64,000 nucleotides of DNA, from positions 4,123-68,122 of the forward strand of contig CAZHJZ010000004.1 in NCBI GenBank assembly GCA_964532495.1, given 5' to 3'. A model generated the notes under the pieces. The model made no database searches. It saw nothing but the letters and a program-made list of their open reading frames with translations, and was not told where the DNA came from. Positions within the stretch are counted from its first letter, which is position 1. The number at the start of each line of letters is the position of its first letter. The DNA comes from an uncultured Candidatus Saccharibacteria bacterium. Its GTDB lineage: Bacteria; Patescibacteriota; Minisyncoccia; Phycocordibacterales; UBA9973. A program made the translations under genes and the position numbers. Shown piece after piece: positions 1 through 64,000 of this stretch.

Positions 1-201
1 CATAGCAATTGCCAAAGCAGAAGTAGTTACTGTATCCATCGCCGCAGAAATTAACGGAATTTCAATTTTTAAGTTCCGTGTAATCCATGTACCCGTGTTC
101 ACCTGTCTTGGTAAAACACGAGAGTAGTTGGGAGAAAGTAAAACATCGTCAAATGTCAGACCTTCCCATTTAAACTTTTGGAAGAATTTTTCTTTGTCCA
201 C
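1..201 (-). CDS. guaB: IMP dehydrogenase, N-terminal part (gene continues beyond window start)
   Basis: Reverse-strand translation of 1-201 gives [22 protein letters not shown]...[20 protein letters not shown], the IMPDH N-terminal signature. Apparent GTG start at 199-201, with an in-frame stop upstream. Confidence 0.6.
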
Positions 202-390
202 TATAATTTTTTTTGGTTATAAAATATGCACAAAAACGTGCTCGCGGCACACTCAGTACAAGACCGAGCCGCGAGCACGTTTCTATGGTTTATCAAGGGT
301 AACTGATTTGCCTAAATCTACAAGAATAATCATGAAGTGTCAAACTATGCATTGTTCGGTTTATCGTAATTTGACTAATCAGCCGATATA

Positions 391-1284
391 TTGTATTTTT
401 TAAAAAAAATACACTTATACATGAAGAACTTACATTTAGCTATGCAAATCGGCATCAGCCGTACAAAAAGACATTACGTATCGCTTATTCAAACAACGCT
501 GTATCTTACAGCCGAGTTCCTGGCAGGGTTACTGTGCATCCTTTTCATCCCAAGAGGTCTCGCGGGCATTTATACCTACCAATGGATTCGCCGCATTGAT
601 GACATCGTTGACGGAGAGATACACATTGATGAACCGGTTTTAGATTTTGTGAGAAAGAAAAAAGAAGTTCTGAAAAAAGCACTGCGCGGTGTTTATGAAG
701 GCACTGATAAATATGATGAACTTTTATTTACTGTTTGTAAAAGATACAAAAGCGAACCAGACCTGATTCATCAAATAAACGACTTCTTGGAAACGTTCGA
801 ACATGAAATTAGCATACGAAAATTTGCTCAACATGCTCCCGTTCAAGAAGAGTATTTAGATACGCTTGCCAAAAAATGGGAACTGGTTACGTTTTCATAT
901 GCATGCTTAATAGCAAAGAATAATTTCCATTTGTTTTATCTTAAAACAGAAGGCTACCATGGTTTGCTGCAAAAAATAGATTGGTTTACCGACCTTGAAC
1001 AAGACCTGACTTCCAGCTTCGTCTATTTTTCCGATATGGACCTAAAGGAAATGGGGCTTACATTCGATAAGCTGAAAAATTATGCCGACATGCATATTCT
1101 AAGAAATAGCGTTACGTACGCAACATGGCACAAGAAAAAAGCCCAGGCGTTGCTTGTTGAACTGCAGAAGCTTAAAGAAAAAGCAGGTGCTCATCCGTTC
1201 AATTCCTGGATTCTGGATACTTTATACTACCGCCTGATTATTGCCCGTTGGGAAGGCGATCTGCGCAAAGCAGCAATTGCATAA
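391..1284 (+). CDS. squalene/phytoene synthase family protein (head-to-head isoprenoid synthase-like)
   Basis: Motif YQWIRRIDDIVDGE matches the Y..R..DD..D first Asp-rich motif of CrtB/HpnD-type enzymes. A later VYFSDMDLKEMGLT resembles the second YLP.DEL..G region. The start could also be the ATG at 421. Confidence 0.5.
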   Translation: MYFLKKIHLYMKNLHLAMQIGISRTKRHYVSLIQTTLYLTAEFLAGLLCILFIPRGLAGIYTYQWIRRIDDIVDGEIHIDEPVLDFVRKKKEVLKKALRGVYEGTDKYDELLFTVCKRYKSEPDLIHQINDFLETFEHEISIRKFAQHAPVQEEYLDTLAKKWELVTFSYACLIAKNNFHLFYLKTEGYHGLLQKIDWFTDLEQDLTSSFVYFSDMDLKEMGLTFDKLKNYADMHILRNSVTYATWHKKKAQALLVELQKLKEKAGAHPFNSWILDTLYYRLIIARWEGDLRKAAIA

Positions 1285-1310
1285 GTATACTTATAGTGAA
1301 AATAATAAAA

Positions 1311-1347
1311 ATGCTTCGCTCAAAAGAGTGGAGCATTATTTTTTTAT
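1311..1347 (+). terminator. rho-independent terminator (hairpin + T-tract), shared convergent with dus
   Basis: atgcttcgctc-aaaa-gagtggagcat stem followed by tattttttt. The A-run on the other side could serve the minus strand. Confidence 0.45.
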
Positions 1348-2442
1348 TTCTAGGAATGTTTCGATGATTGCGCGAACTGACGACGCCGAATCCCCTTTTT
1401 CCATGAGCTCTACTCGAAGCTCTTTTGCTCCTGGAAAGCCGTTAATGTACGCCTTAAAATGCTTCTTCATGATAGAGAAGCTTTTGATATCACCGAGCTT
1501 TTGTTCAAAGAGTTCGCAGTGCTCGGCAAGAACGAGCAGCTTTTCCTTCATATCTACATCAGAAACCGTGTACCGCGCGTCTCCACCTCGGAGCTTGCGG
1601 GCTAAAAATCCTGGCAGCAGTTTCGAGTACCATGCTGTTTTCCAAGTTCCCTTCTGAAGAATTCTGCGATCACGATCAAAGAGCCATGGGTTGCCGAAAA
1701 TTGCGCGGCCGATCATGATGCCATCGCAGCCTGTCTGTTTTGCTTTCAATAATCCATCTTCGATAGTAGTCACATCTCCATTGCCGATGATGAGTGTTGG
1801 AACTTTCAGTGCATTGCGAATTTCCACCACGCGCTTTACCCGAGACCAATCTGCGGGAACAGCGGATAGTTCTTTGCGAGTTCGTGCGTGAATAGTCAGT
1901 GCTGCAATATTTTGGGCAAGAAGCGCCGGAATCCATTCTTCAATTTCAACTTTGTTGTAGCCAACGCGAGTCTTCACAGAGACAGGAAGATCTCCTGCGC
2001 CTTCTTTGACTGCTTTGATCATAGCAACAGCAACATCGGGAGTTTTCATCATGCAAGCGCCCGCTCCTTGTTTCTCAATAGTCTTGTCCGGACAGCCCAT
2101 GTTGATATCGATGCCGTCAAAGCCGAGCTCGGCACAGAGTCGCGCAGCTTTTTTCATATTCTCAGGATTGGATGTAAAAAGCTGCGCGACGATCGGACGC
2201 TCTCCTTCTGTATATTCCAAATCTCGTTCAAGTACTTTTCTTCCTTCGCTTGCCAATCCGTTAGCAGAAACAAATTCCGTCCAAAACACATCGGGACCGC
2301 CATTCGGCTGGCCATGACGAGAATATTTGGCAATCAATTGTCGGAAGGCAGGATCGGTAACATCTGCCATTGGAGCCAATGCAAAAAACGGCTTGTTGGT
2401 AAGCCGTGCCCAAAATCCCATGTTCGTTGGTTCTGTGCTCAT
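1336..2442 (-). CDS. dus: tRNA-dihydrouridine synthase
   Basis: FALAPMADVTDPAFR, DGIDINMGCP and GNGDV motifs of the Dus TIM-barrel flavoenzyme. Confidence 0.9.
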   Translation of the reverse strand: MSTEPTNMGFWARLTNKPFFALAPMADVTDPAFRQLIAKYSRHGQPNGGPDVFWTEFVSANGLASEGRKVLERDLEYTEGERPIVAQLFTSNPENMKKAARLCAELGFDGIDINMGCPDKTIEKQGAGACMMKTPDVAVAMIKAVKEGAGDLPVSVKTRVGYNKVEIEEWIPALLAQNIAALTIHARTRKELSAVPADWSRVKRVVEIRNALKVPTLIIGNGDVTTIEDGLLKAKQTGCDGIMIGRAIFGNPWLFDRDRRILQKGTWKTAWYSKLLPGFLARKLRGGDARYTVSDVDMKEKLLVLAEHCELFEQKLGDIKSFSIMKKHFKAYINGFPGAKELRVELMEKGDSASSVRAIIETFLEIKK

Positions 2443-2444
2443 TA

Positions 2445-3374
2445 TTATTGTGGTGCTACTTCTCCGAGCGGCGCAGTCTCTTGCTGAGTAATATCCGGTG
2501 AAGAACCGAACTTATAATACACTTTTTTGTCATATCTCAAATCAAGATACTGGAGGCTGTCGAATTCTTCCCGCAGCTGTTTTTGAAGATCTGCAGAAGT
2601 GAGCGCAAGGAGCAAGTTTTCATAGAGCACGCTCAAATCCTGGCTGGTGGTAAATACGATCTTTTGTATGCCATCGTCGAACTTTGGAGAAAGAAGAAAT
2701 CCAGACACTGTCGTTGAATACATCACAAAGCCGTATGGAATAATGCCGTGCGAAGCGATTCCTTCTTTGAAGCGAATTACATGCTTGAAATATTCATCAG
2801 AGAAAAGCTTCTTGCCAATTGGAGATTCGTTTGCGCCCCAGGTATATGTTCCGTAGAAAATAAAATAGACATTTCCGGTAAATGAAGGAGAGCGAGAAAA
2901 GATATATCCTCGATCATCGACGTAGTAGCAATTCTGATTCTGCGTATCTTTTTGAGATGGAAGCGCGTCGCACCAGAGATAGACGCTCTTTCGTTCTTCG
3001 ACATCGATTACCAACGTGCCCCAATTTTCGCGATGGAGGTGGACGCTGTCAAAGCGCGGAAATTGCTTCGCAATTTCCGCGCGAAGCTTCGCATTCGGAT
3101 ACACCAACACATTGCTCTTAGGAATAATCCATGCGTACTTCTGATCAAGTATTGTCTGTACGGATTTCTTCACATCATCAGCAGATACAATATAGTTTCC
3201 TCGAACGACAACAGACTGGATCTGAAGCTGGCGTGTCCGAGAAATAAAAATAACTGAACCCAGAATAATCACCACGGAAACAATCGCTATGCCAAGACGA
3301 AAACGCGCTTTCTTTTTGCGCTTATCCTTTAGTTCACGAATGCGGTCCCCGCCTGATACTCGTTCGATCGCCAT
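2445..3374 (-). CDS. ftsQ: cell division protein FtsQ/DivIB-like (single TM + POTRA)
   Basis: N-terminal basic region, one TM helix, then a POTRA-like stretch VVVRGN..VSADDV...VHLHRENWGTLVIDVEERKSVYLW. Confidence 0.55.
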   Translation of the reverse strand: MAIERVSGGDRIRELKDKRKKKARFRLGIAIVSVVIILGSVIFISRTRQLQIQSVVVRGNYIVSADDVKKSVQTILDQKYAWIIPKSNVLVYPNAKLRAEIAKQFPRFDSVHLHRENWGTLVIDVEERKSVYLWCDALPSQKDTQNQNCYYVDDRGYIFSRSPSFTGNVYFIFYGTYTWGANESPIGKKLFSDEYFKHVIRFKEGIASHGIIPYGFVMYSTTVSGFLLSPKFDDGIQKIVFTTSQDLSVLYENLLLALTSADLQKQLREEFDSLQYLDLRYDKKVYYKFGSSPDITQQETAPLGEVAPQ

Positions 3375-3386
3375 ACGGTTTCTCGA

Positions 3387-4706
3387 TTACGCTTTTTTGG
3401 TAATGATTGTCTTGCCTCCCATGTATTTCTGGAGAGCTTCGGGAATGCGGATCGATCCGTCTTCGTTCTGATAGTTTTCGATAATGGCAATAAGCGTTCG
3501 GCCGATAGCGACAACAGTTGCGTCGTTCATGTGTACTGGTTCGATCTTGCCATCAGCACGTTTGACGCGGGTATTGAGTCGTCGAGCTTGGAATCCCGAA
3601 GTAAGGTCGGCACTATGAGTTTCTCGGTAAGTATCCTGACCTGGCATCCAAGTATTGATATCCATCTGGCGATAGTCAGGAAATCCCATATCGCCGGTAC
3701 AGACTGAAAGAACTTGATACGGAAGTTTGAGCGTCTGCAAAACATGTTCCTGAATAGCAACAAGGAAATCTTGTTCAGAAACCGATGTCTCAGGAAGTGA
3801 GAATACTTCCATTTCCAATTTATCAAACTGGTGCTGGCGCAAAATTCCGTTTGTATCTTTGCCGTATGTTCCCGCTTCGCGTCGGAATGCTGTTGAGTAT
3901 CCTGCATATCGAATTGGAAGATCAGCTTCAGTAAATGTCTGATTCATATGCTGAGAACCGAGTGTGTGCTCAGCACTTCCAACCAGCATAAGATCATCAT
4001 TAGGAAATATGTAGTGATTTTCTGCTCCCATGAATCGCGCCATTTTTACCTGAACTACTGGACGCACAAACACTGGAGGAATTACAGGAATGAATGAAGC
4101 TACTTTTACCGGGCTGTTGATCTTATTTGCAATTGCTTGCAATGTTTCTTCGTTCGTAAGAATATCGAAACACATCTGAATCAATGCGAACTGCATCAAT
4201 ACAAGATCGCCCTTCAAATACGCGAAACGTGAAGAAGCAACTTCTGCAGCAGTTTTTGTATCAAGTATTCCGAGCTCTTCGGCAATTTCGTAATGCTCTT
4301 TTGGCTTGAATGAAAATTGCGGCTTCTCACCCCATGATCGGATAATTTGATTTGCGCTGTCATCTGCGCCTTCTGGAGTATCAAGCGATGGCATGTTCGG
4401 AACCTTGAGCATGAGCGCCTGCCATTTTTCCATGACAACCTTCAATTCTTCTTCTTTCTTTTTTACGTCTTCCTTAAGAACCTGCATTTCAGTAATCATC
4501 TGAGCACGCCTGTTTGCATCTTTTTCAATACCAATCAAATTGGAGATCTGATTTTGTTCTGCTCGAACTGTCTCATACGCATTCAAAGCAGCAATGCGTT
4601 CATCATCTGAGGCAATGAGTTCTTCAATACTAACGGAACCACGCTTTTTGGTAATTGCGGCCGCTACGATATCTTTATTTTCCCTGATGAATTTTATGTC
4701 GAGCAT
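3387..4706 (-). CDS. serS: seryl-tRNA synthetase
   Basis: MLDIKFIREN N-terminal coiled-coil followed by a class II core (FRREAGTYGKDTNGILRQHQF). Confidence 0.9.
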   Translation of the reverse strand: MLDIKFIRENKDIVAAAITKKRGSVSIEELIASDDERIAALNAYETVRAEQNQISNLIGIEKDANRRAQMITEMQVLKEDVKKKEEELKVVMEKWQALMLKVPNMPSLDTPEGADDSANQIIRSWGEKPQFSFKPKEHYEIAEELGILDTKTAAEVASSRFAYLKGDLVLMQFALIQMCFDILTNEETLQAIANKINSPVKVASFIPVIPPVFVRPVVQVKMARFMGAENHYIFPNDDLMLVGSAEHTLGSQHMNQTFTEADLPIRYAGYSTAFRREAGTYGKDTNGILRQHQFDKLEMEVFSLPETSVSEQDFLVAIQEHVLQTLKLPYQVLSVCTGDMGFPDYRQMDINTWMPGQDTYRETHSADLTSGFQARRLNTRVKRADGKIEPVHMNDATVVAIGRTLIAIIENYQNEDGSIRIPEALQKYMGGKTIITKKA

Positions 4707-4792
4707 TTGATTATAAATTTAAGAATATTTCACCCGCACCTGGTACTGTACTCTGGCGGGATGGCTTAATAACTCCCGTATCGTAGCAAAAA

Positions 4793-5674
4793 ATGTCCAA
4801 ATTTCAAAGTATGCGGCTACTTGCCGAAAATGAGATTCCAGAACGATTGCATGAGATTCCTCAGCCGCCCAAACAACTATATATTGTAGGAAACCTACCA
4901 GATCCAAAGCTGGTACATTTAACAGTTGTTGGATCCCGCAACCACACTACCTATGGCAAGGACATGTGCATACAATTAATAGAAGCCCTGGCAGGTTATC
5001 CCGTGGTGATCGTCTCCGGCCTAGCATCTGGGATCGATACCATTGCTCATACCACTGCCCTCAAAGTCGGCCTCAAAACTATTGCATTCCCAGGTTCCGG
5101 ACTTGATCCTCGAGTACTTTACCCAAAGGCAAACTTCAACCTAGCGAAACAGATCTTACACAACGGCGGCTGCCTCCTTTCCGAATTTGAACCATTAACG
5201 CAAGCAGCATACTGGGTATTCCCGCAGCGCAACCGTCTCATGGCGGGTATTTCTCGAGCAACGCTGCTGATCGAAGCCACACAAAAATCTGGTACTATGA
5301 TCACCGCAAAACTGACCACCGAATACAACAGGGATCTTCTCGTACTTCCCGGCCCAATCAATTCAGAAAATTCAAAAGGTACGAATTTTTTTCTCAGATA
5401 TGGAGCAACGCCCATTACAAAAACTGACGACCTTTTAGAAGCATTGGGCTTTGAAGTGGAATCGACATCAGGTCCGACGCAGCAACGGCTCGATGCGATG
5501 CTGGACTGCTCGCCGGAAGAAAAAAAGATCTTGGAAACACTGATCGAACCTATGGAACGAGACGAACTGAGCCGCAGAGTCGGCAAACCCATCCCTGAGA
5601 TAAACATGACGCTGACGATTATGGAATTGAAAGGATTGATCAAAGAAGAATACGGCGAGATACGGCGCATATAA
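4793..5674 (+). CDS. dprA: DNA processing protein DprA/Smf
   Basis: VVGSRNHTTYGKDMC...IVSGLASGIDTIAHTTAL Rossmann-like DprA signature. Confidence 0.85.
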   Translation: MSKFQSMRLLAENEIPERLHEIPQPPKQLYIVGNLPDPKLVHLTVVGSRNHTTYGKDMCIQLIEALAGYPVVIVSGLASGIDTIAHTTALKVGLKTIAFPGSGLDPRVLYPKANFNLAKQILHNGGCLLSEFEPLTQAAYWVFPQRNRLMAGISRATLLIEATQKSGTMITAKLTTEYNRDLLVLPGPINSENSKGTNFFLRYGATPITKTDDLLEALGFEVESTSGPTQQRLDAMLDCSPEEKKILETLIEPMERDELSRRVGKPIPEINMTLTIMELKGLIKEEYGEIRRI

Positions 5675-5728
5675 TTGTGCGAAAGTTTGCCACAAAAATC
5701 ATTACGTGATACTAATGTGTAAGCACAT

Positions 5729-7957
5729 ATGAAATTACTTATCGTCGAATCACCTTCAAAAGCGAAAACGATTGAGAAATATCTCGACGGCGCTTATACC
5801 GTTCGCGCCTCTGTCGGACACATCCGCGATCTTCCAAAATCAAACAAAGCTGCCATCGATATTCCTGGCGGCTTTATTCCCCATTACGAAATTTCCAAAG
5901 GAAAAGAAAAAGTTGTTGCCGAACTTTCAAGCCTAGCAAAAAAAGCAGATGAAATTATTCTCGCAACCGACCCGGACCGTGAAGGAGAAGCTATTTCATG
6001 GCACATTACTGAGGCGCTCAAACTCAAAGACACCAAAGCACGACCAGTTCGCCGAGCGGTCTTTCACGAAATCACCAAAGCTGCTGTAGAAGAAGCATTG
6101 AAGCATCCGAGAGATATTGACGACAAGCTTGTTCGCGCTCAAGAAGCTCGCCGCGTTCTTGACCGTTTGTTCGGTTACGGCCTTTCAGGCTTGATATGGA
6201 AAAAAGTCCGCTACGGACTTTCAGCCGGCCGAGTCCAATCGCCTGCGCTTCGCATCATCATGGAGCGTGAGCGTGAAATCCGCGCGTTCATTCCTGAAAC
6301 ATACTGGGTATTGTCTGGCCTTTTTGAAACACAGAAAAAAGTGCAGATCACGCTGACTTGCAATGAAGAACCTCGCGATAAAGCAGTCGTAGAAAAAATT
6401 CTCGAAACTGGCAATAAAAATGCTTGGACAGTAACAGACGTCAAAGCTACAGAACAGAAACGTTCACCTCGCGCGCCATTTACAACAAGTACGCTCCAGC
6501 AAACAGCGAGTTCTCGTCTTGGCTATTCGCCTTCTCGAACTATGCAGATTGCTCAAAAGCTCTATGAAGCAGGACACATTTCATACATGCGTACTGACTC
6601 GACTAACCTCGGCAAGGAAGCGCAGGACAGCATTCTTGCTTTGATCGAAAAGAAACACGGCAAACAATATGCTGAAGCCCATACCTACAAGACCAAATCA
6701 AAGAATGCTCAAGAAGCTCATGAAGCGATCCGACCAACTGATATTGAAACACTCAAAGCTGGTAACAACGACGAACAGGAACGACTCTACCGCTTGATCT
6801 GGGAACGAGCAGTTTCTTCACAAATGGCAGACGCGAAGCTTTTGAAAACAAAAGTGTCAGCTTCTATTGAATCCGAAAAAGACTTCCCAGAATTTTCAGC
6901 CAATGGTTCTCGAGTTCTCTTCCCCGGATGGCTTGCAGTGGACACTGACGCTCGTGGAGAAGATGTAGAACTTCCTGAAATCACTGTGGGAGAAAAATTG
7001 AAGCTGATCGAACTTAATTCAGAAGAAAAACAAACCCAGCCGCCTGGCAGATACTCAGAAGCTGGACTGGTGAAAGAATTGGAAGCTCGCGGCATCGGCC
7101 GACCGTCCACGTACGCTTCTATCATGCGCACTATTGAAGAGCGCGGATATGTAAGCAAAGAAGGTAAGACATTATTCCCTACTGATACAGGCGATGTGGT
7201 TTCATCTTTCCTTGAAGCGAACTTCGCAGATTATATCAGCGATTCATTCACGGCTGAGATGGAAGACAAGCTCGACGATATTTCAAACGGCGAGCGAGAA
7301 TACAAAAAAACACTGACAGATTTCTACGGACCATTTACCAAAGACGTAAAAGCTCGCGATAAGGATGCTAAGATCACCAACCTCGGCGATGCTCCGGCCG
7401 AATTCAAATGTCCTGTGTGCGGTGCCGATATGATCATAAAACTCGGCAAGAATGGAAAGTTCATGTCATGCTCTCGCTATCCAGATTGTGCTGGAGGACG
7501 AACAATCGAAGGCAAAGTAATGGAGGGGCCAAAAGAAACCGGCGAACCGTGTCCGAAATGCGGATTCGACAAAGACGGCAAACTCAAAGAACCAAGCAAG
7601 TCAGGCGGTGGCAAGCTCGTCGTTCGCGAAGGACGATTCGGAACTTTCATATCCTGTTCCCGTTACCCAAAATGTAAATACATCAAAGAAGATCCTGCAG
7701 AACTCGCTCGCAAAATGACTGATGTCACCTGTCCAACATGCGGCAAAGGTAAAATGATGGAGCGCCGCGGAAGATTTGGAGTCTTCTATTCATGTTCCAA
7801 TTATCCTGATTGCAAAAACGCAATTAAAACAAAACCAACAGGCAACATGTGCCCCATGTGCAACTCGCTCATGATGGAAGGAACAAAAACAATTCCGGAA
7901 CGCTGCTCAAATAAAATGTGCCCGAACCACCGGCCAGACAAACTGGTAAAAAAATAA
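5729..7957 (+). CDS. topA: DNA topoisomerase I with C-terminal Zn-ribbon repeats
   Basis: TOPRIM MKLLIVESPSKAKTIEKYL, the active-site region YMRTDST, and four C4 zinc ribbons (CPVCGADM, CPKCG, CPTCGKG, CPMCN). Confidence 0.95.
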   Translation: MKLLIVESPSKAKTIEKYLDGAYTVRASVGHIRDLPKSNKAAIDIPGGFIPHYEISKGKEKVVAELSSLAKKADEIILATDPDREGEAISWHITEALKLKDTKARPVRRAVFHEITKAAVEEALKHPRDIDDKLVRAQEARRVLDRLFGYGLSGLIWKKVRYGLSAGRVQSPALRIIMEREREIRAFIPETYWVLSGLFETQKKVQITLTCNEEPRDKAVVEKILETGNKNAWTVTDVKATEQKRSPRAPFTTSTLQQTASSRLGYSPSRTMQIAQKLYEAGHISYMRTDSTNLGKEAQDSILALIEKKHGKQYAEAHTYKTKSKNAQEAHEAIRPTDIETLKAGNNDEQERLYRLIWERAVSSQMADAKLLKTKVSASIESEKDFPEFSANGSRVLFPGWLAVDTDARGEDVELPEITVGEKLKLIELNSEEKQTQPPGRYSEAGLVKELEARGIGRPSTYASIMRTIEERGYVSKEGKTLFPTDTGDVVSSFLEANFADYISDSFTAEMEDKLDDISNGEREYKKTLTDFYGPFTKDVKARDKDAKITNLGDAPAEFKCPVCGADMIIKLGKNGKFMSCSRYPDCAGGRTIEGKVMEGPKETGEPCPKCGFDKDGKLKEPSKSGGGKLVVREGRFGTFISCSRYPKCKYIKEDPAELARKMTDVTCPTCGKGKMMERRGRFGVFYSCSNYPDCKNAIKTKPTGNMCPMCNSLMMEGTKTIPERCSNKMCPNHRPDKLVKK

Positions 7958-7965
7958 AGCATAGT

Positions 7966-7998
7966 AAATAGCACTCTTCATTTTGAAGAGTGCTATTT
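7966..7998. terminator. 14-bp perfect hairpin between convergent topA and psd
   Basis: aaatagcactcttc-atttt-gaagagtgctattt. A T-run follows on the minus strand. The 3' arm overlaps the psd stop codon. Confidence 0.5.
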
Positions 7999-8592
7999 AG
8001 CAATCACTGTTTCTCCATCTATTACTATGTCTCCAACTTTTACTGAAAGTTCTCGAGATTGAGGAATCACTAAGACAACCTGTGATCCGAGCGCAATAAA
8101 CCCAATCTTTTCTCCTTGCACTACCTCATCCCCTGCATGCACATAACTTTTGATACGACGAGCAAGGATGCCTGCGACTTGGATCACTGCCACCGTTTCA
8201 TCTGCGTTCTTTATAACGGTAAGATTTTTCTCATTGGCATTTACCAGCTGAGCGCGCTCTTTTCCATACAGAGCGTTTTTGAACTTGCCACTAAAATGCT
8301 CGATATACATTACTTCGCCAACAACTGGCGCGCGCTGAACATGCACGTTTCGAAGATTCATTTGTATAACAATGACATATGCTGGGAGCGTCACTCCTTT
8401 TGCGATCAGATCATTCTGAATTCCTTCCTTAAAGAACGTAACACATTCAGTATTGATCCTGTCGATATCGATGATTTTACCGTTCGCAGGAGAAACAATG
8501 TTCGCATTTGTAGGAACAGTTCGAGCGGGTGTTCGGCCAAAATAGATGACGAACGCAATAACTGCGAGTATAAAAATAAATAGTAGTGCCAT
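7993..8592 (-). CDS. psd: phosphatidylserine decarboxylase family protein (short archaeal-type)
   Basis: N-terminal TM, then a ~200-aa domain with a GS pair near the C-terminus (ALGSQVV) typical of the Psd proenzyme cleavage site. The likely start is M40 of the ORF (ATG at 8592). Confidence 0.55.
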   Translation of the reverse strand: MALLFIFILAVIAFVIYFGRTPARTVPTNANIVSPANGKIIDIDRINTECVTFFKEGIQNDLIAKGVTLPAYVIVIQMNLRNVHVQRAPVVGEVMYIEHFSGKFKNALYGKERAQLVNANEKNLTVIKNADETVAVIQVAGILARRIKSYVHAGDEVVQGEKIGFIALGSQVVLVIPQSRELSVKVGDIVIDGETVIAK

Positions 8593-8689
8593 AAGGTGGA
8601 AGAGTTTTCTTCTGGAAATATTGTAGCATAAACATGTGTAAGGGAGCAGCGATTTGCTGTTTTTCCAATTTCCCTCTACACTACGATAT

Positions 8690-10156
8690 ATGCCAGAAGT
8701 ACAAGACATTATCTCCCAGCTCCCATCCCCTCCAAAGAAAGACGTAGAGCTGATTATGAAAGCTTACGATTTCGCCCTGAAAGCCCACCAAGGCCAAGCC
8801 AGAAAGAGCGGCGAACCCTACTTTATACACGTCTTTGCAACTGCCAAGAACCTAGCAGAACTAGGGATGAGCCCAACTGTCATTGCTGCAGGCTTCCTTC
8901 ATGACACTATCGAGGACACGAAAGTCACCGCAAAGGAAATCGAAAAAGAATTCGGCAAAGAGATTCTCGATCTCGTAAAAGGCGTCACCAAGCTCGGTAC
9001 TCTTAAGTATCGAGGAGTAGAGCGCAATGTTGAAAACCTCCGCAAGTTCTTCGTAGCTATGGCCGCTGACTTCCGCGTGATTATCATCAAGCTCTGCGAT
9101 CGATTGCACAATGTCCAAACGCTGCAGCACGTCAGTCCTGAAAAGCAGCAGCGCATTGCGCTTGAGACGCTTGAGATCTATGCTCCGCTTGCCAACCGAT
9201 TGTCTATGGGTAAACTTCGCGGACAGCTTGAAGACGCTGCCTTCCCTTTCGCTTTCCCAGAAGAATATGAGAAAGTAAAAAAACTCCTCGCGGAACGAAA
9301 GGATGCTGATGAAAAATATCTCGTCGAGTTTGAAAATGCATTGAAGCTAAAATTGCGAGATGTAAAACTCAGTACTGTCAGAATGGACTACCGACTCAAG
9401 CATCTGTATTCTCTCTGGAAGAAGCTTGAAAAATACGAAGGAGATATCAACAAAGTCTACGACATCATGGCTCTTCGCATCATCGTGAAATCAATCGAGG
9501 ACTGCTATCAGGTACTTGGAGTCATTCATGGCTCGTGGAGACCGTTGCCAGGCAAAATCAAGGACTACATCGCCCTTCCAAAACCAAACGGCTACCGCAG
9601 TCTTCATACCACGGTCCTCACTGGTACTGGAGGCATTGTTGAAATTCAGATCCGAACCGAAGAAATGCATATTGAAGCTGAATATGGTATCGCGGCCCAC
9701 TATGCGTATAAAGAAAAAATTAAGCTTGAGAAAAAAGACATCCGCAAGCAGTATGAATGGATCGAGCACCTTAAAGATGCTCAAAAAAAGATTACTGACA
9801 CCGAACAATTCTTTGATTCCCTCAAGATGGATTTCTTTAAGAATCGCGTATTCGCCTTTACTCCAAAAGGCGACGTCATAGATTTGCCGGAAGGCGGATC
9901 AGTTATCGACTTCGCATACAATGTTCACTCAGATGTAGGCAATCATGCTACTGGCGCAAAGATTCATGGAAAGTATGTTTCCCTCGATACCAAGCTCCAC
10001 AACGGCGATATCTGCGAGATTGTTGTTCAAAAAAATGCCAAGCCGACGACAAAGTGGCTTGAATTTGCAAAAACATCTATTGCCCGAAACCGCATTCATA
10101 AATATTTAAAAGCTAATTCTTCACTGGCTCAAAAGTTTGAAGACTTCTTGAAATAA
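8690..10156 (+). CDS. rel: (p)ppGpp synthetase/hydrolase, RelA/SpoT family (minimal form)
   Basis: HD domain (HVFATA...FLHDTIEDT), a synthetase domain (LRIIVKS...YRSLHT) and a TGS region (VFAFTPKGDVIDLP). No ACT domain, and only ~490 aa. Confidence 0.85.
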   Translation: MPEVQDIISQLPSPPKKDVELIMKAYDFALKAHQGQARKSGEPYFIHVFATAKNLAELGMSPTVIAAGFLHDTIEDTKVTAKEIEKEFGKEILDLVKGVTKLGTLKYRGVERNVENLRKFFVAMAADFRVIIIKLCDRLHNVQTLQHVSPEKQQRIALETLEIYAPLANRLSMGKLRGQLEDAAFPFAFPEEYEKVKKLLAERKDADEKYLVEFENALKLKLRDVKLSTVRMDYRLKHLYSLWKKLEKYEGDINKVYDIMALRIIVKSIEDCYQVLGVIHGSWRPLPGKIKDYIALPKPNGYRSLHTTVLTGTGGIVEIQIRTEEMHIEAEYGIAAHYAYKEKIKLEKKDIRKQYEWIEHLKDAQKKITDTEQFFDSLKMDFFKNRVFAFTPKGDVIDLPEGGSVIDFAYNVHSDVGNHATGAKIHGKYVSLDTKLHNGDICEIVVQKNAKPTTKWLEFAKTSIARNRIHKYLKANSSLAQKFEDFLK

Positions 10157-10163
10157 GAATTGT

Positions 10164-10197
10164 AAAACCACCAGAAGGAATTCCTTCTGGTGGTTTT
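10164..10197. terminator. 15-bp palindromic hairpin terminator between rel and parB
   Basis: aaaaccaccagaagg-aattc-cttctggtggtttt, followed by tatttta. Confidence 0.6.
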
Positions 10198-10200
10198 ATT

Positions 10201-11247
10201 TTACAGTGAGAAATTTTTTATGTTATAGAGATCGGGATCTTCCTCAGCTTCTTTGATCTCTTCTTTTGAGCGATCGTCGGACACATCGAGTCCTGCAGTT
10301 TCTGGATTTTCAACTGCCATTGCAGGTGCAGTCTCAGATGAGTCTACTGATGGTACCGGCTGGAATGTGCCATTTTGCTCTTCGAACCGAGCCATCATGT
10401 TTATTTTTGTGCCATCTTGTCCCTGGCTCGTTTCTACCAATGTAACAATGCTGCGCAAATCTTCATTTGAGAAAAAGTCGATAGTAACAGATCCGCCGAC
10501 ATCTCGCTTTTCAACATGGACTCGAGTTCCCAAAGTTTCCTGAAGCTTATGCTCGATCTCAAGAATTTCTGGATCTACCAAATATTCCTTTTTGCGAACT
10601 TTGTCAGTGGCAATGCGTCGTGAGATTCGCTCTGCTTCTCGGACGCTGATCTTCTTGTACATGATCTCCTTGAAAAGAACGAGCTGCTCTTCTGGACGAT
10701 CATTTAGCATCATGAGCGGACGAGTATGTCCTTCGCTGATCTTTCCTTCTGAAAGTGCGTTCAGCATCTCTTCAGGAAGCTGTAGGAGTCGCAATGTGTT
10801 CGCAACATATTCACGGCTCTTTCCTACCTTTTTCCCAATATCAGAATGAGAGAATTTAAATTCATCCACAAATCGGAGAAATGCTCGGGCTCGCTCAACT
10901 GCATTCAAATCTTCGCGCTGAAGGTTTTCGATAATGGCGAGTTCGAGTTTTGCCATCGCATTGTCGCCCGTTCGGATGATAACCGGCACCTGCGGAATAC
11001 CTGCGAGTTTGGAAGCGCGCAGTCGGCGCTCTCCGGCAATAAGTTCATATTCAGTAACAAGCCCGCCATCTTCCTTGATGCGCTCGACGCGAGAGACTGT
11101 GAGCGGCTGGAGCACGCCGTACTGTCGAATGGATTCAGAAAGGTCGCGAAGCGGCGCTTCGTCGAATTCTCGGCGAGGCTGGTAAGGGTTTGGGACAATT
11201 TTGTCGACATCGATGAAGAAAATCGAGTTTGAGTATAGTTCTGACAT
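10201..11247 (-). CDS. parB: ParB/Spo0J partition protein with C-terminal acidic extension
   Basis: ParB N-domain GERRLRA (LIAGERRLRASKLAGI) and an HTH region (SHSDIGKKVGKSREYV). Confidence 0.85.
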   Translation of the reverse strand: MSELYSNSIFFIDVDKIVPNPYQPRREFDEAPLRDLSESIRQYGVLQPLTVSRVERIKEDGGLVTEYELIAGERRLRASKLAGIPQVPVIIRTGDNAMAKLELAIIENLQREDLNAVERARAFLRFVDEFKFSHSDIGKKVGKSREYVANTLRLLQLPEEMLNALSEGKISEGHTRPLMMLNDRPEEQLVLFKEIMYKKISVREAERISRRIATDKVRKKEYLVDPEILEIEHKLQETLGTRVHVEKRDVGGSVTIDFFSNEDLRSIVTLVETSQGQDGTKINMMARFEEQNGTFQPVPSVDSSETAPAMAVENPETAGLDVSDDRSKEEIKEAEEDPDLYNIKNFSL

Positions 11248-11283
11248 GGGGCAATTGTAGCATACTTGGAATAAGGCAAATAG

Positions 11284-11312
11284 TTGAAATCTCTGGGGAT
11301 ATTAGGTAGAAT
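11284..11312 (+). promoter_or_regulatory. sigma70-like promoter for tRNA-Leu/miaA
   Basis: TTGAAA (11284-11289), a 17-nt spacer, then TAGAAT (11307-11312). This lies 12 nt upstream of the tRNA 5' end. Confidence 0.4.
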
Positions 11313-11323
11313 ACTCTCGACTT

Positions 11324-11405
11324 GCCCAGGTGGCGGAATTGGTAGACGCGCTCGACTCAAAATCGAGTATCGAAAGATGTGGGAGTTCGACTCTCCCCCC
11401 GGGCA
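11324..11405 (+). tRNA. tRNA-Leu(CAA), type II with long variable arm
   Basis: Cloverleaf with acceptor GCCCAGG/CCCGGGC, anticodon loop CTCAAAA and T-arm GGGAG-TTCGACT-CTCCC. No CCA is encoded. Confidence 0.85.
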
Positions 11406-11407
11406 CA

Positions 11408-12337
11408 ATGAAAAAACCAGAGACTACAGAAAAGCCGAGGCTTATTGTCGTTCTGGGTCAGACTTCGACGGGCAAGAGCGATTTTGCAGTATCTTTGGCA
11501 AAATCGCTCTTGAAAACTGGAACGAAAGCGGAAATCATTTCGGCCGATTCTCGGCAGGTATATAAAGGACTTGATCTTCTTTCTGGTAAAATTACTAAAA
11601 AAGAAATGAAAGGAATTCCTCACCATCTCCTTGATGTCGTTTCGGCAAAGAAAGTTTTTAGCGTTGCGGATTTTCAAAAAAAGGCCGCAAAAATAATTAC
11701 CGAAATTTCTAAGCGTGGAAATCTTCCAATTCTTGTCGGAGGAACTGGTTTTTATATTAATGCTGTAATTTCTGGCCAAGTGCTCCCCGAAGTTCCTCCA
11801 AATAAAGCACTTCGTGAAAAGTCTCAAAAAATGACACTCAAACTACTCTTTGAAAAATTAAAGCAACTCGACCCAGCTCGAGCAAAAACTATAGACACAA
11901 AAAATAAAGTCCGGCTTATCCGCGCAATCGAAATTGCTACTGCTCTAGGTAGTGTTCCAAAACTTTCTAAAACAGAATCACCGTATAATATTCAGATTAT
12001 TGGACTTATTGTTCCAGAAGCACAACTCAAGCAACGAATTCTTCTTCGCCTTTTAAAACGGATCAAACAAGGTATGCTCAAAGAAGCAGAAGCGCTCCAC
12101 AAATCTGGAATTTCCTGGAAACGCATGCACGGTCTCGGTCTCGAGGCCCGCTACAGTGCCCTATACTTGCAAAAGAAGATAGGAAAAGAAGAAATGCTAT
12201 CGGAACTCGAAAAGGCCATCTGGCAGTATGCAAAACGGCAAATGACGTGGTTTAAGCGAGATACAACCATTATCTGGATGAACTCATCAGAACCGAAGAA
12301 AGGATTAGAAAATTCTATACAGTTTCTAAAAAAATAA
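11408..12337 (+). CDS. miaA: tRNA dimethylallyltransferase
   Basis: P-loop VVLGQTSTGKSDFAV plus the MiaA core. The ATG lies 2 nt after the tRNA-Leu 3' end. Confidence 0.85.
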   Translation: MKKPETTEKPRLIVVLGQTSTGKSDFAVSLAKSLLKTGTKAEIISADSRQVYKGLDLLSGKITKKEMKGIPHHLLDVVSAKKVFSVADFQKKAAKIITEISKRGNLPILVGGTGFYINAVISGQVLPEVPPNKALREKSQKMTLKLLFEKLKQLDPARAKTIDTKNKVRLIRAIEIATALGSVPKLSKTESPYNIQIIGLIVPEAQLKQRILLRLLKRIKQGMLKEAEALHKSGISWKRMHGLGLEARYSALYLQKKIGKEEMLSELEKAIWQYAKRQMTWFKRDTTIIWMNSSEPKKGLENSIQFLKK

Positions 12338-12339
12338 AG

Positions 12340-12410
12340 CGAGCGATGGAAGAATCGAACTTCCGCCAAAGGTTTTGGAGACCTTCGTTCTGCCACTAAA
12401 CTAATCGCCC
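12340..12410 (-). tRNA. tRNA-Trp(CCA)
   Basis: The reverse strand reads GGGCGAT-TA-GTTT..GAAC-G-AAGGT-CTCCAAA-ACCTT-...-GGAAG-TTCGATT-CTTCC-ATCGCTC-G, with anticodon CCA. Confidence 0.8.
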
Positions 12411-12509
12411 GTATGCGGCTGGGGTGCTTTTTCAGCAACCCGCTTCCCTACGTAAAAAGCCAGCCAAGGCTGACTTCGTACGTAGTATAGCAAAGTGCCA
12501 AGCTAAAAT

Positions 12510-12674
12510 CTACTTTTTAACTTCTTTGAACATGACATGCTTTCGAACTTTCTTGTCATATTTTTTGAGTTCAAGCTTGCGAGGAACGCCAGTCTTGCTC
12601 TTTTTTGGGCGACTAGTATAAATCATAGTCTTTGTCGCCTTGTTCTGAATTTTTACCAAATTATCCTGTGACAT
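12510..12674 (-). CDS. rpmG: 50S ribosomal protein L33
   Basis: C-terminal RKLELKKYDKKVRKHVMFKEVK matches the L33 signature, at ~55 aa. tRNA-Trp lies downstream, matching the classic rpmG/tRNA-Trp neighbourhood. Confidence 0.65.
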   Translation of the reverse strand: MSQDNLVKIQNKATKTMIYTSRPKKSKTGVPRKLELKKYDKKVRKHVMFKEVKK

Positions 12675-12697
12675 ATAGGGAGATAGTACCAGAAAGT

Positions 12698-12730
12698 CAG
12701 AAAAATGCAAGATAGGCCGGTAGGCCTATC
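12698..12730 (-). terminator. rho-independent terminator of alr-ddl transcription unit
   Basis: gataggcc-ggta-ggcctatc, an 8-bp GC stem. On the minus strand it is followed by ttgcattttt. Confidence 0.55.
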
Positions 12731-12821
12731 TCCGCGCCCCGCGTGATACCCCTAAAATTCCTATACCAGGGGCGTGCTGCCACTAAGCGTAAGCACAACG
12801 GAAATCTTGTTTCTAAGGAAC

Positions 12822-13958
12822 TTATAGAGCCTTCTTGCTACTTATAAACCTAGTTACCGAAGGACTTATTCGGGTTACCAATTCATAATTGATCGTATCA
12901 GCCGCCTCAGCCAATTCCTCGGCTGAAATTATTTCCTGCTTATCTTTTCCGATAAGTGTGACTGTATCGCCAATTTTCACTCCTGGAATATCAGTGATAT
13001 CTATGACAGTCATGTTCATCATGACGCGCCCGAGAATACGGGCGCGCTTTCCTTTCACTAAGACTGAGGCCTTTCCTGAAGCACTGCGAGGATAGCCATC
13101 GGCATATCCAATCGGAAGCACGGCAACAACGGTATCTCGCTGTACTCGCGCCGTAAGATCGTAGCCAACATAACTTCCCGCCTGCAATTTCTTAACCTCA
13201 TTCACTACGGTTTTCCATTCCAATACTGGTTTCAATAGCATGCCCTTTGAAAGCGCTGCAGTTTCTTTGGATGGCCACAATCCATACAAGCCAATTCCAA
13301 ATCGCGCCATTCCTAAACCAAATTCTTTTGAAAGGAATACCCCGGCAGTAGCGCTGGCATGTACCAATGGGAATATTCCGATTTCTGAGAGAATTTTCTG
13401 CCATTCAAAAACAAACGCTACTTGCATTACTGTGTACGAATCATGGAGACGGCTTTCTGAGGCAGAAAAATGAGTAGCCAATCCCACCACTTCAATATTT
13501 TTATTTCCGGAAATAAGCGCAACAACGCGAGAACTGTCATCTAGCAAAAATCCATCCCTACCCAACCCTGTATCAGTCATCAAGTGAATGCGCAGCGGCT
13601 TCTTGAGTTTTGTTTTTTTAAGTTCTGTCAAAAGTTCAAATGTTGAGACGGCAACTTCCAAATCGTACTTCTGAGCAAGGGGAATTTCATCAGCAAAAAT
13701 ACTTCGAAGAATGAGTATCGGCGCTTTAATTTTAGCTTTTCGCAGAGCTACTCCTTCTTGAATATCAAAAACAGCAAGATAGTCTGCTCCGCCCGCGATG
13801 GCTGCTTGCGCAACAGGAATCATGCCATGCCCATATGCGTCTGCTTTTACTACTGCCAAAAACTTTGTCTTAGGCAGCAATTGTTTTTTGAGTGATGTTA
13901 CATTTGACTTCACTGCCAAAAGATCTATGGTTGCCCATGTTCGTTCGATATGTTTCAT
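12822..13958 (-). CDS. alr: alanine racemase
   Basis: PLP-lysine motif AVVKADAYGHG, with N-terminal barrel and C-terminal beta domain. Confidence 0.9.
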   Translation of the reverse strand: MKHIERTWATIDLLAVKSNVTSLKKQLLPKTKFLAVVKADAYGHGMIPVAQAAIAGGADYLAVFDIQEGVALRKAKIKAPILILRSIFADEIPLAQKYDLEVAVSTFELLTELKKTKLKKPLRIHLMTDTGLGRDGFLLDDSSRVVALISGNKNIEVVGLATHFSASESRLHDSYTVMQVAFVFEWQKILSEIGIFPLVHASATAGVFLSKEFGLGMARFGIGLYGLWPSKETAALSKGMLLKPVLEWKTVVNEVKKLQAGSYVGYDLTARVQRDTVVAVLPIGYADGYPRSASGKASVLVKGKRARILGRVMMNMTVIDITDIPGVKIGDTVTLIGKDKQEIISAEELAEAADTINYELVTRISPSVTRFISSKKAL

Positions 13959-13961
13959 TGC

Positions 13962-16331
13962 TTAATACTCTGAGCTACGAATGATAGTTTCTAGAAGGTC
14001 GATCGGATACATCTGAGTCGGCTCCGCAAGCGCTTGGTGATACAACACCGTAGATGGCGTTAACCCAGGAAGCGTGTTTACTTCGATTATTTTCACATTG
14101 CCAGTTTTTAATTCCAAGAATGCGTCGATACGGGCGTAGCCTTTTATGTTAATAGCGCCAGCAACATTTGCGATGCATTCGCGAGTCCATTCCAATTGCT
14201 TTGGCTTGATCAGCGACGCAGGCGGCGGCGTGATATTCACACCGGTACCTCCTTGGAATTTTTCTTCAACTGAAAGCACCGAACCCTCAGCAACGGTAAT
14301 GCTTGGGAACAGCGCTCTCGGCTTCTTCCCTCCTTCTTCCAAAACTCCAACAGTAACTTCTACCCAGCCGCTTTTCTTTGTATGTTTCAATTTGTTTCCA
14401 CGAACTCGTACAGAGTCCGTCGTAACGAATTCTTCCAAGATAAGTTCGTCGAGCTTTGATTGCGGCATCTCTACTGCTTCTAACTGATTGGTGAAAATTC
14501 CTTTTGGAATAGTAGGCGCAGCAGTTTTTGCATAAAGCACATATTTTTCAAGATCGTGAGCACTCATGAGGCGGACGATACCTGCCGAACATCCGTCAGC
14601 GCGAGGTTTGACTATCAAGCTATCGCTTCCTGCATCAGCGATGCATTTGTCCCAAACATCAGAATAGTTTGTTCTTTCATTCAGCTGCTGGATATTGAGT
14701 AGAAGGTGGTTAGCAACACTGACGCCTGGAATATGAAGATTTTTCAAAGTCTCATTGGTCTTCCATTTGTCCATGCACAAGATCGAAGTAGCGGCATCAG
14801 ATCCGTTGTATTTTACTTTACTCTTGGTGAGCATTGCTTGCAGCGTCCCATCTTCCCCAATGCCTCCGTGGAGGGCTAGGAAGACATATGGGCGGGTATG
14901 GATGAATTCTTTAAGAGAAGTACGCTCTGGCAAGAAAAATGGCTCTGTGGCGTCACCGTCTTCGAGAGACAGCTTGTACTTTACCTTTTCAGTAAGCGAG
15001 CCGATACGATCCATATCTTTGGATGCACGCTTGGCATTGGCAATGATTTCTTCAACGGTGTGGTTCAAAATAAGCGCATACGGCAATCGCCATACTTCGT
15101 TATTGAATCCAAGAAGATACGGTGTTGGCTCGTAGTTTTTGGACATGCGGAGCTTGAGCCAAACGTTTGTGCCGCTCATGAGCGATACTTGGCGTTCTGC
15201 AGTACTTCCCCCAAATAGAACAGCTACTGGCTTCCGATTAGTAATTTCCGATGTATTTTTTTCATATGGAATGCCATAGCGTCGGCAGGCGCTCTTTAAA
15301 ACATACGTCAAAAGATCTCGATGAGAAAATCCAATACGAGCCGACTGCTGGAAAAGGAAACTGTTCTGCTCCATTCCAGAAATAGGATTGAAGTCAGAGA
15401 ACCAAATATTTCCATCTGGCATAACCCAGCCATCGAAACGCGCGAAGTCGTGCATGCCAAGAATATTCCACAGCTGCTCAGCTTGGATCTGAATCTTTTC
15501 GATCACATCGTTTGGAAATCGTGGAGGACAATGATATGCCACTTGGCGAGACGGTAGATATTTTTTACGGAAGTCGAATATCTGATGTTCGCTGTAGTCC
15601 GCTTCGATCTCTGTCGGCAAAACTGCCACTCCCTGTCCAAATCTGTTTTCAAGAACGATGACAGTAAACTCGGTACCGATGGCAAATGGTTCGATCACTA
15701 CGCGAGTGTCCATGCGCTTCGAAAAAATATGTTCGGCACTTTGTAGAGCATTCTCAATCGTATCGACTGAAAACACGCCGATGCTTGATCCGCCAGTGGC
15801 GGGCTTTACGATAGCGCGAGTAATATTGTGTTTCTTGAAAAATGCTTTGACGAGCTGCTTGTGATCCTTTCCATAAATCTTGAGCACCAGCGACGGCAAT
15901 GTATAAAACCCATGCTCGGCGATCAATTCGTTCGCTTTGTGCTTATCGAATACTTTCTTGCAAGCGCTTTCCGGAGAACCGATGTGCGGAATATTATTTT
16001 TTTCCAAAAATGCCTGGATCACGCCATCTTCGCCAAATGTCCCGTGCATGACAGGAAAAGCGATATCTGTTGTCTTCAGCAATTTAATGAGCGCTTTCTC
16101 AGTAAGCGGCTTCCCTGTTTCTGCCAGCTTGAAATCAAAATCAGATGGAGTATTGCAATACAGCTGAGAGGGAGAAATATGAAATGCCTGACGCTTATGG
16201 TCAAAATAGATCGGCACAATTTCAATTCCTTCACCGCCAAGATGATCGAGCACTGATCGAGCCGAGTTAAGCGATATTCCGCGTTCGAGTGAAGGTCCGC
16301 CGCACAGTAATGATACTTTCATATTTTGCAA
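13962..16331 (-). CDS. ddl: tandem-fused D-alanine--D-alanine ligase (two complete Ddl/ATP-grasp modules, 789 aa)
   Basis: Module 1 has SLLCGGPSLERGISLNSARSV...VMHGTFGEDGVIQ...HIGS...KPATGGSSIGV...DFNPISGM. Module 2 has AVLFGGSTAERQVSLMSGT...ALHGGIGEDGTLQ...YNGSD...KPRADGCSAGIV...EVNTLPGLTPSTV. Confidence 0.85.
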   Translation of the reverse strand: MQNMKVSLLCGGPSLERGISLNSARSVLDHLGGEGIEIVPIYFDHKRQAFHISPSQLYCNTPSDFDFKLAETGKPLTEKALIKLLKTTDIAFPVMHGTFGEDGVIQAFLEKNNIPHIGSPESACKKVFDKHKANELIAEHGFYTLPSLVLKIYGKDHKQLVKAFFKKHNITRAIVKPATGGSSIGVFSVDTIENALQSAEHIFSKRMDTRVVIEPFAIGTEFTVIVLENRFGQGVAVLPTEIEADYSEHQIFDFRKKYLPSRQVAYHCPPRFPNDVIEKIQIQAEQLWNILGMHDFARFDGWVMPDGNIWFSDFNPISGMEQNSFLFQQSARIGFSHRDLLTYVLKSACRRYGIPYEKNTSEITNRKPVAVLFGGSTAERQVSLMSGTNVWLKLRMSKNYEPTPYLLGFNNEVWRLPYALILNHTVEEIIANAKRASKDMDRIGSLTEKVKYKLSLEDGDATEPFFLPERTSLKEFIHTRPYVFLALHGGIGEDGTLQAMLTKSKVKYNGSDAATSILCMDKWKTNETLKNLHIPGVSVANHLLLNIQQLNERTNYSDVWDKCIADAGSDSLIVKPRADGCSAGIVRLMSAHDLEKYVLYAKTAAPTIPKGIFTNQLEAVEMPQSKLDELILEEFVTTDSVRVRGNKLKHTKKSGWVEVTVGVLEEGGKKPRALFPSITVAEGSVLSVEEKFQGGTGVNITPPPASLIKPKQLEWTRECIANVAGAINIKGYARIDAFLELKTGNVKIIEVNTLPGLTPSTVLYHQALAEPTQMYPIDLLETIIRSSEY

Positions 16332-16513
16332 AAGTTAGTTTCTGAAAAACGTAATAAAATAAAGCTAAAAATCACTTAGTTCTACAGAAAGTATATAGAA
16401 AGATATTCTTTTTGCAAGCAATTTGTTTACTATTTATTTACATAAACTTTAGATTTATTTTAGGCTTAATGACCACACGATCGCCAAAAATATCTTATAT
16501 AACTGATACGGAC

Positions 16514-16541
16514 GTGACAAAAAAGCTTTTTTGGCTATAAT
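16514..16541 (+). promoter_or_regulatory. near-consensus sigma70 promoter for tRNA-Tyr
   Basis: GTGACA (16514-16519), a 16-nt spacer, then TATAAT (16536-16541). Confidence 0.5.
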
Positions 16542-16565
16542 AGTCGTATTGCATACATTGCATAT

Positions 16566-16648
16566 GCGTCGGTGGCAGAGTGGTCAATTGCATTTGACTG
16601 TAAATCAAACGCCTTCGGGCTACGGAGGTTCGAATCCTCCCCGGCGCA
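16566..16648 (+). tRNA. tRNA-Tyr(GTA), long variable arm
   Basis: Acceptor GCGTCGG/CCGGCGC, anticodon stem-loop TTTGA-CTGTAAA-TCAAA and T-arm GGAGG-TTCGAAT-CCTCC. Confidence 0.85.
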
Positions 16649-16660
16649 CAAAAAGAAAAA

Positions 16661-16695
16661 AACCAAGCACAAGTGCTTGGTTTTTTTCTTTTTGT
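16661..16695 (+). terminator. rho-independent terminator after tRNA-Tyr
   Basis: aaccaagcac-aagt-gcttggtt followed by ttttttcttttt. Confidence 0.6.
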
Positions 16696-16780
16696 GTATT
16701 GTAGTAAAGGACGTCAGGACCGAATTAGTCAAAAGTGAAGCCTTGGTTCTATATTCCCTTTAAGCAATTAATTCTTAGTG

Positions 16781-17518
16781 CTAATTCTCTCGACCTGCAG
16801 GATTATATATAGGGACAAACTCATTAAAATCATTAAGCATAAAATAGTAGTTATACGAAACAGAGCCTTCAGGATTTTTTCTGAGATAGAAAATGGGAGA
16901 ATATTCGTTTTCAATCATCAAAGTAGCAAGTTTCCCATTTGCAGCAATAATAAGCTCAGAATTTTCCAGAGCTTCTTGTATTGGGTAAAGAGAATAATTC
17001 TGGCTTGAAAACCTACTTTGCAGATCTTCAGTGAGGCGATTCTTTACGGACGTGTCGCCAGTAGCTTCACTATACGATTGAAGCTGCTCCCCGACGAGGT
17101 TTAGTATTTTTTGAGTATTTTTTTCGTTAAACGCATTCCAGAGCTCTGTATATTTTGCTGCCAATTTAGATTTTGTCTCAGGAGAATTAGTAATAGTTTT
17201 TCCTTTCAACCACGGTACGCCTTCTTTTGAATCAATACCGTAGTCTTCTTGTTTAATAAGGGACAAGTCACCCGTTGAAGTAGTTGAAGAATTTAGAGTC
17301 TCTGGAATATGCTCACTCTGTTGTGATGTTGAATTATCTATTTCCGAAACTAAGTTTTGATTTGGCATATACTTTAAATAGGCAAAAATACCTGTACCAA
17401 TTATTAATACAATAACGGTCAAAAATAGAGCTAATTTTGATTTTTGACCGCCGCTCGGCTGTGGGGGTGTAACTGAAATATGCTGTAATTGTTCAGGTTG
17501 GTTATTGACTGGGTCCAT
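16781..17518 (-). CDS. hypothetical membrane-anchored protein
   Basis: One N-terminal TM helix (LALFLTVIVLIIGTGIFAYL) and no recognisable domain. Confidence 0.35.
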   Translation of the reverse strand: MDPVNNQPEQLQHISVTPPQPSGGQKSKLALFLTVIVLIIGTGIFAYLKYMPNQNLVSEIDNSTSQQSEHIPETLNSSTTSTGDLSLIKQEDYGIDSKEGVPWLKGKTITNSPETKSKLAAKYTELWNAFNEKNTQKILNLVGEQLQSYSEATGDTSVKNRLTEDLQSRFSSQNYSLYPIQEALENSELIIAANGKLATLMIENEYSPIFYLRKNPEGSVSYNYYFMLNDFNEFVPIYNPAGREN

Positions 17519-17584
17519 ATAAATTAATTTTATTATAATTAAATTAGATTAATCGCATCATATCATTATCCAATGACAATAAGC

Positions 17585-18025
17585 TTACATCTTTAATAAT
17601 ATATTCCATCCCGTCAGTTCTTCGGCAAGAGTACGGCATGCTTTTTGCTCCTCCGAATCTTTTCTCGGGGCTCCGATAGATTTTACTGTCGCGGTATGAG
17701 AAGACTCATCAAGAACGATCTCATCAACAAATATAGGATCCAGTGCGCTTTCTATAAGCTGCTTTGGATCCTCGCTCCATATAAAGAGAGAAATTTTATC
17801 ACCACCAAGCTGGTCTTTTATTTCTTCTAATATAGAAAGATTTTCTGAAAGTACACCAAGAGCACTTGTATTTGTGTCTTTTGAAAAAACTGCAACTACG
17901 ACTCTTCCAAACCCTCGAGCGATTCCTCGGATTTCTATCGTACCGTCCCTAACGAGAGGGAATGCTTTGGAAAATATCTCATAAACCTCATTGTTTTTTT
18001 GAGTATCTTTGAACATAAAATACAT
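17585..18025 (-). CDS. NusA-like KH-domain fragment (S1-end + KH1 + KH2-like, degenerate GXXG)
   Basis: Aligns to the E. coli NusA stretch EVPEIGEEVIEIKAAAR...KIAVKTND...[21 protein letters not shown]...ASIVVDEDKH...RLASQLSGWEL. Here the matching sequence is IFSKAFPLVRDGTIEIRGIARGFGRVVVAVFSKD...GGDKISLFIWSEDPKQLIESAL...DEIVLDESSH...TLAEELTGWNI. The GxxG loops are replaced. Confidence 0.45.
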   Translation of the reverse strand: MYFMFKDTQKNNEVYEIFSKAFPLVRDGTIEIRGIARGFGRVVVAVFSKDTNTSALGVLSENLSILEEIKDQLGGDKISLFIWSEDPKQLIESALDPIFVDEIVLDESSHTATVKSIGAPRKDSEEQKACRTLAEELTGWNILLKM

Positions 18026-18095
18026 TTTATTATTACTAATATGGTGTAATTATAGGATAGTTAGGTTCCCTTGTAAAGCAAAGATATAATCAACT

Positions 18096-18144
18096 TTTTC
18101 GATCTAAAACACCTCTCATTTAGAGAAGTGTTTTAGATCGAAAA
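18096..18144. repeat. 22-bp inverted repeat (1 mismatch) with 5-nt loop
   Basis: ttttcgatctaaaacacctctc-attta-gagaagtgttttagatcgaaaa. Confidence 0.6.
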
Positions 18145-18166
18145 TCTATTTGCGCGCCGGGGAATT

Positions 18167-20473
18167 TTAGAGTTCAAACGTCTCACTGATCACGCCTTTA
18201 GCCGCATGGAAGGTATTGGAAGTATAGATCTTTGTATACGTACCGTCAGCATTCTTCGTCTCAACAGTCACATAGACATCTGATCGAGGAACGAGAACAT
18301 AGTAGTGCCCTTCTTCATCTGTAATGCGGTGAGCGATCTCATGATTGAGCGCTGCACTCCAGACTCGGACAATGCCATGCACCACAGGCAAGCCATTCTG
18401 TGTCACCTTTCCAGTTTTTATCGGACCGAGACCAAACGACTGCATAACAACTATGACAACATAGAGCGCAAGCATGAGGAAGTTCCACCACACTGGAGAA
18501 ATAAAGGTAATGACAATCGAAGCGATGAAACCGCCGATAAAGAAGAGGTTAAAGATTGCGTCCATAAGCGCATGGTTGCGAGTAAAATAATGGAGCAAGT
18601 TTCGCTTTCGCTTTTCATCTTGGTTCCAGTCTGTCGCCAATCGATCCATAGGAACGTTAAGAGTAATCACCTTTTCTTCCCCGCTGACAGAGAATGTTTC
18701 GCCGAAGTAAAGATTTTCATACACAGCATCGCGCATCTGTCCTGCTAATTTCTTAGATGGGAACAAATAATTGGTTTTGTTAACGACAATCTGGTATGTT
18801 CCAGTCTTCAAAAAGAATCCATAGCGTCCATCGATATCAGTAATCTGATTATAAACTTCTTTGCCAGTTGCTACGTCGATCGCAGATACATACGCAGGAT
18901 CAAGCGGTTCTTTCGTTTCTGAGTCGTATACGACGCCCCATGGACGCTTGCGGCGATAGAGAGCAATGGTGAGGAGCATGCTGCCAAAACGAGCGAGCAA
19001 GCCAGGAACTGCAGTCAAGAGACCAACTACACCGAGGGCTATCGGTATTGCATGAGGAATTTTTTCAAGCCCTGGAATTTGAAGTCCGCCTCCAAAGAAT
19101 GATGTTATCCCGCCAGTAAGACCGCCACCTGATGAATTCGAAGTAGTTCCAGTAGCGCTTCCTGATGCACTTGTATTGCCAGCCGTAGTATTTTGATCAA
19201 ACTGACATGGCAGTGGTGCTCCGATATTCAAAGCTCCAGGCTCAGTACATACTTGAGACAACGGAATACAATTCCCGTTTCCGTCGATCTGGTGATCTGC
19301 TGGAACGCTTGCTTGAACCCCGGCAATGTTCGGGCACATATCCATCGAAGGCAGCACGCAGTTTCCATTACTATCTGTCTGATATCCAACAGGAACAACA
19401 ATCTGGATTCCTGGTAAGTTGGTACACATGTCACCCTGAGGGATTACACAATCTCCATTATTATCCACTTGATAGCCGCTTGGAACTGAGGACTGCGTTC
19501 CGGCAATGTTCGGACACATGTCTTGACTCGACGTAACACAATTGCCATTTGAATTAACATGGTAACCTTGCGGAACAGTTGACTGAATGCCGCTTAGGTT
19601 CGGACACATATCGCTCGGAGGAATGACGCAGTTTCCTAAGCCATCCACTGCATATCCGCTCGGAATAGTAGCTTGGACACCAACAATATTTGGACAATAA
19701 TCTTGCGCTGGTAGAACACAATTCCCTATTGAATCTACATGGTACCCATTTGGAACGGTTGCTTGTATTCCTGAAAGGTTAGGACAAAGATCTTGGTCTA
19801 TTGGGTAACAATTGCTGTCATTGGTTCCGTAATAACCAGCTGGAACAGATATTTGCAAATCTGGAACATTCTTACAGACATCAATGTCTGGGCGGCCGTC
19901 CACAGTGCCAGGACCGCTCGTTGGTGTCGAAGTAGTGCTTGTACATCCATGCCATGTCGTATTGAGTCCTGTAAATCCGGCCTGCGCGGAAGCTAGCTGA
20001 ATATAGCCATAGTTCTGAGACCAAACCTGTCCTGTAATATCTCCGGTGGAAAGGTTGATATGTGGCGCAATAGTAGCTTGAGAAGGAGCAAAATTAATCC
20101 AGCCAGTATTTTGTCCCCACGCGTATCCGCTCAATACTCCCGAACAATTGTTCTTTACTCCGCCAGTCGGTCCAGCACTTGCAGGATTAAGGTTGATCCA
20201 GCCCACTGTTTCTCCCCAGATTGTACCCGTCACTGCTGTATCGGTAACAGAAACCGCGACACCGTTTGTTGGCATCCAATTGATCAAATCTTTTACTCCG
20301 CTAGAGTCAAGATCAATATCATAGAACTGAGAATATTTCTGCGCGGGGTTGATCGTACCAGTGGCCGCTTTTGTTGTACTTGGCAAAACGATCATGCTCA
20401 GAATGAGCATGGGCAAGAATATGTTTTTAGTAAGCTTAAAAAGATTTGCTGTGAGGCGAGCAATTTGTTTCAT
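18167..20473 (-). CDS. large cell-surface protein: signal peptide, GW-like repeats, 7x30-aa Cys-containing tandem repeats, TM segments, two CarboxypepD_reg-like C-terminal domains
   Basis: The repeat unit is CPN[IL].G[IV]Q.[ST]VP.GY.VD..GNCV.P..DM, seven copies. The N-terminus has a signal peptide (LPMLILSMIVLPSTTKA). Confidence 0.55.
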   Translation of the reverse strand: MKQIARLTANLFKLTKNIFLPMLILSMIVLPSTTKAATGTINPAQKYSQFYDIDLDSSGVKDLINWMPTNGVAVSVTDTAVTGTIWGETVGWINLNPASAGPTGGVKNNCSGVLSGYAWGQNTGWINFAPSQATIAPHINLSTGDITGQVWSQNYGYIQLASAQAGFTGLNTTWHGCTSTTSTPTSGPGTVDGRPDIDVCKNVPDLQISVPAGYYGTNDSNCYPIDQDLCPNLSGIQATVPNGYHVDSIGNCVLPAQDYCPNIVGVQATIPSGYAVDGLGNCVIPPSDMCPNLSGIQSTVPQGYHVNSNGNCVTSSQDMCPNIAGTQSSVPSGYQVDNNGDCVIPQGDMCTNLPGIQIVVPVGYQTDSNGNCVLPSMDMCPNIAGVQASVPADHQIDGNGNCIPLSQVCTEPGALNIGAPLPCQFDQNTTAGNTSASGSATGTTSNSSGGGLTGGITSFFGGGLQIPGLEKIPHAIPIALGVVGLLTAVPGLLARFGSMLLTIALYRRKRPWGVVYDSETKEPLDPAYVSAIDVATGKEVYNQITDIDGRYGFFLKTGTYQIVVNKTNYLFPSKKLAGQMRDAVYENLYFGETFSVSGEEKVITLNVPMDRLATDWNQDEKRKRNLLHYFTRNHALMDAIFNLFFIGGFIASIVITFISPVWWNFLMLALYVVIVVMQSFGLGPIKTGKVTQNGLPVVHGIVRVWSAALNHEIAHRITDEEGHYYVLVPRSDVYVTVETKNADGTYTKIYTSNTFHAAKGVISETFEL
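19247..19876 (-). repeat. 7 tandem 90-bp coding repeats inside surface protein gene
   Basis: Derived from the 30-aa protein repeats spanning aa 200-409. Confidence 0.55.
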
Positions 20474-20540
20474 GTACTAATGAGTATACCAAAACCGAAC
20501 TGCAAACTAAAGGTTTAGTGTGGAATACTTTATATTCGCA

Positions 20541-20572
20541 GCAAAAAAGCCGGGAAATCCCGGCTTTTTTGC
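20541..20572 (-). terminator. rho-independent terminator of clpB
   Basis: agccggg-aaat-cccggct, flanked by an A-run and a T-run. Confidence 0.6.
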
Positions 20573-20574
20573 TT

Positions 20575-23259
20575 TTATGACTGAGAAGTTCGTTGTCGAG
20601 TAACAACAGAGGACGCTTTTCGTGCTTTGTTTTTCTTCATTTCGATTGTCAGTTCGTTATTTTTGACACCGACTGCGACACTATCCCCTTTGCTGATATT
20701 GTTCGAGATAATAAAGGAAGCGACAGGGTTGAGAATCTTTGATTGGATAATACGGTTGAGCGGACGAGCCCCGTAGTGAGGATTGTATCCTTCCTTTGCA
20801 AGGTACGCCAATGCTTCATCTGAAACCTCAAGCGTAATTCCTTTTGCTGTAAGGCGCTCTTGAACGACTGCAACACGAATGTTTACAATCTGCTTGATTA
20901 CCTCTGGCGAGAGGACATCGAACATCACGATCTCATCGATTCGGTTCAAAAATTCTGGACGGAAATGATTCTTGAGGCTGTCCATTACTTTATCTTTCAC
21001 TTGCGTATACTGCGAGCCAGCGGCGCCGGATGAGAATCCTATGGATTCCATCTTTTCAATAAACTGCGATCCAATGTTCGATGTCATGATAATGATTGCA
21101 TTCTTGAAGTTCACGACACGGCCCTTTCCATCAGTCATGCGTCCGTCATCGAGAACCTGGAGCAATACATTGAAGACTTCTGGGTGCGCCTTTTCAATTT
21201 CATCAAAGAGAATGACTGAGTATGGACGATGGCGAATAGCTTCTGTCAGCTGACCGCTTTCGTCATGTCCAACATATCCTGGCGGTGAACCGAGGAGTTT
21301 CGAAACGCTGTGGCGCTCCATGTACTCGCTCATATCGACGCGAACAAGAGATTTTTCATCGTTGAACATGAACTCTGCGAGAGCTTTGGTAAGTTCTGTT
21401 TTTCCGACACCAGTAGGGCCAAGGAATATGAATGAACCAATTGGCTTGTTCGGATCTGAAATTCCCGCGCGTGAACGGCGGACAACGTCAGCGATTTTCT
21501 TGATCGCATCTTCTTGTCCCACGACGCGCTTTCGAAGTTCGTCTTCCATTCGTTCAAGTTTCTGGCGCTCTTCCTCTAGCATTTTAACGAGCGGGATTCC
21601 TGTCCACCGAGAAACGACTTCGGCAATGTCTTCGGCAGTAATTTCTTCTTTGAGAATGCGGCGTGACTTCTGTAATTTTTTCAAGCGCGCAAGTTTCTGA
21701 TCAAGTTCTTTCTGAAGTGCAGGAAGCCGTCCGTAGCGGATCTCTGCAGCTTTTCCGAGATCGACTCGAAGTTCAGCATTCTCAGCTTCAAGACGCATGC
21801 TATCAAGTTCTTTCTTGATGCGGTGAATGTCTCCCACAGTTCCCTTTTCGTTCTGCCACTTCAATTGAAGCTCCTGTGTTTTTTCATGCAGGTTAGCAAG
21901 TTCTTTCTCAATTTCTTTGACGCGTGATTTTGCTTCCTTGTTGTCGCCGGCTTCAACTTCGCGCTTCAGCGCCTCACGTTCGATTTCCAAACGTGTTGCT
22001 TTGCGTTCAGATTCTTCCAAAACTTCCGGCTTGTTTTCTAATGCCATGCGAAGCGCAGATGAAGCTTCATCGATCAAGTCAATTGCTTTGTCTGGCAAGT
22101 ATCTGTTCGTGATATATCTTGAAGAAAGCGTGACTGCCGCAACGATAGCGTCATCAGTGATGCGTACGCCGTGATAGATTTCGTATTTTGATTTGAGTCC
22201 GCGCAAAACAGCAACGGTATCTTCAGTTGATGGCTCATCCACATACACTGGCTGGAATCGTCGAGCAAGTGCAGGATCTTTTTCAATATGTTTCTGGTAT
22301 TCCTTGAGAGTCGTAGCGCCGATTGCTCGAAGTTCGCCACGAGAAAGTGCTGGCTTAAGCATGTTTGAAGCATCGAGAGACCCTTCAGATGCTCCAGCTC
22401 CTACGATAGTATGAATTTCATCTACGAAAAGAATGATCTTGTTATCAGACTTTTCGATCTCTTTCATGATTGCTTTCAATCGGTCTTCGAATTCTCCACG
22501 GTACTTTGTACCGGCGAGCAAAAGTCCGAGGTCGAGAGATACCAGCTCTTTATCTTTGAGAGATTCAGGAACATCACCTTTGGCAATGCGCTGAGCAAGG
22601 CCTTCGACAACAGCAGTCTTTCCAGTTCCCGCTTCTCCGATCAAAATCGGATTGTTTTTTGTACGGCGAGAAAGAATCTGCATGATGCGCATGATCTCAG
22701 TATCGCGGCCGATGACAGGATCAAGCTTGTCTTGTCGAGCAAGAGTCGTGAGGCTGCGAGTGTACTTGGTAAGCTGGCGAGTCTTTTTTGAATTTGGAAC
22801 ATCAGCACCGCCTTGCGCTCGAAATTCTTCGATCACTTTAATGACTTGGTCTTTCTGGATCTTGAATCGGGACATAATGTGATGCGCTTCACTATCTACT
22901 TCAAGAATGGCAACAAACAAATGTTCAGTGGATACAAATTCATCCTTCATCGCTGCTGCCACTTTGCTTGAAAGCTCAATAACCTGAGCAAGATCTGGAG
23001 TAAGGTAAATCTGGTATGAAGCAGAAAGTGTGCTCTGAGATCCTCCAGCTTCGATGGCTTCCAAAATAGAATCTGTCAAAAGCGTCGTATCGACTTCGAG
23101 ACGATCGAGTATTGAAAGAACCATGGATTCCTCCTGAAGAAGGAGTGCTGCAAGCAAATGAACTGAATTAACGTGGTTTTGGCCGCGTTCAATGGCCAGT
23201 TCATGGCTTTTCCTAATGGCTTCTTTGGCTTTGGTTGTGAAATGGTTGAATGGGGGCAT
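20575..23259 (-). CDS. clpB: ATP-dependent chaperone ClpB
   Basis: Two AAA+ modules ([18 protein letters not shown]), a long coiled-coil middle domain and the Clp N-domain. Confidence 0.9.
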
Positions 23260-23301
23260 ATTTATAGTATACACTATGTGTAAAGTTATAATACAATTTA
23301 A

Positions 23302-24159
23302 TTACTCTGTTGTCAATACTACCTTAGTAAACGCCATTTCTGCTATTTCTTGGGCTGAAACTATGCTTGTAGTTTCTCCGTTCATGGCGACAACTCCGGC
23401 AACAGCTCCATCTAGATTGAGGATGGGCAGTCCGACATAGTCAGTCAAGGCTCTATCAACGGTAAATTTCTTTTTGGCAGTATCTACTTTTTCAACATAC
23501 AGTTTCTTAGTTGTGGAAGTTTGTGGATCATACAATACGAGCGTCTCCCCTTCACTTGGCAATGCTTTTGCAAAGGCAAGCACATGCGGCATGGTAACTT
23601 TGATTTCTTTCGTAAGGTCTAATGCGTTATACGTAAATCCATTCGGTGCACGAAGCGAACGCGTATAGCTCAAGGAATTATTTTCTCCCGTTCCAGGATA
23701 TATGAGCGCCTTGGAAACTCCTTGTTCATTGGGGGTAGTTGTAAAGAATTGTCCGGCTTCGCTCGTAATAAATCCAAAGCTGTTTTTAAGACACGTTTGA
23801 CCTGCTAACTTATCAGCCTCTGTAAGATTACATTCATACGAGATAGTGACTGTTGATTTTTTTGCATTTTCAACGACAACTGGAACGATATCACTCTCCT
23901 TTACCATCACAACTTGATTTCCGGATGCTGCTGGAGGTGGCGTTTCATCTGAGACTTTCTCTACGGTGCGCTGAATAACTTGGTTGATAACAGAACTCAC
24001 TGTGGGAGATTGCTGCAGTAAATATACGGTAGTAATACCGGTCGCAATGGAAGTCACAAAAGACACGAGCAGTGTCAGAAGTACTAGCTGGTAATTTGTT
24101 AAATCTTTCAAATCCATGGAGAAAGTATACCATGACCTGAGAGAGAGGAATATATCCAA
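23302..24159 (-). CDS. hypothetical membrane-anchored protein with degenerate trypsin/HtrA-like C-terminal motif
   Basis: DYVGLPILNLDGAVAGVVAMNGE resembles HtrA GDSGGALVNLNGELIGINT, but the GDSGG serine is missing. Confidence 0.3.
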   Translation of the reverse strand: MDIFLSLRSWYTFSMDLKDLTNYQLVLLTLLVSFVTSIATGITTVYLLQQSPTVSSVINQVIQRTVEKVSDETPPPAASGNQVVMVKESDIVPVVVENAKKSTVTISYECNLTEADKLAGQTCLKNSFGFITSEAGQFFTTTPNEQGVSKALIYPGTGENNSLSYTRSLRAPNGFTYNALDLTKEIKVTMPHVLAFAKALPSEGETLVLYDPQTSTTKKLYVEKVDTAKKKFTVDRALTDYVGLPILNLDGAVAGVVAMNGETTSIVSAQEIAEMAFTKVVLTTE

Positions 24160-24160
24160 T

Positions 24161-25363
24161 TTACTTCAATAATTCCAAGACGTGGACTAATGATTTCAGG
24201 AAATAATCAATTTCTTTTTTTGTAGTTTGCCGTCCAAGGCTGATGCGGATACTTCCCGCTTCGCTGTCAGGATTTTCAAAACCGAGAGCTTCGATAACAT
24301 GAGAATTTTCTGGATCGGTGCTTTTGCATGCGCTTTTTGCTGACACGCAAATACCTTGTGCGTCGAGATATATAACCAGCATCTCGCTCTGATAGCCTGA
24401 AATAGTAATGTTGATGTTGTTTGGCAATCGATTTTCAGTATCACCATTTATGCGGATTGAATATGGCAGTTTAGAAAGTTTGTCCGTGGCATACTCTCTC
24501 AGTTTGGTTAGGCGTGCTGTTTCTTTCGCTCGGAGCGTTCCTGCGATTGTAACCGCCTTTGAAAATGCTGCTATCGCCGGAACTGATTCTGTTCCTGGCC
24601 GCACGCCGTATTCCTGGTCTCCGCCAAACATGATGGCCGAAACCGGCGTGCGGCGCTTGATATAGAGCGCCCCCACCCCCTTCGGTCCATACAATTTTGA
24701 ACTGTTGATAGTCAGCAAATCAACTCCCATTTTTTCTACTGAAATTTCAATGTAGTTCAGCGCTTGGCTGGCATCGGAATGCAAAAGCGGATACTGAGAA
24801 CTGACAAGTGCGTCTTTTTCTTTGTGCCTGCGCGCATGACGAACTTCTTTGGCGATTTCTTGGATAGGTTCTATGGTTCCGATCTCATTATTGGCAAGCA
24901 TGACAGATACCAACATAGTTTCCGGACGCATGGACTTGCGAACGTCTTTGGGATCAACCATACCTTTGGTGGTTACCGGAAGCACAGTGACATCAATTCC
25001 CTGAGATTGAAGTTCTTCTGACGTGGCTTTGACTGCGGCATGCTCGATAGCTGAAATAATAATATGGGGACGGACAGTCGGATACTTTTTTTTGAAAGCG
25101 GCGACAGTTCCAAGAATAGCAAGGTTGTCGCTTTCGGTTCCCCCGGAAACAAAAACAATCTCATCTGCGTGAGCGCCGATCGCACTCGCCACTTCTTGGC
25201 GTGCAGCATCAAGCACTTGCTTAGCTTTCACGCCAGGCCGATGAAGGGCGCTTGGGTTGGCAAAAATATTTTTTGAATGCTCAAAAAGCACGCGCAAAAC
25301 CCCGGGATCGACGGGAGTGGCTGACGCATAATCTAAATAAACTGTAGGTTTGGTGTTTTTCAT
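24161..25363 (-). CDS. cysteine desulfurase (class V aminotransferase, NifS/IscS-like)
   Basis: YLDYASATPVDP, SAIEHAAV and SSKLYGPKGVGALY motifs. The start is taken at MKNTKPTVY. Confidence 0.8.
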   Translation of the reverse strand: MKNTKPTVYLDYASATPVDPGVLRVLFEHSKNIFANPSALHRPGVKAKQVLDAARQEVASAIGAHADEIVFVSGGTESDNLAILGTVAAFKKKYPTVRPHIIISAIEHAAVKATSEELQSQGIDVTVLPVTTKGMVDPKDVRKSMRPETMLVSVMLANNEIGTIEPIQEIAKEVRHARRHKEKDALVSSQYPLLHSDASQALNYIEISVEKMGVDLLTINSSKLYGPKGVGALYIKRRTPVSAIMFGGDQEYGVRPGTESVPAIAAFSKAVTIAGTLRAKETARLTKLREYATDKLSKLPYSIRINGDTENRLPNNINITISGYQSEMLVIYLDAQGICVSAKSACKSTDPENSHVIEALGFENPDSEAGSIRISLGRQTTKKEIDYFLKSLVHVLELLK

Positions 25364-25407
25364 CAAAATTGCTAAAAAAGCCTTTATATTATATACTTTG
25401 TGCCTGT

Positions 25408-25863
25408 ATGGATACAAATACACTACTTATTTATATATTAATTGCAACTAACCTCCTCACTATCGCTTGGCTCATTCGAACCGAATTACGGCTCAATAAG
25501 TTCTTTGGCGGCAAAAAGGCAGGCAGTTTCGAAAGTGTATTGGTAAGCATCCAGCGCGGTTTGTCAGGTATCGAGAGCACGCATGATGAGATCAAGCGCC
25601 GATTGGTCGGTGCTGAAAAGCGCCTTGCCCGCTCAATCCGAAACGTAAAGACAATCCGCTTCAACCCATTCACCGATTCAGGAAGCAACCAGAGTTTCGC
25701 TACTGCCATTATAGACGATCATGGTGATGGCGTCATTCTTTCCAGCTTGTACTCTCGAGAACGCGTCAGCGTCTTTGCAAAGCCCGTGCTCAAAGGTAAA
25801 GCTCAATATGATTTAACAGAAGAAGAGGACACCGTCCTTAAAGAGGCATTTTCGAATGAATAA
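25408..25863 (+). CDS. DUF4446-like membrane-anchored protein
   Basis: N-terminal TM helix followed by RFNPFTDSGSNQSFATAIIDDHGDGVILSSLYSRERVSVFAKPV. Confidence 0.4.
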   Translation: MDTNTLLIYILIATNLLTIAWLIRTELRLNKFFGGKKAGSFESVLVSIQRGLSGIESTHDEIKRRLVGAEKRLARSIRNVKTIRFNPFTDSGSNQSFATAIIDDHGDGVILSSLYSRERVSVFAKPVLKGKAQYDLTEEEDTVLKEAFSNE

Positions 25864-27376
25864 ACCTACCGCAGAAACTACATCAAATATTCGTCCGCCC
25901 GTAGTAGTTATTATGGGACACATCGACCACGGAAAGTCGACGCTTCTTGACTATATCCGCAAATCAAACATTGTGGATGGCGAAGCCGGCGGCATTACCC
26001 AAAAACTTTCTGCATATGAAGTAACTCATCCTGACGAGCACAAAGTAGAACGCAAGATCACCTTCTTGGACACTCCGGGACACGAGGCTTTCTCAAAAAT
26101 GCGTGCTCGTGGAACAAAGACTGCGGATATCGCCATTCTCGTCGTTTCAGCTGAAGACTCAGTCAAAGCCCAGACACTTGAAGCTTGGGAGACAATCGTC
26201 GCAAGCGGCATTCCCTATATTGTAGCTATTAACAAAATCGACAAGCCTGGAGCAAACGTAGAAAAGACCAAACTCGATCTCGCCGAAAAAGGCATCTACC
26301 TCGAAGGATTCGGAGGCGATGTTCCCTTCGCAGAAATATCAGCAAAGCAAGGAACAAACGTGGACGGATTGCTCGACCTCATTCTTCTCGTAGCAGACTT
26401 GAACAATTTTACTGGCGACCCAAAACTTCCAGCAACCGGCGTAGTCATCGAATCTCATCTTGATCCAAAGCGCGGAATCGCAGCAACGCTTATCATCAAA
26501 AATGGTTCTATCAAAAAAGGCGACTTTATCGTTGTTGAAGATTCTATCGTAGGCACTCGCATTATCGAGAACTTCATGGGCAAAGCGATCACCGAGGCAA
26601 CCTTCTCATCCCCTATTCACATGACTGGCTTCGACAAGCAGCCAAAAGTAGGAAGCATGTTTGAAGTGTGTCACACAAAGAAAGAAGCAGAAACAAAAGC
26701 TCGCGAATGGAATGAACTCAAGCGAGAACTATCTGGTCCCGCAGAAATGCCGCAAGCAACAAGCGACGAGATCAAGCTCGTTCCCCTCATCATCAAGTCA
26801 GACGTAGCAGGAATGCTCGACGCCATCGAAAAAGAAGTCCGCAAAATAGAACTTCCAAACTCAAAATTCAAAATCCTTGATATGAGCGTTGGCGCTATCG
26901 GTGAAGGCGACATCCGCAAAGCAAGTTCAGACAAAGAAATGATCATTGTCGGATTCAACGTCAAGATGGATCCTCGAGCTCGCGACTTGTATGAAAAAGA
27001 AGGAGTCACCGTAGAAACATTCGATATTATCTATAAGCTTACTGACTATCTCAAGGAGCAGATCTATGAACGACGCCCTCGCATTACTACCCTTGAACCA
27101 AGCGGCAGTGCCAAGATCATCCGTATCTTTTCAGCGACAAAAGACAAGCAGGTTATCGGAGGCAAAGTCATAGATGGCGCGCTCACTGGAAATGCCCAAG
27201 TCCGCATCCTCCGCCGTGAAAACGAAATCGGCCGAGCTCACATTGTGGAACTTCAGCACAACAAGATGAAAGCAAAATCCGTAGAAGCAGGCATGGACTT
27301 CGGAATGCTTATCGAGTCAAAATATGAAATCGCAGTGGGAGATGTTATCGAAGCCTTTACTATAGTTGAGAAATAA
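25856..27376 (+). CDS. infB: translation initiation factor IF-2 (minimal, lacks N-terminal extension)
   Basis: G-domain [25 protein letters not shown] and NKID, followed by beta-barrel and C-terminal domains. Confidence 0.9.
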
Positions 27377-27379
27377 ATC

Positions 27380-27697
27380 ATGGATGCACACAAAGAAAAA
27401 TTGGAGGAGGTTATCCGCCGGCACGCAGCCGCTTTTTTGGAGCGTGAAAGCAACCGCGAAGCGCTGATCTCGGTCACGCACGCAATGCTTACTCCAGATA
27501 CAAAAAACGTCATCATCTATCTCTCAGTGCTTCCAGAAAACAAAGAGAAAGCTGTTCTTGATTTCGCAAAGCGATTGCGCACTGAAATGCGCACATACAT
27601 CAAGACGCACACCAAATCCCGCGTTATCCCCTACGTTGATTTCGAGATCGATCTCGGAGAGAAACATAGACAGAAGATAGATAATTTATTAAGATAA
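27380..27697 (+). CDS. rbfA: ribosome-binding factor A
   Basis: 105-aa KH-like fold (IYLSVLPENKEKAVLDFAKRLRTEMR) in the usual infB-rbfA synteny. Confidence 0.8.
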   Translation: MDAHKEKLEEVIRRHAAAFLERESNREALISVTHAMLTPDTKNVIIYLSVLPENKEKAVLDFAKRLRTEMRTYIKTHTKSRVIPYVDFEIDLGEKHRQKIDNLLR

Positions 27698-27757
27698 AGC
27701 CTGTCCTACGGAGCCCCGGCGAAGTAGGATTTGTACAAATAGAAACTGGTCAGCATA

Positions 27758-27829
27758 TGACCTAGTCGCCAAGTGGTAAGGCAAAGGTCTGCAAAACCTT
27801 TATACGGCGGTTCGATTCCGCCCTAGGTC
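27758..27829 (+). tRNA. tRNA-Cys(GCA)
   Basis: Acceptor GACCTAG/CTAGGTC, anticodon stem-loop AAGGT-CTGCAAA-ACCTT and T-arm GGCGG-TTCGATT-CCGCC. Confidence 0.85.
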
Positions 27830-27891
27830 TCAACGTTTTGTTTTACAAAATGTACACTGATGATTACATGGTAGACATTGATTACAGAATA

Positions 27892-27920
27892 TTGTTCCTT
27901 TGTCTACAAATTAGTATAAT
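27892..27920 (+). promoter_or_regulatory. putative promoter for HNH gene
   Basis: TTGTTC, a 17-nt spacer, then TATAAT (27915-27920), immediately upstream of the GTG start. Confidence 0.35.
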
Positions 27921-27926
27921 CAGCAG

Positions 27927-28415
27927 GTGAAAAAATGGAATGATGCCGACTTGGCTAAGTCAGTTAAAAATTCAAAAAGTATTAGGCAGGTTTTAGCGAA
28001 ACTATCTCTTGTGGAGGCTGGTGGAAACTACAGTCAAATCAAGCAAAGAATAATCGATCTTGGTTTAAATATTGACCATTTTCATGGCAAGGGATGGCGG
28101 ACAGGCTTACATATTCCCACAACAAAACCTAAACCATTATCGATGCTTTTAGTAGAAAACTCGAGTTACCAAAGCCATAAATTAAAAATTAGATTGTTCG
28201 CAGAAAATATTAAGAAACAATCTTGTGAATTATGCGGGTGGGCAAAGAAATCACTTGATGGTAGAATTCCAGTTGAGCTCGATCATGTAAATGGAGACCA
28301 TAGAGACAATAGGATTGGCAACTTACGAATCCTTTGTCCCAATTGCCATAGTTTGCAACCAACACATCGAGGTAAAAATATAGGAAAGAAAAGCGGAAAC
28401 GGGTCAGTGGCGTAA
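27927..28415 (+). CDS. HNH endonuclease
   Basis: C-terminal CELCGW...LDHVNGDHRDNRIGNLRILCPNCHS HNH/Zn motif. The GTG start is uncertain. The last 15 nt overlap tRNA-Leu(TAA). Confidence 0.7.
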   Translation: MKKWNDADLAKSVKNSKSIRQVLAKLSLVEAGGNYSQIKQRIIDLGLNIDHFHGKGWRTGLHIPTTKPKPLSMLLVENSSYQSHKLKIRLFAENIKKQSCELCGWAKKSLDGRIPVELDHVNGDHRDNRIGNLRILCPNCHSLQPTHRGKNIGKKSGNGSVA

Positions 28416-28484
28416 TTGGTAGCCGCAGCAGACTTAAAATTTGCCGGTCGCAAGACCATGCGGGTTCGATTCCCGCCTGACCCA
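28401..28484 (+). tRNA. tRNA-Leu(TAA), type II
   Basis: Acceptor GGGTCAG/CTGACCC, anticodon stem-loop GCAGA-CTTAAAA-TTTGC, a long variable arm, and T-arm GCGGG-TTCGATT-CCCGC. Confidence 0.85.
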
Positions 28485-28501
28485 CACAACAAAATAATAA
28501 A

Positions 28502-28583
28502 GCCGGGGTGGCGAAATTGGTAGACGCACTTGCCTTAGGAGCAAGCGAGGCAACTCATGGAGGTTCAAGTCCTCTCCCCGGCA
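28502..28583 (+). tRNA. tRNA-Leu(TAG), type II
   Basis: Acceptor GCCGGGG/CCCCGGC, anticodon stem-loop CTTGC-CTTAGGA-GCAAG, and a long variable arm. Confidence 0.85.
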
Positions 28584-28591
28584 CAACGATA

Positions 28592-29476
28592 ATGCACGAC
28601 GCAATTAAAAAACTCATCTTAGAAAATGAAAAGGATACTCGGGTTGCTCTGACCAAACAGTATCCTTTTCTTGTTATTCCCGTACTAGAAACAAAGCGAT
28701 TGATCAATAAACTGCGATACAATCTATCAAGCAGGTTCGATCTCAAACATTCGGACCCAGAACAAACCACGGCTTGGTTTAACATGACCGAACACTCTTC
28801 CCCGCTCTACCGTAAATACAACAAGCGCGAACTCGACGATGGCAAGATATTAAATATACAAAAAGCTATTCATTCGCTTGATGGCTTGGTGCTCGAACCA
28901 GGGCAGATTTTTTCGTTCTGGAAATTCGTCGGAAGAACTGGAGAGAAAAACGGCTTCTCGAGAGGCCTCGTATTATCAGATGGTAAATTGCTTGAGGATT
29001 TTGGTGGCGGGCTTTGCCAGCTTTCAAACCTCATTGCGTACATGTTTGCCTGTACAGAATGTACGTTTATTGAACGCAGGCACCATTCTCGTGACGTATT
29101 CCCTGACAGCAACAGAAGCGTCCCTTTTGCGAGCGGTGCTACCGTGTTTTACAATCTCATAGATCTTAAAGTACAAAATACCTACTCCTTCCCCATTCGC
29201 ATCAATCTTCGAACAACCGACACCCAACTTCGGGGCTCGCTTTCGGCGCCGCACCAGCTCGACTATTCTGTATCGCTGCAAGAACGCGATGCTGGATTTA
29301 TCAAATCGAAAAATTCCGGCAGCACCTATCGATACAACAAATTAGTGCGCGTATTTTACAAAAAAGGACTTCCTGATGGCAAAAAAGAAATCCTTCGAGA
29401 AGAGCCATTATGGGAAAATCTCGCTATAGTCATGTACCCTGATAGCCAGATCACGAGCCCCATCGAAACCACATAA
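28592..29476 (+). CDS. VanW family protein
   Basis: FSFWKFVGRTGEKNGFSRGL...DFGGGLCQLSNLIAYMF...ERRHHS matches the VanW core (GGG[VIL]CQ[VL]S). The ATG lies 9 nt after tRNA-Leu(TAG). Confidence 0.7.
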   Translation: MHDAIKKLILENEKDTRVALTKQYPFLVIPVLETKRLINKLRYNLSSRFDLKHSDPEQTTAWFNMTEHSSPLYRKYNKRELDDGKILNIQKAIHSLDGLVLEPGQIFSFWKFVGRTGEKNGFSRGLVLSDGKLLEDFGGGLCQLSNLIAYMFACTECTFIERRHHSRDVFPDSNRSVPFASGATVFYNLIDLKVQNTYSFPIRINLRTTDTQLRGSLSAPHQLDYSVSLQERDAGFIKSKNSGSTYRYNKLVRVFYKKGLPDGKKEILREEPLWENLAIVMYPDSQITSPIETT

Positions 29477-29545
29477 AACCCGTTCGATATTGAGTTTTTA
29501 GGATTTTAGTGTATACTTAGAAACGTTTTAGAAGAAAACAGACCA

Positions 29546-29618
29546 GCACCCGTAGCTCAGATGGTAGAGCAGCTCCCTTTTAAGGAGATGGTCGGAGGTT
29601 CGATCCCTCCCGGGCGCA
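29546..29618 (+). tRNA. tRNA-Lys(TTT)
   Basis: Anticodon loop CTTTTAA and T-arm GGAGG-TTCGATC-CCTCC. The acceptor has one A-C mismatch. Confidence 0.75.
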
Positions 29619-29770
29619 CACCCTGTGTGCGCAGCACACATACTAAATTGCGCGCCCGGAGCACTGTGCCTGCGCACAGTGCGTGAGGGATCGAAAGGGA
29701 TTTCGATGTCGCCGCTCTGGGCGACCGAAATCCACCCGCGGCGGTAGCCGAGATCCCTCTTAGGGAATAT
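29619..29770 (+). ncRNA. candidate structured RNA (GC-rich multi-hairpin element) co-transcribed after tRNA-Lys
   Basis: Three consecutive GC-rich hairpins: TGTGTGC-gca-GCACACA, GCACTGTGC-ctgc-GCACAGTGC and GAGGGATC...[GGATTTCG(at)GTCGCC-gctctg-GGCGAC-CGAAATCC]...GATCCCTC. An intrinsic terminator follows at 29800-29821. Confidence 0.3.
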
Positions 29771-29799
29771 GTCAATTTATACTTTATATCTCCAAATCC

Positions 29800-29821
29800 C
29801 CCTTACCCCATAAGGGTTTTT
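29800..29821 (+). terminator. rho-independent terminator
   Basis: ccctta-cccca-taaggg followed by ttttta. Confidence 0.5.
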
Positions 29822-29836
29822 ATCTATCCTCCTTAC

Positions 29837-29865
29837 TTGACTTTTCTACCAATATGGTGTATAAT
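29837..29865 (+). promoter_or_regulatory. strong sigma70 promoter
   Basis: TTGACT (29837-29842), a 17-nt spacer, then TATAAT (29860-29865). A leader hairpin AGGTGATT...AATCACCT follows. Confidence 0.55.
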
Positions 29866-29974
29866 GTATACAAGATCCTTAAGAACTGTTAGCTAGGTGA
29901 TTTGTGGGCAGAACAACTCGTTATGCCTAGTAATCACCTATTCCTAACTTAAATAAAACAAAAAAAACACGCAT

Positions 29975-30421
29975 ATGTCAGCACCAGCAGCAGCGGCAGA
30001 TCCGCACGCAAAAAAAGAACATCAAGACCCTAACCCAAAAACTACAATACTTAGACCATTAATGATATTGGTATCTATAGGTTTGTTGATATGGGCAGTT
30101 ACTGGAGGTTCTTCTAGTAACACCACCGGCACTATCAGTACTAATGGCAATACAACAATTATTGTTAAAGATTTATTACGGTATACGGAAACTGCAACAG
30201 TGACTATATCGCAAAGTACTACATTCAATTATACAGGTACAGATCACTTCTATACTTGCAGCAACGGCCGTGCACGTGTCACTACCGAAAAAAACACAAC
30301 CGGAATACTAAACGGTTGCGAATTTGAAGATAGAGATGTTAGCAGCCTTGACGACACCAGAATCTGGCGCATAGAGCCACTTTCAGGAACAGTAACCATT
30401 ACCTTAACTAAAAAAAACTAG
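29975..30421 (+). CDS. hypothetical secreted/membrane-anchored protein
   Basis: One N-terminal TM helix (LMILVSIGLLIWAV) and a Thr/Asn-rich linker. Confidence 0.35.
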   Translation: MSAPAAAADPHAKKEHQDPNPKTTILRPLMILVSIGLLIWAVTGGSSSNTTGTISTNGNTTIIVKDLLRYTETATVTISQSTTFNYTGTDHFYTCSNGRARVTTEKNTTGILNGCEFEDRDVSSLDDTRIWRIEPLSGTVTITLTKKN

Positions 30422-30425
30422 TGCG

Positions 30426-31457
30426 ATGAGCCACCAAGAACACAATCCCGACAAAATTGAAAACAAGGTTAGCGAATTTTTTAGCGGACTAAACGAATAC
30501 GTTCTTTCCGCCCTAAACATACTTGTTTCATTACTTTACTTCAACAATGTGTTAGCTTTGGCTGTACACTTCCTTCTTAACGCGGGCATTGCATATTTTT
30601 TTGCAACTTGGTTTGCCTCGTTATTGCATATTCCGCTTATGGAATCAATACCTGGACGACTGATACTTGTTGTACTTCAAATCGGCACGATATACCGCTC
30701 GTACGAAACCTGCATTACGGTGCCTACATACCATGGATATTTACTCCGAGTATTCGGAATAAATACCCACCTTACATTAAGAAGTGGTACTTGGCCCATG
30801 TTCCTCCACCCGCTATTCAGTATTGAGGCGCATGAGGTAGTAGATCAGCAATACAAGGCTGGCACGGTACCTCCAACAGTTATATCTGATAAGTCTAACT
30901 ACACATTCATAGTAGAGGGATTGATCCCATACCATGTAACAGAAGAAGACTCATCAGTGTTCACTAAGTCGGATGAAAAGGACATATTAAAGATGATTAA
31001 CCTGCGTGCAGTAAATGCCGCTATAAGCATCTTTAATCGAAACGAATACATCACCACCACCCCCGAAGAAAGCGAGATTCACAATATGGCTGAATTCAAC
31101 GAGTTCGTTTACTACGAAATCGGAACTGAAGCATTAAAGGAACGTGGAGTAACGGTGGATACGCCGATACTGACCTATGTGCTAACCGAAGCTACGAAGA
31201 ATGATTTCTCTCAAAAAACCAAAGCCCTTAACACGGTACTGGCAAATAAGAGCGTTGTTCTTGGACAAGCAAATGCACTAGTAGTGTACAAGCAACTTCT
31301 ACAAGATGCCGGTATGAAAATTTCCGACAGCGAAGCTGAACTCGCAGTTCAAAAAGCAATCAATGGCGTAAACATTTACGACTTTGGCGGCAAGGGCGGC
31401 GACGGAGGGGCAATCAAGCTACTCAACATAACGGCTGAAGGCTCATCTAAAAAATAG
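30426..31457 (+). CDS. hypothetical membrane protein
   Basis: Two or three N-terminal TM helices and a 250-aa domain of unknown function. Confidence 0.35.
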   Translation: MSHQEHNPDKIENKVSEFFSGLNEYVLSALNILVSLLYFNNVLALAVHFLLNAGIAYFFATWFASLLHIPLMESIPGRLILVVLQIGTIYRSYETCITVPTYHGYLLRVFGINTHLTLRSGTWPMFLHPLFSIEAHEVVDQQYKAGTVPPTVISDKSNYTFIVEGLIPYHVTEEDSSVFTKSDEKDILKMINLRAVNAAISIFNRNEYITTTPEESEIHNMAEFNEFVYYEIGTEALKERGVTVDTPILTYVLTEATKNDFSQKTKALNTVLANKSVVLGQANALVVYKQLLQDAGMKISDSEAELAVQKAINGVNIYDFGGKGGDGGAIKLLNITAEGSSKK

Positions 31458-31568
31458 CCAACGGCACTAGAAGATACACGAAGAAATAAACAGAAATAAA
31501 CACCAATGCACCAGCCTCAAAAGCTGGTGTATTTTTTTATCTCCAATGTAAATAATGAAAACAAAAAA

Positions 31569-31594
31569 CCACCCTCTCTCAGGGTGGTTTTTTG
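31569..31594. terminator. bidirectional rho-independent terminator
   Basis: ccaccct-ctctc-agggtgg with a T-run on the 3' side and an A-run on the 5' side. Flanked by convergent genes. Confidence 0.6.
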
Positions 31595-31599
31595 TATAT

Positions 31600-31926
31600 C
31601 TAGTGTGGAAACGTGATCGTTGTACCTGGCGGGCCTTGTATGCCGAAGGTGTTAACGATGAGGCGCATGATACCGAATACTGAGACCATGATCACCAATC
31701 CTATGAGACCCCAGAGAAGGTGCTGCTTGCCGCTGGCAATTGATTTCTCTTCCCCGCTGCCTTGGTTCATAAGAAACTCTACTGCTCCCCAGATAAACAC
31801 GAGGAGGGCGAGAGACATCATGAACACGATGATCGGATCAATGATCTGAGTATTGAGGCGATAGATAAGCGTATCTATGCTTATCGCGTACGCACTATGA
31901 ATGCCGGTAAACCACCACGTAAACAT
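31600..31926 (-). CDS. small membrane protein, TrbC/VirB2-like two-helix module (paralog 1)
   Basis: IVFMMSLALLVFIWGAVEFLMNQGSGEEKSIASGKQHLLWGLIGLVIMVSVFGIMRLIVNTF. Confidence 0.4.
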   Translation of the reverse strand: MFTWWFTGIHSAYAISIDTLIYRLNTQIIDPIIVFMMSLALLVFIWGAVEFLMNQGSGEEKSIASGKQHLLWGLIGLVIMVSVFGIMRLIVNTFGIQGPPGTTITFPH

Positions 31927-31932
31927 AGTATT

Positions 31933-32313
31933 TTACTGACAACCAGGAGTGGTAACATCGTTGTCGATGACACAAGGAATCTGGTTCTGGTTAAGCTGTC
32001 CACCGCCGATACCGAGAGTTGACTGGAGGAATCCAACAAGACCCCAGATCGAAACGATAACGAAGAGACCAATAATACCGTAGAGGATGACCATCTTTGC
32101 CTTTCCACGTTCTTCTTCGTTTGACTTAGTAACAAAACTAACGACACCATATGAAACATACAACACGCCGAGGATGATCAAGATCGGCATCAAGTATCCG
32201 AGTACTTTCTGCACGATGTTCAACAACGCGAACAGCTGAGTTGCATTTTGAGCAAATGCGACAGCCGGTGTGAACGCAAGAGCGACTAGTCCTATCTTCT
32301 TCAAATTCTTCAT
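31933..32313 (-). CDS. small secreted membrane protein, TrbC/VirB2-like module (paralog 2)
   Basis: Signal peptide, then ILIILGVLYVSYGVVSFVTKSNEEERGKAKMVILYGIIGLFVIVSIWGLVGFL. Confidence 0.4.
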   Translation of the reverse strand: MKNLKKIGLVALAFTPAVAFAQNATQLFALLNIVQKVLGYLMPILIILGVLYVSYGVVSFVTKSNEEERGKAKMVILYGIIGLFVIVSIWGLVGFLQSTLGIGGGQLNQNQIPCVIDNDVTTPGCQ

Positions 32314-32404
32314 AATTGTGTATGTAAACTACTAATAATTACTAACCTAATAACATGCATATAGTATATCATACCCTGCCCCGTAAAAGGCAAGCGCTGC
32401 CTGT

Positions 32405-33388
32405 TTAAAATCCAAAGAGTGTTCGCGTGAATCCAACGAGACCCCAGACTGAAACAATGACAAACATGATAAGCACTCCCCACAACATAACTTGTTTGGA
32501 CTTCTTGCGCTCTTCCACTGAATCTGATGAGAGCACGTATTGAACGACTCCCCAGATGAAGTAGACCATGGCAAAGCTAAGTGCAATTGAAACGAGGAAG
32601 CGGTTGATAATGCAGGAAGCGGCGATGAATATATCGGCGAATTTTTTGATACTTACCGAACAGCCTGTCTTGTCGATATTTTGATTGGCTGTTTTGCCGG
32701 CATTATATAGATCGGCGTTGAGATCGGTATATGATTTATTTGGATCATAAATATCAAAACCGATCTTACTATTTGCATTCTGAGCAGCAGTAGAGGCCTT
32801 TGTATTGCCAGCCTGTGCCTGCGAACTGATCCATTGGTTGTAAATAGAAGGATTTGGAAGTGAGTTGTTCAAATACAATCCATTATAGTTTGCCGCACCG
32901 GCATCGTATGATCCGGAACTGTATGCGTTGCTATTGCTCTCTGATGTTCCATTATAAATACCTGGTGCTTGGTTTGCCGCGTCAAAATTCACATTGAAGC
33001 TGTCGATACCTCCTTGGTTTGTGGCTGCATCGCTGCTCGCCTGCGTGCCGTTGAAAACTGTAGAGTTCTGATTTGAGGCGCTTGTATTATTGCTTGTGTT
33101 AGCGGCACTGCCCTGGTTTACTGATGCGTCGCTATTGGCTTGAGTGCCATCGTGTATGCTTGTATTGTCAGCAGCACCTTGGTTCTGAGCACTTGTATTC
33201 GTATCTGATGTACCAGTATAGATATCGGAGTTCTGGTTAGTTGCATTGTTATTTACTTGAGTATTATCATTTGCTCCCTGAGTCTGCGAACTGCCGTTTG
33301 GATCATAGTATTGAGCAAAAGCTCCGCTTGGTACAACCAAGGCGACCAATATCAGTGCTGCTATTATTTTGTGGCTGATGTGGTTCAT
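32405..33388 (-). CDS. secreted N/T/Q/S-rich low-complexity protein with C-terminal TrbC/VirB2-like module (paralog 3)
   Basis: Signal peptide, a ~200-aa Asn/Thr/Gln-rich region, then FLVSIALSFAMVYFIWGVVQYVLSSDSVEERKKSKQVMLWGVLIMFVIVSVWGLVGF. Confidence 0.4.
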   Translation of the reverse strand: MNHISHKIIAALILVALVVPSGAFAQYYDPNGSSQTQGANDNTQVNNNATNQNSDIYTGTSDTNTSAQNQGAADNTSIHDGTQANSDASVNQGSAANTSNNTSASNQNSTVFNGTQASSDAATNQGGIDSFNVNFDAANQAPGIYNGTSESNSNAYSSGSYDAGAANYNGLYLNNSLPNPSIYNQWISSQAQAGNTKASTAAQNANSKIGFDIYDPNKSYTDLNADLYNAGKTANQNIDKTGCSVSIKKFADIFIAASCIINRFLVSIALSFAMVYFIWGVVQYVLSSDSVEERKKSKQVMLWGVLIMFVIVSVWGLVGFTRTLFGF

Positions 33389-33390
33389 AG

Positions 33391-34059
33391 TTATGCCATG
33401 AGGGCTTCAATAGTTGCCTTAATAACAGTGGCGATCATCCATGCGCCCAAGAGAATACCTGCACCGATCAATGTATATAAAAATCGCGTCTTTGCCTTTT
33501 CCAGCTTCTCGCTGTTTCCTCGCGCAAGAACAAACATGAGACCGGAATAAATAATGAATGCGGCAACGATTGGAATAGCGATCTTGAGAATAAGACCGAG
33601 AACTGAAGCAATGAAAGATCCGAAGTCTGAAACATTGATAGGATTTTGAATCTTGCCAACGCCGTTCATTGCGGCCAAACTATTTCCATTCCCATTTCCA
33701 CCAGGAGCTGGAGCCACTCCACCGGGAGCAGGAGCAATGCCTCCTGGCGCTGGAGCTGCGTTAAAATTATTCACCTGCATCTGAGAAGCTGCTGACGGTG
33801 TGGGATTTGTATTGAGCGAAGTACTATGACTATTGGTAGATGTCTGAGATCCGGCAGGAGCTTGCGTGCCATTCAACGGAGCAGCAGGACCTGCGCCGGG
33901 AGCAGTTGTTACAGGAGTAGCTGTGTTGTTGGTCGGCTGTGCCGTATGGACTGTCGTAGTATTGACTGCGGGAAATCCGTTCTGAGCAAAAACAGTAATA
34001 CCAACAGCAGAAACTGCGACAAATGCGATACTGATAATTAAATAGTGAATTTTTTTCAT
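33391..34059 (-). CDS. secreted Pro/Gly/Ala-rich protein with C-terminal TrbC/VirB2-like module (paralog 4)
   Basis: Signal peptide, APAPGG repeats, then IAIPIVAAFIIYSGLMFVLARGNSEKLEKAKTRFLYTLIGAGILLGAWMIATVI. Confidence 0.4.
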   Translation of the reverse strand: MKKIHYLIISIAFVAVSAVGITVFAQNGFPAVNTTTVHTAQPTNNTATPVTTAPGAGPAAPLNGTQAPAGSQTSTNSHSTSLNTNPTPSAASQMQVNNFNAAPAPGGIAPAPGGVAPAPGGNGNGNSLAAMNGVGKIQNPINVSDFGSFIASVLGLILKIAIPIVAAFIIYSGLMFVLARGNSEKLEKAKTRFLYTLIGAGILLGAWMIATVIKATIEALMA

Positions 34060-34074
34060 AGGATAATGGTTAAC

Positions 34075-35289
34075 TTACAAGAAACTACTATATTCGCCGG
34101 TGACGCCAAACGCTGCTAATATTGTTTTAACTACCAATACTGCGATAAGAATAATGATTACTCCAATTGCTACGTTTATAAAAATGCCTTTTGCCTTTCC
34201 TCGCGCTTCCTCGCTTGCACCATTAGTAAGGAAGAGAAATCCTGCATATGCAAACATGCCAGCACCAATAGGAATGGTCATATAAATAATCCAGGTCATT
34301 CCTCTATTGATGAGAACAACAATCTCAGGCCACCCGCAACGAGATTGACTTGAACGCCCATCGCAAGGAACGAGTCCGCCTGAAAGATCTGGTGCTTTGT
34401 CAAAAAGGGCTTTTATTCCTCCTGCATTTTTTGGAGCAACAGTAACTACGGGAGCACCTCCCTGGGATCCACTGCTCGAAGAAGAACCGAAGTTCCCGAA
34501 AGCGTAGAGATTTAGCTCGGTATCGGTCAAATCATACCGTATGGTTGCAAGGTCAATAATAGATCCAGTTGTATCAACCACTAGCCCAGAGCTATTGGTA
34601 GGTACGGTAAATGAAAGTGTCTGTGGTGCACTAGCATCATATTGTCGTGTGCCGAAGTTTTGAATTTCTTCTCCATAGAGCGAGTTTGCACTACTGGTGT
34701 AGCTAAATACAAAATTCACATCGTCGTCATGTGTAGGATTGCCACTGATTGTAAACGTTACTGTCATCCCATCTGAACTTATCGCCTTAGAAACTGTCAA
34801 TCCATTCACCACCATGCCGGAAGGACCGCCTGCAATACCAGCGGGGGTAGTGAAACTGCCAGTATAGTAAGCAAGCCCATTCGTATCTTCGATAGAGTAG
34901 CCATATTGTGTTGCGGGCAAAATACCGACACTGTTGTACGGAACATCAAACTCCATTCGAGTCTGGGTGTTTGGAATGGTATTGTCTGCACGAATAGCCA
35001 AGGTGCCAAGTTGATGTCTCTCTGTTGGATCTGACACTGGCCACCAAAATCCTTGGAATGTAATCTGGTCAGGAGATGATCCAATTGCATAAAACTTGTA
35101 GATGAAATCTGTATTTGCTTGAGCTGGTGTTCCTCCTGGTCCGTCTGGAGTAACAATAACCAAGTTCCCTGTTTGAGCATGCGAGCTGCTAACCAGTCCG
35201 AACATAGCAACAAAAACAATCGCAAGAATTGTTGCAACAATCAAACGCTGTTTCTTTGAAAAAATAGTAGTGAATATGTGCGCCTTCAT
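34075..35289 (-). CDS. secreted protein with large N-terminal beta-rich domain, CxxxxxxxC motif and C-terminal TrbC/VirB2-like module (paralog 5)
   Basis: CDGRSSQSRCGW, then IIYMTIPIGAGMFAYAGFLFLTNGASEEARGKAKGIFINVAIGVIIILIAVLVV. Confidence 0.4.
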   Translation of the reverse strand: MKAHIFTTIFSKKQRLIVATILAIVFVAMFGLVSSSHAQTGNLVIVTPDGPGGTPAQANTDFIYKFYAIGSSPDQITFQGFWWPVSDPTERHQLGTLAIRADNTIPNTQTRMEFDVPYNSVGILPATQYGYSIEDTNGLAYYTGSFTTPAGIAGGPSGMVVNGLTVSKAISSDGMTVTFTISGNPTHDDDVNFVFSYTSSANSLYGEEIQNFGTRQYDASAPQTLSFTVPTNSSGLVVDTTGSIIDLATIRYDLTDTELNLYAFGNFGSSSSSGSQGGAPVVTVAPKNAGGIKALFDKAPDLSGGLVPCDGRSSQSRCGWPEIVVLINRGMTWIIYMTIPIGAGMFAYAGFLFLTNGASEEARGKAKGIFINVAIGVIIILIAVLVVKTILAAFGVTGEYSSFL

Positions 35290-35329
35290 GTATCTCTATA
35301 GTACCGCGAAGAGCGGTCGTTAACAAGCG

Positions 35330-36670
35330 TTAATAACCGAATATGACCGAAAATTTACTTTGTGCATCACTTACCGCCTGTGTGGCATTCGTAGCACCGC
35401 GGACCACATTATCCACTAGAGAATTGAATATTGGATCAGTCAGATCCGCACCTGGATCATACCAACCGCGAGAAATAATAGCCGAGGAATAGAGCACTGG
35501 TCCAAACAGTATTTGCGGCACTTGAGCAAGAAGATCACGTCTAGCTGGTGCAACTGGCGATACAGGTATGAGAGCGCCAATAAGTTTTGCTGAAAATTCC
35601 ACGCCGGTTAAATCAGAAGCAATATAGAGCGCTGCGTCGCGATTCTTGCTTGCCTTTACTATTGCCAATGCCTGGATTTTACCAAAAGTCATTTGCACTC
35701 CGGTTGTGCCAGACTGCGGAACTTTTGAAATATCGAAATTCAAGTTTGGGTTTTGAGCTACTATCATTGGAAGCTCGCTTGCGTATCCGATGTAGAATGC
35801 AAGTTGACCGCTTATGAATTGCGTACGTGCATTCGTAAATGAACGATTCCAAGTATAAGTATCTTTAGTAGGATCAACGAATTGCGTAAAGAATTTAACC
35901 ACTGCCTCTGCTGGCGGAGCAACCTGCGAGCTTGCTGTCTGCTGAGTAGCGCTGATGCCAATCACTGGCAAAAACTTATCTGCTTGTCGGGTAACAATGC
36001 CATTTCCAGCTTGGAATAAAAGCATTGAAAGCACATCGCGAGCATGATTAAGGTTGCTATAGATACCGAATGGAACGGCGCTTTGAACGATATTCGAATT
36101 TCCGTCACGCTTGGTAAGAAGCGGGGTCTTTTCAGTCAGTTCATTCCATGTTTTTGGCGGAGTAGTAAATCCACCTGCTTCAAGGAGATCACGGTTGTAG
36201 TACATGATCAAAGGATCGATGGTCAGCGGCAAGCCAACAATACCCTGTGTAAGCATGAACATTTCCCCTTCTCCTGCAAATGTAGATCTGAATGTTGCTT
36301 CTGAGACAGTAGTATATGGAATAGCATAGAGCTTAGATTGATTCTTCAGAATCTGATCCTGACTCAATACTACAAGATCAGGTCCTGTGCCAGAAGCAAT
36401 TGCTTCTGCGAGCTTGCTATTGAGATCGCCTGCCTGAATCGGAACATAGGTAATCGAATATCCTGCTTTTTGATGAGCAGCATTATATTCGCTCACCAAT
36501 TTATTCATTACATCTTGCGGATAAGTACCCCACAGTGTTACCTGCCCTCCAACTGCCTGTTGGCTCTGTGCACCGCCTCCTCCGATTACTCCAGTAAATA
36601 CGAGGAGTGCGAGAATGATAAAAACAACAAAGAAAATGATGACGCCAATTTGAAACGGTGATGCTTTCAT
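35330..36670 (-). CDS. extracellular solute-binding protein (ABC-type, family 1-like), orphan
   Basis: Signal anchor followed by a periplasmic-binding fold (GDLNSKLAEAIASGTGPDLVVLSQDQI, NRDLLEAGG). Confidence 0.5.
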   Translation of the reverse strand: MKASPFQIGVIIFFVVFIILALLVFTGVIGGGGAQSQQAVGGQVTLWGTYPQDVMNKLVSEYNAAHQKAGYSITYVPIQAGDLNSKLAEAIASGTGPDLVVLSQDQILKNQSKLYAIPYTTVSEATFRSTFAGEGEMFMLTQGIVGLPLTIDPLIMYYNRDLLEAGGFTTPPKTWNELTEKTPLLTKRDGNSNIVQSAVPFGIYSNLNHARDVLSMLLFQAGNGIVTRQADKFLPVIGISATQQTASSQVAPPAEAVVKFFTQFVDPTKDTYTWNRSFTNARTQFISGQLAFYIGYASELPMIVAQNPNLNFDISKVPQSGTTGVQMTFGKIQALAIVKASKNRDAALYIASDLTGVEFSAKLIGALIPVSPVAPARRDLLAQVPQILFGPVLYSSAIISRGWYDPGADLTDPIFNSLVDNVVRGATNATQAVSDAQSKFSVIFGY

Positions 36671-36673
36671 ATG

Positions 36674-37201
36674 CTAACTCTTTTTGAAAATAATCCCATA
36701 ATGGTGCGCTCCTGCTTCAAATGTTTTTTCTACGGCAAAACCGAATTGCGCAAATAATTCTTTTGCTTTCGCTTCAGTAATCACATGATCGGGATGAGGC
36801 CCCATGCCCCCGAATGCATCGCTCCAGTCGACAAAATACGCAAGACCGCCCGGCTTCAATATGCGAGCAAGCTCGGTAAGAAACGCCGGGCGGTCTTCTG
36901 TTATAAACAAGACATTTGAAACGATAGCGCCGTCCATAGACCTGTCGGCAAGCTTGGTGCCCCCAACTTTTTCAATATTTGACCAGACGTATTGGATGTT
37001 AGTTATGTGTTCTTGCGCAGCGTCATTTTTGATGCGAGTCAAAAGATCCTTTTGTACTTCACAAGCATAAACCATGCCGTTTGGAGAAACGGCTTTTGCT
37101 GCAGGAAAAGTATACGCGCCACTTCCCGCACCGAGGTCTGCAATATGCATACCAGAAGTAAGTCCGAACTGTTGCACGTTTGATGAAGGGTCTGCGAACA
37201 T
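36674..37201 (-). CDS. class I SAM-dependent methyltransferase
   Basis: Motif I IADLGAGSGAYTF and motif post-I YACEVQ. Confidence 0.65.
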   Translation of the reverse strand: MFADPSSNVQQFGLTSGMHIADLGAGSGAYTFPAAKAVSPNGMVYACEVQKDLLTRIKNDAAQEHITNIQYVWSNIEKVGGTKLADRSMDGAIVSNVLFITEDRPAFLTELARILKPGGLAYFVDWSDAFGGMGPHPDHVITEAKAKELFAQFGFAVEKTFEAGAHHYGIIFKKS

Positions 37202-37247
37202 GTATATATAGTATAGCAGGAAAAAATAAAAGATGTCGAATTAATGC

Positions 37248-39044
37248 CTACACTTTTGTGTGTTTCTTCTGATATTGATATATCTCATAAAATTTCGAAT
37301 CTTTCTTTTTCGATAATTCATTAAAGCCTCCCTCTTCGACAATTGTACCTTTGTCAAAAACAACGATCTTATCAACATTTTTCAATGTAGAAATACGGTG
37401 CGCGATGCTAATGATAGTTTTCTTTTTTAAATGAGTTTCAAATCCTTCTTGGATAAGGGACTCTGTTTTGCTATCTAACGAGGAAGTTGCTTCATCCAGT
37501 ACCAATATTTGAGGATCTTTATAGATGGCACGCGCAATTCCGATGCGCTGACGTTCACCTCCTGAAAGACGATATCCTTTTTCACCGATAAGGGTTTGGA
37601 TTCCATCTGGCAATTGCTGCACGAGTTCAGAAAGCTGTGAAATCTGAAGCGCTGTATTAAAGAGTACTTCGTCAAATTCGCGCATCAACGTTATATTTTC
37701 TTTCAATGAGAGGTTAAACATTTCTGAATCCTGGAGCACAAGCGCAACCTCTTGCGTTATCTCCGAATGTTTTATCTTTTGAAATGGAGTATCTCCTATC
37801 TTAAACTCGCCCTTGTCATAGTCATACAAGCCGAGGAATAATTTTGCAAAAGTAGATTTGCCGCTGCCGGATTTTCCAACAACGCCTATCTTTTCATATT
37901 TGCGAATTGTAATAGAAATATCCTCTAAGCCTGAATTGTGCATTCCTTCTTCTGCGCCACTTCTCTTTGGATACCGGAAGGTTGCATGCTGTATTGAACA
38001 AGTGTCCCATTTTTTTGGAAATGCGAGTAATCCTTGCTTTCGTTCTGAATTATCGTAAAAGATTGGCATCATGCGTGAAAAACCAGCTTTCACACTGATT
38101 AGTTTCTCAAGAAGGTTCGTTGATTCGCCAGCAGAGTCTGTCAATTTTTTAAAATAGTTGAAAATGATAAAGATAGAACCAAGACTGACTGTTCCAGCAA
38201 GGAAACCCTTACCCGAAAGAATTAACATTCCCCCAATCGCAAGTGCGTTAATGAACTGGAATGATTTCCATTTTGAATTCCCCAAATCAGTCATTCTAAA
38301 TTGGTAATCCCGAGAAAGCTCTTCTTTCGACATTATGTTTTTCTTGAAATCGCCTTTTGCTCCCAGTGTCTTGATTGTAAGGATATTGCTCAATCCTTCA
38401 TAGTAACTTCCACTCGCGCTTTCTAGCAGCGAGTTGTACTCGTAGTTCATCCGAACCATTCGAGAATAAAAGCTCATTTGGACTGAAATGAAAATTGCCA
38501 AGTATGCTAAGCAATAAAAGAAGAAAAGCGGCTTAATGAAAAGAAATGCGATAGTAGCGCCTATCATAGATGCCCCTGTTGGGAAAATGCCATTGGAGAG
38601 TACTTCTTGGAGCGTACCCAATGAATCGATCCCATTCTGTATTCGCTGCACTTTATTGCCAGTATTTTCGCTATCATGCCATTTGACCGAAAAGTCCAAA
38701 AGCCGCTCGAACCCTCGAACTTTTGTAAGATATACAGTTTCAGATTTGATATTAGTAAGACGTTTCTTTGTATCGAGACGAACAAACGCTACAAGAAAGT
38801 TAGTAACAACAAGGAAACCAACATAGCTAAAGAAGAGTGCGAGAGAATCGCCGGATTTGTACTGGGTAAAGAAATCAACGATCTTACCCACGATAAATGT
38901 CGGTACGAGAGTGTAGAATGAAACGCTAATTAAAATTGTTGTATATAGCAAATACTGTTTCTTCTTTGTATCAAGAAGAAACAGCACTGCTTTAAACATG
39001 TCTTTGAAACTGAATCCTGGATCGTTAGTAAGTCCCAGTTTCAT
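37248..39044 (-). CDS. ABC exporter, fused permease/ATPase (MsbA-like)
   Basis: 6-TM domain, Walker A GKSGSGKST, signature LSGGERQR and Walker B ILVLDEATS. Confidence 0.85.
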   Translation of the reverse strand: MKLGLTNDPGFSFKDMFKAVLFLLDTKKKQYLLYTTILISVSFYTLVPTFIVGKIVDFFTQYKSGDSLALFFSYVGFLVVTNFLVAFVRLDTKKRLTNIKSETVYLTKVRGFERLLDFSVKWHDSENTGNKVQRIQNGIDSLGTLQEVLSNGIFPTGASMIGATIAFLFIKPLFFFYCLAYLAIFISVQMSFYSRMVRMNYEYNSLLESASGSYYEGLSNILTIKTLGAKGDFKKNIMSKEELSRDYQFRMTDLGNSKWKSFQFINALAIGGMLILSGKGFLAGTVSLGSIFIIFNYFKKLTDSAGESTNLLEKLISVKAGFSRMMPIFYDNSERKQGLLAFPKKWDTCSIQHATFRYPKRSGAEEGMHNSGLEDISITIRKYEKIGVVGKSGSGKSTFAKLFLGLYDYDKGEFKIGDTPFQKIKHSEITQEVALVLQDSEMFNLSLKENITLMREFDEVLFNTALQISQLSELVQQLPDGIQTLIGEKGYRLSGGERQRIGIARAIYKDPQILVLDEATSSLDSKTESLIQEGFETHLKKKTIISIAHRISTLKNVDKIVVFDKGTIVEEGGFNELSKKKDSKFYEIYQYQKKHTKV

Positions 39045-39048
39045 ATGA

Positions 39049-41517
39049 TTACATCATGGTAACTGATGCCACGCCGTCTCCTGGTCGGAGCTTCATGATT
39101 GATACTCCCTGCGTCTGTCGTCCGAGTGATGGAACTGAGGAAAGCGCTGTTCGGATCACTTGGCCTTTTTTGGACATGACTATGAGCTCTTCTTCATCAG
39201 TAATAACTTTTGCGATGATAAGGTTTCCTGTTTTTGCAGTAACCTTTGCTGTCTTGATGCCTGAACCGCCGCGGTTTTGGACTTTGTATTCTCCGAGCTT
39301 TGTTTTCTTACCCAAACCGTTTGCACTCATGACAAGAACAGTTGCGTCTTTGATTGTTTCTTTTTTGACAACATCAACACCGACGAGAAGATCGTTCTTT
39401 GCAAGCTTCATGCCGCGTACGCCTCCTGCAGTGCGTCCCATTTCGCGAATGTCGCTTTCTTTGAATCGAATAGATTGGCCTCCAGAAGTCACAAGCATGA
39501 CATCGTCGCCTTTTTCTACAAGGAGGGCTGACTTGAGTGAATCATCTTTGTCGAGACGGATAGCGATCAAGCCACTGCGTCGTACATCTTTGAAGCTCTC
39601 GTATGACATTTTCTTTGCAGTACCATTTTCGGTTACGAGCATAAGAGAATGGTCTTTCTGCTTCGCAGCTTTTGAAACCGGAAGAATAGACATGACTTTT
39701 TCATTATCACCGAGTGACAAGAAGTTCATGACTGACTTTCCTTTCGTTGCACGCTTTCCTTCAGGAATATCGTACATTTTGATCTGATATGCTTTTCCAA
39801 GGTTGGTGAAGAACAAGAGATCGTCATGAGTATTCGCATTCAAGAGAATGTTTACGAAATCTTCTTCCTTTGTCTCAAGGTCGACGACGCCCACTCCTCC
39901 GCGCTTCTGAGATCGGTACTCAGTTGGATCTGTACGCTTGACGTAACCGCCAGCAGTAAAGACGAGTACTGATTCTTTTTCAGGAATAAGGTCTTCTTCG
40001 TTGATAGTCTTCACGCCGCCCTTGATGACTTTGGTACGGCGTTCGTCTGCATGCTTTTCTTTGATTTCTTTGAGTTCATCTGAAACGACTTTCAAGATCT
40101 TCTTCGGACTTGCGAGCAAGTCTTTAAGCTGCGCGATAAGCGTCTGCTTTTCCTTCAATTCTTCTTCGACTGCTTTTCGTTCAAGGCCAGCAAGCTTCTG
40201 CAATCGCATTTCCAAAATAGCCGTTGCCTGAATGTCCGAGAATTTGAATTCTTTGATCAAGTTGAATTTCGCAAGCGCTGCATCCTTAGAGCCGCGAATA
40301 ATTGTAATGACTCGATCGATATGATCGAGTGCTTTTTTGAGACCGAGCAAAATGTGCTCGCGTTCCTCAGCGCGGCGAAGATCAAATGCAGTTCGTCGGC
40401 GGATAACAGTATCGCGGTGCAAGACGAAAGATTCGAGGATAGATTTGAGCGAAAGTGTCTGCGGCGTTCCATCAACAAGGGCAACAATGTTGAAATGGAA
40501 TGTCGTTTCGAGCTGAGTATGCTTGTAGAGATAGTTCAAGACTTTCTGCGGCATCACGCCGTTTTTGAGATCGATAACGATACGAATGTCTTTTGTTGAT
40601 TCATCTCGAAGACCTTTCACTCCTTCTACTTTCTTTTCTTGAACAAGTTCTGCAATAGACATGATCAAGTCTGACTTGTTCACGCGATACGGAATAGAAG
40701 TAATGATGATCTGAGCCATTCCTGCTTTTGTTTCCGTGATCTCAGCTTCACCTCGGCAAACAACGCCGCCGCGTCCAGTTGAGTACGCATGCTTCATGTC
40801 TGTAGAGCCATACACGATTCCTCCTGTTGGGAAATCAGGGCCTTTGATGAACTGGAGCAAGTCTTCAGTCGTAGCATCTTTATTTTCAATCAAGTGAAGC
40901 GTAGCATCAACAACCTCGCCCAAATGGTGCGGAGGAATGTTAGTCGCCATACCGACGGCAATACCGAGCGTGCCGTTCAAGAGCAAGTTTGGAACTGCGG
41001 CTGGAAGGACGGTTGGTTCTTTTTTGGTAGCGTCATAGTTTGGACGAAAATCAACGGTATCTTTTTCAAGGTCTTTGAGAAGCTCCATTGAGATCTTGGA
41101 CATTTTTGCTTCCGTATAACGGTGGGCAGCAGCCGGGTCGCCGTCGATGGAACCGAAGTTACCTTGTCCGATGATGAGCGGATATCTGTATGAAAAGTCC
41201 TGCGCCATACCAACCATAGAGTCATACACGGCCATGTCGCCGTGAGGGTGATATTTACCGAGCACATCTCCAACCACTGTTGCTGATTTCTTTGTTTTAG
41301 CAGAAGCAACGAGCCCGAGTTCATGCATGGCATAGAGAATACGTCGGTGCACAGGCTTAAGGCCGTCTCGAACATCAGGTAGCGCGCGTGCGGTAATAAC
41401 CGACATCGCGTAGCTGATGTATGAGTCTTTCATTTCCTTCGTGATGTCGATAGGAATGACGTTCGCTCGAGGCGCTGCAGGTTCAATTGATGCGGATACA
41501 GATGATTTTTTTGCCAT
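39049..41517 (-). CDS. gyrA: DNA gyrase subunit A
   Basis: [28 protein letters not shown], active-site Tyr region HPHGD, a GyrA-box-like QKRGGVG, and beta-pinwheel repeats. Confidence 0.85.
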
Positions 41518-41537
41518 AAAAAATTAATGAATATGAA

Positions 41538-41801
41538 TTATTGCGTGCTTGCGGAATCAAATCCCTTTGAAGCAGTAGCGTACATTTCAACAACGCTGTC
41601 TTTGATAATAGTAAATGGACTCTCGATCGGTTTTGGAGCGACAACAATAGGAGACTCCTTCGGAGTAGCAAACGCCATGGTAGTAATCCAAATCAGAGCA
41701 ATCAAAGCGGTGATGCCGAACGATCCGATAATCAAAATAGCTTTCCGCGTTTCAAGCGATTGAGAACGAAGCGTATGAACCATTGTTGCTGCTTTATTCA
41801 T
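41538..41801 (-). CDS. small hypothetical membrane protein
   Basis: One TM helix (ILIIGSFGITALIALIWI). Confidence 0.3.
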   Translation of the reverse strand: MNKAATMVHTLRSQSLETRKAILIIGSFGITALIALIWITTMAFATPKESPIVVAPKPIESPFTIIKDSVVEMYATASKGFDSASTQ

Positions 41802-41805
41802 AGAG

Positions 41806-42432
41806 TTATATTGAAAGTACTACGACTTCCCCTTGCTTATCTGCTAAATCTTTCTTCTTTAGTACAAGCTTGTCGATGGTTTCTGTTTTCTCAGCCCCCG
41901 CTTCTTTGAGAAACGCCTTAAGGGATGCGTCAGTATAGTCGGTCGGAATAATGATACCAGGCTCAAGAGAAACCGCGAGCTTATATGCTGTCTTCGCATC
42001 CATCACTCCTTCTCCTTCGCCAACCGGTACAAACAATATGTCAGGACTTTCTGCTCCTTCTCGTTCTGATGCTTCAAGCGGCTTGCCTAGCGCTCCGAGA
42101 ACGGTAACGTTGATGCCTTCAAGCACCATGTTGTAAACAGTATTGATGTATTCTTTTTTGCCGAGCATCGTCTTTGTCATGATGCCTTTAATGAAGATAT
42201 CTTTGACTTCATAATCGCCAGGTCCAGTGATAGCAACAGGCTCCTCGGTTCCGTAGGTAACTGTTTCTATGCCGTTGTAATCTGGATGGTTTGTAGTCGA
42301 AAGTACAAGTGCTGAGCCGAAACGCGCAACTTTGCCGTCGAAATCTGATTCTTTGCTGATTGGGTTAAGGGCAACAACAGTATCCCCTTGTTGCAACTTG
42401 AAAAACTGTTTGCCGTGGTACGTGATAATCAT
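41806..42432 (-). CDS. metal-dependent hydrolase, MBL-fold (UPF0173-like)
   Basis: MIITYHGKQFF start, the short 208-aa form, and the Asp/His pattern of the beta-lactamase superfamily III. Confidence 0.45.
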   Translation of the reverse strand: MIITYHGKQFFKLQQGDTVVALNPISKESDFDGKVARFGSALVLSTTNHPDYNGIETVTYGTEEPVAITGPGDYEVKDIFIKGIMTKTMLGKKEYINTVYNMVLEGINVTVLGALGKPLEASEREGAESPDILFVPVGEGEGVMDAKTAYKLAVSLEPGIIIPTDYTDASLKAFLKEAGAEKTETIDKLVLKKKDLADKQGEVVVLSI

Positions 42433-42776
42433 GGGGCAAGTATAGCATGTTTTTAATCAAAATTAAAGGTATATCTAGCATGGTCTCGCCTGATTGCTAA
42501 ACTTTAGGTTTTCACGCGGCTCGATCCAAATTACCTTCCGGTAATTTGCATATTTGGGTAAATATGGTAATCTATGCGAGTTATCAATCGGACTTTAGAG
42601 TAACCCTTCGAGCCCACCCTTCTCACGAAGATCAAGCGAAAAGAAACTAGAGTTAAGTCCGCATTTTGGCGGATTTTTTTATTTCAACAAGCGAGGAGCG
42701 ACGTGGGAACGTCTCGTTCACATGGCGTCCGAGTGAAGTTGAAATATGCGGGATTTATCCCAAATATTACAAAAAT

Positions 42777-43871
42777 ATGACAACACAGACAGAAGAACAG
42801 GTTCATGTTTCAAGCGCAAAGGCGTTCCTCGATAAGGCACTCCCACCGCTCGAACTTGATACCCTCATCGAAGGACCAGTTATCGACATCGGCAAATCAT
42901 CAGTCTACGTAGACTTGAAGCCATTCGGTACAGGTATCATTTACGGCCGTGAATTCATGGCTGCAAAGGATATCATCAAGAAAGTAAACATCGGCGACTT
43001 GGTTAAGGCCAAGATCGTTGACCTCGAGAACGAAGACGGATATATCGAACTCTCTCTCAAGGAAGCAAAACAGGCGCTCATCTGGAGCGAAGCTGAAAAA
43101 GCTATCAAGTCGAAGACTATCGTTGAATTGCCAGTCAAAGACGCTAACAAAGGCGGTCTTATCCTCGAATGGCAAGGCATCGCGGGATTCCTCCCAGCAT
43201 CACAGCTCCGTTCTGAGCACTACCCTCGCGTTGAGGATTCTGACAAAGACAAGATCTTGAAGGAACTCCGAAAACTCATCGGCAAGAAAATCGCAGTTAC
43301 AATCATTTCAGCGCTTTCAAAGGAAGGCAAACTCATCTTCTCTGAAAAGGATTCAAATCCTGACGAAAAGAAAGAGATCATCGGCAAGTACAATGTTGGT
43401 GACGAACTTGAGACAACAGTCGCAGGCATCGTCGACTTCGGAGTATTCTTGAAGATCGAAGAAGGTTTGGAAGGACTCGTGCACATTTCTGAAATCGATT
43501 GGGGTCTCGTTGAAGATCCACGAACTATGTTCAAGATCGGCGACGCAATCAAGGCTAAGGTAATCGAAATCAAGGATGGCAAGATCTCTCTCTCAATCAA
43601 AGCTCTCCGTGAAAACCCTTGGACTGAATACGAAGGCAAGCTGAAGAAGGGCGACATCGTCAAAGGCGCTGTCATCAAATTCAACAAGCACGGCGCATTG
43701 GTAGCAATCAAAGAAGGCGTTGCTGGACTCGTCCACAACTCACTCTTCGGAGGCGAATCAAAGCTCCGCGAAAAGCTCGAACTCGGAAAGACATACAATT
43801 TCCAGGTTACGCTCTTCGAACCAAAGGAACAGCGAATGACATTGGCTTTCCTCGAAGAAAAGAAAGCATAG
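42777..43871 (+). CDS. rpsA: 30S ribosomal protein S1 (4 S1 domains)
   Basis: S1 repeats GDLVKAKIVDLEN.., GKKIAVTIISAL.., VAGIVDFGVFLKIEEGLEGLVHISEI and VKGAVIKFNKHGALV. The start is taken at ATG 42777; the in-frame upstream TTG at 42666 is unlikely. Confidence 0.75.
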   Translation: MTTQTEEQVHVSSAKAFLDKALPPLELDTLIEGPVIDIGKSSVYVDLKPFGTGIIYGREFMAAKDIIKKVNIGDLVKAKIVDLENEDGYIELSLKEAKQALIWSEAEKAIKSKTIVELPVKDANKGGLILEWQGIAGFLPASQLRSEHYPRVEDSDKDKILKELRKLIGKKIAVTIISALSKEGKLIFSEKDSNPDEKKEIIGKYNVGDELETTVAGIVDFGVFLKIEEGLEGLVHISEIDWGLVEDPRTMFKIGDAIKAKVIEIKDGKISLSIKALRENPWTEYEGKLKKGDIVKGAVIKFNKHGALVAIKEGVAGLVHNSLFGGESKLREKLELGKTYNFQVTLFEPKEQRMTLAFLEEKKA

Positions 43872-43883
43872 TCTCTCGAAAAA

Positions 43884-43904
43884 CCCGCTTCATGCGGGTT
43901 TTTT
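43884..43904 (+). terminator. rho-independent terminator after rpsA
   Basis: cccgc-ttcat-gcggg followed by tttttt. A second hairpin, CCACCGC-gcttgt-GCAGTGG at 43921-43940, serves the convergent minus-strand gene. Confidence 0.6.
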
Positions 43905-43975
43905 GTTGCATAAAAAATACCACCGCGCTTGTGCAGTGGCATATAACAGGCGTACATAGTTGTAATTAGTATAAA

Positions 43976-44308
43976 TTACAAGAGGTAATTATCTTTTGGA
44001 CCGAGCCAGACGAATTGGGCTGTAGTAACTGGCTCATTGGTGGTAAGGAGGGTAAATGTATCGTTTTTAAAAACATCGTAGTTGAATGCTTTCCATTCTG
44101 GATTTTCAGATGCAACGTTTTGCTTTTCAGTAAGTTCACCGAAAGCAAATGCGTGCGGCACCCTGCTCTGAGTTTCTCTGATTGTTTCCTGGAAATCAGG
44201 TATAACAAAAAAGGAAACATCTTTGAGGTAAACTTCATCATGTTCGGTGTAGGTGTTTCCAACATACACGCGCCACTTTCCCTTTGATTTATGTACAAGT
44301 ACTTTCAT
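43976..44308 (-). CDS. hypothetical protein
   Basis: 110-aa ORF with no recognisable motif. Confidence 0.3.
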   Translation of the reverse strand: MKVLVHKSKGKWRVYVGNTYTEHDEVYLKDVSFFVIPDFQETIRETQSRVPHAFAFGELTEKQNVASENPEWKAFNYDVFKNDTFTLLTTNEPVTTAQFVWLGPKDNYLL

Positions 44309-44366
44309 TTGAAATTTTTTCTTACCCTAGCATTATTAGATACCCGACGCAATCAGTGGCAATTTG

Positions 44367-45143
44367 CTACTTCTGCCGTCGCTTCCATTCGTACATCATG
44401 ACTGCGGCAGAAACTGACGCATTCAATGACTCCGCGCCGTTTTCCATAGGAATCTGAACAAGGAAGTCGCAGAGTTCAGCGGTCTTGAGGCGCATGCCTT
44501 CCCCTTCTGAGCCGATGACGATACAGACAGGCATATCCATATCTTGTGACCAGATAGTATGTTCGCCATGCTGATCCATGCCGATAATCCAGAATTTGTT
44601 TTCTTTGAGCGTTCTGATGGCTTCGTTCAAGTTCGTCACGCGAATAAGAGGGATCTTATCCATAAGTCCTGCTGCAGTTTTGTACGCAACTCCTCCAAGC
44701 GGAGCCTGGCGATGCTTTGGAACGATAATGCCATGAACTCCAGCCGCTACTGCGGTACGGATGATCGCGCCGATATTGTGCTGGTCTTCAAGCTCATCAA
44801 GCAGTATGACGCATGGGCGCTCGATGCCGACAATGGATTCAAGCCAGTCAGCCAGTTCCACATATGCTACTGGAGCAACGACGGCTACCAAGCCTTGGTG
44901 GATTGAACCGTCAGTCATTTCATTCAACTTGCTTTCGGCCACGAATGAGAACGTAATCTTGGCATTTGCAGCCAATGCCTTTACTTCCGATGTGAGCTTT
45001 GAATCAAGAGTATCCTTGATGAATAATTTCAACACCGACTTTGGATCGCGATTAAGCTTTTCCATAACAGGATGCTTGCCGAACATAAGAAGAGTGTTTT
45101 TTTCTTTCGCGTGATTCTGATTTTGTTTTTGCTGTGGTCTCAT
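44367..45143 (-). CDS. SpoU/TrmH-family RNA 2'-O-methyltransferase (RlmB-like)
   Basis: Substrate-binding N-domain (FGKHPVME) and the SPOUT knot motifs GSEGEGMR and ESLNASVSAAVMMYE. Confidence 0.7.
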   Translation of the reverse strand: MRPQQKQNQNHAKEKNTLLMFGKHPVMEKLNRDPKSVLKLFIKDTLDSKLTSEVKALAANAKITFSFVAESKLNEMTDGSIHQGLVAVVAPVAYVELADWLESIVGIERPCVILLDELEDQHNIGAIIRTAVAAGVHGIIVPKHRQAPLGGVAYKTAAGLMDKIPLIRVTNLNEAIRTLKENKFWIIGMDQHGEHTIWSQDMDMPVCIVIGSEGEGMRLKTAELCDFLVQIPMENGAESLNASVSAAVMMYEWKRRQK

Positions 45144-45150
45144 AAAAAAT

Positions 45151-45738
45151 TTAATTAAATAATGACATTGCTTTCGCTCTTCCTTCTGAAACCATAACTT
45201 CCAACGCTTCACCGATCTTCTTTGAAAGTTTTTTTAGCTCCGCCATTTCTGGATCGCGGAAATCTTTCATCAAGAATGCGATGCGATCATCGCCGCCCGG
45301 TCGAGGTTTCAATTTGCCGCCTGGAGTAACAGGACAGATGCCGATGCGAATGCGGGAGAATTTCTGCGACTTCACTTTTTTGATAATCGATTCGACTCCA
45401 TTGTGTCCGCCGGAACTTCTATCAAAGGAAATTTTAATGTCTCCAACGCCGATATCCAGATCATCATACAGAACAACAAGCTGATCCAATTCTTTCGGTG
45501 TTGTGATAAGCGGGGCAACACTTCCGCCGGAATTATTCATGAAATTGTTCGGCAGGACGAATTGCACTTTTTTGCCGCCAAGCTCCCCTTTTGAAACTAG
45601 CGCTTTGAGCTTCACATCGTCTTTCCAGTCTGAAAAGCCGTTCTTCTTGGCGAGTAATTCCAAAATGATCCTACCAGCATTATGGCGGTTCAGTTCATAG
45701 AGTTCTCCCGGATTACCCAGGCCAACGATAGTTATCAT
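45151..45738 (-). CDS. pth: peptidyl-tRNA hydrolase
   Basis: MITIVGLGNPG...NRHNAGR, with the catalytic His. Confidence 0.85.
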   Translation of the reverse strand: MITIVGLGNPGELYELNRHNAGRIILELLAKKNGFSDWKDDVKLKALVSKGELGGKKVQFVLPNNFMNNSGGSVAPLITTPKELDQLVVLYDDLDIGVGDIKISFDRSSGGHNGVESIIKKVKSQKFSRIRIGICPVTPGGKLKPRPGGDDRIAFLMKDFRDPEMAELKKLSKKIGEALEVMVSEGRAKAMSLFN

Positions 45739-45825
45739 GGGGACATCATACTATATATAGTCATATTGGGGAAGACCATACAATCTACCTTTGTGTCAAG
45801 AGTAAAAGCAGGTTATAATTCGCCC

Positions 45826-46410
45826 ATGGAAATCGAAACTAAACAAGTGCATGTCCAGAAGGAAGAATCCGTCTGGGACCTTATTCGCTTTGCCCTTGTA
45901 GTTTTTGTCATCGCTATGGGTATCCGGTTCTTTGTCGCCCAGCCATTCGTGGTTTCTGGGACCTCAATGGTGCCTACCTTTGCTGACAAGAACTACTTGA
46001 TCATAGATGAACTAACCTACCACTTCCGCTCCCCAGAACGAGGAGAGGTTGTCGTTTTTCATCCACCCGGCCAGCCTAAAGGTATCTACTATATAAAGCG
46101 CGTCATTGGTCTCCCTGGTGAAACCATATCTATCGATGGAGGAACTGTAACTATCATCAACAAAGATCATCCAAACGGATTTATTCTCACTGAGCCATAC
46201 ATCAGCGCTCCCACAAACAATCAGATTACCAAAACATTGGCCGCAGATGAATTCTTCGTAATGGGAGACAACCGTCCATTCAGTTCAGACTCTCGAACCT
46301 GGGGCACGTTGCCTGAAGGAAATATTGTCGGACGTGCATTCTTGCGACTCTTCCCTCTCAAATCGATCAGCGTATTGCCAGGCGCTCACAGCGATTACTC
46401 AGTGCAATAA
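45826..46410 (+). CDS. lepB: signal peptidase I
   Basis: SGTSMVPT Ser box, YIKRVIGLPGE Lys box, and GDNRPFSSDSRTWG. Confidence 0.8.
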   Translation: MEIETKQVHVQKEESVWDLIRFALVVFVIAMGIRFFVAQPFVVSGTSMVPTFADKNYLIIDELTYHFRSPERGEVVVFHPPGQPKGIYYIKRVIGLPGETISIDGGTVTIINKDHPNGFILTEPYISAPTNNQITKTLAADEFFVMGDNRPFSSDSRTWGTLPEGNIVGRAFLRLFPLKSISVLPGAHSDYSVQ

Positions 46411-46437
46411 TCACTAACAGAATTCTCACAAAATACC

Positions 46438-47730
46438 ATGGACAAAGCAAAGAAAATTTCAAAAGAATCTCCAGCAGCCCCGAAAGGAATGCGAGACATT
46501 ATGGGCGAACAGTACTATCTCTTCCAGGGCTTCTTTGAAAAGGCGCAGGAAGTAGCAATGTACTACGGCTTCTCTCCTATCGAAACACCGATGCTCGAAC
46601 ACGAATCTGTGTTTACTTCGGCAATCGGTATCGGAACAGACATCGTAGACAAGGAAATGTATACGCTCAAAACGAAGGGCGGCGATCATCTTGCCCTCCG
46701 TCCTGAACACACTGCTCCTCTTATGCGAGCATATATTGAACATGGCATGCAGAACCAGCCGCAGCCAGTTTTGTTCTACCAGTATGGTCCTTCATTCCGT
46801 CACGATAATCCTCAAGCAGGACGCTATCGTCAGTTCTACCAGTTTGATATCGACGCACTCGGAAGCGAGCGAAGCATTATTGACGCTACCGTTATCAAGA
46901 CCGCTGTTACCATTCTCCAAGAAGCAGGCGCTCAGGATCTTTCAATTGACTTGAACTCAATCGGCGATAAGGAATGCCGACCAGCATATATCCGTGAACT
47001 CGTTTCGTACTACAAAAAACACGCGAGCGATCTTTCAGCTATCGACAAGGAACGATTGAAGACGAACCCTCTCCGCATTTTGGATTCAAAAGATCCGAAA
47101 ACAAAAATCATCAATGAAGGAGCTCCGGATTCAGTTTCATTCCTCTGCCCTGCTTGTAAAAAGCACTTCAAGGAAGTTTTAGAGTTCTTGAGCGAAATGG
47201 ATATTCCCTACACGATCAACAAGAACCTTGTTCGCGGACTTTCATACTACACTCGAAGCGTATTTGAAATCATTGAACGAAAAGAAGACGGCACAGAAAT
47301 CACTATTGCAGCCGGCGGACGCTACGACTATCTCGGCAAGCACATTGGCAGCAAAAAAGACGTCCCAGCTATCGGTATTTCAATCGGCGTTGACCGAGTT
47401 GTCATGGCTCCATGGTACAAGAAGCTTTCTCCTCGCATCATGAAGAAGCCAAAGATCTACTTCATCCAACTCGGTGCAGATGCAAAGCTCAAGAGCTTAA
47501 ACATCATTGAAATTCTCCGCAAGGCGCATATTCCAATCGCGCAGACGCTCTCAAAAGACAGCCTCGGCCAGCAGCTCGCTATCGCTGAACGACTTGGTGT
47601 TCCCTACACTATTCTCTTCGGACAAAAGGAAGCACTTGAAAACTCTGTCATTGTTCGCGACATGGCAACTCGCTCACAAGAAACTGTGAAGATCGCCAAG
47701 CTCCTCGAATACATCAAAGAACTCAAATAA
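46438..47730 (+). CDS. hisS: histidyl-tRNA synthetase
   Basis: Class II motifs (FRHDNPQAGRYRQFYQFDID, GGRYD) and an anticodon-binding domain. Confidence 0.9.
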   Translation: MDKAKKISKESPAAPKGMRDIMGEQYYLFQGFFEKAQEVAMYYGFSPIETPMLEHESVFTSAIGIGTDIVDKEMYTLKTKGGDHLALRPEHTAPLMRAYIEHGMQNQPQPVLFYQYGPSFRHDNPQAGRYRQFYQFDIDALGSERSIIDATVIKTAVTILQEAGAQDLSIDLNSIGDKECRPAYIRELVSYYKKHASDLSAIDKERLKTNPLRILDSKDPKTKIINEGAPDSVSFLCPACKKHFKEVLEFLSEMDIPYTINKNLVRGLSYYTRSVFEIIERKEDGTEITIAAGGRYDYLGKHIGSKKDVPAIGISIGVDRVVMAPWYKKLSPRIMKKPKIYFIQLGADAKLKSLNIIEILRKAHIPIAQTLSKDSLGQQLAIAERLGVPYTILFGQKEALENSVIVRDMATRSQETVKIAKLLEYIKELK

Positions 47731-47744
47731 TTTTCGACACATCA

Positions 47745-48308
47745 ATGTCTCACGATCCTGAAGAAATTGTTCAAGTCGGACATCCTGTCCTTCGAAAGGT
47801 CGCGCAGCCTGTCGCGACCAAGGAAATTACCTCGCCTAAAATAAAAGAAGTAATTCGCCGAATGAAAGCATCTCTCGCCTCGCAAGATGACGGCGTTGCC
47901 ATTGCAGCACCGCAGATTGGAGAATCATTCCGCATCTTTGTCGTTTCTGGAAAAATCTTTGATGATCGTTTCAAGCGCGGAAAAGGAATTCCAAAAGGCG
48001 ATAAGCCCTCTCATGAGGATGTTGTATTTATCAACCCGGAGATCATAAAGTTGTCCACCAAGACTCGCTGGCTTCAAGAAGGATGCCTTTCTGTCCGCCC
48101 GATTTACGGCGAAGTAAAGCGTGCCTTGAATGCCACAGTAAAAGCTCATGACGAACACGGCAAGAAATTCGAACGCGGCGGCGGCGGATTGCTTGCGCAT
48201 ATCTTTCAGCACGAAATAGACCATTTGGACGGCATTCTTTTTATCGACAAAGCTCGTAACGCTCACGAAAGCACTGCCGAAGAATATTATGATGCAGATG
48301 AAGCCTAA
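47745..48308 (+). CDS. def: peptide deformylase
   Basis: GVAIAAPQIG, EGCLS and HEIDHLDG metal-binding motifs. Confidence 0.85.
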   Translation: MSHDPEEIVQVGHPVLRKVAQPVATKEITSPKIKEVIRRMKASLASQDDGVAIAAPQIGESFRIFVVSGKIFDDRFKRGKGIPKGDKPSHEDVVFINPEIIKLSTKTRWLQEGCLSVRPIYGEVKRALNATVKAHDEHGKKFERGGGGLLAHIFQHEIDHLDGILFIDKARNAHESTAEEYYDADEA

Positions 48309-49137
48309 CATTGCCTTTTGGGGCACGCCAGAACTTACCATAACCATTCTCGACTCGCTCGAAGAGAATGGTTTTTTGCCGCGCGTGATCATTACTGGAG
48401 AAGATCGACCGCAAGGCCGCGGATTAGTTCTCACTCCAACGGCTCCAAAGCTTTGGGGCGAAGCGCGAGGCATTCCCGTTCTCCAGCCAGCAAAAATAGA
48501 TGCTGCGTTTTTGGAAACGCTCAATCAATATGACCTCGATATTTCCATCGTCGTTGCATACGGAAAAATCTTGCCGCAAGAAGCAATCGATCTTCCAAAA
48601 TACGGAACACTTAATGTCCACTATTCCCTGCTTCCACGATGGCGCGGAGCGACCCCAGTCGAGTCTGCCGTCCTCGCGGGAGATACCGAAACGGGAGTAT
48701 GCATTCAGCAAATGGTATACAAGCTGGATGCCGGAGATGTTCATAAACAAGAAACTGTTACTATCGGAGAGCATGAAACTGCTCCAGATTTGCGCGCAAG
48801 ATTAAATATAATCGGCGCTCGCCTTCTCATTGAAACGTTGCATGCAATCCAGACAGGAACTGCTTCTCCTATTTCTCAAGACGAATCCGGCGTGACAAAA
48901 TGCGGAAAGATCAAAAAGGAAAACGGCTTGATCGATCCCAACGGCGACCCCATAGAAAACGACAGAAAGTTCCGCGCATACTACGGCTGGCCAGGCCTCT
49001 ACTATTTTATTGAAAAAGATGGCAAGCAGATGCGCGTAAAAATCACTGATGCAATGTTAGAAAACGGCAGATGGATAATCAAAAAAGTTATCCCTGAAGG
49101 CAAGAAAGAAATCGATTTTGCATTATTTCAAAGCTAG
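48289..49137 (+). CDS. fmt: methionyl-tRNA formyltransferase
   Basis: Formyltransferase N-domain (VHYSLLPRWRGATPV) in the def-fmt overlap arrangement. Confidence 0.85.
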   Translation: MMQMKPNIAFWGTPELTITILDSLEENGFLPRVIITGEDRPQGRGLVLTPTAPKLWGEARGIPVLQPAKIDAAFLETLNQYDLDISIVVAYGKILPQEAIDLPKYGTLNVHYSLLPRWRGATPVESAVLAGDTETGVCIQQMVYKLDAGDVHKQETVTIGEHETAPDLRARLNIIGARLLIETLHAIQTGTASPISQDESGVTKCGKIKKENGLIDPNGDPIENDRKFRAYYGWPGLYYFIEKDGKQMRVKITDAMLENGRWIIKKVIPEGKKEIDFALFQS

Positions 49138-49150
49138 CTAGAATGAGAAA

Positions 49151-49179
49151 TGCCGGGAACGCCACAAGCGTTCCCGGCA
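49151..49179. terminator. 12-bp GC hairpin between convergent fmt and hpf
   Basis: tgccgggaacgc-cacaa-gcgttcccggca. Confidence 0.5.
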
Positions 49180-49198
49180 TTCGGACATACTATTCCAC

Positions 49199-49585
49199 CT
49201 AATCTACTTTTGATGTAAACGGATTTCTCTTTGAAATCCCTTTTAGCATTTTCTTTACGCTTCGCGCTCCTCTTCGGAACACTGAGATCTTATGATCCTT
49301 GCGTTCAGTAACTTGTCGGATCAATTCAGAACTTGCTTCATCCACTGCCGCATAGATATCTTCCGATTCAGCAAACGAATGGAATTTCTCACCATCGATC
49401 ACAATATCGAAATCTGCTTTAAATACTTCTCCTTGTTTATGATGATTGGTTGAGCGCCCTACATCCACGTAAATTCGTTCGATGGTCTGAGATTGGGTGA
49501 ATTTTTCGGCCGCATCGAGCTTTTTTTCAATATGCGCTCGAAGCTCGTCGGTCAATTCGATATTCGTTGCTTTGATGTTTGTCAT
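49199..49585 (-). CDS. hpf: ribosome hibernation promoting factor / RaiA family
   Basis: MTNIKATNIELTDELRAHIEKKL ... beta-alpha-beta-beta-beta-alpha fold motifs. Confidence 0.7.
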   Translation of the reverse strand: MTNIKATNIELTDELRAHIEKKLDAAEKFTQSQTIERIYVDVGRSTNHHKQGEVFKADFDIVIDGEKFHSFAESEDIYAAVDEASSELIRQVTERKDHKISVFRRGARSVKKMLKGISKRNPFTSKVD

Positions 49586-49645
49586 AGAATGGTACTCGTC
49601 TAGGCTGCTAATATATACAGTATACACCTTTCCGAGGATGGGTAG

Positions 49646-49870
49646 TTACTCGATATTCACCGATAGGATCTTGCTCGGACTATGGTGCCCGCTTACTATC
49701 TTTACACGCCCTACTGGAGCCTTAAAATGCCCCGCCACGAGCTCTCTCACCCGAATATTAGCCAGATTGCGCTCAGCAGGCTCTCTGACTGAAATGCGAA
49801 AAGAATCCGGGGCAAGCTCTATAAACTGCTCCTTTTTGACTCCGGCTAAAACCTTAGCTTTGATATACAT
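49646..49870 (-). CDS. DUF167 (YggU) family protein
   Basis: 74 aa, with KAKVLAGVKKEQF....VREPAERNLANIRVRELVAGHF...VKIVSGHHSPSKIL. Confidence 0.5.
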   Translation of the reverse strand: MYIKAKVLAGVKKEQFIELAPDSFRISVREPAERNLANIRVRELVAGHFKAPVGRVKIVSGHHSPSKILSVNIE

Positions 49871-49875
49871 ACCCT

Positions 49876-49904
49876 TTGCATTTTAGCACCTTTTTTGCTA
49901 CTAT
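49876..49904 (+). promoter_or_regulatory. putative promoter for tRNA-Asn
   Basis: TTGCAT, a 17-nt spacer, then TACTAT. Confidence 0.3.
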
Positions 49905-49944
49905 CTTTCGGTAGTTCCACACGGTCTCGAAGCGGAACACATAT

Positions 49945-50016
49945 TCCCCGGTAGCTCAGCGGTAGAGCAATCGCCTGTTAAGCGATTGGTCGTAGGTTCG
50001 ATCCCTACCCGGGGAG
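49945..50016 (+). tRNA. tRNA-Asn(GTT)
   Basis: Acceptor TCCCCGG/CCGGGGA, anticodon stem-loop ATCGC-CTGTTAA-GCGAT and T-arm GTAGG-TTCGATC-CCTAC. Confidence 0.85.
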
Positions 50017-50022
50017 CTTCAC

Positions 50023-50079
50023 AAAAACACCTATTTTATATGGGTGTTTTTGATTGCCATACTTAGGAGTTCGAACCTG
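50023..50079 (+). repeat. type-B intergenic module copy 1: terminator ACACCTAT-tttat-ATGGGTGT+T5, then conserved tail GATTGCCATACTTAGGAGTTCGAACCTG
   Basis: The same architecture recurs at 52571, 55727 and 57676, with tail-only variants at 51029, 51693 and 53609. Confidence 0.6.
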
Positions 50080-50116
50080 TGTTACAATTTGCATATTAGC
50101 GTTAACAATATTTTTT

Positions 50117-50305
50117 ATGAAAACATTAAAGTGTGATTTGTGCGAAACAACAGCTCAAGGAGAAACATTTGAGGCATGGATGCAAAATCTTATGCCGCAC
50201 TATATGCAAGCTCATGCTGACGTTATGAATGACCCCAAGAACGGCAAGGAACAACAGATGAAATGGATGGAAGAAAATAAAAAACGATTTGAAGAAGCCA
50301 AGTAA
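50117..50305 (+). CDS. small DUF1059-like protein
   Basis: MKTLKCDLCETTAQGETFEAWMQNLMPHYMQAH fits the KC.D..C......GET.E...........H pattern. Confidence 0.4.
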   Translation: MKTLKCDLCETTAQGETFEAWMQNLMPHYMQAHADVMNDPKNGKEQQMKWMEENKKRFEEAK

Positions 50306-50311
50306 ATTAGT

Positions 50312-50680
50312 ATGACTATTTTCTTCTTCTACCTCCTTGCATACCTCGTATTGTCTTTCGCACTTGGTGCAATTTGGCACATAGTTTTGTTTAAGGAGTA
50401 TTATAAAAAACTCGCGATATATTCGAACATCGAAAAGCCTCGGTTTGCCTTCGGTTTTTCTGCGATGCTTATTCAAGGTATTGTATTTGCGTATATGTAT
50501 CCGCTCGTACAAAATCCTATTATATTTGGAATTGGACTTTTCGGATTGCTTGCAAGCTTCATGGTATTTGCAGAGGCTGGTAAACAAAATGCTACCTCAT
50601 TATCAGGATTCGTAGGTATCCAGACAGCATTTTCTGCTGTACAAGCTATTCTGGTGACACTAGCCTTTTGGTTGATATAA
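50312..50680 (+). CDS. hypothetical 4-TM membrane protein (DUF1761-like)
   Basis: Hydrophobic helices. The DUF1761 assignment is uncertain. Confidence 0.3.
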   Translation: MTIFFFYLLAYLVLSFALGAIWHIVLFKEYYKKLAIYSNIEKPRFAFGFSAMLIQGIVFAYMYPLVQNPIIFGIGLFGLLASFMVFAEAGKQNATSLSGFVGIQTAFSAVQAILVTLAFWLI

Positions 50681-50691
50681 CAGTACTTGCA

Positions 50692-51000
50692 ATGCCCGTA
50701 AGCAAAAATACATATAAGATACGCTCTGAAGTTTTTCTCTGGCCTGGGATGTCTGGGTGGCATTTTATTGGCGTTCCCAAAAAACAATCGGGGGAAATAA
50801 AAAAACGATTTGGAGCAAACGCTAAAGGTTGGGGTTCGATTCCTGTATCTATAACCCTCGACAAGACAACATGGGACACTTCTATATTTCCCGACAAAAA
50901 ATCAGGTACATACCTACTGCCCCTCAAAGTGGAGGTTCGCAAAAAGGAAGGCGTGCTCGAAGGTGATGTAGTAAATTTCTTTTTGAAGGTAAGAATATAA
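50692..51000 (+). CDS. DUF1905 family protein
   Basis: W.F..VP...........GW.S.PV...L....W.TSIFPDKKSG.YLLPLK..VRKKEG...GD.V. Confidence 0.5.
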   Translation: MPVSKNTYKIRSEVFLWPGMSGWHFIGVPKKQSGEIKKRFGANAKGWGSIPVSITLDKTTWDTSIFPDKKSGTYLLPLKVEVRKKEGVLEGDVVNFFLKVRI

Positions 51001-51028
51001 CTATTTGACCCCATTAATACTCATTAAT

Positions 51029-51067
51029 GATTGCTTTTCGAACATCATCCCAAGTTCGGAGCATTAG
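51029..51067 (+). repeat. type-B tail copy (GATTGCTTTTCGAACATCATCCCAAGTTCGGAGCATTAG)
   Basis: Contains the CGAAC-(10 nt)-GTTCG hairpin and the GTTCGGAGCATTAG box shared with copies at 52620 and 51711. Confidence 0.5.
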
Positions 51068-51094
51068 AACTAGAAACCGATCTTTGTTATACTT

Positions 51095-51688
51095 ATGCAT
51101 ATGACTCTTACAAATCTCGCAATATTGTGTTTTGCTTCTATTTCATACATCGTGGGTTTCTATGCAATTATAAAGAATGGGTATCGTCCTAACATATTTA
51201 CTCGTACCGTATTTCTTTGTTTATCCTTGAACAGTCTTGCCAGTGTTATTAAACTTGGTACCCAATCTTCTACCCTTACACTTGCATATGTTACATTTTT
51301 CGGGAGCTTACTAATATTTACTGGTTCAATTATATTCAAAAGCGAGAGATTGTGGGGTAAAAATGAAACTATTTCTACTATCCTCCTGGTTACCAGTCTT
51401 TTGATTTGGATTTTTACTGATTTTCCCTTACTTAATCTTTGTATAGGACTAATTGCACACTTGTTGGGTTCGTTACCAACCGTTACTCGTGTTATTAAAA
51501 AACCAGGAAGTGAAAATATTCCCTTTTGGTTATTATTTGCATTGGCCAGTATCATAGCTTTACTCTCCACCCATGGTAGCAATATCAAAGATTATATATT
51601 CGCTATATATTTCTGTATTTTTGATAGTGGCATGACGATACTTGCATGCAGAAAGTATTTTATAAAAAATCAATTGCTAACAATCTGA
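51095..51688 (+). CDS. hypothetical polytopic membrane protein (5-6 TM)
   Basis: Hydrophobicity pattern only. Confidence 0.35.
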   Translation: MHMTLTNLAILCFASISYIVGFYAIIKNGYRPNIFTRTVFLCLSLNSLASVIKLGTQSSTLTLAYVTFFGSLLIFTGSIIFKSERLWGKNETISTILLVTSLLIWIFTDFPLLNLCIGLIAHLLGSLPTVTRVIKKPGSENIPFWLLFALASIIALLSTHGSNIKDYIFAIYFCIFDSGMTILACRKYFIKNQLLTI

Positions 51689-51692
51689 CAAA

Positions 51693-51727
51693 GACTGTTT
51701 CGAATATCCTCCCAGGCTCGGAGCAAA
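51693..51727 (+). repeat. type-B tail copy variant (GACTGTTTCGAATATCCTCCCAGGCTCGGAGCAAATT)
   Basis: Aligns to the 51029 and 52620 copies. Confidence 0.45.
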
Positions 51728-51865
51728 TTTGACAATTTAATATTTCATGCTATTGTTCAAGCAATACTGTTTTTTGACACACAACGTTATTTTAGTTGTC
51801 TTACTCGTGGTTCTTGAAGGGGTCACTAGTAAGACAACTAATTCTTCACAAAATTTAAACACACC
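51728..51865 (+). promoter_or_regulatory. type-A promoter/leader module copy 1
   Basis: TTGACA (51729-34), a 16-nt spacer, TGcTATTGT extended -10, then TTTTTTGACACA. The hairpin is AGTTGTCTTACT-[cgtggttcttgaaggggtcact]-AGTAAGACAACT (51794-51839), and the ATG is at 51866. Confidence 0.5.
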
Positions 51866-52477
51866 ATGGGTCAACGCATCTATAAAATTATTACTGACAA
51901 GGGAATATTGTATGCCGTATTTGATAAGGTTCTTGACCAATTTGTGACTCCACCTGCTGCATCAGTATCAGCACTAGAGCACGATGCGGAAGAGGCGAGC
52001 GAGGAAGGCATACTTGACCTTACTTCTAAAACACTCAATAAAGTTGATGCTGCTATAGCAAAACTTGAAGCAGGAAAAAATCTGAATAAGGGAGAGGTTG
52101 CTACCCTCTATTCTTTTAACAAGTTTCTTGAAGGAACAGTAGCAGAGCATCAATATACGTACCCAGAAATCGATCCAAAAAAAATTGAGGGTTGGATTTC
52201 AGAACTTAATCTAAAAGAACAGTTTATTGCTCAAGGTGATGAAAACGTTAGAAATTTTATTCACGACAAAGCGCTCTACCCTTCTTACCAACAAAGAGCA
52301 TTAAACCCAAAACGACCATTAAAAGAATTAGACAAGGCGTCACCAAGTCAAAAAAAGCTTGCTGGCCGCTATCTCCGGGCACTAGTAACCATCGGAAACA
52401 TACTTGGACCTAAAAAATCAACTATCAAACAAGTACTTACCAAATTTTTCAAAAAACTCGAAGGCACAGACAATTAA
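51866..52477 (+). CDS. hypothetical protein (203 aa)
   Basis: No recognisable motif. A strong 15-bp hairpin terminator follows at 52504-52542 (AATATCTCGCCATAA-gat-TTATGGCGAGATATT+TTATTT). Confidence 0.35.
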   Translation: MGQRIYKIITDKGILYAVFDKVLDQFVTPPAASVSALEHDAEEASEEGILDLTSKTLNKVDAAIAKLEAGKNLNKGEVATLYSFNKFLEGTVAEHQYTYPEIDPKKIEGWISELNLKEQFIAQGDENVRNFIHDKALYPSYQQRALNPKRPLKELDKASPSQKKLAGRYLRALVTIGNILGPKKSTIKQVLTKFFKKLEGTDN

Positions 52478-52570
52478 TAAAAATCGTTCTGTCATTCAGT
52501 CCCAATATCTCGCCATAAGATTTATGGCGAGATATTTTATTTAGGGTTCAGAGGCTACAAAAATACTTTT

Positions 52571-52644
52571 ACACACATTTTATATAGATGTTTTTGACTG
52601 CCGTACTTAGGAGTACGAACATCGTCGCATGTTCGGAGCATTAG
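52571..52644 (+). repeat. type-B module copy (degenerate terminator + tail TGACTGCCGTACTTAGGAGTACGAACATCGTCGCATGTTCGGAGCATTAG)
   Basis: Full-length tail containing the 7-bp hairpin CGAACAT-cgtcgc-ATGTTCG. Confidence 0.55.
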
Positions 52645-52645
52645 T

Positions 52646-52785
52646 TTGACAAAAATAAAATATCGTTATAATGTGATTTAAATCACGGTTTTTTTGACAT
52701 ACCTAGTTATTGCTTATTGTGTCACCTCTGTCTCTTTATAGAAATAGTGGTGACGCAATAATTTTCTCACTTCATAACGACTACA
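52646..52785 (+). promoter_or_regulatory. type-A-like promoter/leader module (variant)
   Basis: TTGACA (52646-51), a 15-nt spacer, then TATAAT (52667-72). Next come the palindrome GTGATTTAAATCAC, the motif TTTTTTTGACATA, and a 13-bp leader hairpin TTATTGTGTCACC...GGTGACGCAATAA (52714-52761). The ATG is at 52786. Confidence 0.5.
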
Positions 52786-53151
52786 ATGAAAACAATGACT
52801 TTAACTGTCTGCGGATTTTACGTAAAACACGAAAACCTGCCAGGAATTCAGGATTTAGAAGCACAACATTGCTTAAAATACACCAGTGTGTCCAAAGAGC
52901 GCACGCATGCCTTAGACAACATGAGTGGCGAGATTACCCTAAACGCAGGGAGCCGCGAAGCAACAATGAAGCAAGGCGACAACCAATTTTCCTTTACTAT
53001 TTTGTCAGTGACAGGCTTAAGTCTGCCTGGACAAAATGAAACCTACCCTGAACTGCAATTTGGTTCAGAAGAAGATTGCGAATTCCGCCTAATCACGAAA
53101 CCAGATATAAATGTGGGACAAATCAATACATTTATTCAGAAAAACCTCTAA
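52786..53151 (+). CDS. hypothetical protein (121 aa)
   Basis: ORF only. Confidence 0.3.
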   Translation: MKTMTLTVCGFYVKHENLPGIQDLEAQHCLKYTSVSKERTHALDNMSGEITLNAGSREATMKQGDNQFSFTILSVTGLSLPGQNETYPELQFGSEEDCEFRLITKPDINVGQINTFIQKNL

Positions 53152-53161
53152 AACAAATAAC

Positions 53162-53521
53162 ATGTCTAGGAAAAGAAAAATTAAGACGGAAGCAGAAATA
53201 AATTTTGAAAACTTACAGAAATATATTGCGCCAAATACCATGGAGGAATATGTTTCATCATGCCGTAAAAGCCTTCAAAATTTCTTTGGCGAATCAAAAA
53301 TACAATTTACTCGATTGGTTTATGATGGATTAGGCACAGAAACAACAGCCACCTGTACTGTTAAACATAAACATAAAAAGACAGACCCAATCGCAACAAT
53401 CGTGTGGTCAAATGATGGGCAAACTCTTACAATTAACGATACTCAAATACCCTATTCTTTCGGCAGAATGGTTAACCTAATGAATGAATTAGGAAAATTG
53501 TTAGATAAGTTAAACCTATAA
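53162..53521 (+). CDS. hypothetical protein (119 aa)
   Basis: ORF only. Basic N-terminus MSRKRKIK. Confidence 0.3.
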   Translation: MSRKRKIKTEAEINFENLQKYIAPNTMEEYVSSCRKSLQNFFGESKIQFTRLVYDGLGTETTATCTVKHKHKKTDPIATIVWSNDGQTLTINDTQIPYSFGRMVNLMNELGKLLDKLNL

Positions 53522-53558
53522 AATATAAGTTAGTACACAACTCTAGTAAACATCTTTA

Positions 53559-53640
53559 CCATCATCTCGCAAGGGATGGTGGCTTTTTATGCCCTATCAT
53601 ATTTTAATATTGCCATTCGAACATCCCCCAAGTTCGGATC
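53559..53640 (+). repeat. type-B-like module (terminator CCATC..GATGG+T5, tail ATTGCCATTCGAACATCCCCCAAGTTCGGATC)
   Basis: Aligns with the 51029 copy. Confidence 0.45.
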
Positions 53641-53731
53641 AAAATTTCTGTATAACCGACCATCCTCATTTGATTGGTTTTAAACAACCAGTTGCTTTTT
53701 CGCCATTCCTGATTACGGTATACTAATAGTC

Positions 53732-55711
53732 ATGAAACGCAGCCATATATTTTTTGCGGTATTCTTATTAGGATGCTTGGCATTTATTGGATCATCGAGA
53801 ACCGCACATGCGAGCACACTTCCCACCCAGCAACCATTTCTTTACAATTTACGTCTTGGCGCAATGGATAGCGATGTAGCACGTTTGCAAAAATACTTGA
53901 ACGAGCACGGCGCTCTCGTAGCCACATCTGGCCCGGGATCATTAGGAAATGAAACCCAATACTACGGACCAGCGACGGCGCGTGCGATGCGGCTTTTCCA
54001 AGAAAAGCATGCGGGAGCAATCCTCTTCCCTTTGGGCCTCACCAAAGGAACAGGCAATTTTTATACTGCCACTCGAAATTTTGTAAACCAAACTCTGGGG
54101 CAAGACCCGATCTCTGAAACAGTTTCAAAAACAAGCGGCTACTATACTATCGGCGGCACACTAACAGGCATTACTGGCCAAATAATACTTCGAAATAATA
54201 CTGACACCATAACTATTAATCCCGGCCAGAGCGCTACCTTTCGTTTTCCCACTAAACTTGCTTCAGGCCAATCGTACAACCTTGCCGTAACTCAAATGCC
54301 AAATGGTCAACACTGTTTTATCGCTCCTGGTCAAAATAGCAACGGCGTCGTATATAACTCCGATGTGAACATTCCTATCCAATGTAGCAGCAATGGCTTA
54401 AACCCATTTAAACCACTTATCCCATCAAGCGGCATAGCAACATATACAATCGGCGGAACGGTTTCAGGATTGACTGATACGGTGATTCTTGAAAAAAGCA
54501 ACGGCGACAGTCTAACTATTTCAAACAATGGTGCTTTTGCATTTCCAACTGCTATCGCATCGGGCGGTTCATATTCGGTCAGTATTACATCTCAGCCAGC
54601 CGGACAGACCTGCAACATTGTAAACGACAATGGCACAAATATAAGCGCTAATATCACCAACATTGATGTCTCATGTGTCACCAATACATTCACTGTAGGC
54701 GGAACAGTTTCGGGACTTTCGGGGACTGTCATCTTGTTGAACAATGGAGGAGATGCGAACACGCTAACAAGTGATGGACCGTTTACATTTGCAACTCCGG
54801 TAGCAGAAGGCAGTCCTTACAGTGTGGCTGTACAAACTCAACCCGCAGATCAAACCTGTGTTATTACAAACAGTACCGGCATAATGGGAGGATCAAATGT
54901 GACCAATGTCAGTGTGAGTTGTTCGCTCACTCTTGTAAGCATTACAGTTACGCCAAGCAATTCTTCTCTTCCAAGGACCATTACTAAGCAATTCACTGCA
55001 ATTGGACAATATGCGGATTCAAGCACAGCAGACATTACAGCATCTGTGGCTTGGGATACGTCCAATCATAGTATTGCGACGATCAATGGCACTGGATTAG
55101 GAACAGGAGTCAGCTCAGGAACAACACAAGTCTCTGCAACATTGGATGGTGTTGTTGGAAACACAAATCTAACCGTAACCAATGCAACGTTAGTAGCCAT
55201 CACAGTCTTACCGAATAGTTCAACTCTTCCGACCGGCATCAATTTGCAATATACAGCCCAGGGTATTTTTTCCGATGCAAGCACTGTTAACATTACCAAT
55301 CAAGCTACGTGGGAGGTATCCGACCCGACTATTGCCACAATTGATGGCACACGATTGGTGACTGGCGTTTCCCCTGGAATAACACAAATTAGGGCATCCC
55401 TGAATGCTGTTCTTGGAAGTACAAACTTAACAGTAACCGATGCTATTTTGGTATCCATCACAATCTCCCCTTCAAATCCTTCCGTCGCGAGAAACTCCAC
55501 ACTCCAATTATCAGCCATCGGTACATTCAGTGATAGTTCTGCCGTAAACATTACCAATCAGGCTGCTTGGACTTCTACAGCAACAAGCGTTGCAACCGTC
55601 AATAACACTGATCACAAAGGAAAGGTTACCGGTGTCGCAGGAGGAGCATCAAGTATTCGTGCAAGCCTTACCTTTATTATGGGCACTGCTACGCTGTTCG
55701 TAGGTTCTTAA
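53732..55711 (+). CDS. secreted cell-surface protein: signal peptide, peptidoglycan-binding domain, 4x ~90-aa repeats, 3x Big_2 (bacterial Ig-like) domains
   Basis: PG_binding_1-like LRLGAMDSDVARLQKYLNEHG...YGPATARAMRLFQ. Repeats of the form YTIGGT[VL][ST]G[IL]T..VIL. Big_2 repeats such as ITVTPSNSSLPRTITKQFTAIGQYADSS..DIT..VAW.TSN..IATI. Confidence 0.6.
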   Translation: MKRSHIFFAVFLLGCLAFIGSSRTAHASTLPTQQPFLYNLRLGAMDSDVARLQKYLNEHGALVATSGPGSLGNETQYYGPATARAMRLFQEKHAGAILFPLGLTKGTGNFYTATRNFVNQTLGQDPISETVSKTSGYYTIGGTLTGITGQIILRNNTDTITINPGQSATFRFPTKLASGQSYNLAVTQMPNGQHCFIAPGQNSNGVVYNSDVNIPIQCSSNGLNPFKPLIPSSGIATYTIGGTVSGLTDTVILEKSNGDSLTISNNGAFAFPTAIASGGSYSVSITSQPAGQTCNIVNDNGTNISANITNIDVSCVTNTFTVGGTVSGLSGTVILLNNGGDANTLTSDGPFTFATPVAEGSPYSVAVQTQPADQTCVITNSTGIMGGSNVTNVSVSCSLTLVSITVTPSNSSLPRTITKQFTAIGQYADSSTADITASVAWDTSNHSIATINGTGLGTGVSSGTTQVSATLDGVVGNTNLTVTNATLVAITVLPNSSTLPTGINLQYTAQGIFSDASTVNITNQATWEVSDPTIATIDGTRLVTGVSPGITQIRASLNAVLGSTNLTVTDAILVSITISPSNPSVARNSTLQLSAIGTFSDSSAVNITNQAAWTSTATSVATVNNTDHKGKVTGVAGGASSIRASLTFIMGTATLFVGS

Positions 55712-55726
55712 TTTAATGTAACTAGC

Positions 55727-55780
55727 AAAAACACTCATTTTATATGGGTGTTTTTATTTACTCTACTTACAAGTTCCAAC
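55727..55780 (+). repeat. type-B module copy (terminator ACACTCAT-tttat-ATGGGTGT+T5, degenerate tail ATTTACTCTACTTACAAGTTCCAAC)
   Basis: Aligns to the 50023 copy. Confidence 0.5.
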
Positions 55781-55799
55781 TTTTGATATACTCATATCT

Positions 55800-56504
55800 A
55801 TGGAACAGCCAAGAATGAATCAGCCCCCTACCCCTCAGTGGTCACATTTAGAAAAAGGATACGCTCCGATACGTACCTGTATCAATGATGCTGAAAATCT
55901 CACAGAAGAAACAAAAGAAAAGATCCAGGAAATAAAAAACAACGGACTGGAAGTTCCAATGGATAGTATTTCGCAAATTGATGAAAAAGAGAAACACTCT
56001 TTGGGGTATGCTTACTGCACAGGCATTATTATGACTGGAGTTGATAAGCATACAGGAAAACAAATATCATTCATGGCACACAAGGATCCTCACGGTTTAA
56101 AATCTGACAGTTTCAGAATTGATTTGGAAAAGAGAACCAGTGAACTGTTGAGCAGATCATTACCAAGAAGCGTGGATGCTGTACTTTTTGGTGGTAGAGG
56201 CGGACATATACATGACACTGACAGGCACGAGGATTCAATGAAATATTGGTCTGAAATTTGTAAAAAAATACTGCATTTTGAACCAACAATTTTGGGAGGT
56301 CCGAATATTTGGCCATTGCGCACAGCAGACAACTGGACAGAAAAGGAGAGAAAAGAGAGAGATAAATGGACGGATGTCTATTTTGATACTGAACATCGTC
56401 GGCTCGAATTAGTTCGAGTGGAACAATATAATAGCAAGCTCAATGAGCCTTTTACTGCTGCGGACTACTCAAAACAAAAAGAACGATGGGAGGGAGCCGA
56501 ATAA
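55800..56504 (+). CDS. hypothetical cytoplasmic protein (234 aa)
   Basis: ORF only. Confidence 0.35.
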   Translation: MEQPRMNQPPTPQWSHLEKGYAPIRTCINDAENLTEETKEKIQEIKNNGLEVPMDSISQIDEKEKHSLGYAYCTGIIMTGVDKHTGKQISFMAHKDPHGLKSDSFRIDLEKRTSELLSRSLPRSVDAVLFGGRGGHIHDTDRHEDSMKYWSEICKKILHFEPTILGGPNIWPLRTADNWTEKERKERDKWTDVYFDTEHRRLELVRVEQYNSKLNEPFTAADYSKQKERWEGAE

Positions 56505-56620
56505 AATTGACAATCCAATATTTCATGCTATTGTTCAAGCAAGAGTGCTTTTTGACATTTGTTTATTAGTGACCAGAGAAGGCCTCCCCTTTTGCGGCCA
56601 CTAATAAACCGCACCGTGAA
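56505..56620 (+). promoter_or_regulatory. type-A promoter/leader module copy 2
   Basis: TTGACA (56507-12), a 16-nt spacer, TGcTATTGT, then TTTTTGACA (56552-57). The hairpin is TTAGTGACC-[agagaaggcctccccttttgc]-GGCCACTAA (56566-56604). An alternative partner TGGTCAC lies at 56648-56654. Confidence 0.5.
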
Positions 56621-56723
56621 AAACAAAAAACGATTATTCTTTCTTAGAAGTTGGTCACATTTCATACTATCTACTGTTTTATTTCTGGTAACCGCCTATG
56701 TACTAGTAATAAACAATTACAAC

Positions 56724-57128
56724 ATGAGGTATGAAAATACAGCAGTACAGGTAGTCGGCTATCATCCAGGACACACCGACAAACACAACAATATAGAAGA
56801 CTATTACCTTATTGCCCGCACAAAAGATTCAAAACTAGTCAGAATTTTAGTAAGCGAAAAGACTCGCCGGCATCTAGCTATCGGAAGCAAGTCAGTATTC
56901 CCTTTACGTAAAGTAGATATCGACCCAACAGACATTAGAGGCCCTATTTATTTCTTCAGTGCAATACTGTTGTCATTTATTTCTGTTTCGTACTTTTTCT
57001 TTTTATTCCTTTTCTATTTTGGATTGTATAAAGAATGGGATAACGTTCAGCAAAACAGTCTAGGTGGTTCAAACACACCTAGCACGCTACGACTACCCCT
57101 TTTGGGAGGATTCCTGTTTCGACAGTAA
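56724..57128 (+). CDS. hypothetical membrane protein (start uncertain)
   Basis: The ORF track begins at 56559 but runs through the leader hairpin. The first ATG is at 56724. C-terminal TM IYFFSAILLSFISVSYFFFLFLFYF. Confidence 0.3.
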   Translation: MRYENTAVQVVGYHPGHTDKHNNIEDYYLIARTKDSKLVRILVSEKTRRHLAIGSKSVFPLRKVDIDPTDIRGPIYFFSAILLSFISVSYFFFLFLFYFGLYKEWDNVQQNSLGGSNTPSTLRLPLLGGFLFRQ

Positions 57129-57263
57129 GATTAAAAAATGTAAAAAGGCTTGTAATTGTATATATACAATTACAAGCCTTTATTATTTCTCTCTTCAAAT
57201 CACCTTTAGTGACGGGTCTTTTTGATTCATACTATGAAATTCAAAGTATGATAAAATAAATAT

Positions 57264-57641
57264 ATGAAAACAAATAGCAAAAAATATGTAGACGGGTTTG
57301 TAATCCCAATAAAAAAGAAGGACTTAGCAGCATATAAGAAAATGGCAACATGGGGAGCAGGCATGTGGATGAAGTATGGCGCTCTCAGTTATTTTGAATG
57401 TGTTGGAGAAGATCTTGGAGTAAAGAACGGCATGGGAATGGGCTTCAAGAAGCTCGCTGGATTGAAGGCCAATGAGACCGTTATCTTTTCATTCATCGTA
57501 TATAAGTCGAAAGCAGACAGAGACCGAATCAATAAGAAAGTGATGAGCGATCCTTCAATGAAAGACTTTGATGAAAAATCAATGCCTGTCGATATGAAGC
57601 GATTCGTTTGCGGCGGGTTTGATACGCTCGTCGAAGGATAA
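57264..57641 (+). CDS. DUF1428 (YbaA-like) family protein
   Basis: YVDGFVIPIKKKDLAAYKKMA...YFECVGEDL...ETVIFSFIVYKSKADRDRINKKVMSDP. Confidence 0.55.
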   Translation: MKTNSKKYVDGFVIPIKKKDLAAYKKMATWGAGMWMKYGALSYFECVGEDLGVKNGMGMGFKKLAGLKANETVIFSFIVYKSKADRDRINKKVMSDPSMKDFDEKSMPVDMKRFVCGGFDTLVEG

Positions 57642-57675
57642 TACTTCAAATACCTTTAAGATCCCCTAGACGCCA

Positions 57676-57727
57676 AAAACACCCATGCAAGATGGGTGTT
57701 TTTGAATCATGATATACTTTACGAACT
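57676..57727 (+). repeat. type-B module copy (terminator ACACCCAT-gcaag-ATGGGTGT+T5; tail GAATCATGATATACTTTACGAACTT)
   Basis: Same stem sequence as the 50023 and 55727 copies, with a different loop. Confidence 0.55.
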
Positions 57728-57730
57728 TAT

Positions 57731-58675
57731 ATGAAACTTCATCCTGACAAACAGCTTGAAATTACGCAGCCCGCTATCGCTCAGATTTTAAGCTTATATG
57801 CTATTTCTGATTTCACTTTCCAGCCTATCAAGGCAGGCATCGAAAATACTTCAGTATATATCGAAACCGGAGGAAAAAAGTGCGTCCTTCGTATCTATAG
57901 TCAAGGGAAAAAACCTGACAACATCATTTTTCTTGAGCTAGAGTTTCAAGACTATCTGCGCACGCGAGGAATACCCATTCCACATATCTACCCTACTTTG
58001 CAAAACCAGCCTCTTGCTATTGTTGAGATAAATGGAAAACGCTGGCAAGCCATTTTAATGGAATTTAAAGAAGGGATGAGCACTGAAATTCACCCAAACA
58101 ATGCATTGCTCGCAGAACTAGCCCGAACCCAAGCAAACATGCATATCCTTGGAATGGAATTTGCTAAAAAGGCTGCAACGCTACAACCACCGATAGCTAT
58201 TGTGACGGTCGAAACAGCCGGGAAAATTAAAACTTCCCCGATTCAAACAAAAGAGATGCTTGATTTTATCAACCGAGCCAAATCTTTTGCTTATCGACTT
58301 GACCCTCTCCTTCCCCACGGATACAACCATCTTGATTTAGATTTCGATGGCAATGTCATAGTAACGGGAAACACTATTGCCGCCATTGTGGACTTTGATG
58401 ATTTGAAATACTCGCCTGCAGTGATGTGTCTAGGATTTACGCTATGGAAAATACTGAATGACAAAGGCATAGAAGGATTTCGGTATTATTTGAATGAATA
58501 CCAGAAGGTTCGACCCCTCACAGAGCCAGAGCGGCAAGCGCTTCCGCATATCGTTTTCTTTCGAAATTACGAAGTTGGCATCATACTGCTTTTATTATGG
58601 GAACATGATACGCCGCTTACTGACATTCTTGCTATTCTCCAGCTCGAAAAAGAGCTGCCTGAATTACTCGGATAG
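57731..58675 (+). CDS. phosphotransferase family protein (APH/ChoK-like kinase fold)
   Basis: Brenner motif region HLDLDFDGNVIV and DFDD. Confidence 0.55.
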   Translation: MKLHPDKQLEITQPAIAQILSLYAISDFTFQPIKAGIENTSVYIETGGKKCVLRIYSQGKKPDNIIFLELEFQDYLRTRGIPIPHIYPTLQNQPLAIVEINGKRWQAILMEFKEGMSTEIHPNNALLAELARTQANMHILGMEFAKKAATLQPPIAIVTVETAGKIKTSPIQTKEMLDFINRAKSFAYRLDPLLPHGYNHLDLDFDGNVIVTGNTIAAIVDFDDLKYSPAVMCLGFTLWKILNDKGIEGFRYYLNEYQKVRPLTEPERQALPHIVFFRNYEVGIILLLLWEHDTPLTDILAILQLEKELPELLG

Positions 58676-58678
58676 CAC

Positions 58679-58990
58679 CTAGTCCTTCTCCACAAAATCC
58701 TTCAATGCCTCCAATCGCTTTTCCCACTGCAATTCAAGCTTTGCGATGAACTTTTTTACAACACCCAGCGAGCGAGTGTCGAGAGACACAGTAGTATCCC
58801 TGCCGGCGGTTTTCAATATCACAATTTTTGCATCTTCTAAGATATGGAGATGCTTTCGTGCTCCCTGTCTGGTAAGCGGCAATCCTTTGACGAGAGAGCT
58901 TATGGTATACACTTTCCCGCCAGAAAGACGCTCAACCATTTCTAGCCTTGTCTCATCACCCAGCGCACGAAATAATTCAGCAGTGCTCAT
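58679..58990 (-). CDS. ArsR/SmtB family transcriptional regulator
   Basis: ELFRALGDETRLEMVERL...ISSLVKGLPLTRQGARKHLHILEDAKIV wHTH. Confidence 0.65.
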   Translation of the reverse strand: MSTAELFRALGDETRLEMVERLSGGKVYTISSLVKGLPLTRQGARKHLHILEDAKIVILKTAGRDTTVSLDTRSLGVVKKFIAKLELQWEKRLEALKDFVEKD

Positions 58991-59439
58991 TATTGCTGTT
59001 GGCTGAATACTTTCTCGAGGCGATTCATCATATAGTCCCAACCGCCAGAATTATCCTTAAAGCTTTTCTCTGCCATCTCGACAGGCAATGCGGCAAAGCC
59101 AGATTCTTTGACTGTTACCTTTGTTCCTTCTGATTGTTCTTCGATTAAAAACTCAACGAGCGTATGAGGCAGTGACATAACATCTTCTCCGCCCTTATCG
59201 TTCCCTCCTGGAATCCATCGGAATGAGAAATAATCAAACGGCGTAGCTTTTTCGATATGCACTTGGGCTTTGTTTTTGCCGCCATTGAAAATAAACAGCG
59301 GGTTTTGACCTTCTTCCAACGTTCCGTTCTCTATTGCGTCAGGAAACCACGCCACCACCTTTGCGGGGTCAGTAATTGCACCATACACTTTTTCTTTATT
59401 CGCCTTAACTATGATTTCACGGCTTATGACATCTTGCAT
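58990..59439 (-). CDS. SRPBCC (AHSA1/Aha1-like) domain protein
   Basis: IIVKANKEKVYGAITDPAKVVAWFP...IPGG. Its stop overlaps the ArsR start (TAATG). Confidence 0.6.
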   Translation of the reverse strand: MQDVISREIIVKANKEKVYGAITDPAKVVAWFPDAIENGTLEEGQNPLFIFNGGKNKAQVHIEKATPFDYFSFRWIPGGNDKGGEDVMSLPHTLVEFLIEEQSEGTKVTVKESGFAALPVEMAEKSFKDNSGGWDYMMNRLEKVFSQQQ

Positions 59440-59537
59440 ATTTTTTATATTTTTATGATTAGTATCTAACTTCCCTACTATATATCAGTATGATATTTTA
59501 TGCAACTATTTGGTTGCATATATATTTTAGTAGGCAT

Positions 59538-59655
59538 ATTTGACAAATTGATATTTCATGCTATTATTCAATCAATACTTTTTGAAAATATATATTTTGT
59601 GGTTATCAGAGAAGGGCGCTCCCCTTTTGCGATAACCACAAAATCAAAAGAACGA
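59538..59655 (+). promoter_or_regulatory. type-A promoter/leader module copy 3
   Basis: TTGACA (59540-45), a 16-nt spacer, TGcTATTAT, then TTTTTGAAAATA. The hairpin is TGTGGTTATC-[agagaagggcgctccccttttgc]-GATAACCACA (59598-59640), and the ATG is at 59656. Confidence 0.5.
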
Positions 59656-60279
59656 ATGAAACAGACATGCCTGCTAGTTATCCTGCTATTCTTATTCGGT
59701 TGCAATCAACCCAAGGTAGTACAAGAAGAAGTATTTACAGCAGAAGATACCATTTCCGTAGATACTTCTATCACACAGCGGATTACGGTATATGGTGATG
59801 TTCACGCCCTTCTCAACGAACGAGTAGTTCCTGAAGAAGTACAGCAAATCCAGCGATGGCTTTGCGATAACATCAGTGAAGAGATCGTTGTTGCGGAAGG
59901 TGTTCCCTATGGCGATTCTGTAACGATTAGATCACTTATCGCTGAAATAAAAGCTGAAGCTCCTGAAATCACTGATGCGCAGATACTAGAACGCCTTACC
60001 TCTCTCAACGAAGTAAATAACACCTACTTTACGAGTTTTTTACTGAAAGGAAACAAACTTTTATTCGGAGGTGAAAATGATTCGCTATACACCGCTATCG
60101 GGAACCTAGAAGATAGAACTTCCCCAGCCAATGTAAATGCTCGAAGTCGTGCTATTTTCTTGAATGCAGTTACGATTGCACGAAAATACCCTACGCAAAA
60201 GATTGCAATAGTAATCGGACGCAGGCATTTATCATGGTTCTCATGCAATGGCATAAAAACCATTGACCCAAAAAAATAA
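59656..60279 (+). CDS. hypothetical lipoprotein
   Basis: Lipobox LLFLFGC. Confidence 0.45.
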   Translation: MKQTCLLVILLFLFGCNQPKVVQEEVFTAEDTISVDTSITQRITVYGDVHALLNERVVPEEVQQIQRWLCDNISEEIVVAEGVPYGDSVTIRSLIAEIKAEAPEITDAQILERLTSLNEVNNTYFTSFLLKGNKLLFGGENDSLYTAIGNLEDRTSPANVNARSRAIFLNAVTIARKYPTQKIAIVIGRRHLSWFSCNGIKTIDPKK

Positions 60280-60389
60280 GCTCATTGCAAACAATATTAT
60301 TAACTCACTTCATAGTTTATCTATGGAGTGAGTATTTTTATTTATAGAGCATGATTCACAGTGATTTGAATCATGGTATACTTTTTTAC

Positions 60390-61175
60390 ATGAAATTTAA
60401 AACGCTTCAATGGAACATCAACGGCGGCAAAATAAGAACTGCCGATTCTGATCCAACAAAAGGTCCTGGGTCGTTGAAACCCAGCTATATTCACGAAGGC
60501 TTCGACTACATTGTTTCAAAAATAAAAGAATATGATGTTGATATTATTACACTTCAAGAAACTCATGCCGATACCCATACTATTCAAGCTCAAGTAATTG
60601 CCGAAAAACTAGGCTTTCCATATTGGACAAACGATAGATACGAAGAGTCCCACTTAGAAAAAGGCCAGGGCTTGTGCCAATCCATTATTTCAAAATATCC
60701 AATTTCCTATCATACATTTGAACTATTCAATAATCCTTATTTTGAAGCCGTTGCCGAAGACGGCAGCACCTGGATCTCGCATGATAAAGGATATTCTTTA
60801 GCAGAAATGACATTATCTGAAGACAAAATGCTAACTGTTATAACACTACACCTTCTACCATTCCCTCGTTTCAAACTCGCACTCGACGATAGAAGTGTTA
60901 TAGAAGTTCTCACAGAAGTTTCCAATAAATTAGTACCACATACCTCAAACCTAACTTTAATTCAGGGTGACTTTAATATCGATGATATATCGTTAAAATC
61001 ACATCTTCCGGAACTATTTACCTCCCTACAAGAAATTGAAGCGGCTCAACCTACTACCCCGGGCGACAGCAGGTTTGACCATGTGTTATATAAAAATGTA
61101 CAGTTAATTTCTACCAAGGTCTATGATACTGTACTAACTGATCATTACCCTATAATTTCAGAATTTGAAGTTTAG
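60390..61175 (+). CDS. endonuclease/exonuclease/phosphatase (EEP, DNase I-like) family protein
   Basis: WNINGG N-terminus, ITLQET, GDFNID, and a C-terminal DH..ISEF motif. Confidence 0.65.
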   Translation: MKFKTLQWNINGGKIRTADSDPTKGPGSLKPSYIHEGFDYIVSKIKEYDVDIITLQETHADTHTIQAQVIAEKLGFPYWTNDRYEESHLEKGQGLCQSIISKYPISYHTFELFNNPYFEAVAEDGSTWISHDKGYSLAEMTLSEDKMLTVITLHLLPFPRFKLALDDRSVIEVLTEVSNKLVPHTSNLTLIQGDFNIDDISLKSHLPELFTSLQEIEAAQPTTPGDSRFDHVLYKNVQLISTKVYDTVLTDHYPIISEFEV

Positions 61176-61182
61176 AATTTTT

Positions 61183-61716
61183 TCAATTAGCAATTAAAGA
61201 TACAATCTTCTCTGCAACGTCTTTAGAATCCCCATGCGCATCTACAATTACCGCTCCGCGGGCAACCATTTTATCTTCCCATGTTTTTTTCCATCCTATA
61301 ATCCAATCTTGGACTTCAATCGTTTTTCCAAAATCATTATTGTTATCTCTAGATGTAAGCCTTTCCCGGGTTGTTTTTTCATCAACCTGTAAAAGGATAA
61401 TCTTATTAAAAAATGGAAGGATATCGTGCATATTGCTTGCGCTTCCGCAATAAAACGACACACCCTCTACATCAGCTTCAATTAGTGATGAGAGCTTCGC
61501 TGTATCGCAAATCCATTCCGTCGCCCTCACTTTTCCTAGATTCGCATTATCATGACTAGGAATCGGCTCGCGTGTCTCCTTGTCGACAAGCATAAATAAA
61601 CCTCTTTTTTTATCCATATCACATGCTTGGTATCCCATTGCCTTTAATTCTGCACAGATGGTTGTTTTGCCCGAACCATTAACACCCGTAATAAGGATAG
61701 TTTTTTTCATGAACAT
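61183..61716 (-). CDS. P-loop NTPase (AAA/nucleoside-kinase-like)
   Basis: Walker A ILITGVNGSGKTT and Walker B-like IILLQVDE. Confidence 0.5.
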   Translation of the reverse strand: MFMKKTILITGVNGSGKTTICAELKAMGYQACDMDKKRGLFMLVDKETREPIPSHDNANLGKVRATEWICDTAKLSSLIEADVEGVSFYCGSASNMHDILPFFNKIILLQVDEKTTRERLTSRDNNNDFGKTIEVQDWIIGWKKTWEDKMVARGAVIVDAHGDSKDVAEKIVSLIAN

Positions 61717-61755
61717 AGTATATCAAACCAGCAACCACTTTTACGCTCGAGTGAA

Positions 61756-62907
61756 TTACTGATACTGTATGAAGCTCGGCTGCGGAGTAAACTTTAATAT
61801 CTGCGCAGGTGTAAGAAGCGCTGTTGAGGGCTCGCGCAGGTCATTCTTGTAGAACAATTTGATGCCGGTAAACTGCACCGGCTCACTGCTGACGACTGCC
61901 TTGTAAATATTACTTTTCAAGAGCGGAGGACCCCATCCATCAGCATCCATGACTATCTGCACTTCTGGAAGAGGCGTAATGTTTTCCGAATGTGTCACCA
62001 TATGTTCGGTGAATCGATGGACGACAAGAATTTTCGGAGGGAGATCGTATTTTTTAACGAGAGATGCCAAATAGTCTGCGACATAATTTATATCCGTTGC
62101 ATCCATGGTACCGATAACACTGCCGGGGCGGTTTCCTCCCTTCATTGAAAATTCCGGATCAAGCGCAAGGTGCACTTGCGGAAGCTTAAGATATTCTTCA
62201 AGTCGAGGGATTTCGCTCTCCACATCGCTTAGTCCGTTCTGGACATCAAGTATCACGATACCATTGGCCTCTTTAGCAAGCTCAATTGCCTTATCGATCT
62301 GATCAAACGGCATGCGAGCCCGATACTTGCCATCAAAGCCGGCGCTTCCCTGCGCAGTTACTGCAATATATTCTATGGCAGGAACAACAGGCGTCGATGG
62401 ATCAGCAGTATTCCATTCGGCTATCGCAGCTCTAAATTTTTGCAACATAACCTCTGGTTCATATTCTCCCAATACCCCCATTCTCGTTGAATAGAAATTG
62501 CCGTAATAAGCAACGATGCGGTTGAAAGGTAAAAGCGCTCCTGGAAGCGGATAGGCAGCTTTGACAGGCCATGGTGATGCGACGACAGGCTTTGGGGCAA
62601 CAGCTGGAGTAGGAGTGGCAGTAGCAGTACCGGTTGTCGCAGGAGTTGGAGCAGCAACCACTGGCACATTGGCGATCTGCAGCAACTTTGCATCATAGGC
62701 AGCCTTGTCTAAAACTGGCTTTGCTTTTGGAGTTGGTACCGTGATGCTTTTAACCTCCTTTGAAACTCCAGCATCATAGTGAACCGAAAAGAGACGTGTG
62801 CCGCTAATAACATACACAAACACGAAACCAATAATCCCCACCCCTACGATCCACGCAACAACCCTGAGATTCTTATTTTTGAGAACTTTTTGAGAAATAT
62901 TTTGCAT
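61756..62907 (-). CDS. hypothetical membrane-anchored protein with Thr/Pro/Ala-rich linker and C-terminal alpha/beta domain
   Basis: The start is taken at MQNISQKV. The ORF-track extension up to 63063 overlaps the next gene. Confidence 0.35.
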   Translation of the reverse strand: MQNISQKVLKNKNLRVVAWIVGVGIIGFVFVYVISGTRLFSVHYDAGVSKEVKSITVPTPKAKPVLDKAAYDAKLLQIANVPVVAAPTPATTGTATATPTPAVAPKPVVASPWPVKAAYPLPGALLPFNRIVAYYGNFYSTRMGVLGEYEPEVMLQKFRAAIAEWNTADPSTPVVPAIEYIAVTAQGSAGFDGKYRARMPFDQIDKAIELAKEANGIVILDVQNGLSDVESEIPRLEEYLKLPQVHLALDPEFSMKGGNRPGSVIGTMDATDINYVADYLASLVKKYDLPPKILVVHRFTEHMVTHSENITPLPEVQIVMDADGWGPPLLKSNIYKAVVSSEPVQFTGIKLFYKNDLREPSTALLTPAQILKFTPQPSFIQYQ

Positions 62908-63004
62908 AGTATCCGTAAATATTAACACACTTAGAGAGTAATTCGAAGATATGCGCATTATAAAAAGCGCTCTTGCAGAAGCGCTTTTTAAACATATATT
63001 ACTT

Positions 63005-63295
63005 TTATTGCTGAGCTGTCGTACCTCCAGTAGTTCCGGCGGTAGATGCTCCAGTCGCAGCACCAGTTGTTCCGCCTGTAGTATCAGGTTTTGGAATTGT
63101 TACATTGATGTTAGTTTCAGCTGGAGTCTGAGGCTGAGCTGTATTGTTTGCTCTGATCATCGGCAAGATATAGATGAAGAAGAGTGCGATCAAGACGAGT
63201 GATACGAGAACTCCAATAATAAGACCAGATCCGCCACCATCGTTGTTGTTATTGTTTGCTCCATGCTCTCCTGGATTATTGATTACTGTCGTCAT
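63005..63295 (-). CDS. small membrane protein with Gly/Thr-rich tail
   Basis: TM LIIGVLVSLVLIALFFIYILPMI. Confidence 0.3.
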   Translation of the reverse strand: MTTVINNPGEHGANNNNNDGGGSGLIIGVLVSLVLIALFFIYILPMIRANNTAQPQTPAETNINVTIPKPDTTGGTTGAATGASTAGTTGGTTAQQ

Positions 63296-63463
63296 AGCGA
63301 TAACTCTAAATTATTATATTGATAACTACACCTTTGCGTCAGAGAGACCTGTATTCAGTATACCACTGTATACGCGATTCCCTCCTGTATACAAAGACGT
63401 TTGGATGCCAGATATCGTTACATATCGCTGCTGGAGCAATAGCCTCATTGCTCGAATCTACAT

Positions 63464-63576
63464 AATTGACAAAACAGATAATTTATGCTATGATAGTATA
63501 GATATCTCTTTGACATGTTTTTTAGTGGCCACAGGAGGGCGATCCCCTATTGCGGCCACTAAAAAACCAAACCATC
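63464..63576 (+). promoter_or_regulatory. type-A promoter/leader module copy 4
   Basis: TTGACA (63466-71), a 17-nt spacer, TGcTATGAT, then TCTTTGACA (63510-15). The hairpin is TTTTAGTGGCC-[acaggagggcgatcccctattgc]-GGCCACTAAAA (63520-63564), and the ATG is at 63577. Confidence 0.5.
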
Positions 63577-64000
63577 ATGAAAAAGATCATCCTTCCTCTC
63601 ATTCCCGCTTTTTTATTTTCTTGCTCGCAGGAAAATAAGCCGAGTACGCTAACTATTGCAACGCCAATACAGAGTACCGTAACGCCACAGCCAGTGACCG
63701 TTACTGACGACTCGGTATTAGAAGAAAAAGTACGCAAAGCTTTTGCCCTTTTGCAAACATATGCAAAAACATCAAAAGTGTTACCGCGCAACTTTTCCCA
63801 TACATACATACTTCCCATTACGGGAGTAACATTTGGCATCGTTGAGCCAGGCAAAAACGGCACCACGCATCATATGGTTACAAAAAAAGGAATACTGCAC
63901 GGCGAACTGCCAATATATTTTGAAGACGTACCGATAGGTACTAGTGACCATGTCGCTCAAACAATTTCCGGCACTGTAGATATATCAAAGTTATCCAAAA
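63577..64000 (+). CDS. hypothetical lipoprotein (3' partial at window end)
   Basis: Lipobox AFLFSCS. Confidence 0.4.
   Translation, partial: MKKIILPLIPAFLFSCSQENKPSTLTIATPIQSTVTPQPVTVTDDSVLEEKVRKAFALLQTYAKTSKVLPRNFSHTYILPITGVTFGIVEPGKNGTTHHMVTKKGILHGELPIYFEDVPIGTSDHVAQTISGTVDISKLSK

Follow-up and report, generated by a model that had tools for sequence, protein, structure and literature searches.

A probable cassette array of small genes behind tRNA-Asn in a CPR bacterium, with boundaries resembling a serine recombinase attachment site

The region 3' of the tRNA-Asn gene in our window (the whole 64-kb stretch of DNA that was analysed, from a tiny-genome CPR/Patescibacteria bacterium) is probably an array of small gene cassettes, in which repeated motifs mark the cassette boundaries and a 27-nt box would represent one arm of the attachment site of a large serine recombinase (LSR). 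All evidence for this reading is comparative and comes from short metagenome contigs, which were themselves seeded with the box pattern. Because the boundary motif is read as an LSR attachment site, the locus would resemble an integron; no published description of such a serine-recombinase cassette locus was found in the literature. The array carries accessory-type genes (APH kinase, DUF1428, DUF1905, Big_2 surface protein, and EEP nuclease), few of which recur in other arrays. As a first-pass annotation of the window had pointed out, the first motif copy follows tRNA-Asn (positions 49945 to 50017) immediately, and it is here that the G+C content falls, from 0.45-0.47 to 0.36-0.41.

Two repeated elements in the window

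The first-pass annotation had described a single seven-copy module in which a terminator is followed by a tail and then by a hairpin. The motifs are real, present at or near the positions it gave and well above chance, but they belong to two separate elements: the box, with four copies, and the terminator(-tail) block, with three or four. The proposed order is also the reverse of the canonical one across metagenomes, which is box, terminator, tail; it is found only in a fused copy (52569-52640). The features are as follows.

49945..50017, + strand: tRNA-Asn (GTT), found by ARAGORN and Rfam
50025..50051, + strand: intrinsic terminator (pattern match, profile)
50053..50088, + strand: tail, GATTGCCATACTTAGGAGTTCGAAC followed by CTGTGT and the -10 hexamer TACAAT (50083-50088); profile E = 9e-9
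51018..51063, + strand: box copy 1, core 51037-51063 TTCGAACATCATCCCAAGTTCGGAGCA; pattern match, profile E = 7e-13
51692..51725, + strand: box copy 2, core 51699-51725 with three mismatches; pattern match, profile E = 1e-9
51729..51865, + strand: type-A promoter and leader, start of the next cassette
52566..52640, + strand: fused copy including box copy 3 (52614-52640); pattern match, box profile E = 2e-7
53599..53641, + strand: box copy 4, core 53616-53641, one base shorter and with a GGATCA end; profile E = 4e-9
55727..55792, + strand: terminator (55729-55755), diverged tail TACTTACAAGTTCCAAC (55764-55780), and -10 hexamer TATACT (55787-55792); profile E = 0.04
57647..57718, + strand: probable decayed box (57647-57673), terminator (57677-57703, pattern match), and -10 hexamer TATACT (57713-57718)
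52646-52785, 56507-56615, 59540-59655, and 63465-63577: further type-A promoter-leader copies

The box, TTCGAACATCnTCCCAnGTTCGGAGCA, occurs at 51037, 51699, 52614, and 53616, which is 1.0 to 3.6 kb downstream of tRNA-Asn; a pattern search of the window matched the first three. Profiles of the box and of the terminator-tail block, built from other metagenomes only and then run on the 64 kb, recovered nothing beyond the sites listed here. Box copy 1 forms the 3' boundary of cassette 1 (genes 50117-50997), and the TTGACA promoter of the next cassette (51729-51756) lies directly 3' of box copy 2. The earlier statement that the hairpin abuts a type-A TTGACA is correct for the boxes at 51699 and 52614 only. 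The fused copy consists of a degenerate terminator, the left half of a tail (to 52620), and box copy 3, the tail and the box meeting at T(A/T)CGAAC, which they share. Box copy 4 is preceded by the canonical sequence TAATATTGCCATT, with a gene terminator (53559-53582) just upstream. Several sites of this array have decayed; the sequence at 57647-57673, which the box profile did not detect, is probably a further decayed box, recognized solely by its alignment to a degenerate box located after a DUF1428 homologue in another locus (L048).

The terminator AAACACCCATnnnnnATGGGTGTTTTT is matched with zero or one mismatch at 50025, 55729, and 57677 (expected matches, 0), and a degenerate copy exists at 52566-52597. 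The tail TACTTAGGAGTTCGAAC is found at 50060 (no mismatches), 52604 (one), and 55764 (three), with 0.1 matches expected; the terminator-tail profile gives E values of 9e-9 at 50024, 0.04 at 55730, and 2.2 at 52573. A tail had been reported after each terminator: it follows those at 50025 and 55729 and, in degenerate form, that at about 52569, while the copy at 57677 is a truncated block without a real tail. The terminator at 50025..50051 opens cassette 1 and would end the tRNA-Asn transcript. Hairpins of this type are found after tRNA-Asn or a box in other genomes, and their stem changes preserve pairing. The tail at 50053..50088 is the promoter block of cassette 1, and its TTCGAA-N7-TAnnnT spacing is, as we read them, repeated in several metagenome copies. 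The ATG at 55800 begins 7 nt past the -10 hexamer, and a distance of about 7 nt in several copies suggests leaderless transcripts. The terminator-tail block also exists directly 3' of tRNA-Asn itself, as do the type-A module in locus L002 and a variant of it (nearest window copy, 52646) in L001. The cassette-array reading does not account for the conservation of the tail, which counts against it. Derivation of the tail GGAGTTCGAACC from a tRNA T-arm, proposed in the first-pass annotation, is not supported, since its alignments to tRNA-Asn and pseudo-tRNAs score no better than those of shuffled sequence.

The tRNA-Asn anchor and the cassette units

Confinement to this one locus had been named in advance as a refutation of the cassette idea. 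A single scan located the box in at least 120 metagenome contigs, and the idea is therefore not refuted on this ground. The box profile identified 180 sites in 107 AT-rich loci. The distinct inter-box units (n = 71) have a median length of 779 bp (interquartile range, 544-1279), and most contain one ORF, mostly oriented like the box. Among the 22 loci that also carry tRNA-Asn, all 43 boxes are located 3' of it on the same strand, and mixed box orientation was seen in none of the 48 loci with more than one box. tRNA-Asn accounts for 19 of the 21 tRNAs in the box-seeded loci. The tRNA-Asn at 49945..50017 anchors the array, its 3' end (...GGGGAGC) being an attB-type junction. The link to the tRNA appears to be functional: the box would recombine with the tRNA-Asn 3' end, whose GGAGCA core it shares.

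Homology between unrelated contigs ends exactly after GGAGCA on both sides of a cassette; for example, two loci (L147 and L154) share 97% identity up to this point and are unrelated beyond it. These breakpoints uphold the earlier suggestion of a cassette-like organisation produced by recombinational shuffling at tRNA-Asn. One nucleotidyltransferase cassette, together with its box, has three different right neighbours (a pseudo-tRNA in L097, an LSR gene in L120, and a type-A promoter in L110) and four different left neighbours, the homology beginning right after GGAG(C)A. A second cassette is found after any of three box variants.

The large serine recombinase

A linked serine or tyrosine recombinase, for which the first-pass annotation had advised a search, exists in related loci as an LSR (domains Resolvase, Recombinase, and Zn_ribbon_recom); none was identified in the 64-kb window by tblastn with the LSR of L094 (best E = 0.04). 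The LSR is the sole recurrent recombinase in the box-bearing loci, and LSR fragments are recognizable in only about 10 of about 107 of them. Its gene is located on the opposite strand, and its 3' end runs into the tRNA-Asn 3' end or into a box. The former is the case in six of six integrated elements (L106, L129, L165, L166, L168, and L170), where the protein terminates in …LLRG (stop); an LRG (stop) terminus, which corresponds to the acceptor and T stem of the tRNA in reverse complement, is shared by 44 of the best 120 LSR homologues. In L120 and L078, where the overlap is with a box, the C terminus reads …LLRTWDDVR…(stop), which is the box reverse complement. L120 has two recombinase-less cassettes between the tRNA and the LSR gene.

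An empty and an occupied site can be compared directly in two strains that are 99.7% identical (L045 and L170, respectively). The L170 element (8.75 kb) encodes the LSR, an excisionase-like HTH protein, and a replication-initiator-like protein. The comparison defines attB, attL, and attR with a common 7-bp overlap, GAGCAGA, and attR bears a box-like P arm.

We infer that the LSR is the enzyme that acts on the boxes. The box and about 20 nt upstream of it would constitute the attachment-site arm (P arm) of an LSR family that targets the tRNA-Asn 3' end in Paceibacteria-type CPR bacteria. Crossover would occur within or beside the GGAGCA core, and a cassette would therefore extend from just after one GGAGCA up to the GGAGCA of the next box. 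Recombinase-less single-gene cassettes would be excised and inserted in trans. The terminator-tail would lie outside the attachment site, as the conserved 5' end of one common cassette class (terminator, then promoter block), and a terminator opening a unit would stop the transcript of tRNA-Asn or of the preceding cassette. Counting against the LSR-site reading, the two arms are separated by inserts of 16 to 85 nt in about 5% of boxes, a spacing not to be expected in a double-stranded half-site. The usual description of LSRs limits them to recombination of attP with attB, and recognition of two half-sites is hard to square with the sequence to the right of GGAGCA, which differs among cassettes. 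The lack of an LSR gene in the window, the lack of circular cassette contigs, and the poor recurrence of the window's cassette genes in other arrays weigh against the reading as well.

Alternative explanations and known systems

The array might instead have arisen by accretion and decay, each box marking, as an attR scar, the separate integration of a whole 9-11 kb LSR element into tRNA-Asn, and the short units being deletion remnants, so that recombinase-less cassettes never move as units. Ordinary attP x attB chemistry suffices for this scenario, several window sites are degenerate, and a search for circular cassette contigs found none. There are also complete elements that have both a tRNA::LSR junction and a site at the far end: the distance from tRNA::LSR to a box is 9.7-11.4 kb in L106, L129, L165, and L170, the box of L170 belonging to the host flank (it is present in the empty-site L045 as well) and the element's own attR lying 8.75 kb from the tRNA. 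We nevertheless consider it unlikely, given single-gene units that are precisely bounded on both sides and occur with several different neighbours, the short median length of the 71 units, the scarcity of LSR fragments, and the arrangement in L120. In the window, moreover, tRNA-Asn is followed by an intact terminator-tail and no LSR remains. Regulatory punctuation, in which the box is an operator or small RNA hairpin that, with terminator and promoter, forms a transcription-unit boundary duplicated along with genes, is very unlikely, even though the blocks include real terminators and promoters, a 7-bp hairpin with a loop containing UCCC is possible, a -10-like TAtaAT lies 8-13 nt 5' of the box, and the CGAAC…GTTCG arms are reminiscent of Gram-positive LexA boxes. 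Among 168 distinct boxes there are no compensatory stem changes and 26 have an unpaired A·C, Rfam gives no box match, and what comes after the box is in some cases (L048) the 3' end of a gene on the reverse strand; homology breaks off precisely at GGAGCA, and punctuation gives no rationale for the strict tRNA-Asn link or the LSR reading-frame overlap.

One-ORF units in a single orientation, and a site that is an imperfect inverted repeat with a centre of variable length in a minority of its copies, would also suit a classical integron or Xer/pdif-type modules, with a tyrosine recombinase acting on the box as an attC or dif-like site. This is highly improbable: attC sites span about 57-141 nt with paired R''/L'' and L'/R' boxes, whereas the box has 27 nt; the cassettes bring their own promoters; and the only recurrent recombinase is the LSR, no XerD-like tyrosine recombinase having been found in about 560 kb of box-bearing loci (with a query sequence of limited sensitivity). 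A REP- or MITE-like repeat spread through transposition is hardly credible. The box is indeed a short palindromic intergenic repeat with many copies across genomes, but all window copies lie in one 3.6-kb stretch and none elsewhere in the 64 kb, their orientation is uniform and their position relative to tRNA-Asn fixed, no terminal inverted repeats or target duplications were seen, and DDE-type transposase-like ORFs are, by our own reading, merely sporadic.

Read as a cassette array, the locus shares features with several known systems. SCCmec/SCC composite islands are inserted by the large serine recombinases CcrAB/CcrC at the rlmH 3' end. Like the locus described here, they involve a large serine recombinase and occupy the 3' end of a conserved housekeeping gene, which stays functional; their units stand in tandem, parted by short repeated attachment sequences, and some have no recombinase of their own. 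Here, however, the target is a tRNA gene, most units consist of one gene and measure about 0.8 kb (versus about 20-60 kb), the host is a CPR bacterium in which the array is known from sequence, and the recombinase gene overlaps its site, so that the LSR C terminus is altered upon integration. Integrons (IntI, attI, attC) in general also carry, at a fixed platform, co-oriented cassettes of which most have one ORF; each cassette ends 3' in a conserved imperfect palindrome, crossover takes place at the palindrome edge, and the pool of cassette genes is highly diverse. They differ in using a tyrosine recombinase (the candidate here is a serine recombinase), a site of 57-141 nt rather than 27 nt, and attI with a Pc promoter rather than a tRNA 3' end as platform; the cassettes here bring their own terminator and promoter. 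Cis-mobilizable elements (CIMEs) accrete beside ICEs at conserved-gene 3' ends (Streptococcus ICESt1/ICESt3); they resemble the present array in site-specific tandem accretion and in integrase-less elements flanked by att sites, which a resident recombinase could mobilise. The CIME/ICE systems use tyrosine integrases and much larger units, and they are not known to form arrays of up to five single-gene units.

A related tRNA-linked system is that of the tycheposons of Prochlorococcus (bioRxiv 10.1101/2020.12.28.424599). In general terms, both systems belong to streamlined genomes, where variable islands of cargo modules are built up from integrative elements linked to tRNAs and from what remains of such elements; tycheposons, however, mostly use tyrosine recombinases and several tRNA targets, and a universal 27-nt site is not known to delimit their cargo units. 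Finally, elements of the phiC31/Bxb1 type generally share with those described here the domain set of the enzyme, a short attB/attP overlap (7 bp here), and an excisionase-like gene adjoining the recombinase. The present elements differ in their size of about 9-11 kb, a replication-initiator-like gene, and the absence of phage structural genes, and in arrays of recombinase-less units their attP arm is retained as a conserved site.

Elements of the tRNA-Asn island

The window derives from a patescibacterial (CPR) genome, and a protein search with its Fmt matched metagenome-assembled genomes labelled Paceibacterota, Saccharibacteria or Parcubacteria. Fmt identity is 71 to 79% in the nearest of these, and the order fmt, tRNA-Asn is kept where the contig extends far enough. 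Downstream of tRNA-Asn(GTT) at 49945-50017, the G+C content drops from 0.45-0.47 to 0.36-0.41, and an island begins in which all genes up to 58.7 kb lie on the plus strand. These genes are of small accessory types or without family; the families include DUF1905, a Big_2/PG_binding protein, DUF1428, an APH-type kinase, ArsR with AHSA1, an EEP nuclease, and an AAA kinase. No recombinase gene was found within the 64-kb window, and exact-protein matches to its genes came from the source sample only.

The first-pass annotation had combined the terminators, tails and hairpins of this island into one module of seven copies. These motifs do exist, far above chance, as judged by pattern counts and by independent profiles. 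In a scan of the window, the terminator pattern occurs at 50025, 55729, and 57677 (0 matches expected), the tail 17-mer at 50060, 52604, and 55764 (0.1 expected), and the hairpin box pattern at 51037, 51699, and 52614, with a one-base-shorter copy at 53616; profiles built from foreign metagenome sequences only recover exactly the motif sites of the window and nothing more in the 64 kb. The supposed module is, however, really two elements: a terminator-tail (an intrinsic terminator with a promoter-like block, degenerate at 52569 and truncated at 57677) and a box, a 27-nt motif ending in GGAGCA. The order terminator, tail, hairpin is that of the copy at 52566-52640 and of no other.

Cassettes of the window island (genes on the plus strand)
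Cassette 1, directly after tRNA-Asn: terminator, tail, three genes, and box 51037
Cassette 2: membrane protein and box 51699
Cassette 3: type-A promoter, 203-aa gene, and fused terminator-tail/box 52566-52640
Cassette 4: type-A promoter, two genes, and box 53616

Past cassette 4 the sites are decayed. The terminator-tail at 55727 has no detectable box before it, the sequence at 57647, ahead of the terminator at 57677, is a probable box remnant, and type-A modules (a TTGACA promoter with a leader) reach as far as 63465. An Rfam search of 49500-64000 (E of 1 or less) returned the tRNA only and no family for any motif. The exact motif patterns had no match in the 18 loci of the closest genomes fetched by Fmt synteny; among these genomes, the type-A promoter is the sole element common to the window and L001 and L002.

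The stems at 50025, 55729, and 57677 are each followed by T5, as in intrinsic terminators, and a consensus scan lists 55727-55755. In our reading of the profile alignment, the stems vary among genomes but keep complementarity. When the three tails were aligned locally to tRNA-Asn and to five pseudo-tRNAs, scores were mostly within 2 standard deviations of those of shuffled sequences, with two pairs above; the GTTCGAAC(C) core is all that tail and tRNA T-arm have in common. At 55787, TTCGAA-N7-TAnnnT is followed by ATG about 7 nt on, and several foreign copies have like spacing. The tail is thus a putative promoter of leaderless mRNAs.

TATACT stands exactly 7 nt upstream of ATG, with no visible ribosome-binding site, at 51088-51103, 53719-53734, and 55787-55802, suggestive of leaderless mRNAs. 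The 64 kb contain six matches to this pattern, four of them in the island (51088, 53719, 55787, and 60377); a further island match, at 52782, overlaps its own ATG.

Type-A modules are located at 51729-51865, 52646-52785, 56507-56615, 59540-59655, and 63465-63577 in the window and at 11734-11850, 12784-12915, and 13484-13590 in L002. Each is made up of a strong promoter (TTGACA-N16-TGnTATTGT), a U-rich box, and a hairpin. The U-rich box reads YTTTTTGAMA in the window and (A/T)GTTCTTTGA(A/T)AT in many loci, and we take it to resemble the rrn/nut boxA antitermination element. The outer stems of the hairpin (GTGACC/GGTCAC, GTGGCC/GGCCAC, and GGTTAT/ATAACC) differ between copies with pairing kept, and enclose a conserved AGAGAAGG…CCCCTTTTGCG. 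The module has no Rfam match and could represent a novel leader RNA or antitermination site.

Box arrays and cassette boundaries

In one metagenome scan, the box pattern CGAAYATCN{3,4}CANGYTCGGAKCA was present in at least 120 contigs. Among the matches listed, 97 of 104 distinct ones with full flanks had less than 45% G+C, and the AT-rich contigs also have flanks in common that the pattern left unspecified. The 25 matches in viral contigs were dismissed as chance, as they lie in GC-rich coding DNA. A profile search then gave 180 boxes across 107 loci. Two to five boxes each are present in 48 of these loci, in none of them in mixed orientation. tRNA-Asn accounts for 19 of the 21 tRNA genes in box-seeded loci, and in the 22 loci with both, every one of the 43 boxes lies downstream of tRNA-Asn on the same strand. 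The units between boxes (71 distinct, median 779 bp) are mostly single ORFs, usually in box orientation. A box is followed by a terminator, tail, and -10 hexamer in about one-quarter of cases and by the type-A TTGACA promoter in about 14%; other options are a terminator with a pseudo-tRNA-Asn of about 130 nt, or a recombinase gene. The same set of alternatives is found downstream of tRNA-Asn itself in different genomes. Nothing overlaps a box in an Rfam search of 20 related loci.

The cassette boundaries can be read from pairs of these loci. L147 and L154 share 97% identity on the left side of the GGAGCA edge and are unrelated on its right side, and homology likewise ends at this edge in L103/L124 and L093/L119. 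One nucleotidyltransferase cassette, taken together with its box, adjoins three different sequences on the right and four on the left (a pseudo-tRNA or three different boxes); on the left, its homology starts with the terminator-tail block, right after GGAG(C)A. Another cassette follows a short box in L075, a box with a loop of about 40 nt in L077, and one with an 85-nt loop in L160. These breakpoints indicate that a cassette starts right behind one GGAGCA and extends to the GGAGCA of the next box. On this sequence evidence, the terminator-tail is the 5' end of one cassette class, outside the site. L048, another tRNA-Asn array, contains homologs of the window's 62-aa gene (50117) and DUF1428 gene (57264), the latter with 93% amino acid and 81% DNA-level identity, and their order and neighbors differ from those in the window. 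This array gives a direct view of shuffling for genes of the window.

Some boxes have 16 to 85 nt, rather than the usual 10, between their arms TTCGAAC and CCCAAGTTCGGAGCA. Such long-loop boxes exist at L048 2444-2510, at L160 about 2652-2750 and L077 about 4852-4920 (both minus strand), and in L066, L089, and L138. Their inserts are partly homologous to each other (…TATACACAAACTTTA…GCAGGCA…).

Recombinase, attachment site, and proposed cassette capture

The most recurrent protein cluster in box-bearing loci (six loci, tied with one other cluster) is a large serine recombinase (LSR) with Resolvase, Recombinase, and Zn_ribbon_recom domains. Its gene lies on the strand opposite the tRNA, and its 3' end overlaps tRNA-Asn in L106, L129, L165, L166, L168, and L170; there, the tRNA-Asn 3' end, read in reverse complement, supplies the final codons (…LLRG*, or …LLGR* in L166). 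The genes of L120 and L078 run through a box instead and end in …LLRTWDDVRMEIMRKNY*, encoded by the reverse complement of this box together with its conserved upstream 20 nt. The LRG ending is present in 44 of the best 120 LSR homologs; others enter reverse-complement tRNA sequence, and a few have a box-encoded extension. When the L106 recombinase is joined to its far-end box, the predicted end is …TWLRTWEDVRIEII*, the form expected of an excised element.

The clearest case of integration is provided by two strains that are 99.7% identical, one empty (L045) and one occupied (L170). The 8.75-kb insert of L170 lacks phage structural genes; besides the recombinase, it encodes an excisionase-like HTH_17 protein and a protein resembling replication initiators. 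Relatives of the LSR were absent from IMG/VR. Only a 7-bp overlap, GAGCAGA, is common to the empty site (attB) and the two junctions (attL and attR). The P arm of attR is box-like, and this pair belongs to a sister subfamily with a diverged box as its P arm. A canonical box 9.8 kb from the tRNA was considered as attR of L170 and rejected, because the comparison with L045 puts attR at 8.75 kb; the canonical boxes beyond attR belong to the host array. The LSR overlaps with box and tRNA, together with the attR P arm of this pair, identify the box as the predicted P arm of the recombinase. The two freely varying box positions fall on third positions of LSR codons, and other third positions are invariant. 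This rules out coding constraint alone as the cause of box conservation and indicates that the box DNA itself is also constrained.

At the level of sequence comparison, we regard as established the site-specific junctions at GGAGCA, the orientation rule, the tRNA-Asn anchor, and the integration of LSR elements there. The recombinase-less cassettes would be moved by the same enzyme. Such movement in trans is supported by L120, in which two recombinase-less cassettes lie between the tRNA and the LSR, whose reading frame is completed by the box of the adjacent cassette. Thus, we tentatively propose, as a serious possibility somewhat short of probable, that the arrays are a gene-capture platform of Paceibacteria-type CPR bacteria, an LSR-run counterpart of integrons in which single-gene cassettes are captured in trans and the recombinase C terminus is rewritten in each event, because its frame crosses the crossover point. 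Each cassette would carry its own terminator and promoter, end in the 27-nt site, and be excised and inserted at the tRNA-Asn 3' end or at existing boxes. Cassette-initial terminators may be retained because any unit may land right behind a tRNA gene. A difficulty for an LSR mechanism is that the sequence right of the crossover differs between cassettes. Further difficulties are the long-loop boxes, which are hard to fit to a double-stranded LSR half-site, the lack of a resident recombinase in the window, and the fact that no circular cassette contigs were found.

The main rival of trans capture holds that whole elements accreted and then decayed, which accounts for the scars but leaves unexplained the two-sided precision with which single-gene units are bounded. 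An integron or Xer-type system would agree with the co-oriented array of mostly single-ORF cassettes, and the centers of long-loop boxes recall the variable center of attC. Such a system nevertheless fails on other features. Integron attC sites are about 57 to 141 nt long with R''-L''/L'-R' pairing, whereas the box has 27 nt, a single 7-bp stem, and a conserved loop, with longer centers in about 5%. Integrons also have an IntI-type tyrosine recombinase with attI beside the array. Here the LSR is the only recurrent recombinase cluster, and a search of box-bearing loci, about 560 kb in total, gave no XerD-like match (best E = 0.14, with an approximate probe sequence of limited sensitivity).

A regulatory operator or small RNA is an unlikely identity for the box, since compensatory change occurs at no stem position among 168 boxes, some boxes stand before the 3' end of a reverse-strand gene, and the tRNA link and the breakpoints would be left unaccounted for. 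LexA (Cheo-box) was rejected as well: the arms match CGAAC/GTTCG, but the conserved 10-nt spacer and the genomic context oppose it. A dispersed REP/MITE-type repeat fails because the four window copies lie within 3.6 kb in one orientation, as in every related locus.

No account of tRNA-Asn LSR elements in CPR bacteria, or of such arrays, was found in a full-text literature search in which subscription journals were thinly covered; among known systems, SCCmec-type composite islands, integrons, CIME accretion, and tycheposons come closest. CPR genomes are about 1 Mb in size. If the capture proposal is true, these bacteria would adapt in large part through a fixed locus where accessory genes are gathered and shuffled, and integron-like cassette arrays could rest on serine-recombinase chemistry. 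The array genes include kinases, nucleotidyltransferases, restriction-modification systems, and surface proteins. LSRs are in demand for genome engineering, and our data give a large natural series of LSR/attachment-site pairs with a compact, easily recognized site. The box may also serve as a simple marker of variable islands in CPR assemblies.

Further observations on LSR elements and tRNA-Asn genes

The LSR C terminus (P0001-P0120, the family proteins, and L106, L129, L120, and L078) varies with integration state: it is …LLRG* if integrated at tRNA-Asn and …LLRTWDDVR… or …LRTTNWEEMFPFPSVSLQQIK… in the attP configuration. Further ends in the family are DSNL/GIEP-type read-throughs into other reverse-complement tRNAs. 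Restriction-modification systems are cargo of LSR elements of 9 to 11 kb (a DNA methylase and RE_HpaII at L165 7995-9996; MethyltransfD12 and RE_AlwI at L168 4422-8235). L168 has a second LSR copy about 10 kb off, indicating that elements occur in tandem. LOOT RNA (Rfam RF03000, 80 to 82 bits) is present in two box-bearing loci, at L129 6852-6975 (minus strand), within an LSR element of about 10 kb, and at L126 789-916.

Pseudo-tRNA-Asn-like elements of about 130 nt are found at L154 6290-6420 and L129 10640-10740 and also in L045, L097, L138, L085, L127, L101/L157, L083, L071, L126, L059, and L115. They have an acceptor-like 5' strand and the 3' end CCTACCCGCGGAGCA, closing large inserted hairpins, and are positioned after the terminator at the cassette start, ending exactly at the junction. 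Neither ARAGORN nor Rfam recognizes them. L129 has a second LSR copy inserted in one of them, which suggests that they may be additional landing sites.

tRNA-Asn is interrupted in the anticodon loop at L083 3480-3769, L120 5326-5964 (minus strand), and L156 324-957, and probably likewise in L007. The L083 insert is a group I intron (Rfam RF00028), and that of L120 contains a small ORF with a CxxC…CANCH motif, presumably an HNH homing endonuclease from the appearance of the motif. Public assemblies break here, at about 49971 and 50011 of the window and at the end of L001 (8953), which stops 47 nt past tRNA-Asn within the type-A promoter. In SRR12404947, two Logan contigs (L172 and L019) end or start inside or just after tRNA-Asn. 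Such breaks would fit the presence of repeats or of strain variation at this junction.

Follow-up and report, generated by a model that had tools for sequence, protein, structure and literature searches.

A recurring promoter and leader-hairpin module before unrelated genes in a tRNA-Asn-linked variable region of Saccharibacteria

Why should one arrangement of promoter and structured leader stand before a series of unrelated genes within a single region of a Saccharibacteria genome? The window, that is, the whole 64,000-nt stretch analysed here, had been described in a sequence-only reading as holding four copies and a looser fifth of a portable, covarying RNA leader, and as a whole that interpretation is partly supported. 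We propose that the module is a portable promoter with a generic double-stranded leader that heads accessory-gene cassettes 3' of tRNA-Asn within a single clade of Saccharibacteria (CPR), an account whose chance of being right we put at about even.

The module recurs, and it does so in constant placement and in the orientation of the gene that follows. The pattern TTGACA-N11-16-TGCTAT matches the + strand of the window four times and the - strand never, against 0.06 expected, and the 29-mer ATATTTCATGCTATTGTTCAAGCAATACT has three at no more than three mismatches against 0 expected. In copies 1-4 (Table 1), a spacer of 16-17 nt separates TTGACA from TGcTATnnT; with 10-11 of 12 hexamer positions matched plus the TG extension, these near-consensus promoters are the best sigma-70-like sites between 49.9 and 64 kb. 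Copy 5 departs from this promoter form, with a 15-nt spacer and TATAAT as -10. Each promoter is followed, in order, by a T-run with TTGACA, a hairpin of 19-22 bp and a co-oriented gene, and the hairpin is strong in all five copies (dG -23 to -30 kcal/mol, z -3.5 to -6.1), which together with the pattern counts confirms four copies and a looser fifth.

Table 1. Module copies and neighbouring elements in the variable region (window positions).
Feature	Position	Strand	Details
tRNA-Asn (GTT)	49945-50017	+	anchor of variable region
Terminator-like hairpin family AAAAACACCCAT..ATGGGTGTTTTT	50022-50053	+	also 52566-52597, 55726-55757, 57674-57705
D7 repeat TTCGAACATCATCCCAAGTTCGGAGCA	51037-51063	+	then weaker promoter, near-leaderless gene, no hairpin
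D7 repeat	51699-51725	+	directly 5' of copy 1
Copy 1 promoter block	51729-51779	+	-35 TTGACA 51729-51734; extended -10 TGCTATTGT 51748-51756; inverted repeat TATTG/CAATA across -10; T-run and second TTGACA 51770-51779
Copy 1 leader hairpin	51792-51841	+	22 bp, 4 G.U pairs; start codon 51866
D7 repeat	52614-52640	+	directly 5' of copy 5
Copy 5 promoter block	52646-52699	+	TTGACA 52646-52651; 15-nt spacer; TATAAT 52667-52672; palindrome GTGATTTAAATCAC 52673-52686; T-run and TTGACA 52689-52699
Copy 5 leader hairpin	52714-52761	+	20 bp; start codon 52786
D7 repeat TTCGAACATCCCCCAAGTTCGGATCA	53616-53642	+	5' of Big_2/PG_binding surface-protein gene 53732-55711; no module after
Copy 2 promoter block	56507-56557	+	-35 56507-56512; TGCTATTGT 56526-56534; T-run and TTGACA 56549-56557
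Copy 2 leader hairpin (type A)	56561-56609	+	A.C mismatch in outer stem; GTG start 56616
Copy 3 promoter block	59540-59588	+	-35 59540-59545; TGCTATTAT 59559-59567; T-run/TTGAAA 59579-59588
Copy 3 leader hairpin (type A)	59594-59644	+	21 bp, dG -26.6; lipoprotein gene ATG 59656
Copy 4 promoter block	63466-63515	+	-35 63466-63471; TGCTATGAT 63486-63494; TTGACA 63510-63515
Copy 4 leader hairpin (type A)	63517-63567	+	21 bp, dG -29.3; lipoprotein gene ATG 63577

The proteins encoded 3' of the module in the window are mutually unrelated, and a Pfam search of proteins so placed gave no matches. Related Saccharibacteria loci yielded 12 further distinct copies, nearly all just 3' of tRNA-Asn (in L011 and L027-L030 the module begins 4 nt past the tRNA 3' end), and the portability claimed earlier is borne out by the unrelated genes that it precedes, in this window as well as in five or more further Saccharibacteria-like species or strains. 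Modules often directly follow D7, a conserved 27-nt repeat that resembles a tRNA 3' end and bounds cassettes of roughly 1 kb, so that the suggestion of a cassette-associated element also gains support. These D7-bounded units point to tRNA-linked, site-specific cassette accretion. They recall tycheposons, tRNA-linked genomic islands built by serial integration (bioRxiv 10.1101/2020.12.28.424599), in that a tRNA gene marks the beginning of the variable region, direct repeats resembling part of a tRNA are interspersed with cargo genes, content varies by strain and recombinases are present only sometimes. Unlike tycheposons, the units here are putatively mobile single-gene cassettes of about 0.6-1 kb, D7 is a diverged 27-mer and more conserved than the tRNA itself, and tyrosine recombinases were not observed; two relatives have a large serine recombinase next to the region.

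The hairpin is constant in form more than in sequence. In all 17 instances from the window and from L009, L011, L018, L027 and L044 it spans 19-33 bp (dG -19 to -32) and ends 3-24 nt 5' of a co-oriented start codon; the distance is 9 nt in an eighteenth instance, L051, and 6-24 nt among the window copies, where 10-45 nt had been given. Eleven instances form one type, A, in which 91.8% of cells are paired against 41.5-55.7% with slid partners and 10 of 20 pairs have changed on both sides (28 doubly changed cells). The covariation score was reached by 0 of 500 shuffles, a control that overstates significance because the sequences are few and related; RNAalifold also arrives at this helix, in which it shows compensation at 9 of 19 pairs. 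Judged by these substitutions, pairing in the leader hairpin is kept by compensatory changes, as had been claimed, while the stem TTAGTGACC/GGCCACTAA, held to be perfectly complementary, contains an A.C mismatch. D7, promoter, T-run and hairpin have all survived in the orthologous leaders L011a and L051 (46% identity between their proteins), the stems of which differ by A-U/G.U exchanges and one repaired mismatch.

This covariation bears directly on whether the copies are simply promoter-carrying repeats spread by duplication or recombination, the palindrome being a functionless hitch-hiker of the MITE or REP kind. Compared with one another, and likewise across species, the promoter blocks show 80-92% identity, spacer included, as would follow if the block had recently spread or recombined as DNA; the earlier argument that differing flanks speak against duplication is only partly sustained. 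The copies are, moreover, limited to one recombinogenic region, and very similar promoters before unrelated genes are documented as putative mobile promoters (Matus-Garcia et al., 2012; PMC3488235). Decay would be expected of a neutral palindrome, yet the stems remain paired and compensated, orthologous leaders still fold at the protein divergence given above, and target-site duplications were not seen; since the stems differ between copies, these do not derive from one terminal inverted repeat. We think it unlikely that the palindrome is a passenger. In L027 and L028 the promoter spacer has diverged and hairpin and CDS are about 90% identical, and the hairpin thus appears to travel with its gene. 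The module shares with mobile promoters very similar promoter segments before non-homologous genes, both in one genome and between related ones, and an association with variable, horizontally exchanged DNA; it differs in adding a compensated leader hairpin, a T-run/GACA segment and often a tRNA-3'-like junction repeat, and in having all its copies grouped in a single tRNA-linked region. Neisseria Correia elements, ERIC, BOX and REP are likewise small intergenic palindromes able to supply promoters, and their class includes RNA hairpins processed by RNase III. Those elements are dispersed genome-wide with common terminal inverted repeats and target-site duplications, whereas the module has covarying stems of differing sequence and keeps to a single island.

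Maintained pairing would also be expected of a DNA-level recombination site, single-stranded and folded or extruded as a cruciform, that captures cassettes as an integron attC does; attC sites drift in sequence while conserving structure. The copies do lie at cassette junctions of a tRNA-linked array, large serine recombinases adjoin two related regions, and the A.C mismatch that persists in four type-A copies becomes a G.T wobble on the bottom strand (G.U as RNA). Serine recombinases, however, act on double-stranded att sites, RYYYAAC/GTTRRRY boxes are absent, and the window's island yielded no recombinase, of integron type or otherwise. Every hairpin stands between a promoter and a co-oriented start codon, and none occurs at D7 junctions whose neighbouring gene faces the other way. 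The counts of G.U pairs (39 on +, 20 on -) are biased to the sense strand, and the + strand RNA folds better by 4-13 kcal/mol in copy 1 (by 4), L018a, L018b and L044m, although across copies the folding-energy strand test is not significant (mean ddG -1.9 kcal/mol, 9 vs 8 copies, p=0.28). With the G.U/A-U exchanges of the orthologous pair, the strand bias makes a functional sense-strand RNA, as first proposed, the more likely, and we consider a folded DNA site improbable. The resemblance to integron arrays (single-gene cassettes of roughly 1 kb parted by a recurring site, with structure conserved over sequence) also has its limits: attC lies 3' of the gene in cassettes usually without promoters, whereas here each cassette brings its own promoter, with the hairpin between that promoter and the gene, and neither IntI nor an attI/Pc platform was detected.

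If the hairpin acts as RNA, type A might be the site of a specific RNA-binding regulator that co-regulates a cassette regulon. Its AG/GC internal loop and AGAAGG/CCUUUU inner stem, seen for instance in copy 2, are kept across species and GC contents from 25% to 47%, and one G.U pair is retained in 10 of 11 copies. The conserved core AGAGAAGG...CCCCTTTTGCG was, however, found in copies 2, 3 and 4 and not in copies 1 and 5, whose apical parts are unrelated to it; 7 of the 18 instances carry six other types, which share the promoter architecture but have unrelated apical sequences and only length and position in common. No loop is conserved across hairpin types, and even within type A the internal loop varies (closed by GUG in L011a and L051, different in copy 4), the inner stem covaries as an ordinary helix would, and the module has no linked candidate for a binding protein. 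Given this diversity, the proposal of a ligand- or protein-specific leader is not supported, and a dedicated regulator has in our view a small chance of being right. A riboswitch, RNA thermometer or attenuator that switches folds with ligand or temperature is very improbable: the position in the 5' leader, a type-A SD-like purine run paired with a CU-rich strand and one alternative pairing in copy 2 would suit it, but the helix is single and unbranched, with no junction conserved across types, and the start codon is never sequestered, no U-tract or terminator follows the hairpin and no Rfam family matches the leader, which argues against such a sensor. The mutually exclusive folds suggested for copy 2 are not supported: the pairing itself (GTGACCA 56569-56575 with TGGTCAC 56652-56658) exists but is absent from eight other copies, and about 18% of shuffles contain a 7-mer complement within 150 nt by chance.

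Sequestration of a Shine-Dalgarno sequence would in any case have little to act upon. The genome is mostly leaderless and SD-poor: an SD core precedes 3 of 46 genes, module genes have none, and the -10 hexamer ends 3-11 nt before ATG in 12 of 46 genes against about 1 expected. The long leaders of the module are therefore exceptional, and their hairpin looks like a generic 5'-leader structure maintained by compensation and not like a ligand sensor.

In the cassette-head reading that we prefer, cassettes would accumulate and reshuffle in the variable region 3' of tRNA-Asn, with the module as their conserved head: often D7, then a near-consensus sigma-70 promoter with extended -10, a short inverted repeat at or over the -10, a T-run with conserved GACA, the leader hairpin, and an A-rich linker of 3-24 nt before an SD-less start codon. 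The hairpin would work as RNA in the transcript from the module promoter, its generic duplex giving the leadered mRNA a defined, nuclease-resistant 5' end, so that a newly arrived cassette might be expressed independently of genomic context. Because the hairpin begins ~16-30 nt 3' of the predicted TSS, it could stabilise a 5' terminus only if the leader were cut first. It may stop RNase J, a 5'-exonuclease, perhaps once the U-rich GACA segment that lies a few nt 5' of it has been cut, or may itself be an RNase III processing site; CPR bacteria are reported to retain RNase J, RNase III and PNPase, RNase Y not being among them (PMC12641178). The module would spread as DNA with its cassettes, by site-specific recombination at D7/tRNA-Asn and by homologous exchange between promoter blocks.

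A working precedent for such a leader geometry is saePQRS of S. aureus, where a 24-bp duplex guides RNase Y to cut 6 nt 5' of it and makes the fragment that follows the cut more stable (PMC5449607). Both have, in untranslated sequence, a duplex of ~20-24 bp with an unpaired A/U-rich stretch that includes a G a few nt upstream, and a gene that begins soon after. Unlike saePQRS, the module is promoter-proximal and multi-copy, and its cleavage and stabilisation are predictions. Further examples of duplex-guided processing and 5' stabilisation in bacteria with RNase J, Y or III are 5' stem-loop stabilisers and phage T7 RNase III sites.

We also note that the AAAAACACCCAT..ATGGGTGTTTTT hairpin family forms a second intergenic building block common to the cassette region, that the copy 2 promoter block overlaps the 3' end of ORF 55800-56504, and that a terminator-like hairpin (59499-59520) lies just 5' of the copy 3 block.

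The module, a near-consensus promoter followed by a T-run with TTGACA and by a leader hairpin ahead of an accessory gene, is genuine and recurrent, has been maintained in evolution, and lies outside every curated RNA family. It is best seen as a mobile promoter coupled to a generic leader hairpin and located in a tRNA-linked cassette region. The pattern TTGACA-N11-16-TGCTAT occurs at four sites in 64 kb (copies 1 to 4), all on the + strand, against 0.06 expected, and the 29-nt block around the -10 has three recurrences at 3 or fewer mismatches against none expected. In a consensus scan of 49.9-64 kb, these four promoters were the top sigma-70-like sites, with 10-11 of 12 hexamer matches and all TG-extended; the looser copy 5 has TTGACA, a 15-nt spacer and TATAAT. 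In all five copies the promoter leads into a T-run that contains another TTGACA (in copy 3, TTGAAA), beyond which lies a strong hairpin with a dG of -23 to -30 kcal/mol and a z-score of -3.5 to -6.1 relative to shuffles. The proteins encoded downstream are mutually unrelated and belong to no Pfam family; three of the five have signal, lipobox or transmembrane N-termini.

Seventeen module instances, from the window and from related or matched loci numbered L009 to L051, define a common anatomy, and L051 adds an eighteenth. All 17 have a -35 TTGACA, a spacer of 15-17 nt and a -10 that is mostly TGnTATTGT or TAAAGT/TATAAT. There follow a run of 5-8 T and GACA (exactly TTTGACA in 11/17), a hairpin of 19-33 bp (dG -19 to -32) beginning 0-14 nt after GACA, and an A-rich linker of 3-24 nt leading to the start of a co-oriented gene. 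At least seven sequence types can be told apart among the hairpins, and these have only length, position and an A/U-rich stem base in common. The commonest, type A (11 distinct copies), consists of a 13-bp outer stem, an AG/GC internal loop and an inner stem AGAAGG/CCUUUU of 6-7 bp. A downstream promoter starting from the second TTGACA can be dismissed, as no copy has a -10 at 16-18 nt. The same holds for a leader peptide from the TTG of CCCCTTTTGCG, which gives 3-codon ORFs in three copies with inconsistent frame; in two copies this TTG shares the gene's frame and in others it does not.

A short inverted repeat also lies over or abuts the -10, with the T-run directly after it, and its sequence varies by module class (CTATTG-N4-6-CAATAG, GTGATTTWAATCAC or TATTAT-N4-ATAATA). 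It could be an operator, or a weak terminator acting on read-through transcripts alone, since the predicted transcription start comes only after its 5' arm. A 16S rRNA-operon promoter from an unrelated organism in the metagenomes also fits TTGACA-N17-TGCTATTAT and has a small hairpin after it, which illustrates that the promoter pattern by itself is not module-specific.

The sequence-only reading had described promoter, T-run with TTGACA and hairpin correctly, and the stem covariation it noticed is real. In the covariation set of 11 distinct type-A hairpins, 91.8% of pair cells are standard, against 41.5-55.7% with the 3' partners slid by 1-3 columns, and 10 of 20 pairs have changed on both sides (28 cells). 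RNAalifold predicted the same helix independently, with 9 of 19 pairs compensated. The observed type-A covariation score was attained by none of 500 shuffles, and since the sequences are few and related, all these covariation figures are to be read as indications, not as probabilities. Some details had to be corrected. The outer stems, said to be perfectly complementary in all copies, include an A.C mismatch in copy 2; the core AGAGAAGG...CCCCTTTTGCG, held to be conserved, is so in copies 2-4 and not in the others; and the distance from hairpin to start codon, put at 10-45 nt, measures 6-24 nt.

Pairing also bears on the strand. In minimum free energy (MFE) structures the + strand has 39 G.U pairs and the - strand 20, the 39 comparing with 11 of the symmetrical A.C mismatches, and one G.U pair is kept in 10 of the 11 type-A hairpins. 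The + RNA folds better by 4-13 kcal/mol in copies 1 and 5 and in the single instances L011a, L018a, L018b and L044m. For the TTAGTGACC/GGCCACTAA stem lineage the - strand is better by ~3 kcal/mol because of its A.C mismatch, which is persistent in that one lineage. Folding energy was rejected as the sole strand test, the overall strand difference being non-significant (p=0.28). The clearest comparison is that of two orthologous copies, L011a and L051. Their downstream Zn-ribbon proteins share 46% identity; a 27-nt junction repeat (D7, discussed below), promoter, T-run and hairpin are all kept, and the stem differences are an A-U to G.U change, a shifted inner-stem G.U and one repaired mismatch. 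Between L027 and L028 the promoter spacer has strongly diverged while hairpin and coding sequence remain ~90% identical, so the hairpin travels with the gene.

The portable promoter with structured leader ahead of unrelated accessory genes, as first proposed, extends to other genomes. A covariance model of T-run plus type-A hairpin (R1) found just the three known type-A copies in the window and had no match in its 50 kb of core genome. Beyond the window it found a second copy in the Candidatus Saccharibacteria metagenome-assembled genome L009, two in the L011/L014/L027-L030 species, two in L044, one in the GC-poor relative L018/L020 (31-32%) and one in L051; there was no match in relatives L031 and L034-L043. 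Modules with other hairpin types came from pattern search and inspection of L009, L018 and L044. A genome scan with the strict hairpin pattern gave L009 as the only match with a real stem (a Sporosarcina match lacks the stem and was rejected), and a metagenome promoter scan returned mostly unrelated strong promoters, those of L011/L014 and L018/L020 alone being real. Searches of IMG/VR viral contigs with hairpin core, D7 and promoter block gave only chance matches, such as a glutaredoxin CPYC motif and coding sequence, and indicate no phage origin. The 55-nt promoter blocks are 80-89% identical among the window copies and 90-92% identical between these and the copies in L009 and L027/L028. A highly similar promoter ahead of non-homologous genes is what defines a putative mobile promoter, and at the DNA level the module behaves like one (PMC3488235), here embedded in a tRNA-linked cassette region.

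Coordinates of the module copies and of associated features in the window and in related loci
Feature	Window	Related loci
Module promoters, copies 1-4 (+ strand)	51729, 56507, 59540, 63466	
Module promoter, copy 5	52646	
Modules with other hairpin types		L009 2521 and 6653; L018 2350; L044 2069
-10 inverted repeat with T-run directly after	51748-51768, 52673-52699	L009 31-57; L044 ~3680-3655
rRNA-operon promoter match		L010 992-1037; L013 2347-2392
Starts with near-ATG -10 (examples)	20473, 23259, 24117, 37201, 42432, 45738, 53732, 55800, 57731	
ROSE_2 match	60572-60644	
tRNA-Asn (+ strand)	49945-50017	
D7 repeat	51037-51063, 51699-51725, 52614-52640, 53616-53642	L009 1619, 2521, 5213, ~7077 (weaker core match 3780); L034/L035, 3 copies (L034 5792, 5729, 4471); L044 3735, 3166, 2069, 1190, 390 (5 copies within 3.4 kb); L051 9855 (one copy)
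Terminator-like hairpins	50022-50053, 52566-52597, 55726-55757, 57674-57705	L009 ~1651-1675
Large serine recombinase genes		L044 8171-9652; L045 5440-6921
Resolvase-domain ORF (573-581 aa)		L050/L051 1-659
Exo_endo_phos gene	60351-61175	L009 1695-2522
APH gene	57731-58675	L027
Surface-type protein genes	53732-55711	L031 6277-8286; L051 15141-18002
Zn-ribbon genes behind the module		L011 9472-9981; L044, gene after 2069; L051 10001-10510
Further L011 gene		L011 11214-11834
Public gene call, 259 aa	59500-60279	L049 1941-2720
ORF extending across the copy 2 hairpin	56559-57128	

The translational setting narrows what such a leader might do. A Shine-Dalgarno (SD) core stands in the usual place in 3 of the window's 46 long ORFs, and 12 of the 46 have a -10-like TAnAnT hexamer, often TGnTATACT, 3-11 nt before the ATG (~1 expected), so that from sequence leaderless mRNAs appear to be the norm in this genome. 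None of the module genes has an SD, and with predicted leaders of ~85-110 nt they would be the exception. The AGAAGG/AGGAGG run of type A was rejected as a ribosome-binding site: its distance from the start codon is 35-40 nt, the other types lack it, and SDs are rare.

All hairpin types have in common a long, stable duplex in a fixed position, after a strong promoter and before a start codon that lacks an SD; directly upstream of the duplex is a conserved single-stranded U-run-GACA. RNase J is a 5' exonuclease and endonuclease, and RNase III is specific for double-stranded RNA. CPR bacteria are reported to have retained both, along with PNPase (PMC12641178), and in such a lineage we infer a generic function to be the most economical. 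On a processing or stabilizing model, the primary transcript would begin ~7 nt past TGCTATTGT, and the 5' end of the leadered transcript would be defined and protected by the duplex, whether as transcribed or once the U-rich segment had been cut. The duplex may instead be an RNase III processing site that would free the cassette mRNA from upstream sequence; its 19-33 bp span the roughly two helical turns of double-stranded RNA expected of such a site. There is a precedent for the geometry in Staphylococcus aureus, where a duplex of 24 bp guides RNase Y to a cut 6 nt upstream and makes the downstream fragment more stable (PMC5449607), although for the module this mechanism is by analogy.

Other known classes of element fit less well. 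At the gathering threshold Rfam finds only eight tRNAs in the whole window, and at a permissive threshold, applied to 59500-59700 and 50000-64000, only sub-threshold matches to generic hairpins and miRNAs. An integron attC site was rejected, the R''/R' boxes (RYYYAAC...GTTRRRY) being replaced by variable stem bases of the GTTTTAT.../...ATAAAAC kind; the hairpin lies 5' of its gene and behind a promoter, while an attC site lies at the 3' end of a promoterless cassette, and the island ORFs that were scanned contain no integrase domain. The ligand- or protein-binding leader that conserved loops had suggested does not hold up: the hairpin is a single unbranched helix whose apical and internal loops vary between types, with diverse apical sequences, no U-tract after it and the start codon outside it, so that an expression platform is missing. 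The proposed thermosensor (ROSE/fourU) fails likewise, the start codon always lying outside the helix, 3-24 nt downstream, in a genome where SDs are barely used; a ROSE_2 match elsewhere in the window scores 23.6 bits, below the threshold of 65. For both classes, the leaderless, SD-poor character of the genome removes the usual logic of SD sequestration. A MITE or Correia-like repeat is disfavoured by stems that differ and covary and by the lack of matches in the window's other 50 kb; no target-site duplications were seen at module ends. The alternative pairing noted in copy 2 exists, but it is unique to that copy and arises in ~18% of cases by chance, so mutually exclusive folds are unsupported.

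The modules lie downstream of tRNA-Asn in a variable region. The block hisS-def-fmt-hpf-DUF167-tRNA-Asn is kept in synteny in many relatives (HPF proteins 65-76% identical), and in the window as well as in five or more of the relatives variable DNA comes after it. This DNA differs in every species and even between strains of one species (L027 and L028); in the window G+C falls after the tRNA from ~0.45 to 0.37-0.43. In starting at a tRNA gene, the region resembles a tRNA-linked integrative island. No recombinase domains were found among the ORFs scanned in the window's 50-64 kb. Large serine recombinase genes (Resolvase, Recombinase and Zn_ribbon_recom domains) abut tRNA-Asn in L044 and L045, and a further one, a Resolvase-domain ORF, lies in another island, L050/L051, whose cargo includes a Type III restriction-modification system, copper-resistance genes and one D7-promoter-hairpin cassette. 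The window's Exo_endo_phos gene has a 73% match in L009 that ends at D7, and its APH gene a match in L027; cassettes are thus common to genomes in different neighbourhoods. Contigs with hpf-fmt-def (L024-L026, L032, L033, L036, L039, L042, L043 and L046) often end a few hundred bases from the tRNA-Asn position, which fits assemblies breaking where the sequence varies between strains or is rich in repeats.

The junctions of this island are marked by D7, a 27-nt direct repeat (consensus TTCGAACATCCTCCCAAGTTTGGAGCA) that is near-identical across species with otherwise unalignable intergenic DNA; every clear copy points the same way as tRNA-Asn. D7 spans a T-loop-like TTCGAA to GGAGCA and stands in the same position relative to the -35 as the true tRNA 3' end in L011; in L011/L027-L030 the module starts 4 nt past the genuine tRNA-Asn 3' end (...GGGGGAGC-AAAA-TTGACA). 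An end-anchored alignment of D7 with the T-loop-to-3'-end of relatives' tRNA-Asn is reached by 0-3 of 5000 shuffles, local alignment with the window's own tRNA-Asn is non-significant (306 of 2000 shuffles), and over the T-arm part similar scores are obtained with tRNA-Tyr and tRNA-Lys. On this basis D7 is termed tRNA-3'-end-like here, and descent from tRNA-Asn is not taken as proven. Copies are spaced 0.57-1.1 kb apart with one or two small genes between them. Between D7 and a co-oriented gene stands the promoter-hairpin module, and where the gene is on the opposite strand, a terminator-like hairpin adjoins D7; this makes D7 a cassette boundary rather than part of the promoter, and a promoter UP element is rejected on the same grounds. 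D7 is a candidate site-specific recombination (att-like) site.

The island may be likened to tycheposons, in which serial integration leaves partial-tRNA repeats (bioRxiv 10.1101/2020.12.28.424599). Integron arrays have cassettes of similar size, but the attC boxes and integrase that define them are absent here. We can go further and posit, as an unlikely reading, that this is the clade's own integron-like but mechanistically unrelated cassette system, with units of ~0.6-1 kb inserted serially at the tRNA-Asn 3' end through site-specific recombination at D7 as a mimic of the tRNA 3' end, many bringing a promoter and a nuclease-proof hairpin head. If so, a captured gene would be expressed at once in a mostly leaderless host, and the D7-bounded array would be of greater interest as an active capture system.

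CPR bacteria, Saccharibacteria among them, are ultra-small episymbionts whose gene regulation and genome plasticity are, to our knowledge, almost unstudied, and the Saccharibacteria lineage is just now becoming genetically tractable. The hot spot past tRNA-Asn swaps surface, lipoprotein and unknown genes between strains and is plausibly relevant to host interaction. The module offers a test case for leadered mRNAs in a mostly leaderless, SD-poor bacterium with RNase J and RNase III and, should our reading be right, a portable expression cassette of natural origin, with promoter and insulating leader, directly usable as a genetic part, while the D7 junction could reveal a new route of cassette acquisition.

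Several recurrent components of the island are worth recording. Near-identical intrinsic-terminator-like hairpins (AAAAACACCCAT..ATGGGTGTTTTT), often with a common TACTTAGGAGTTCGAAC segment right after them, lie between cassettes, so that terminators, like promoters, are reused building blocks of the island. Large surface-type proteins with PG_binding_1 and Ig-like repeats (Big_2, Flg_new_2, cadherin-like) are recurrent cargo and possible host-interaction factors. A Zn-ribbon family of ~170-210 aa (DUF1610-like in JGI naming) recurs directly behind the module with identity down to 27-46%, a divergence that makes the association of module and gene an old one for that family; a homologue search with the L011a protein returned two proteins only, and a further L011 gene is dissimilar to L011a and 31% identical to the L044 Zn-ribbon member over 80 residues. 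Finally, a public 259-aa gene call spans the promoter and hairpin of copy 3. As its open frame crosses the module, this is an annotation artefact, with 59656 a plausible lipoprotein start; an ORF likewise extends across the hairpin of copy 2.
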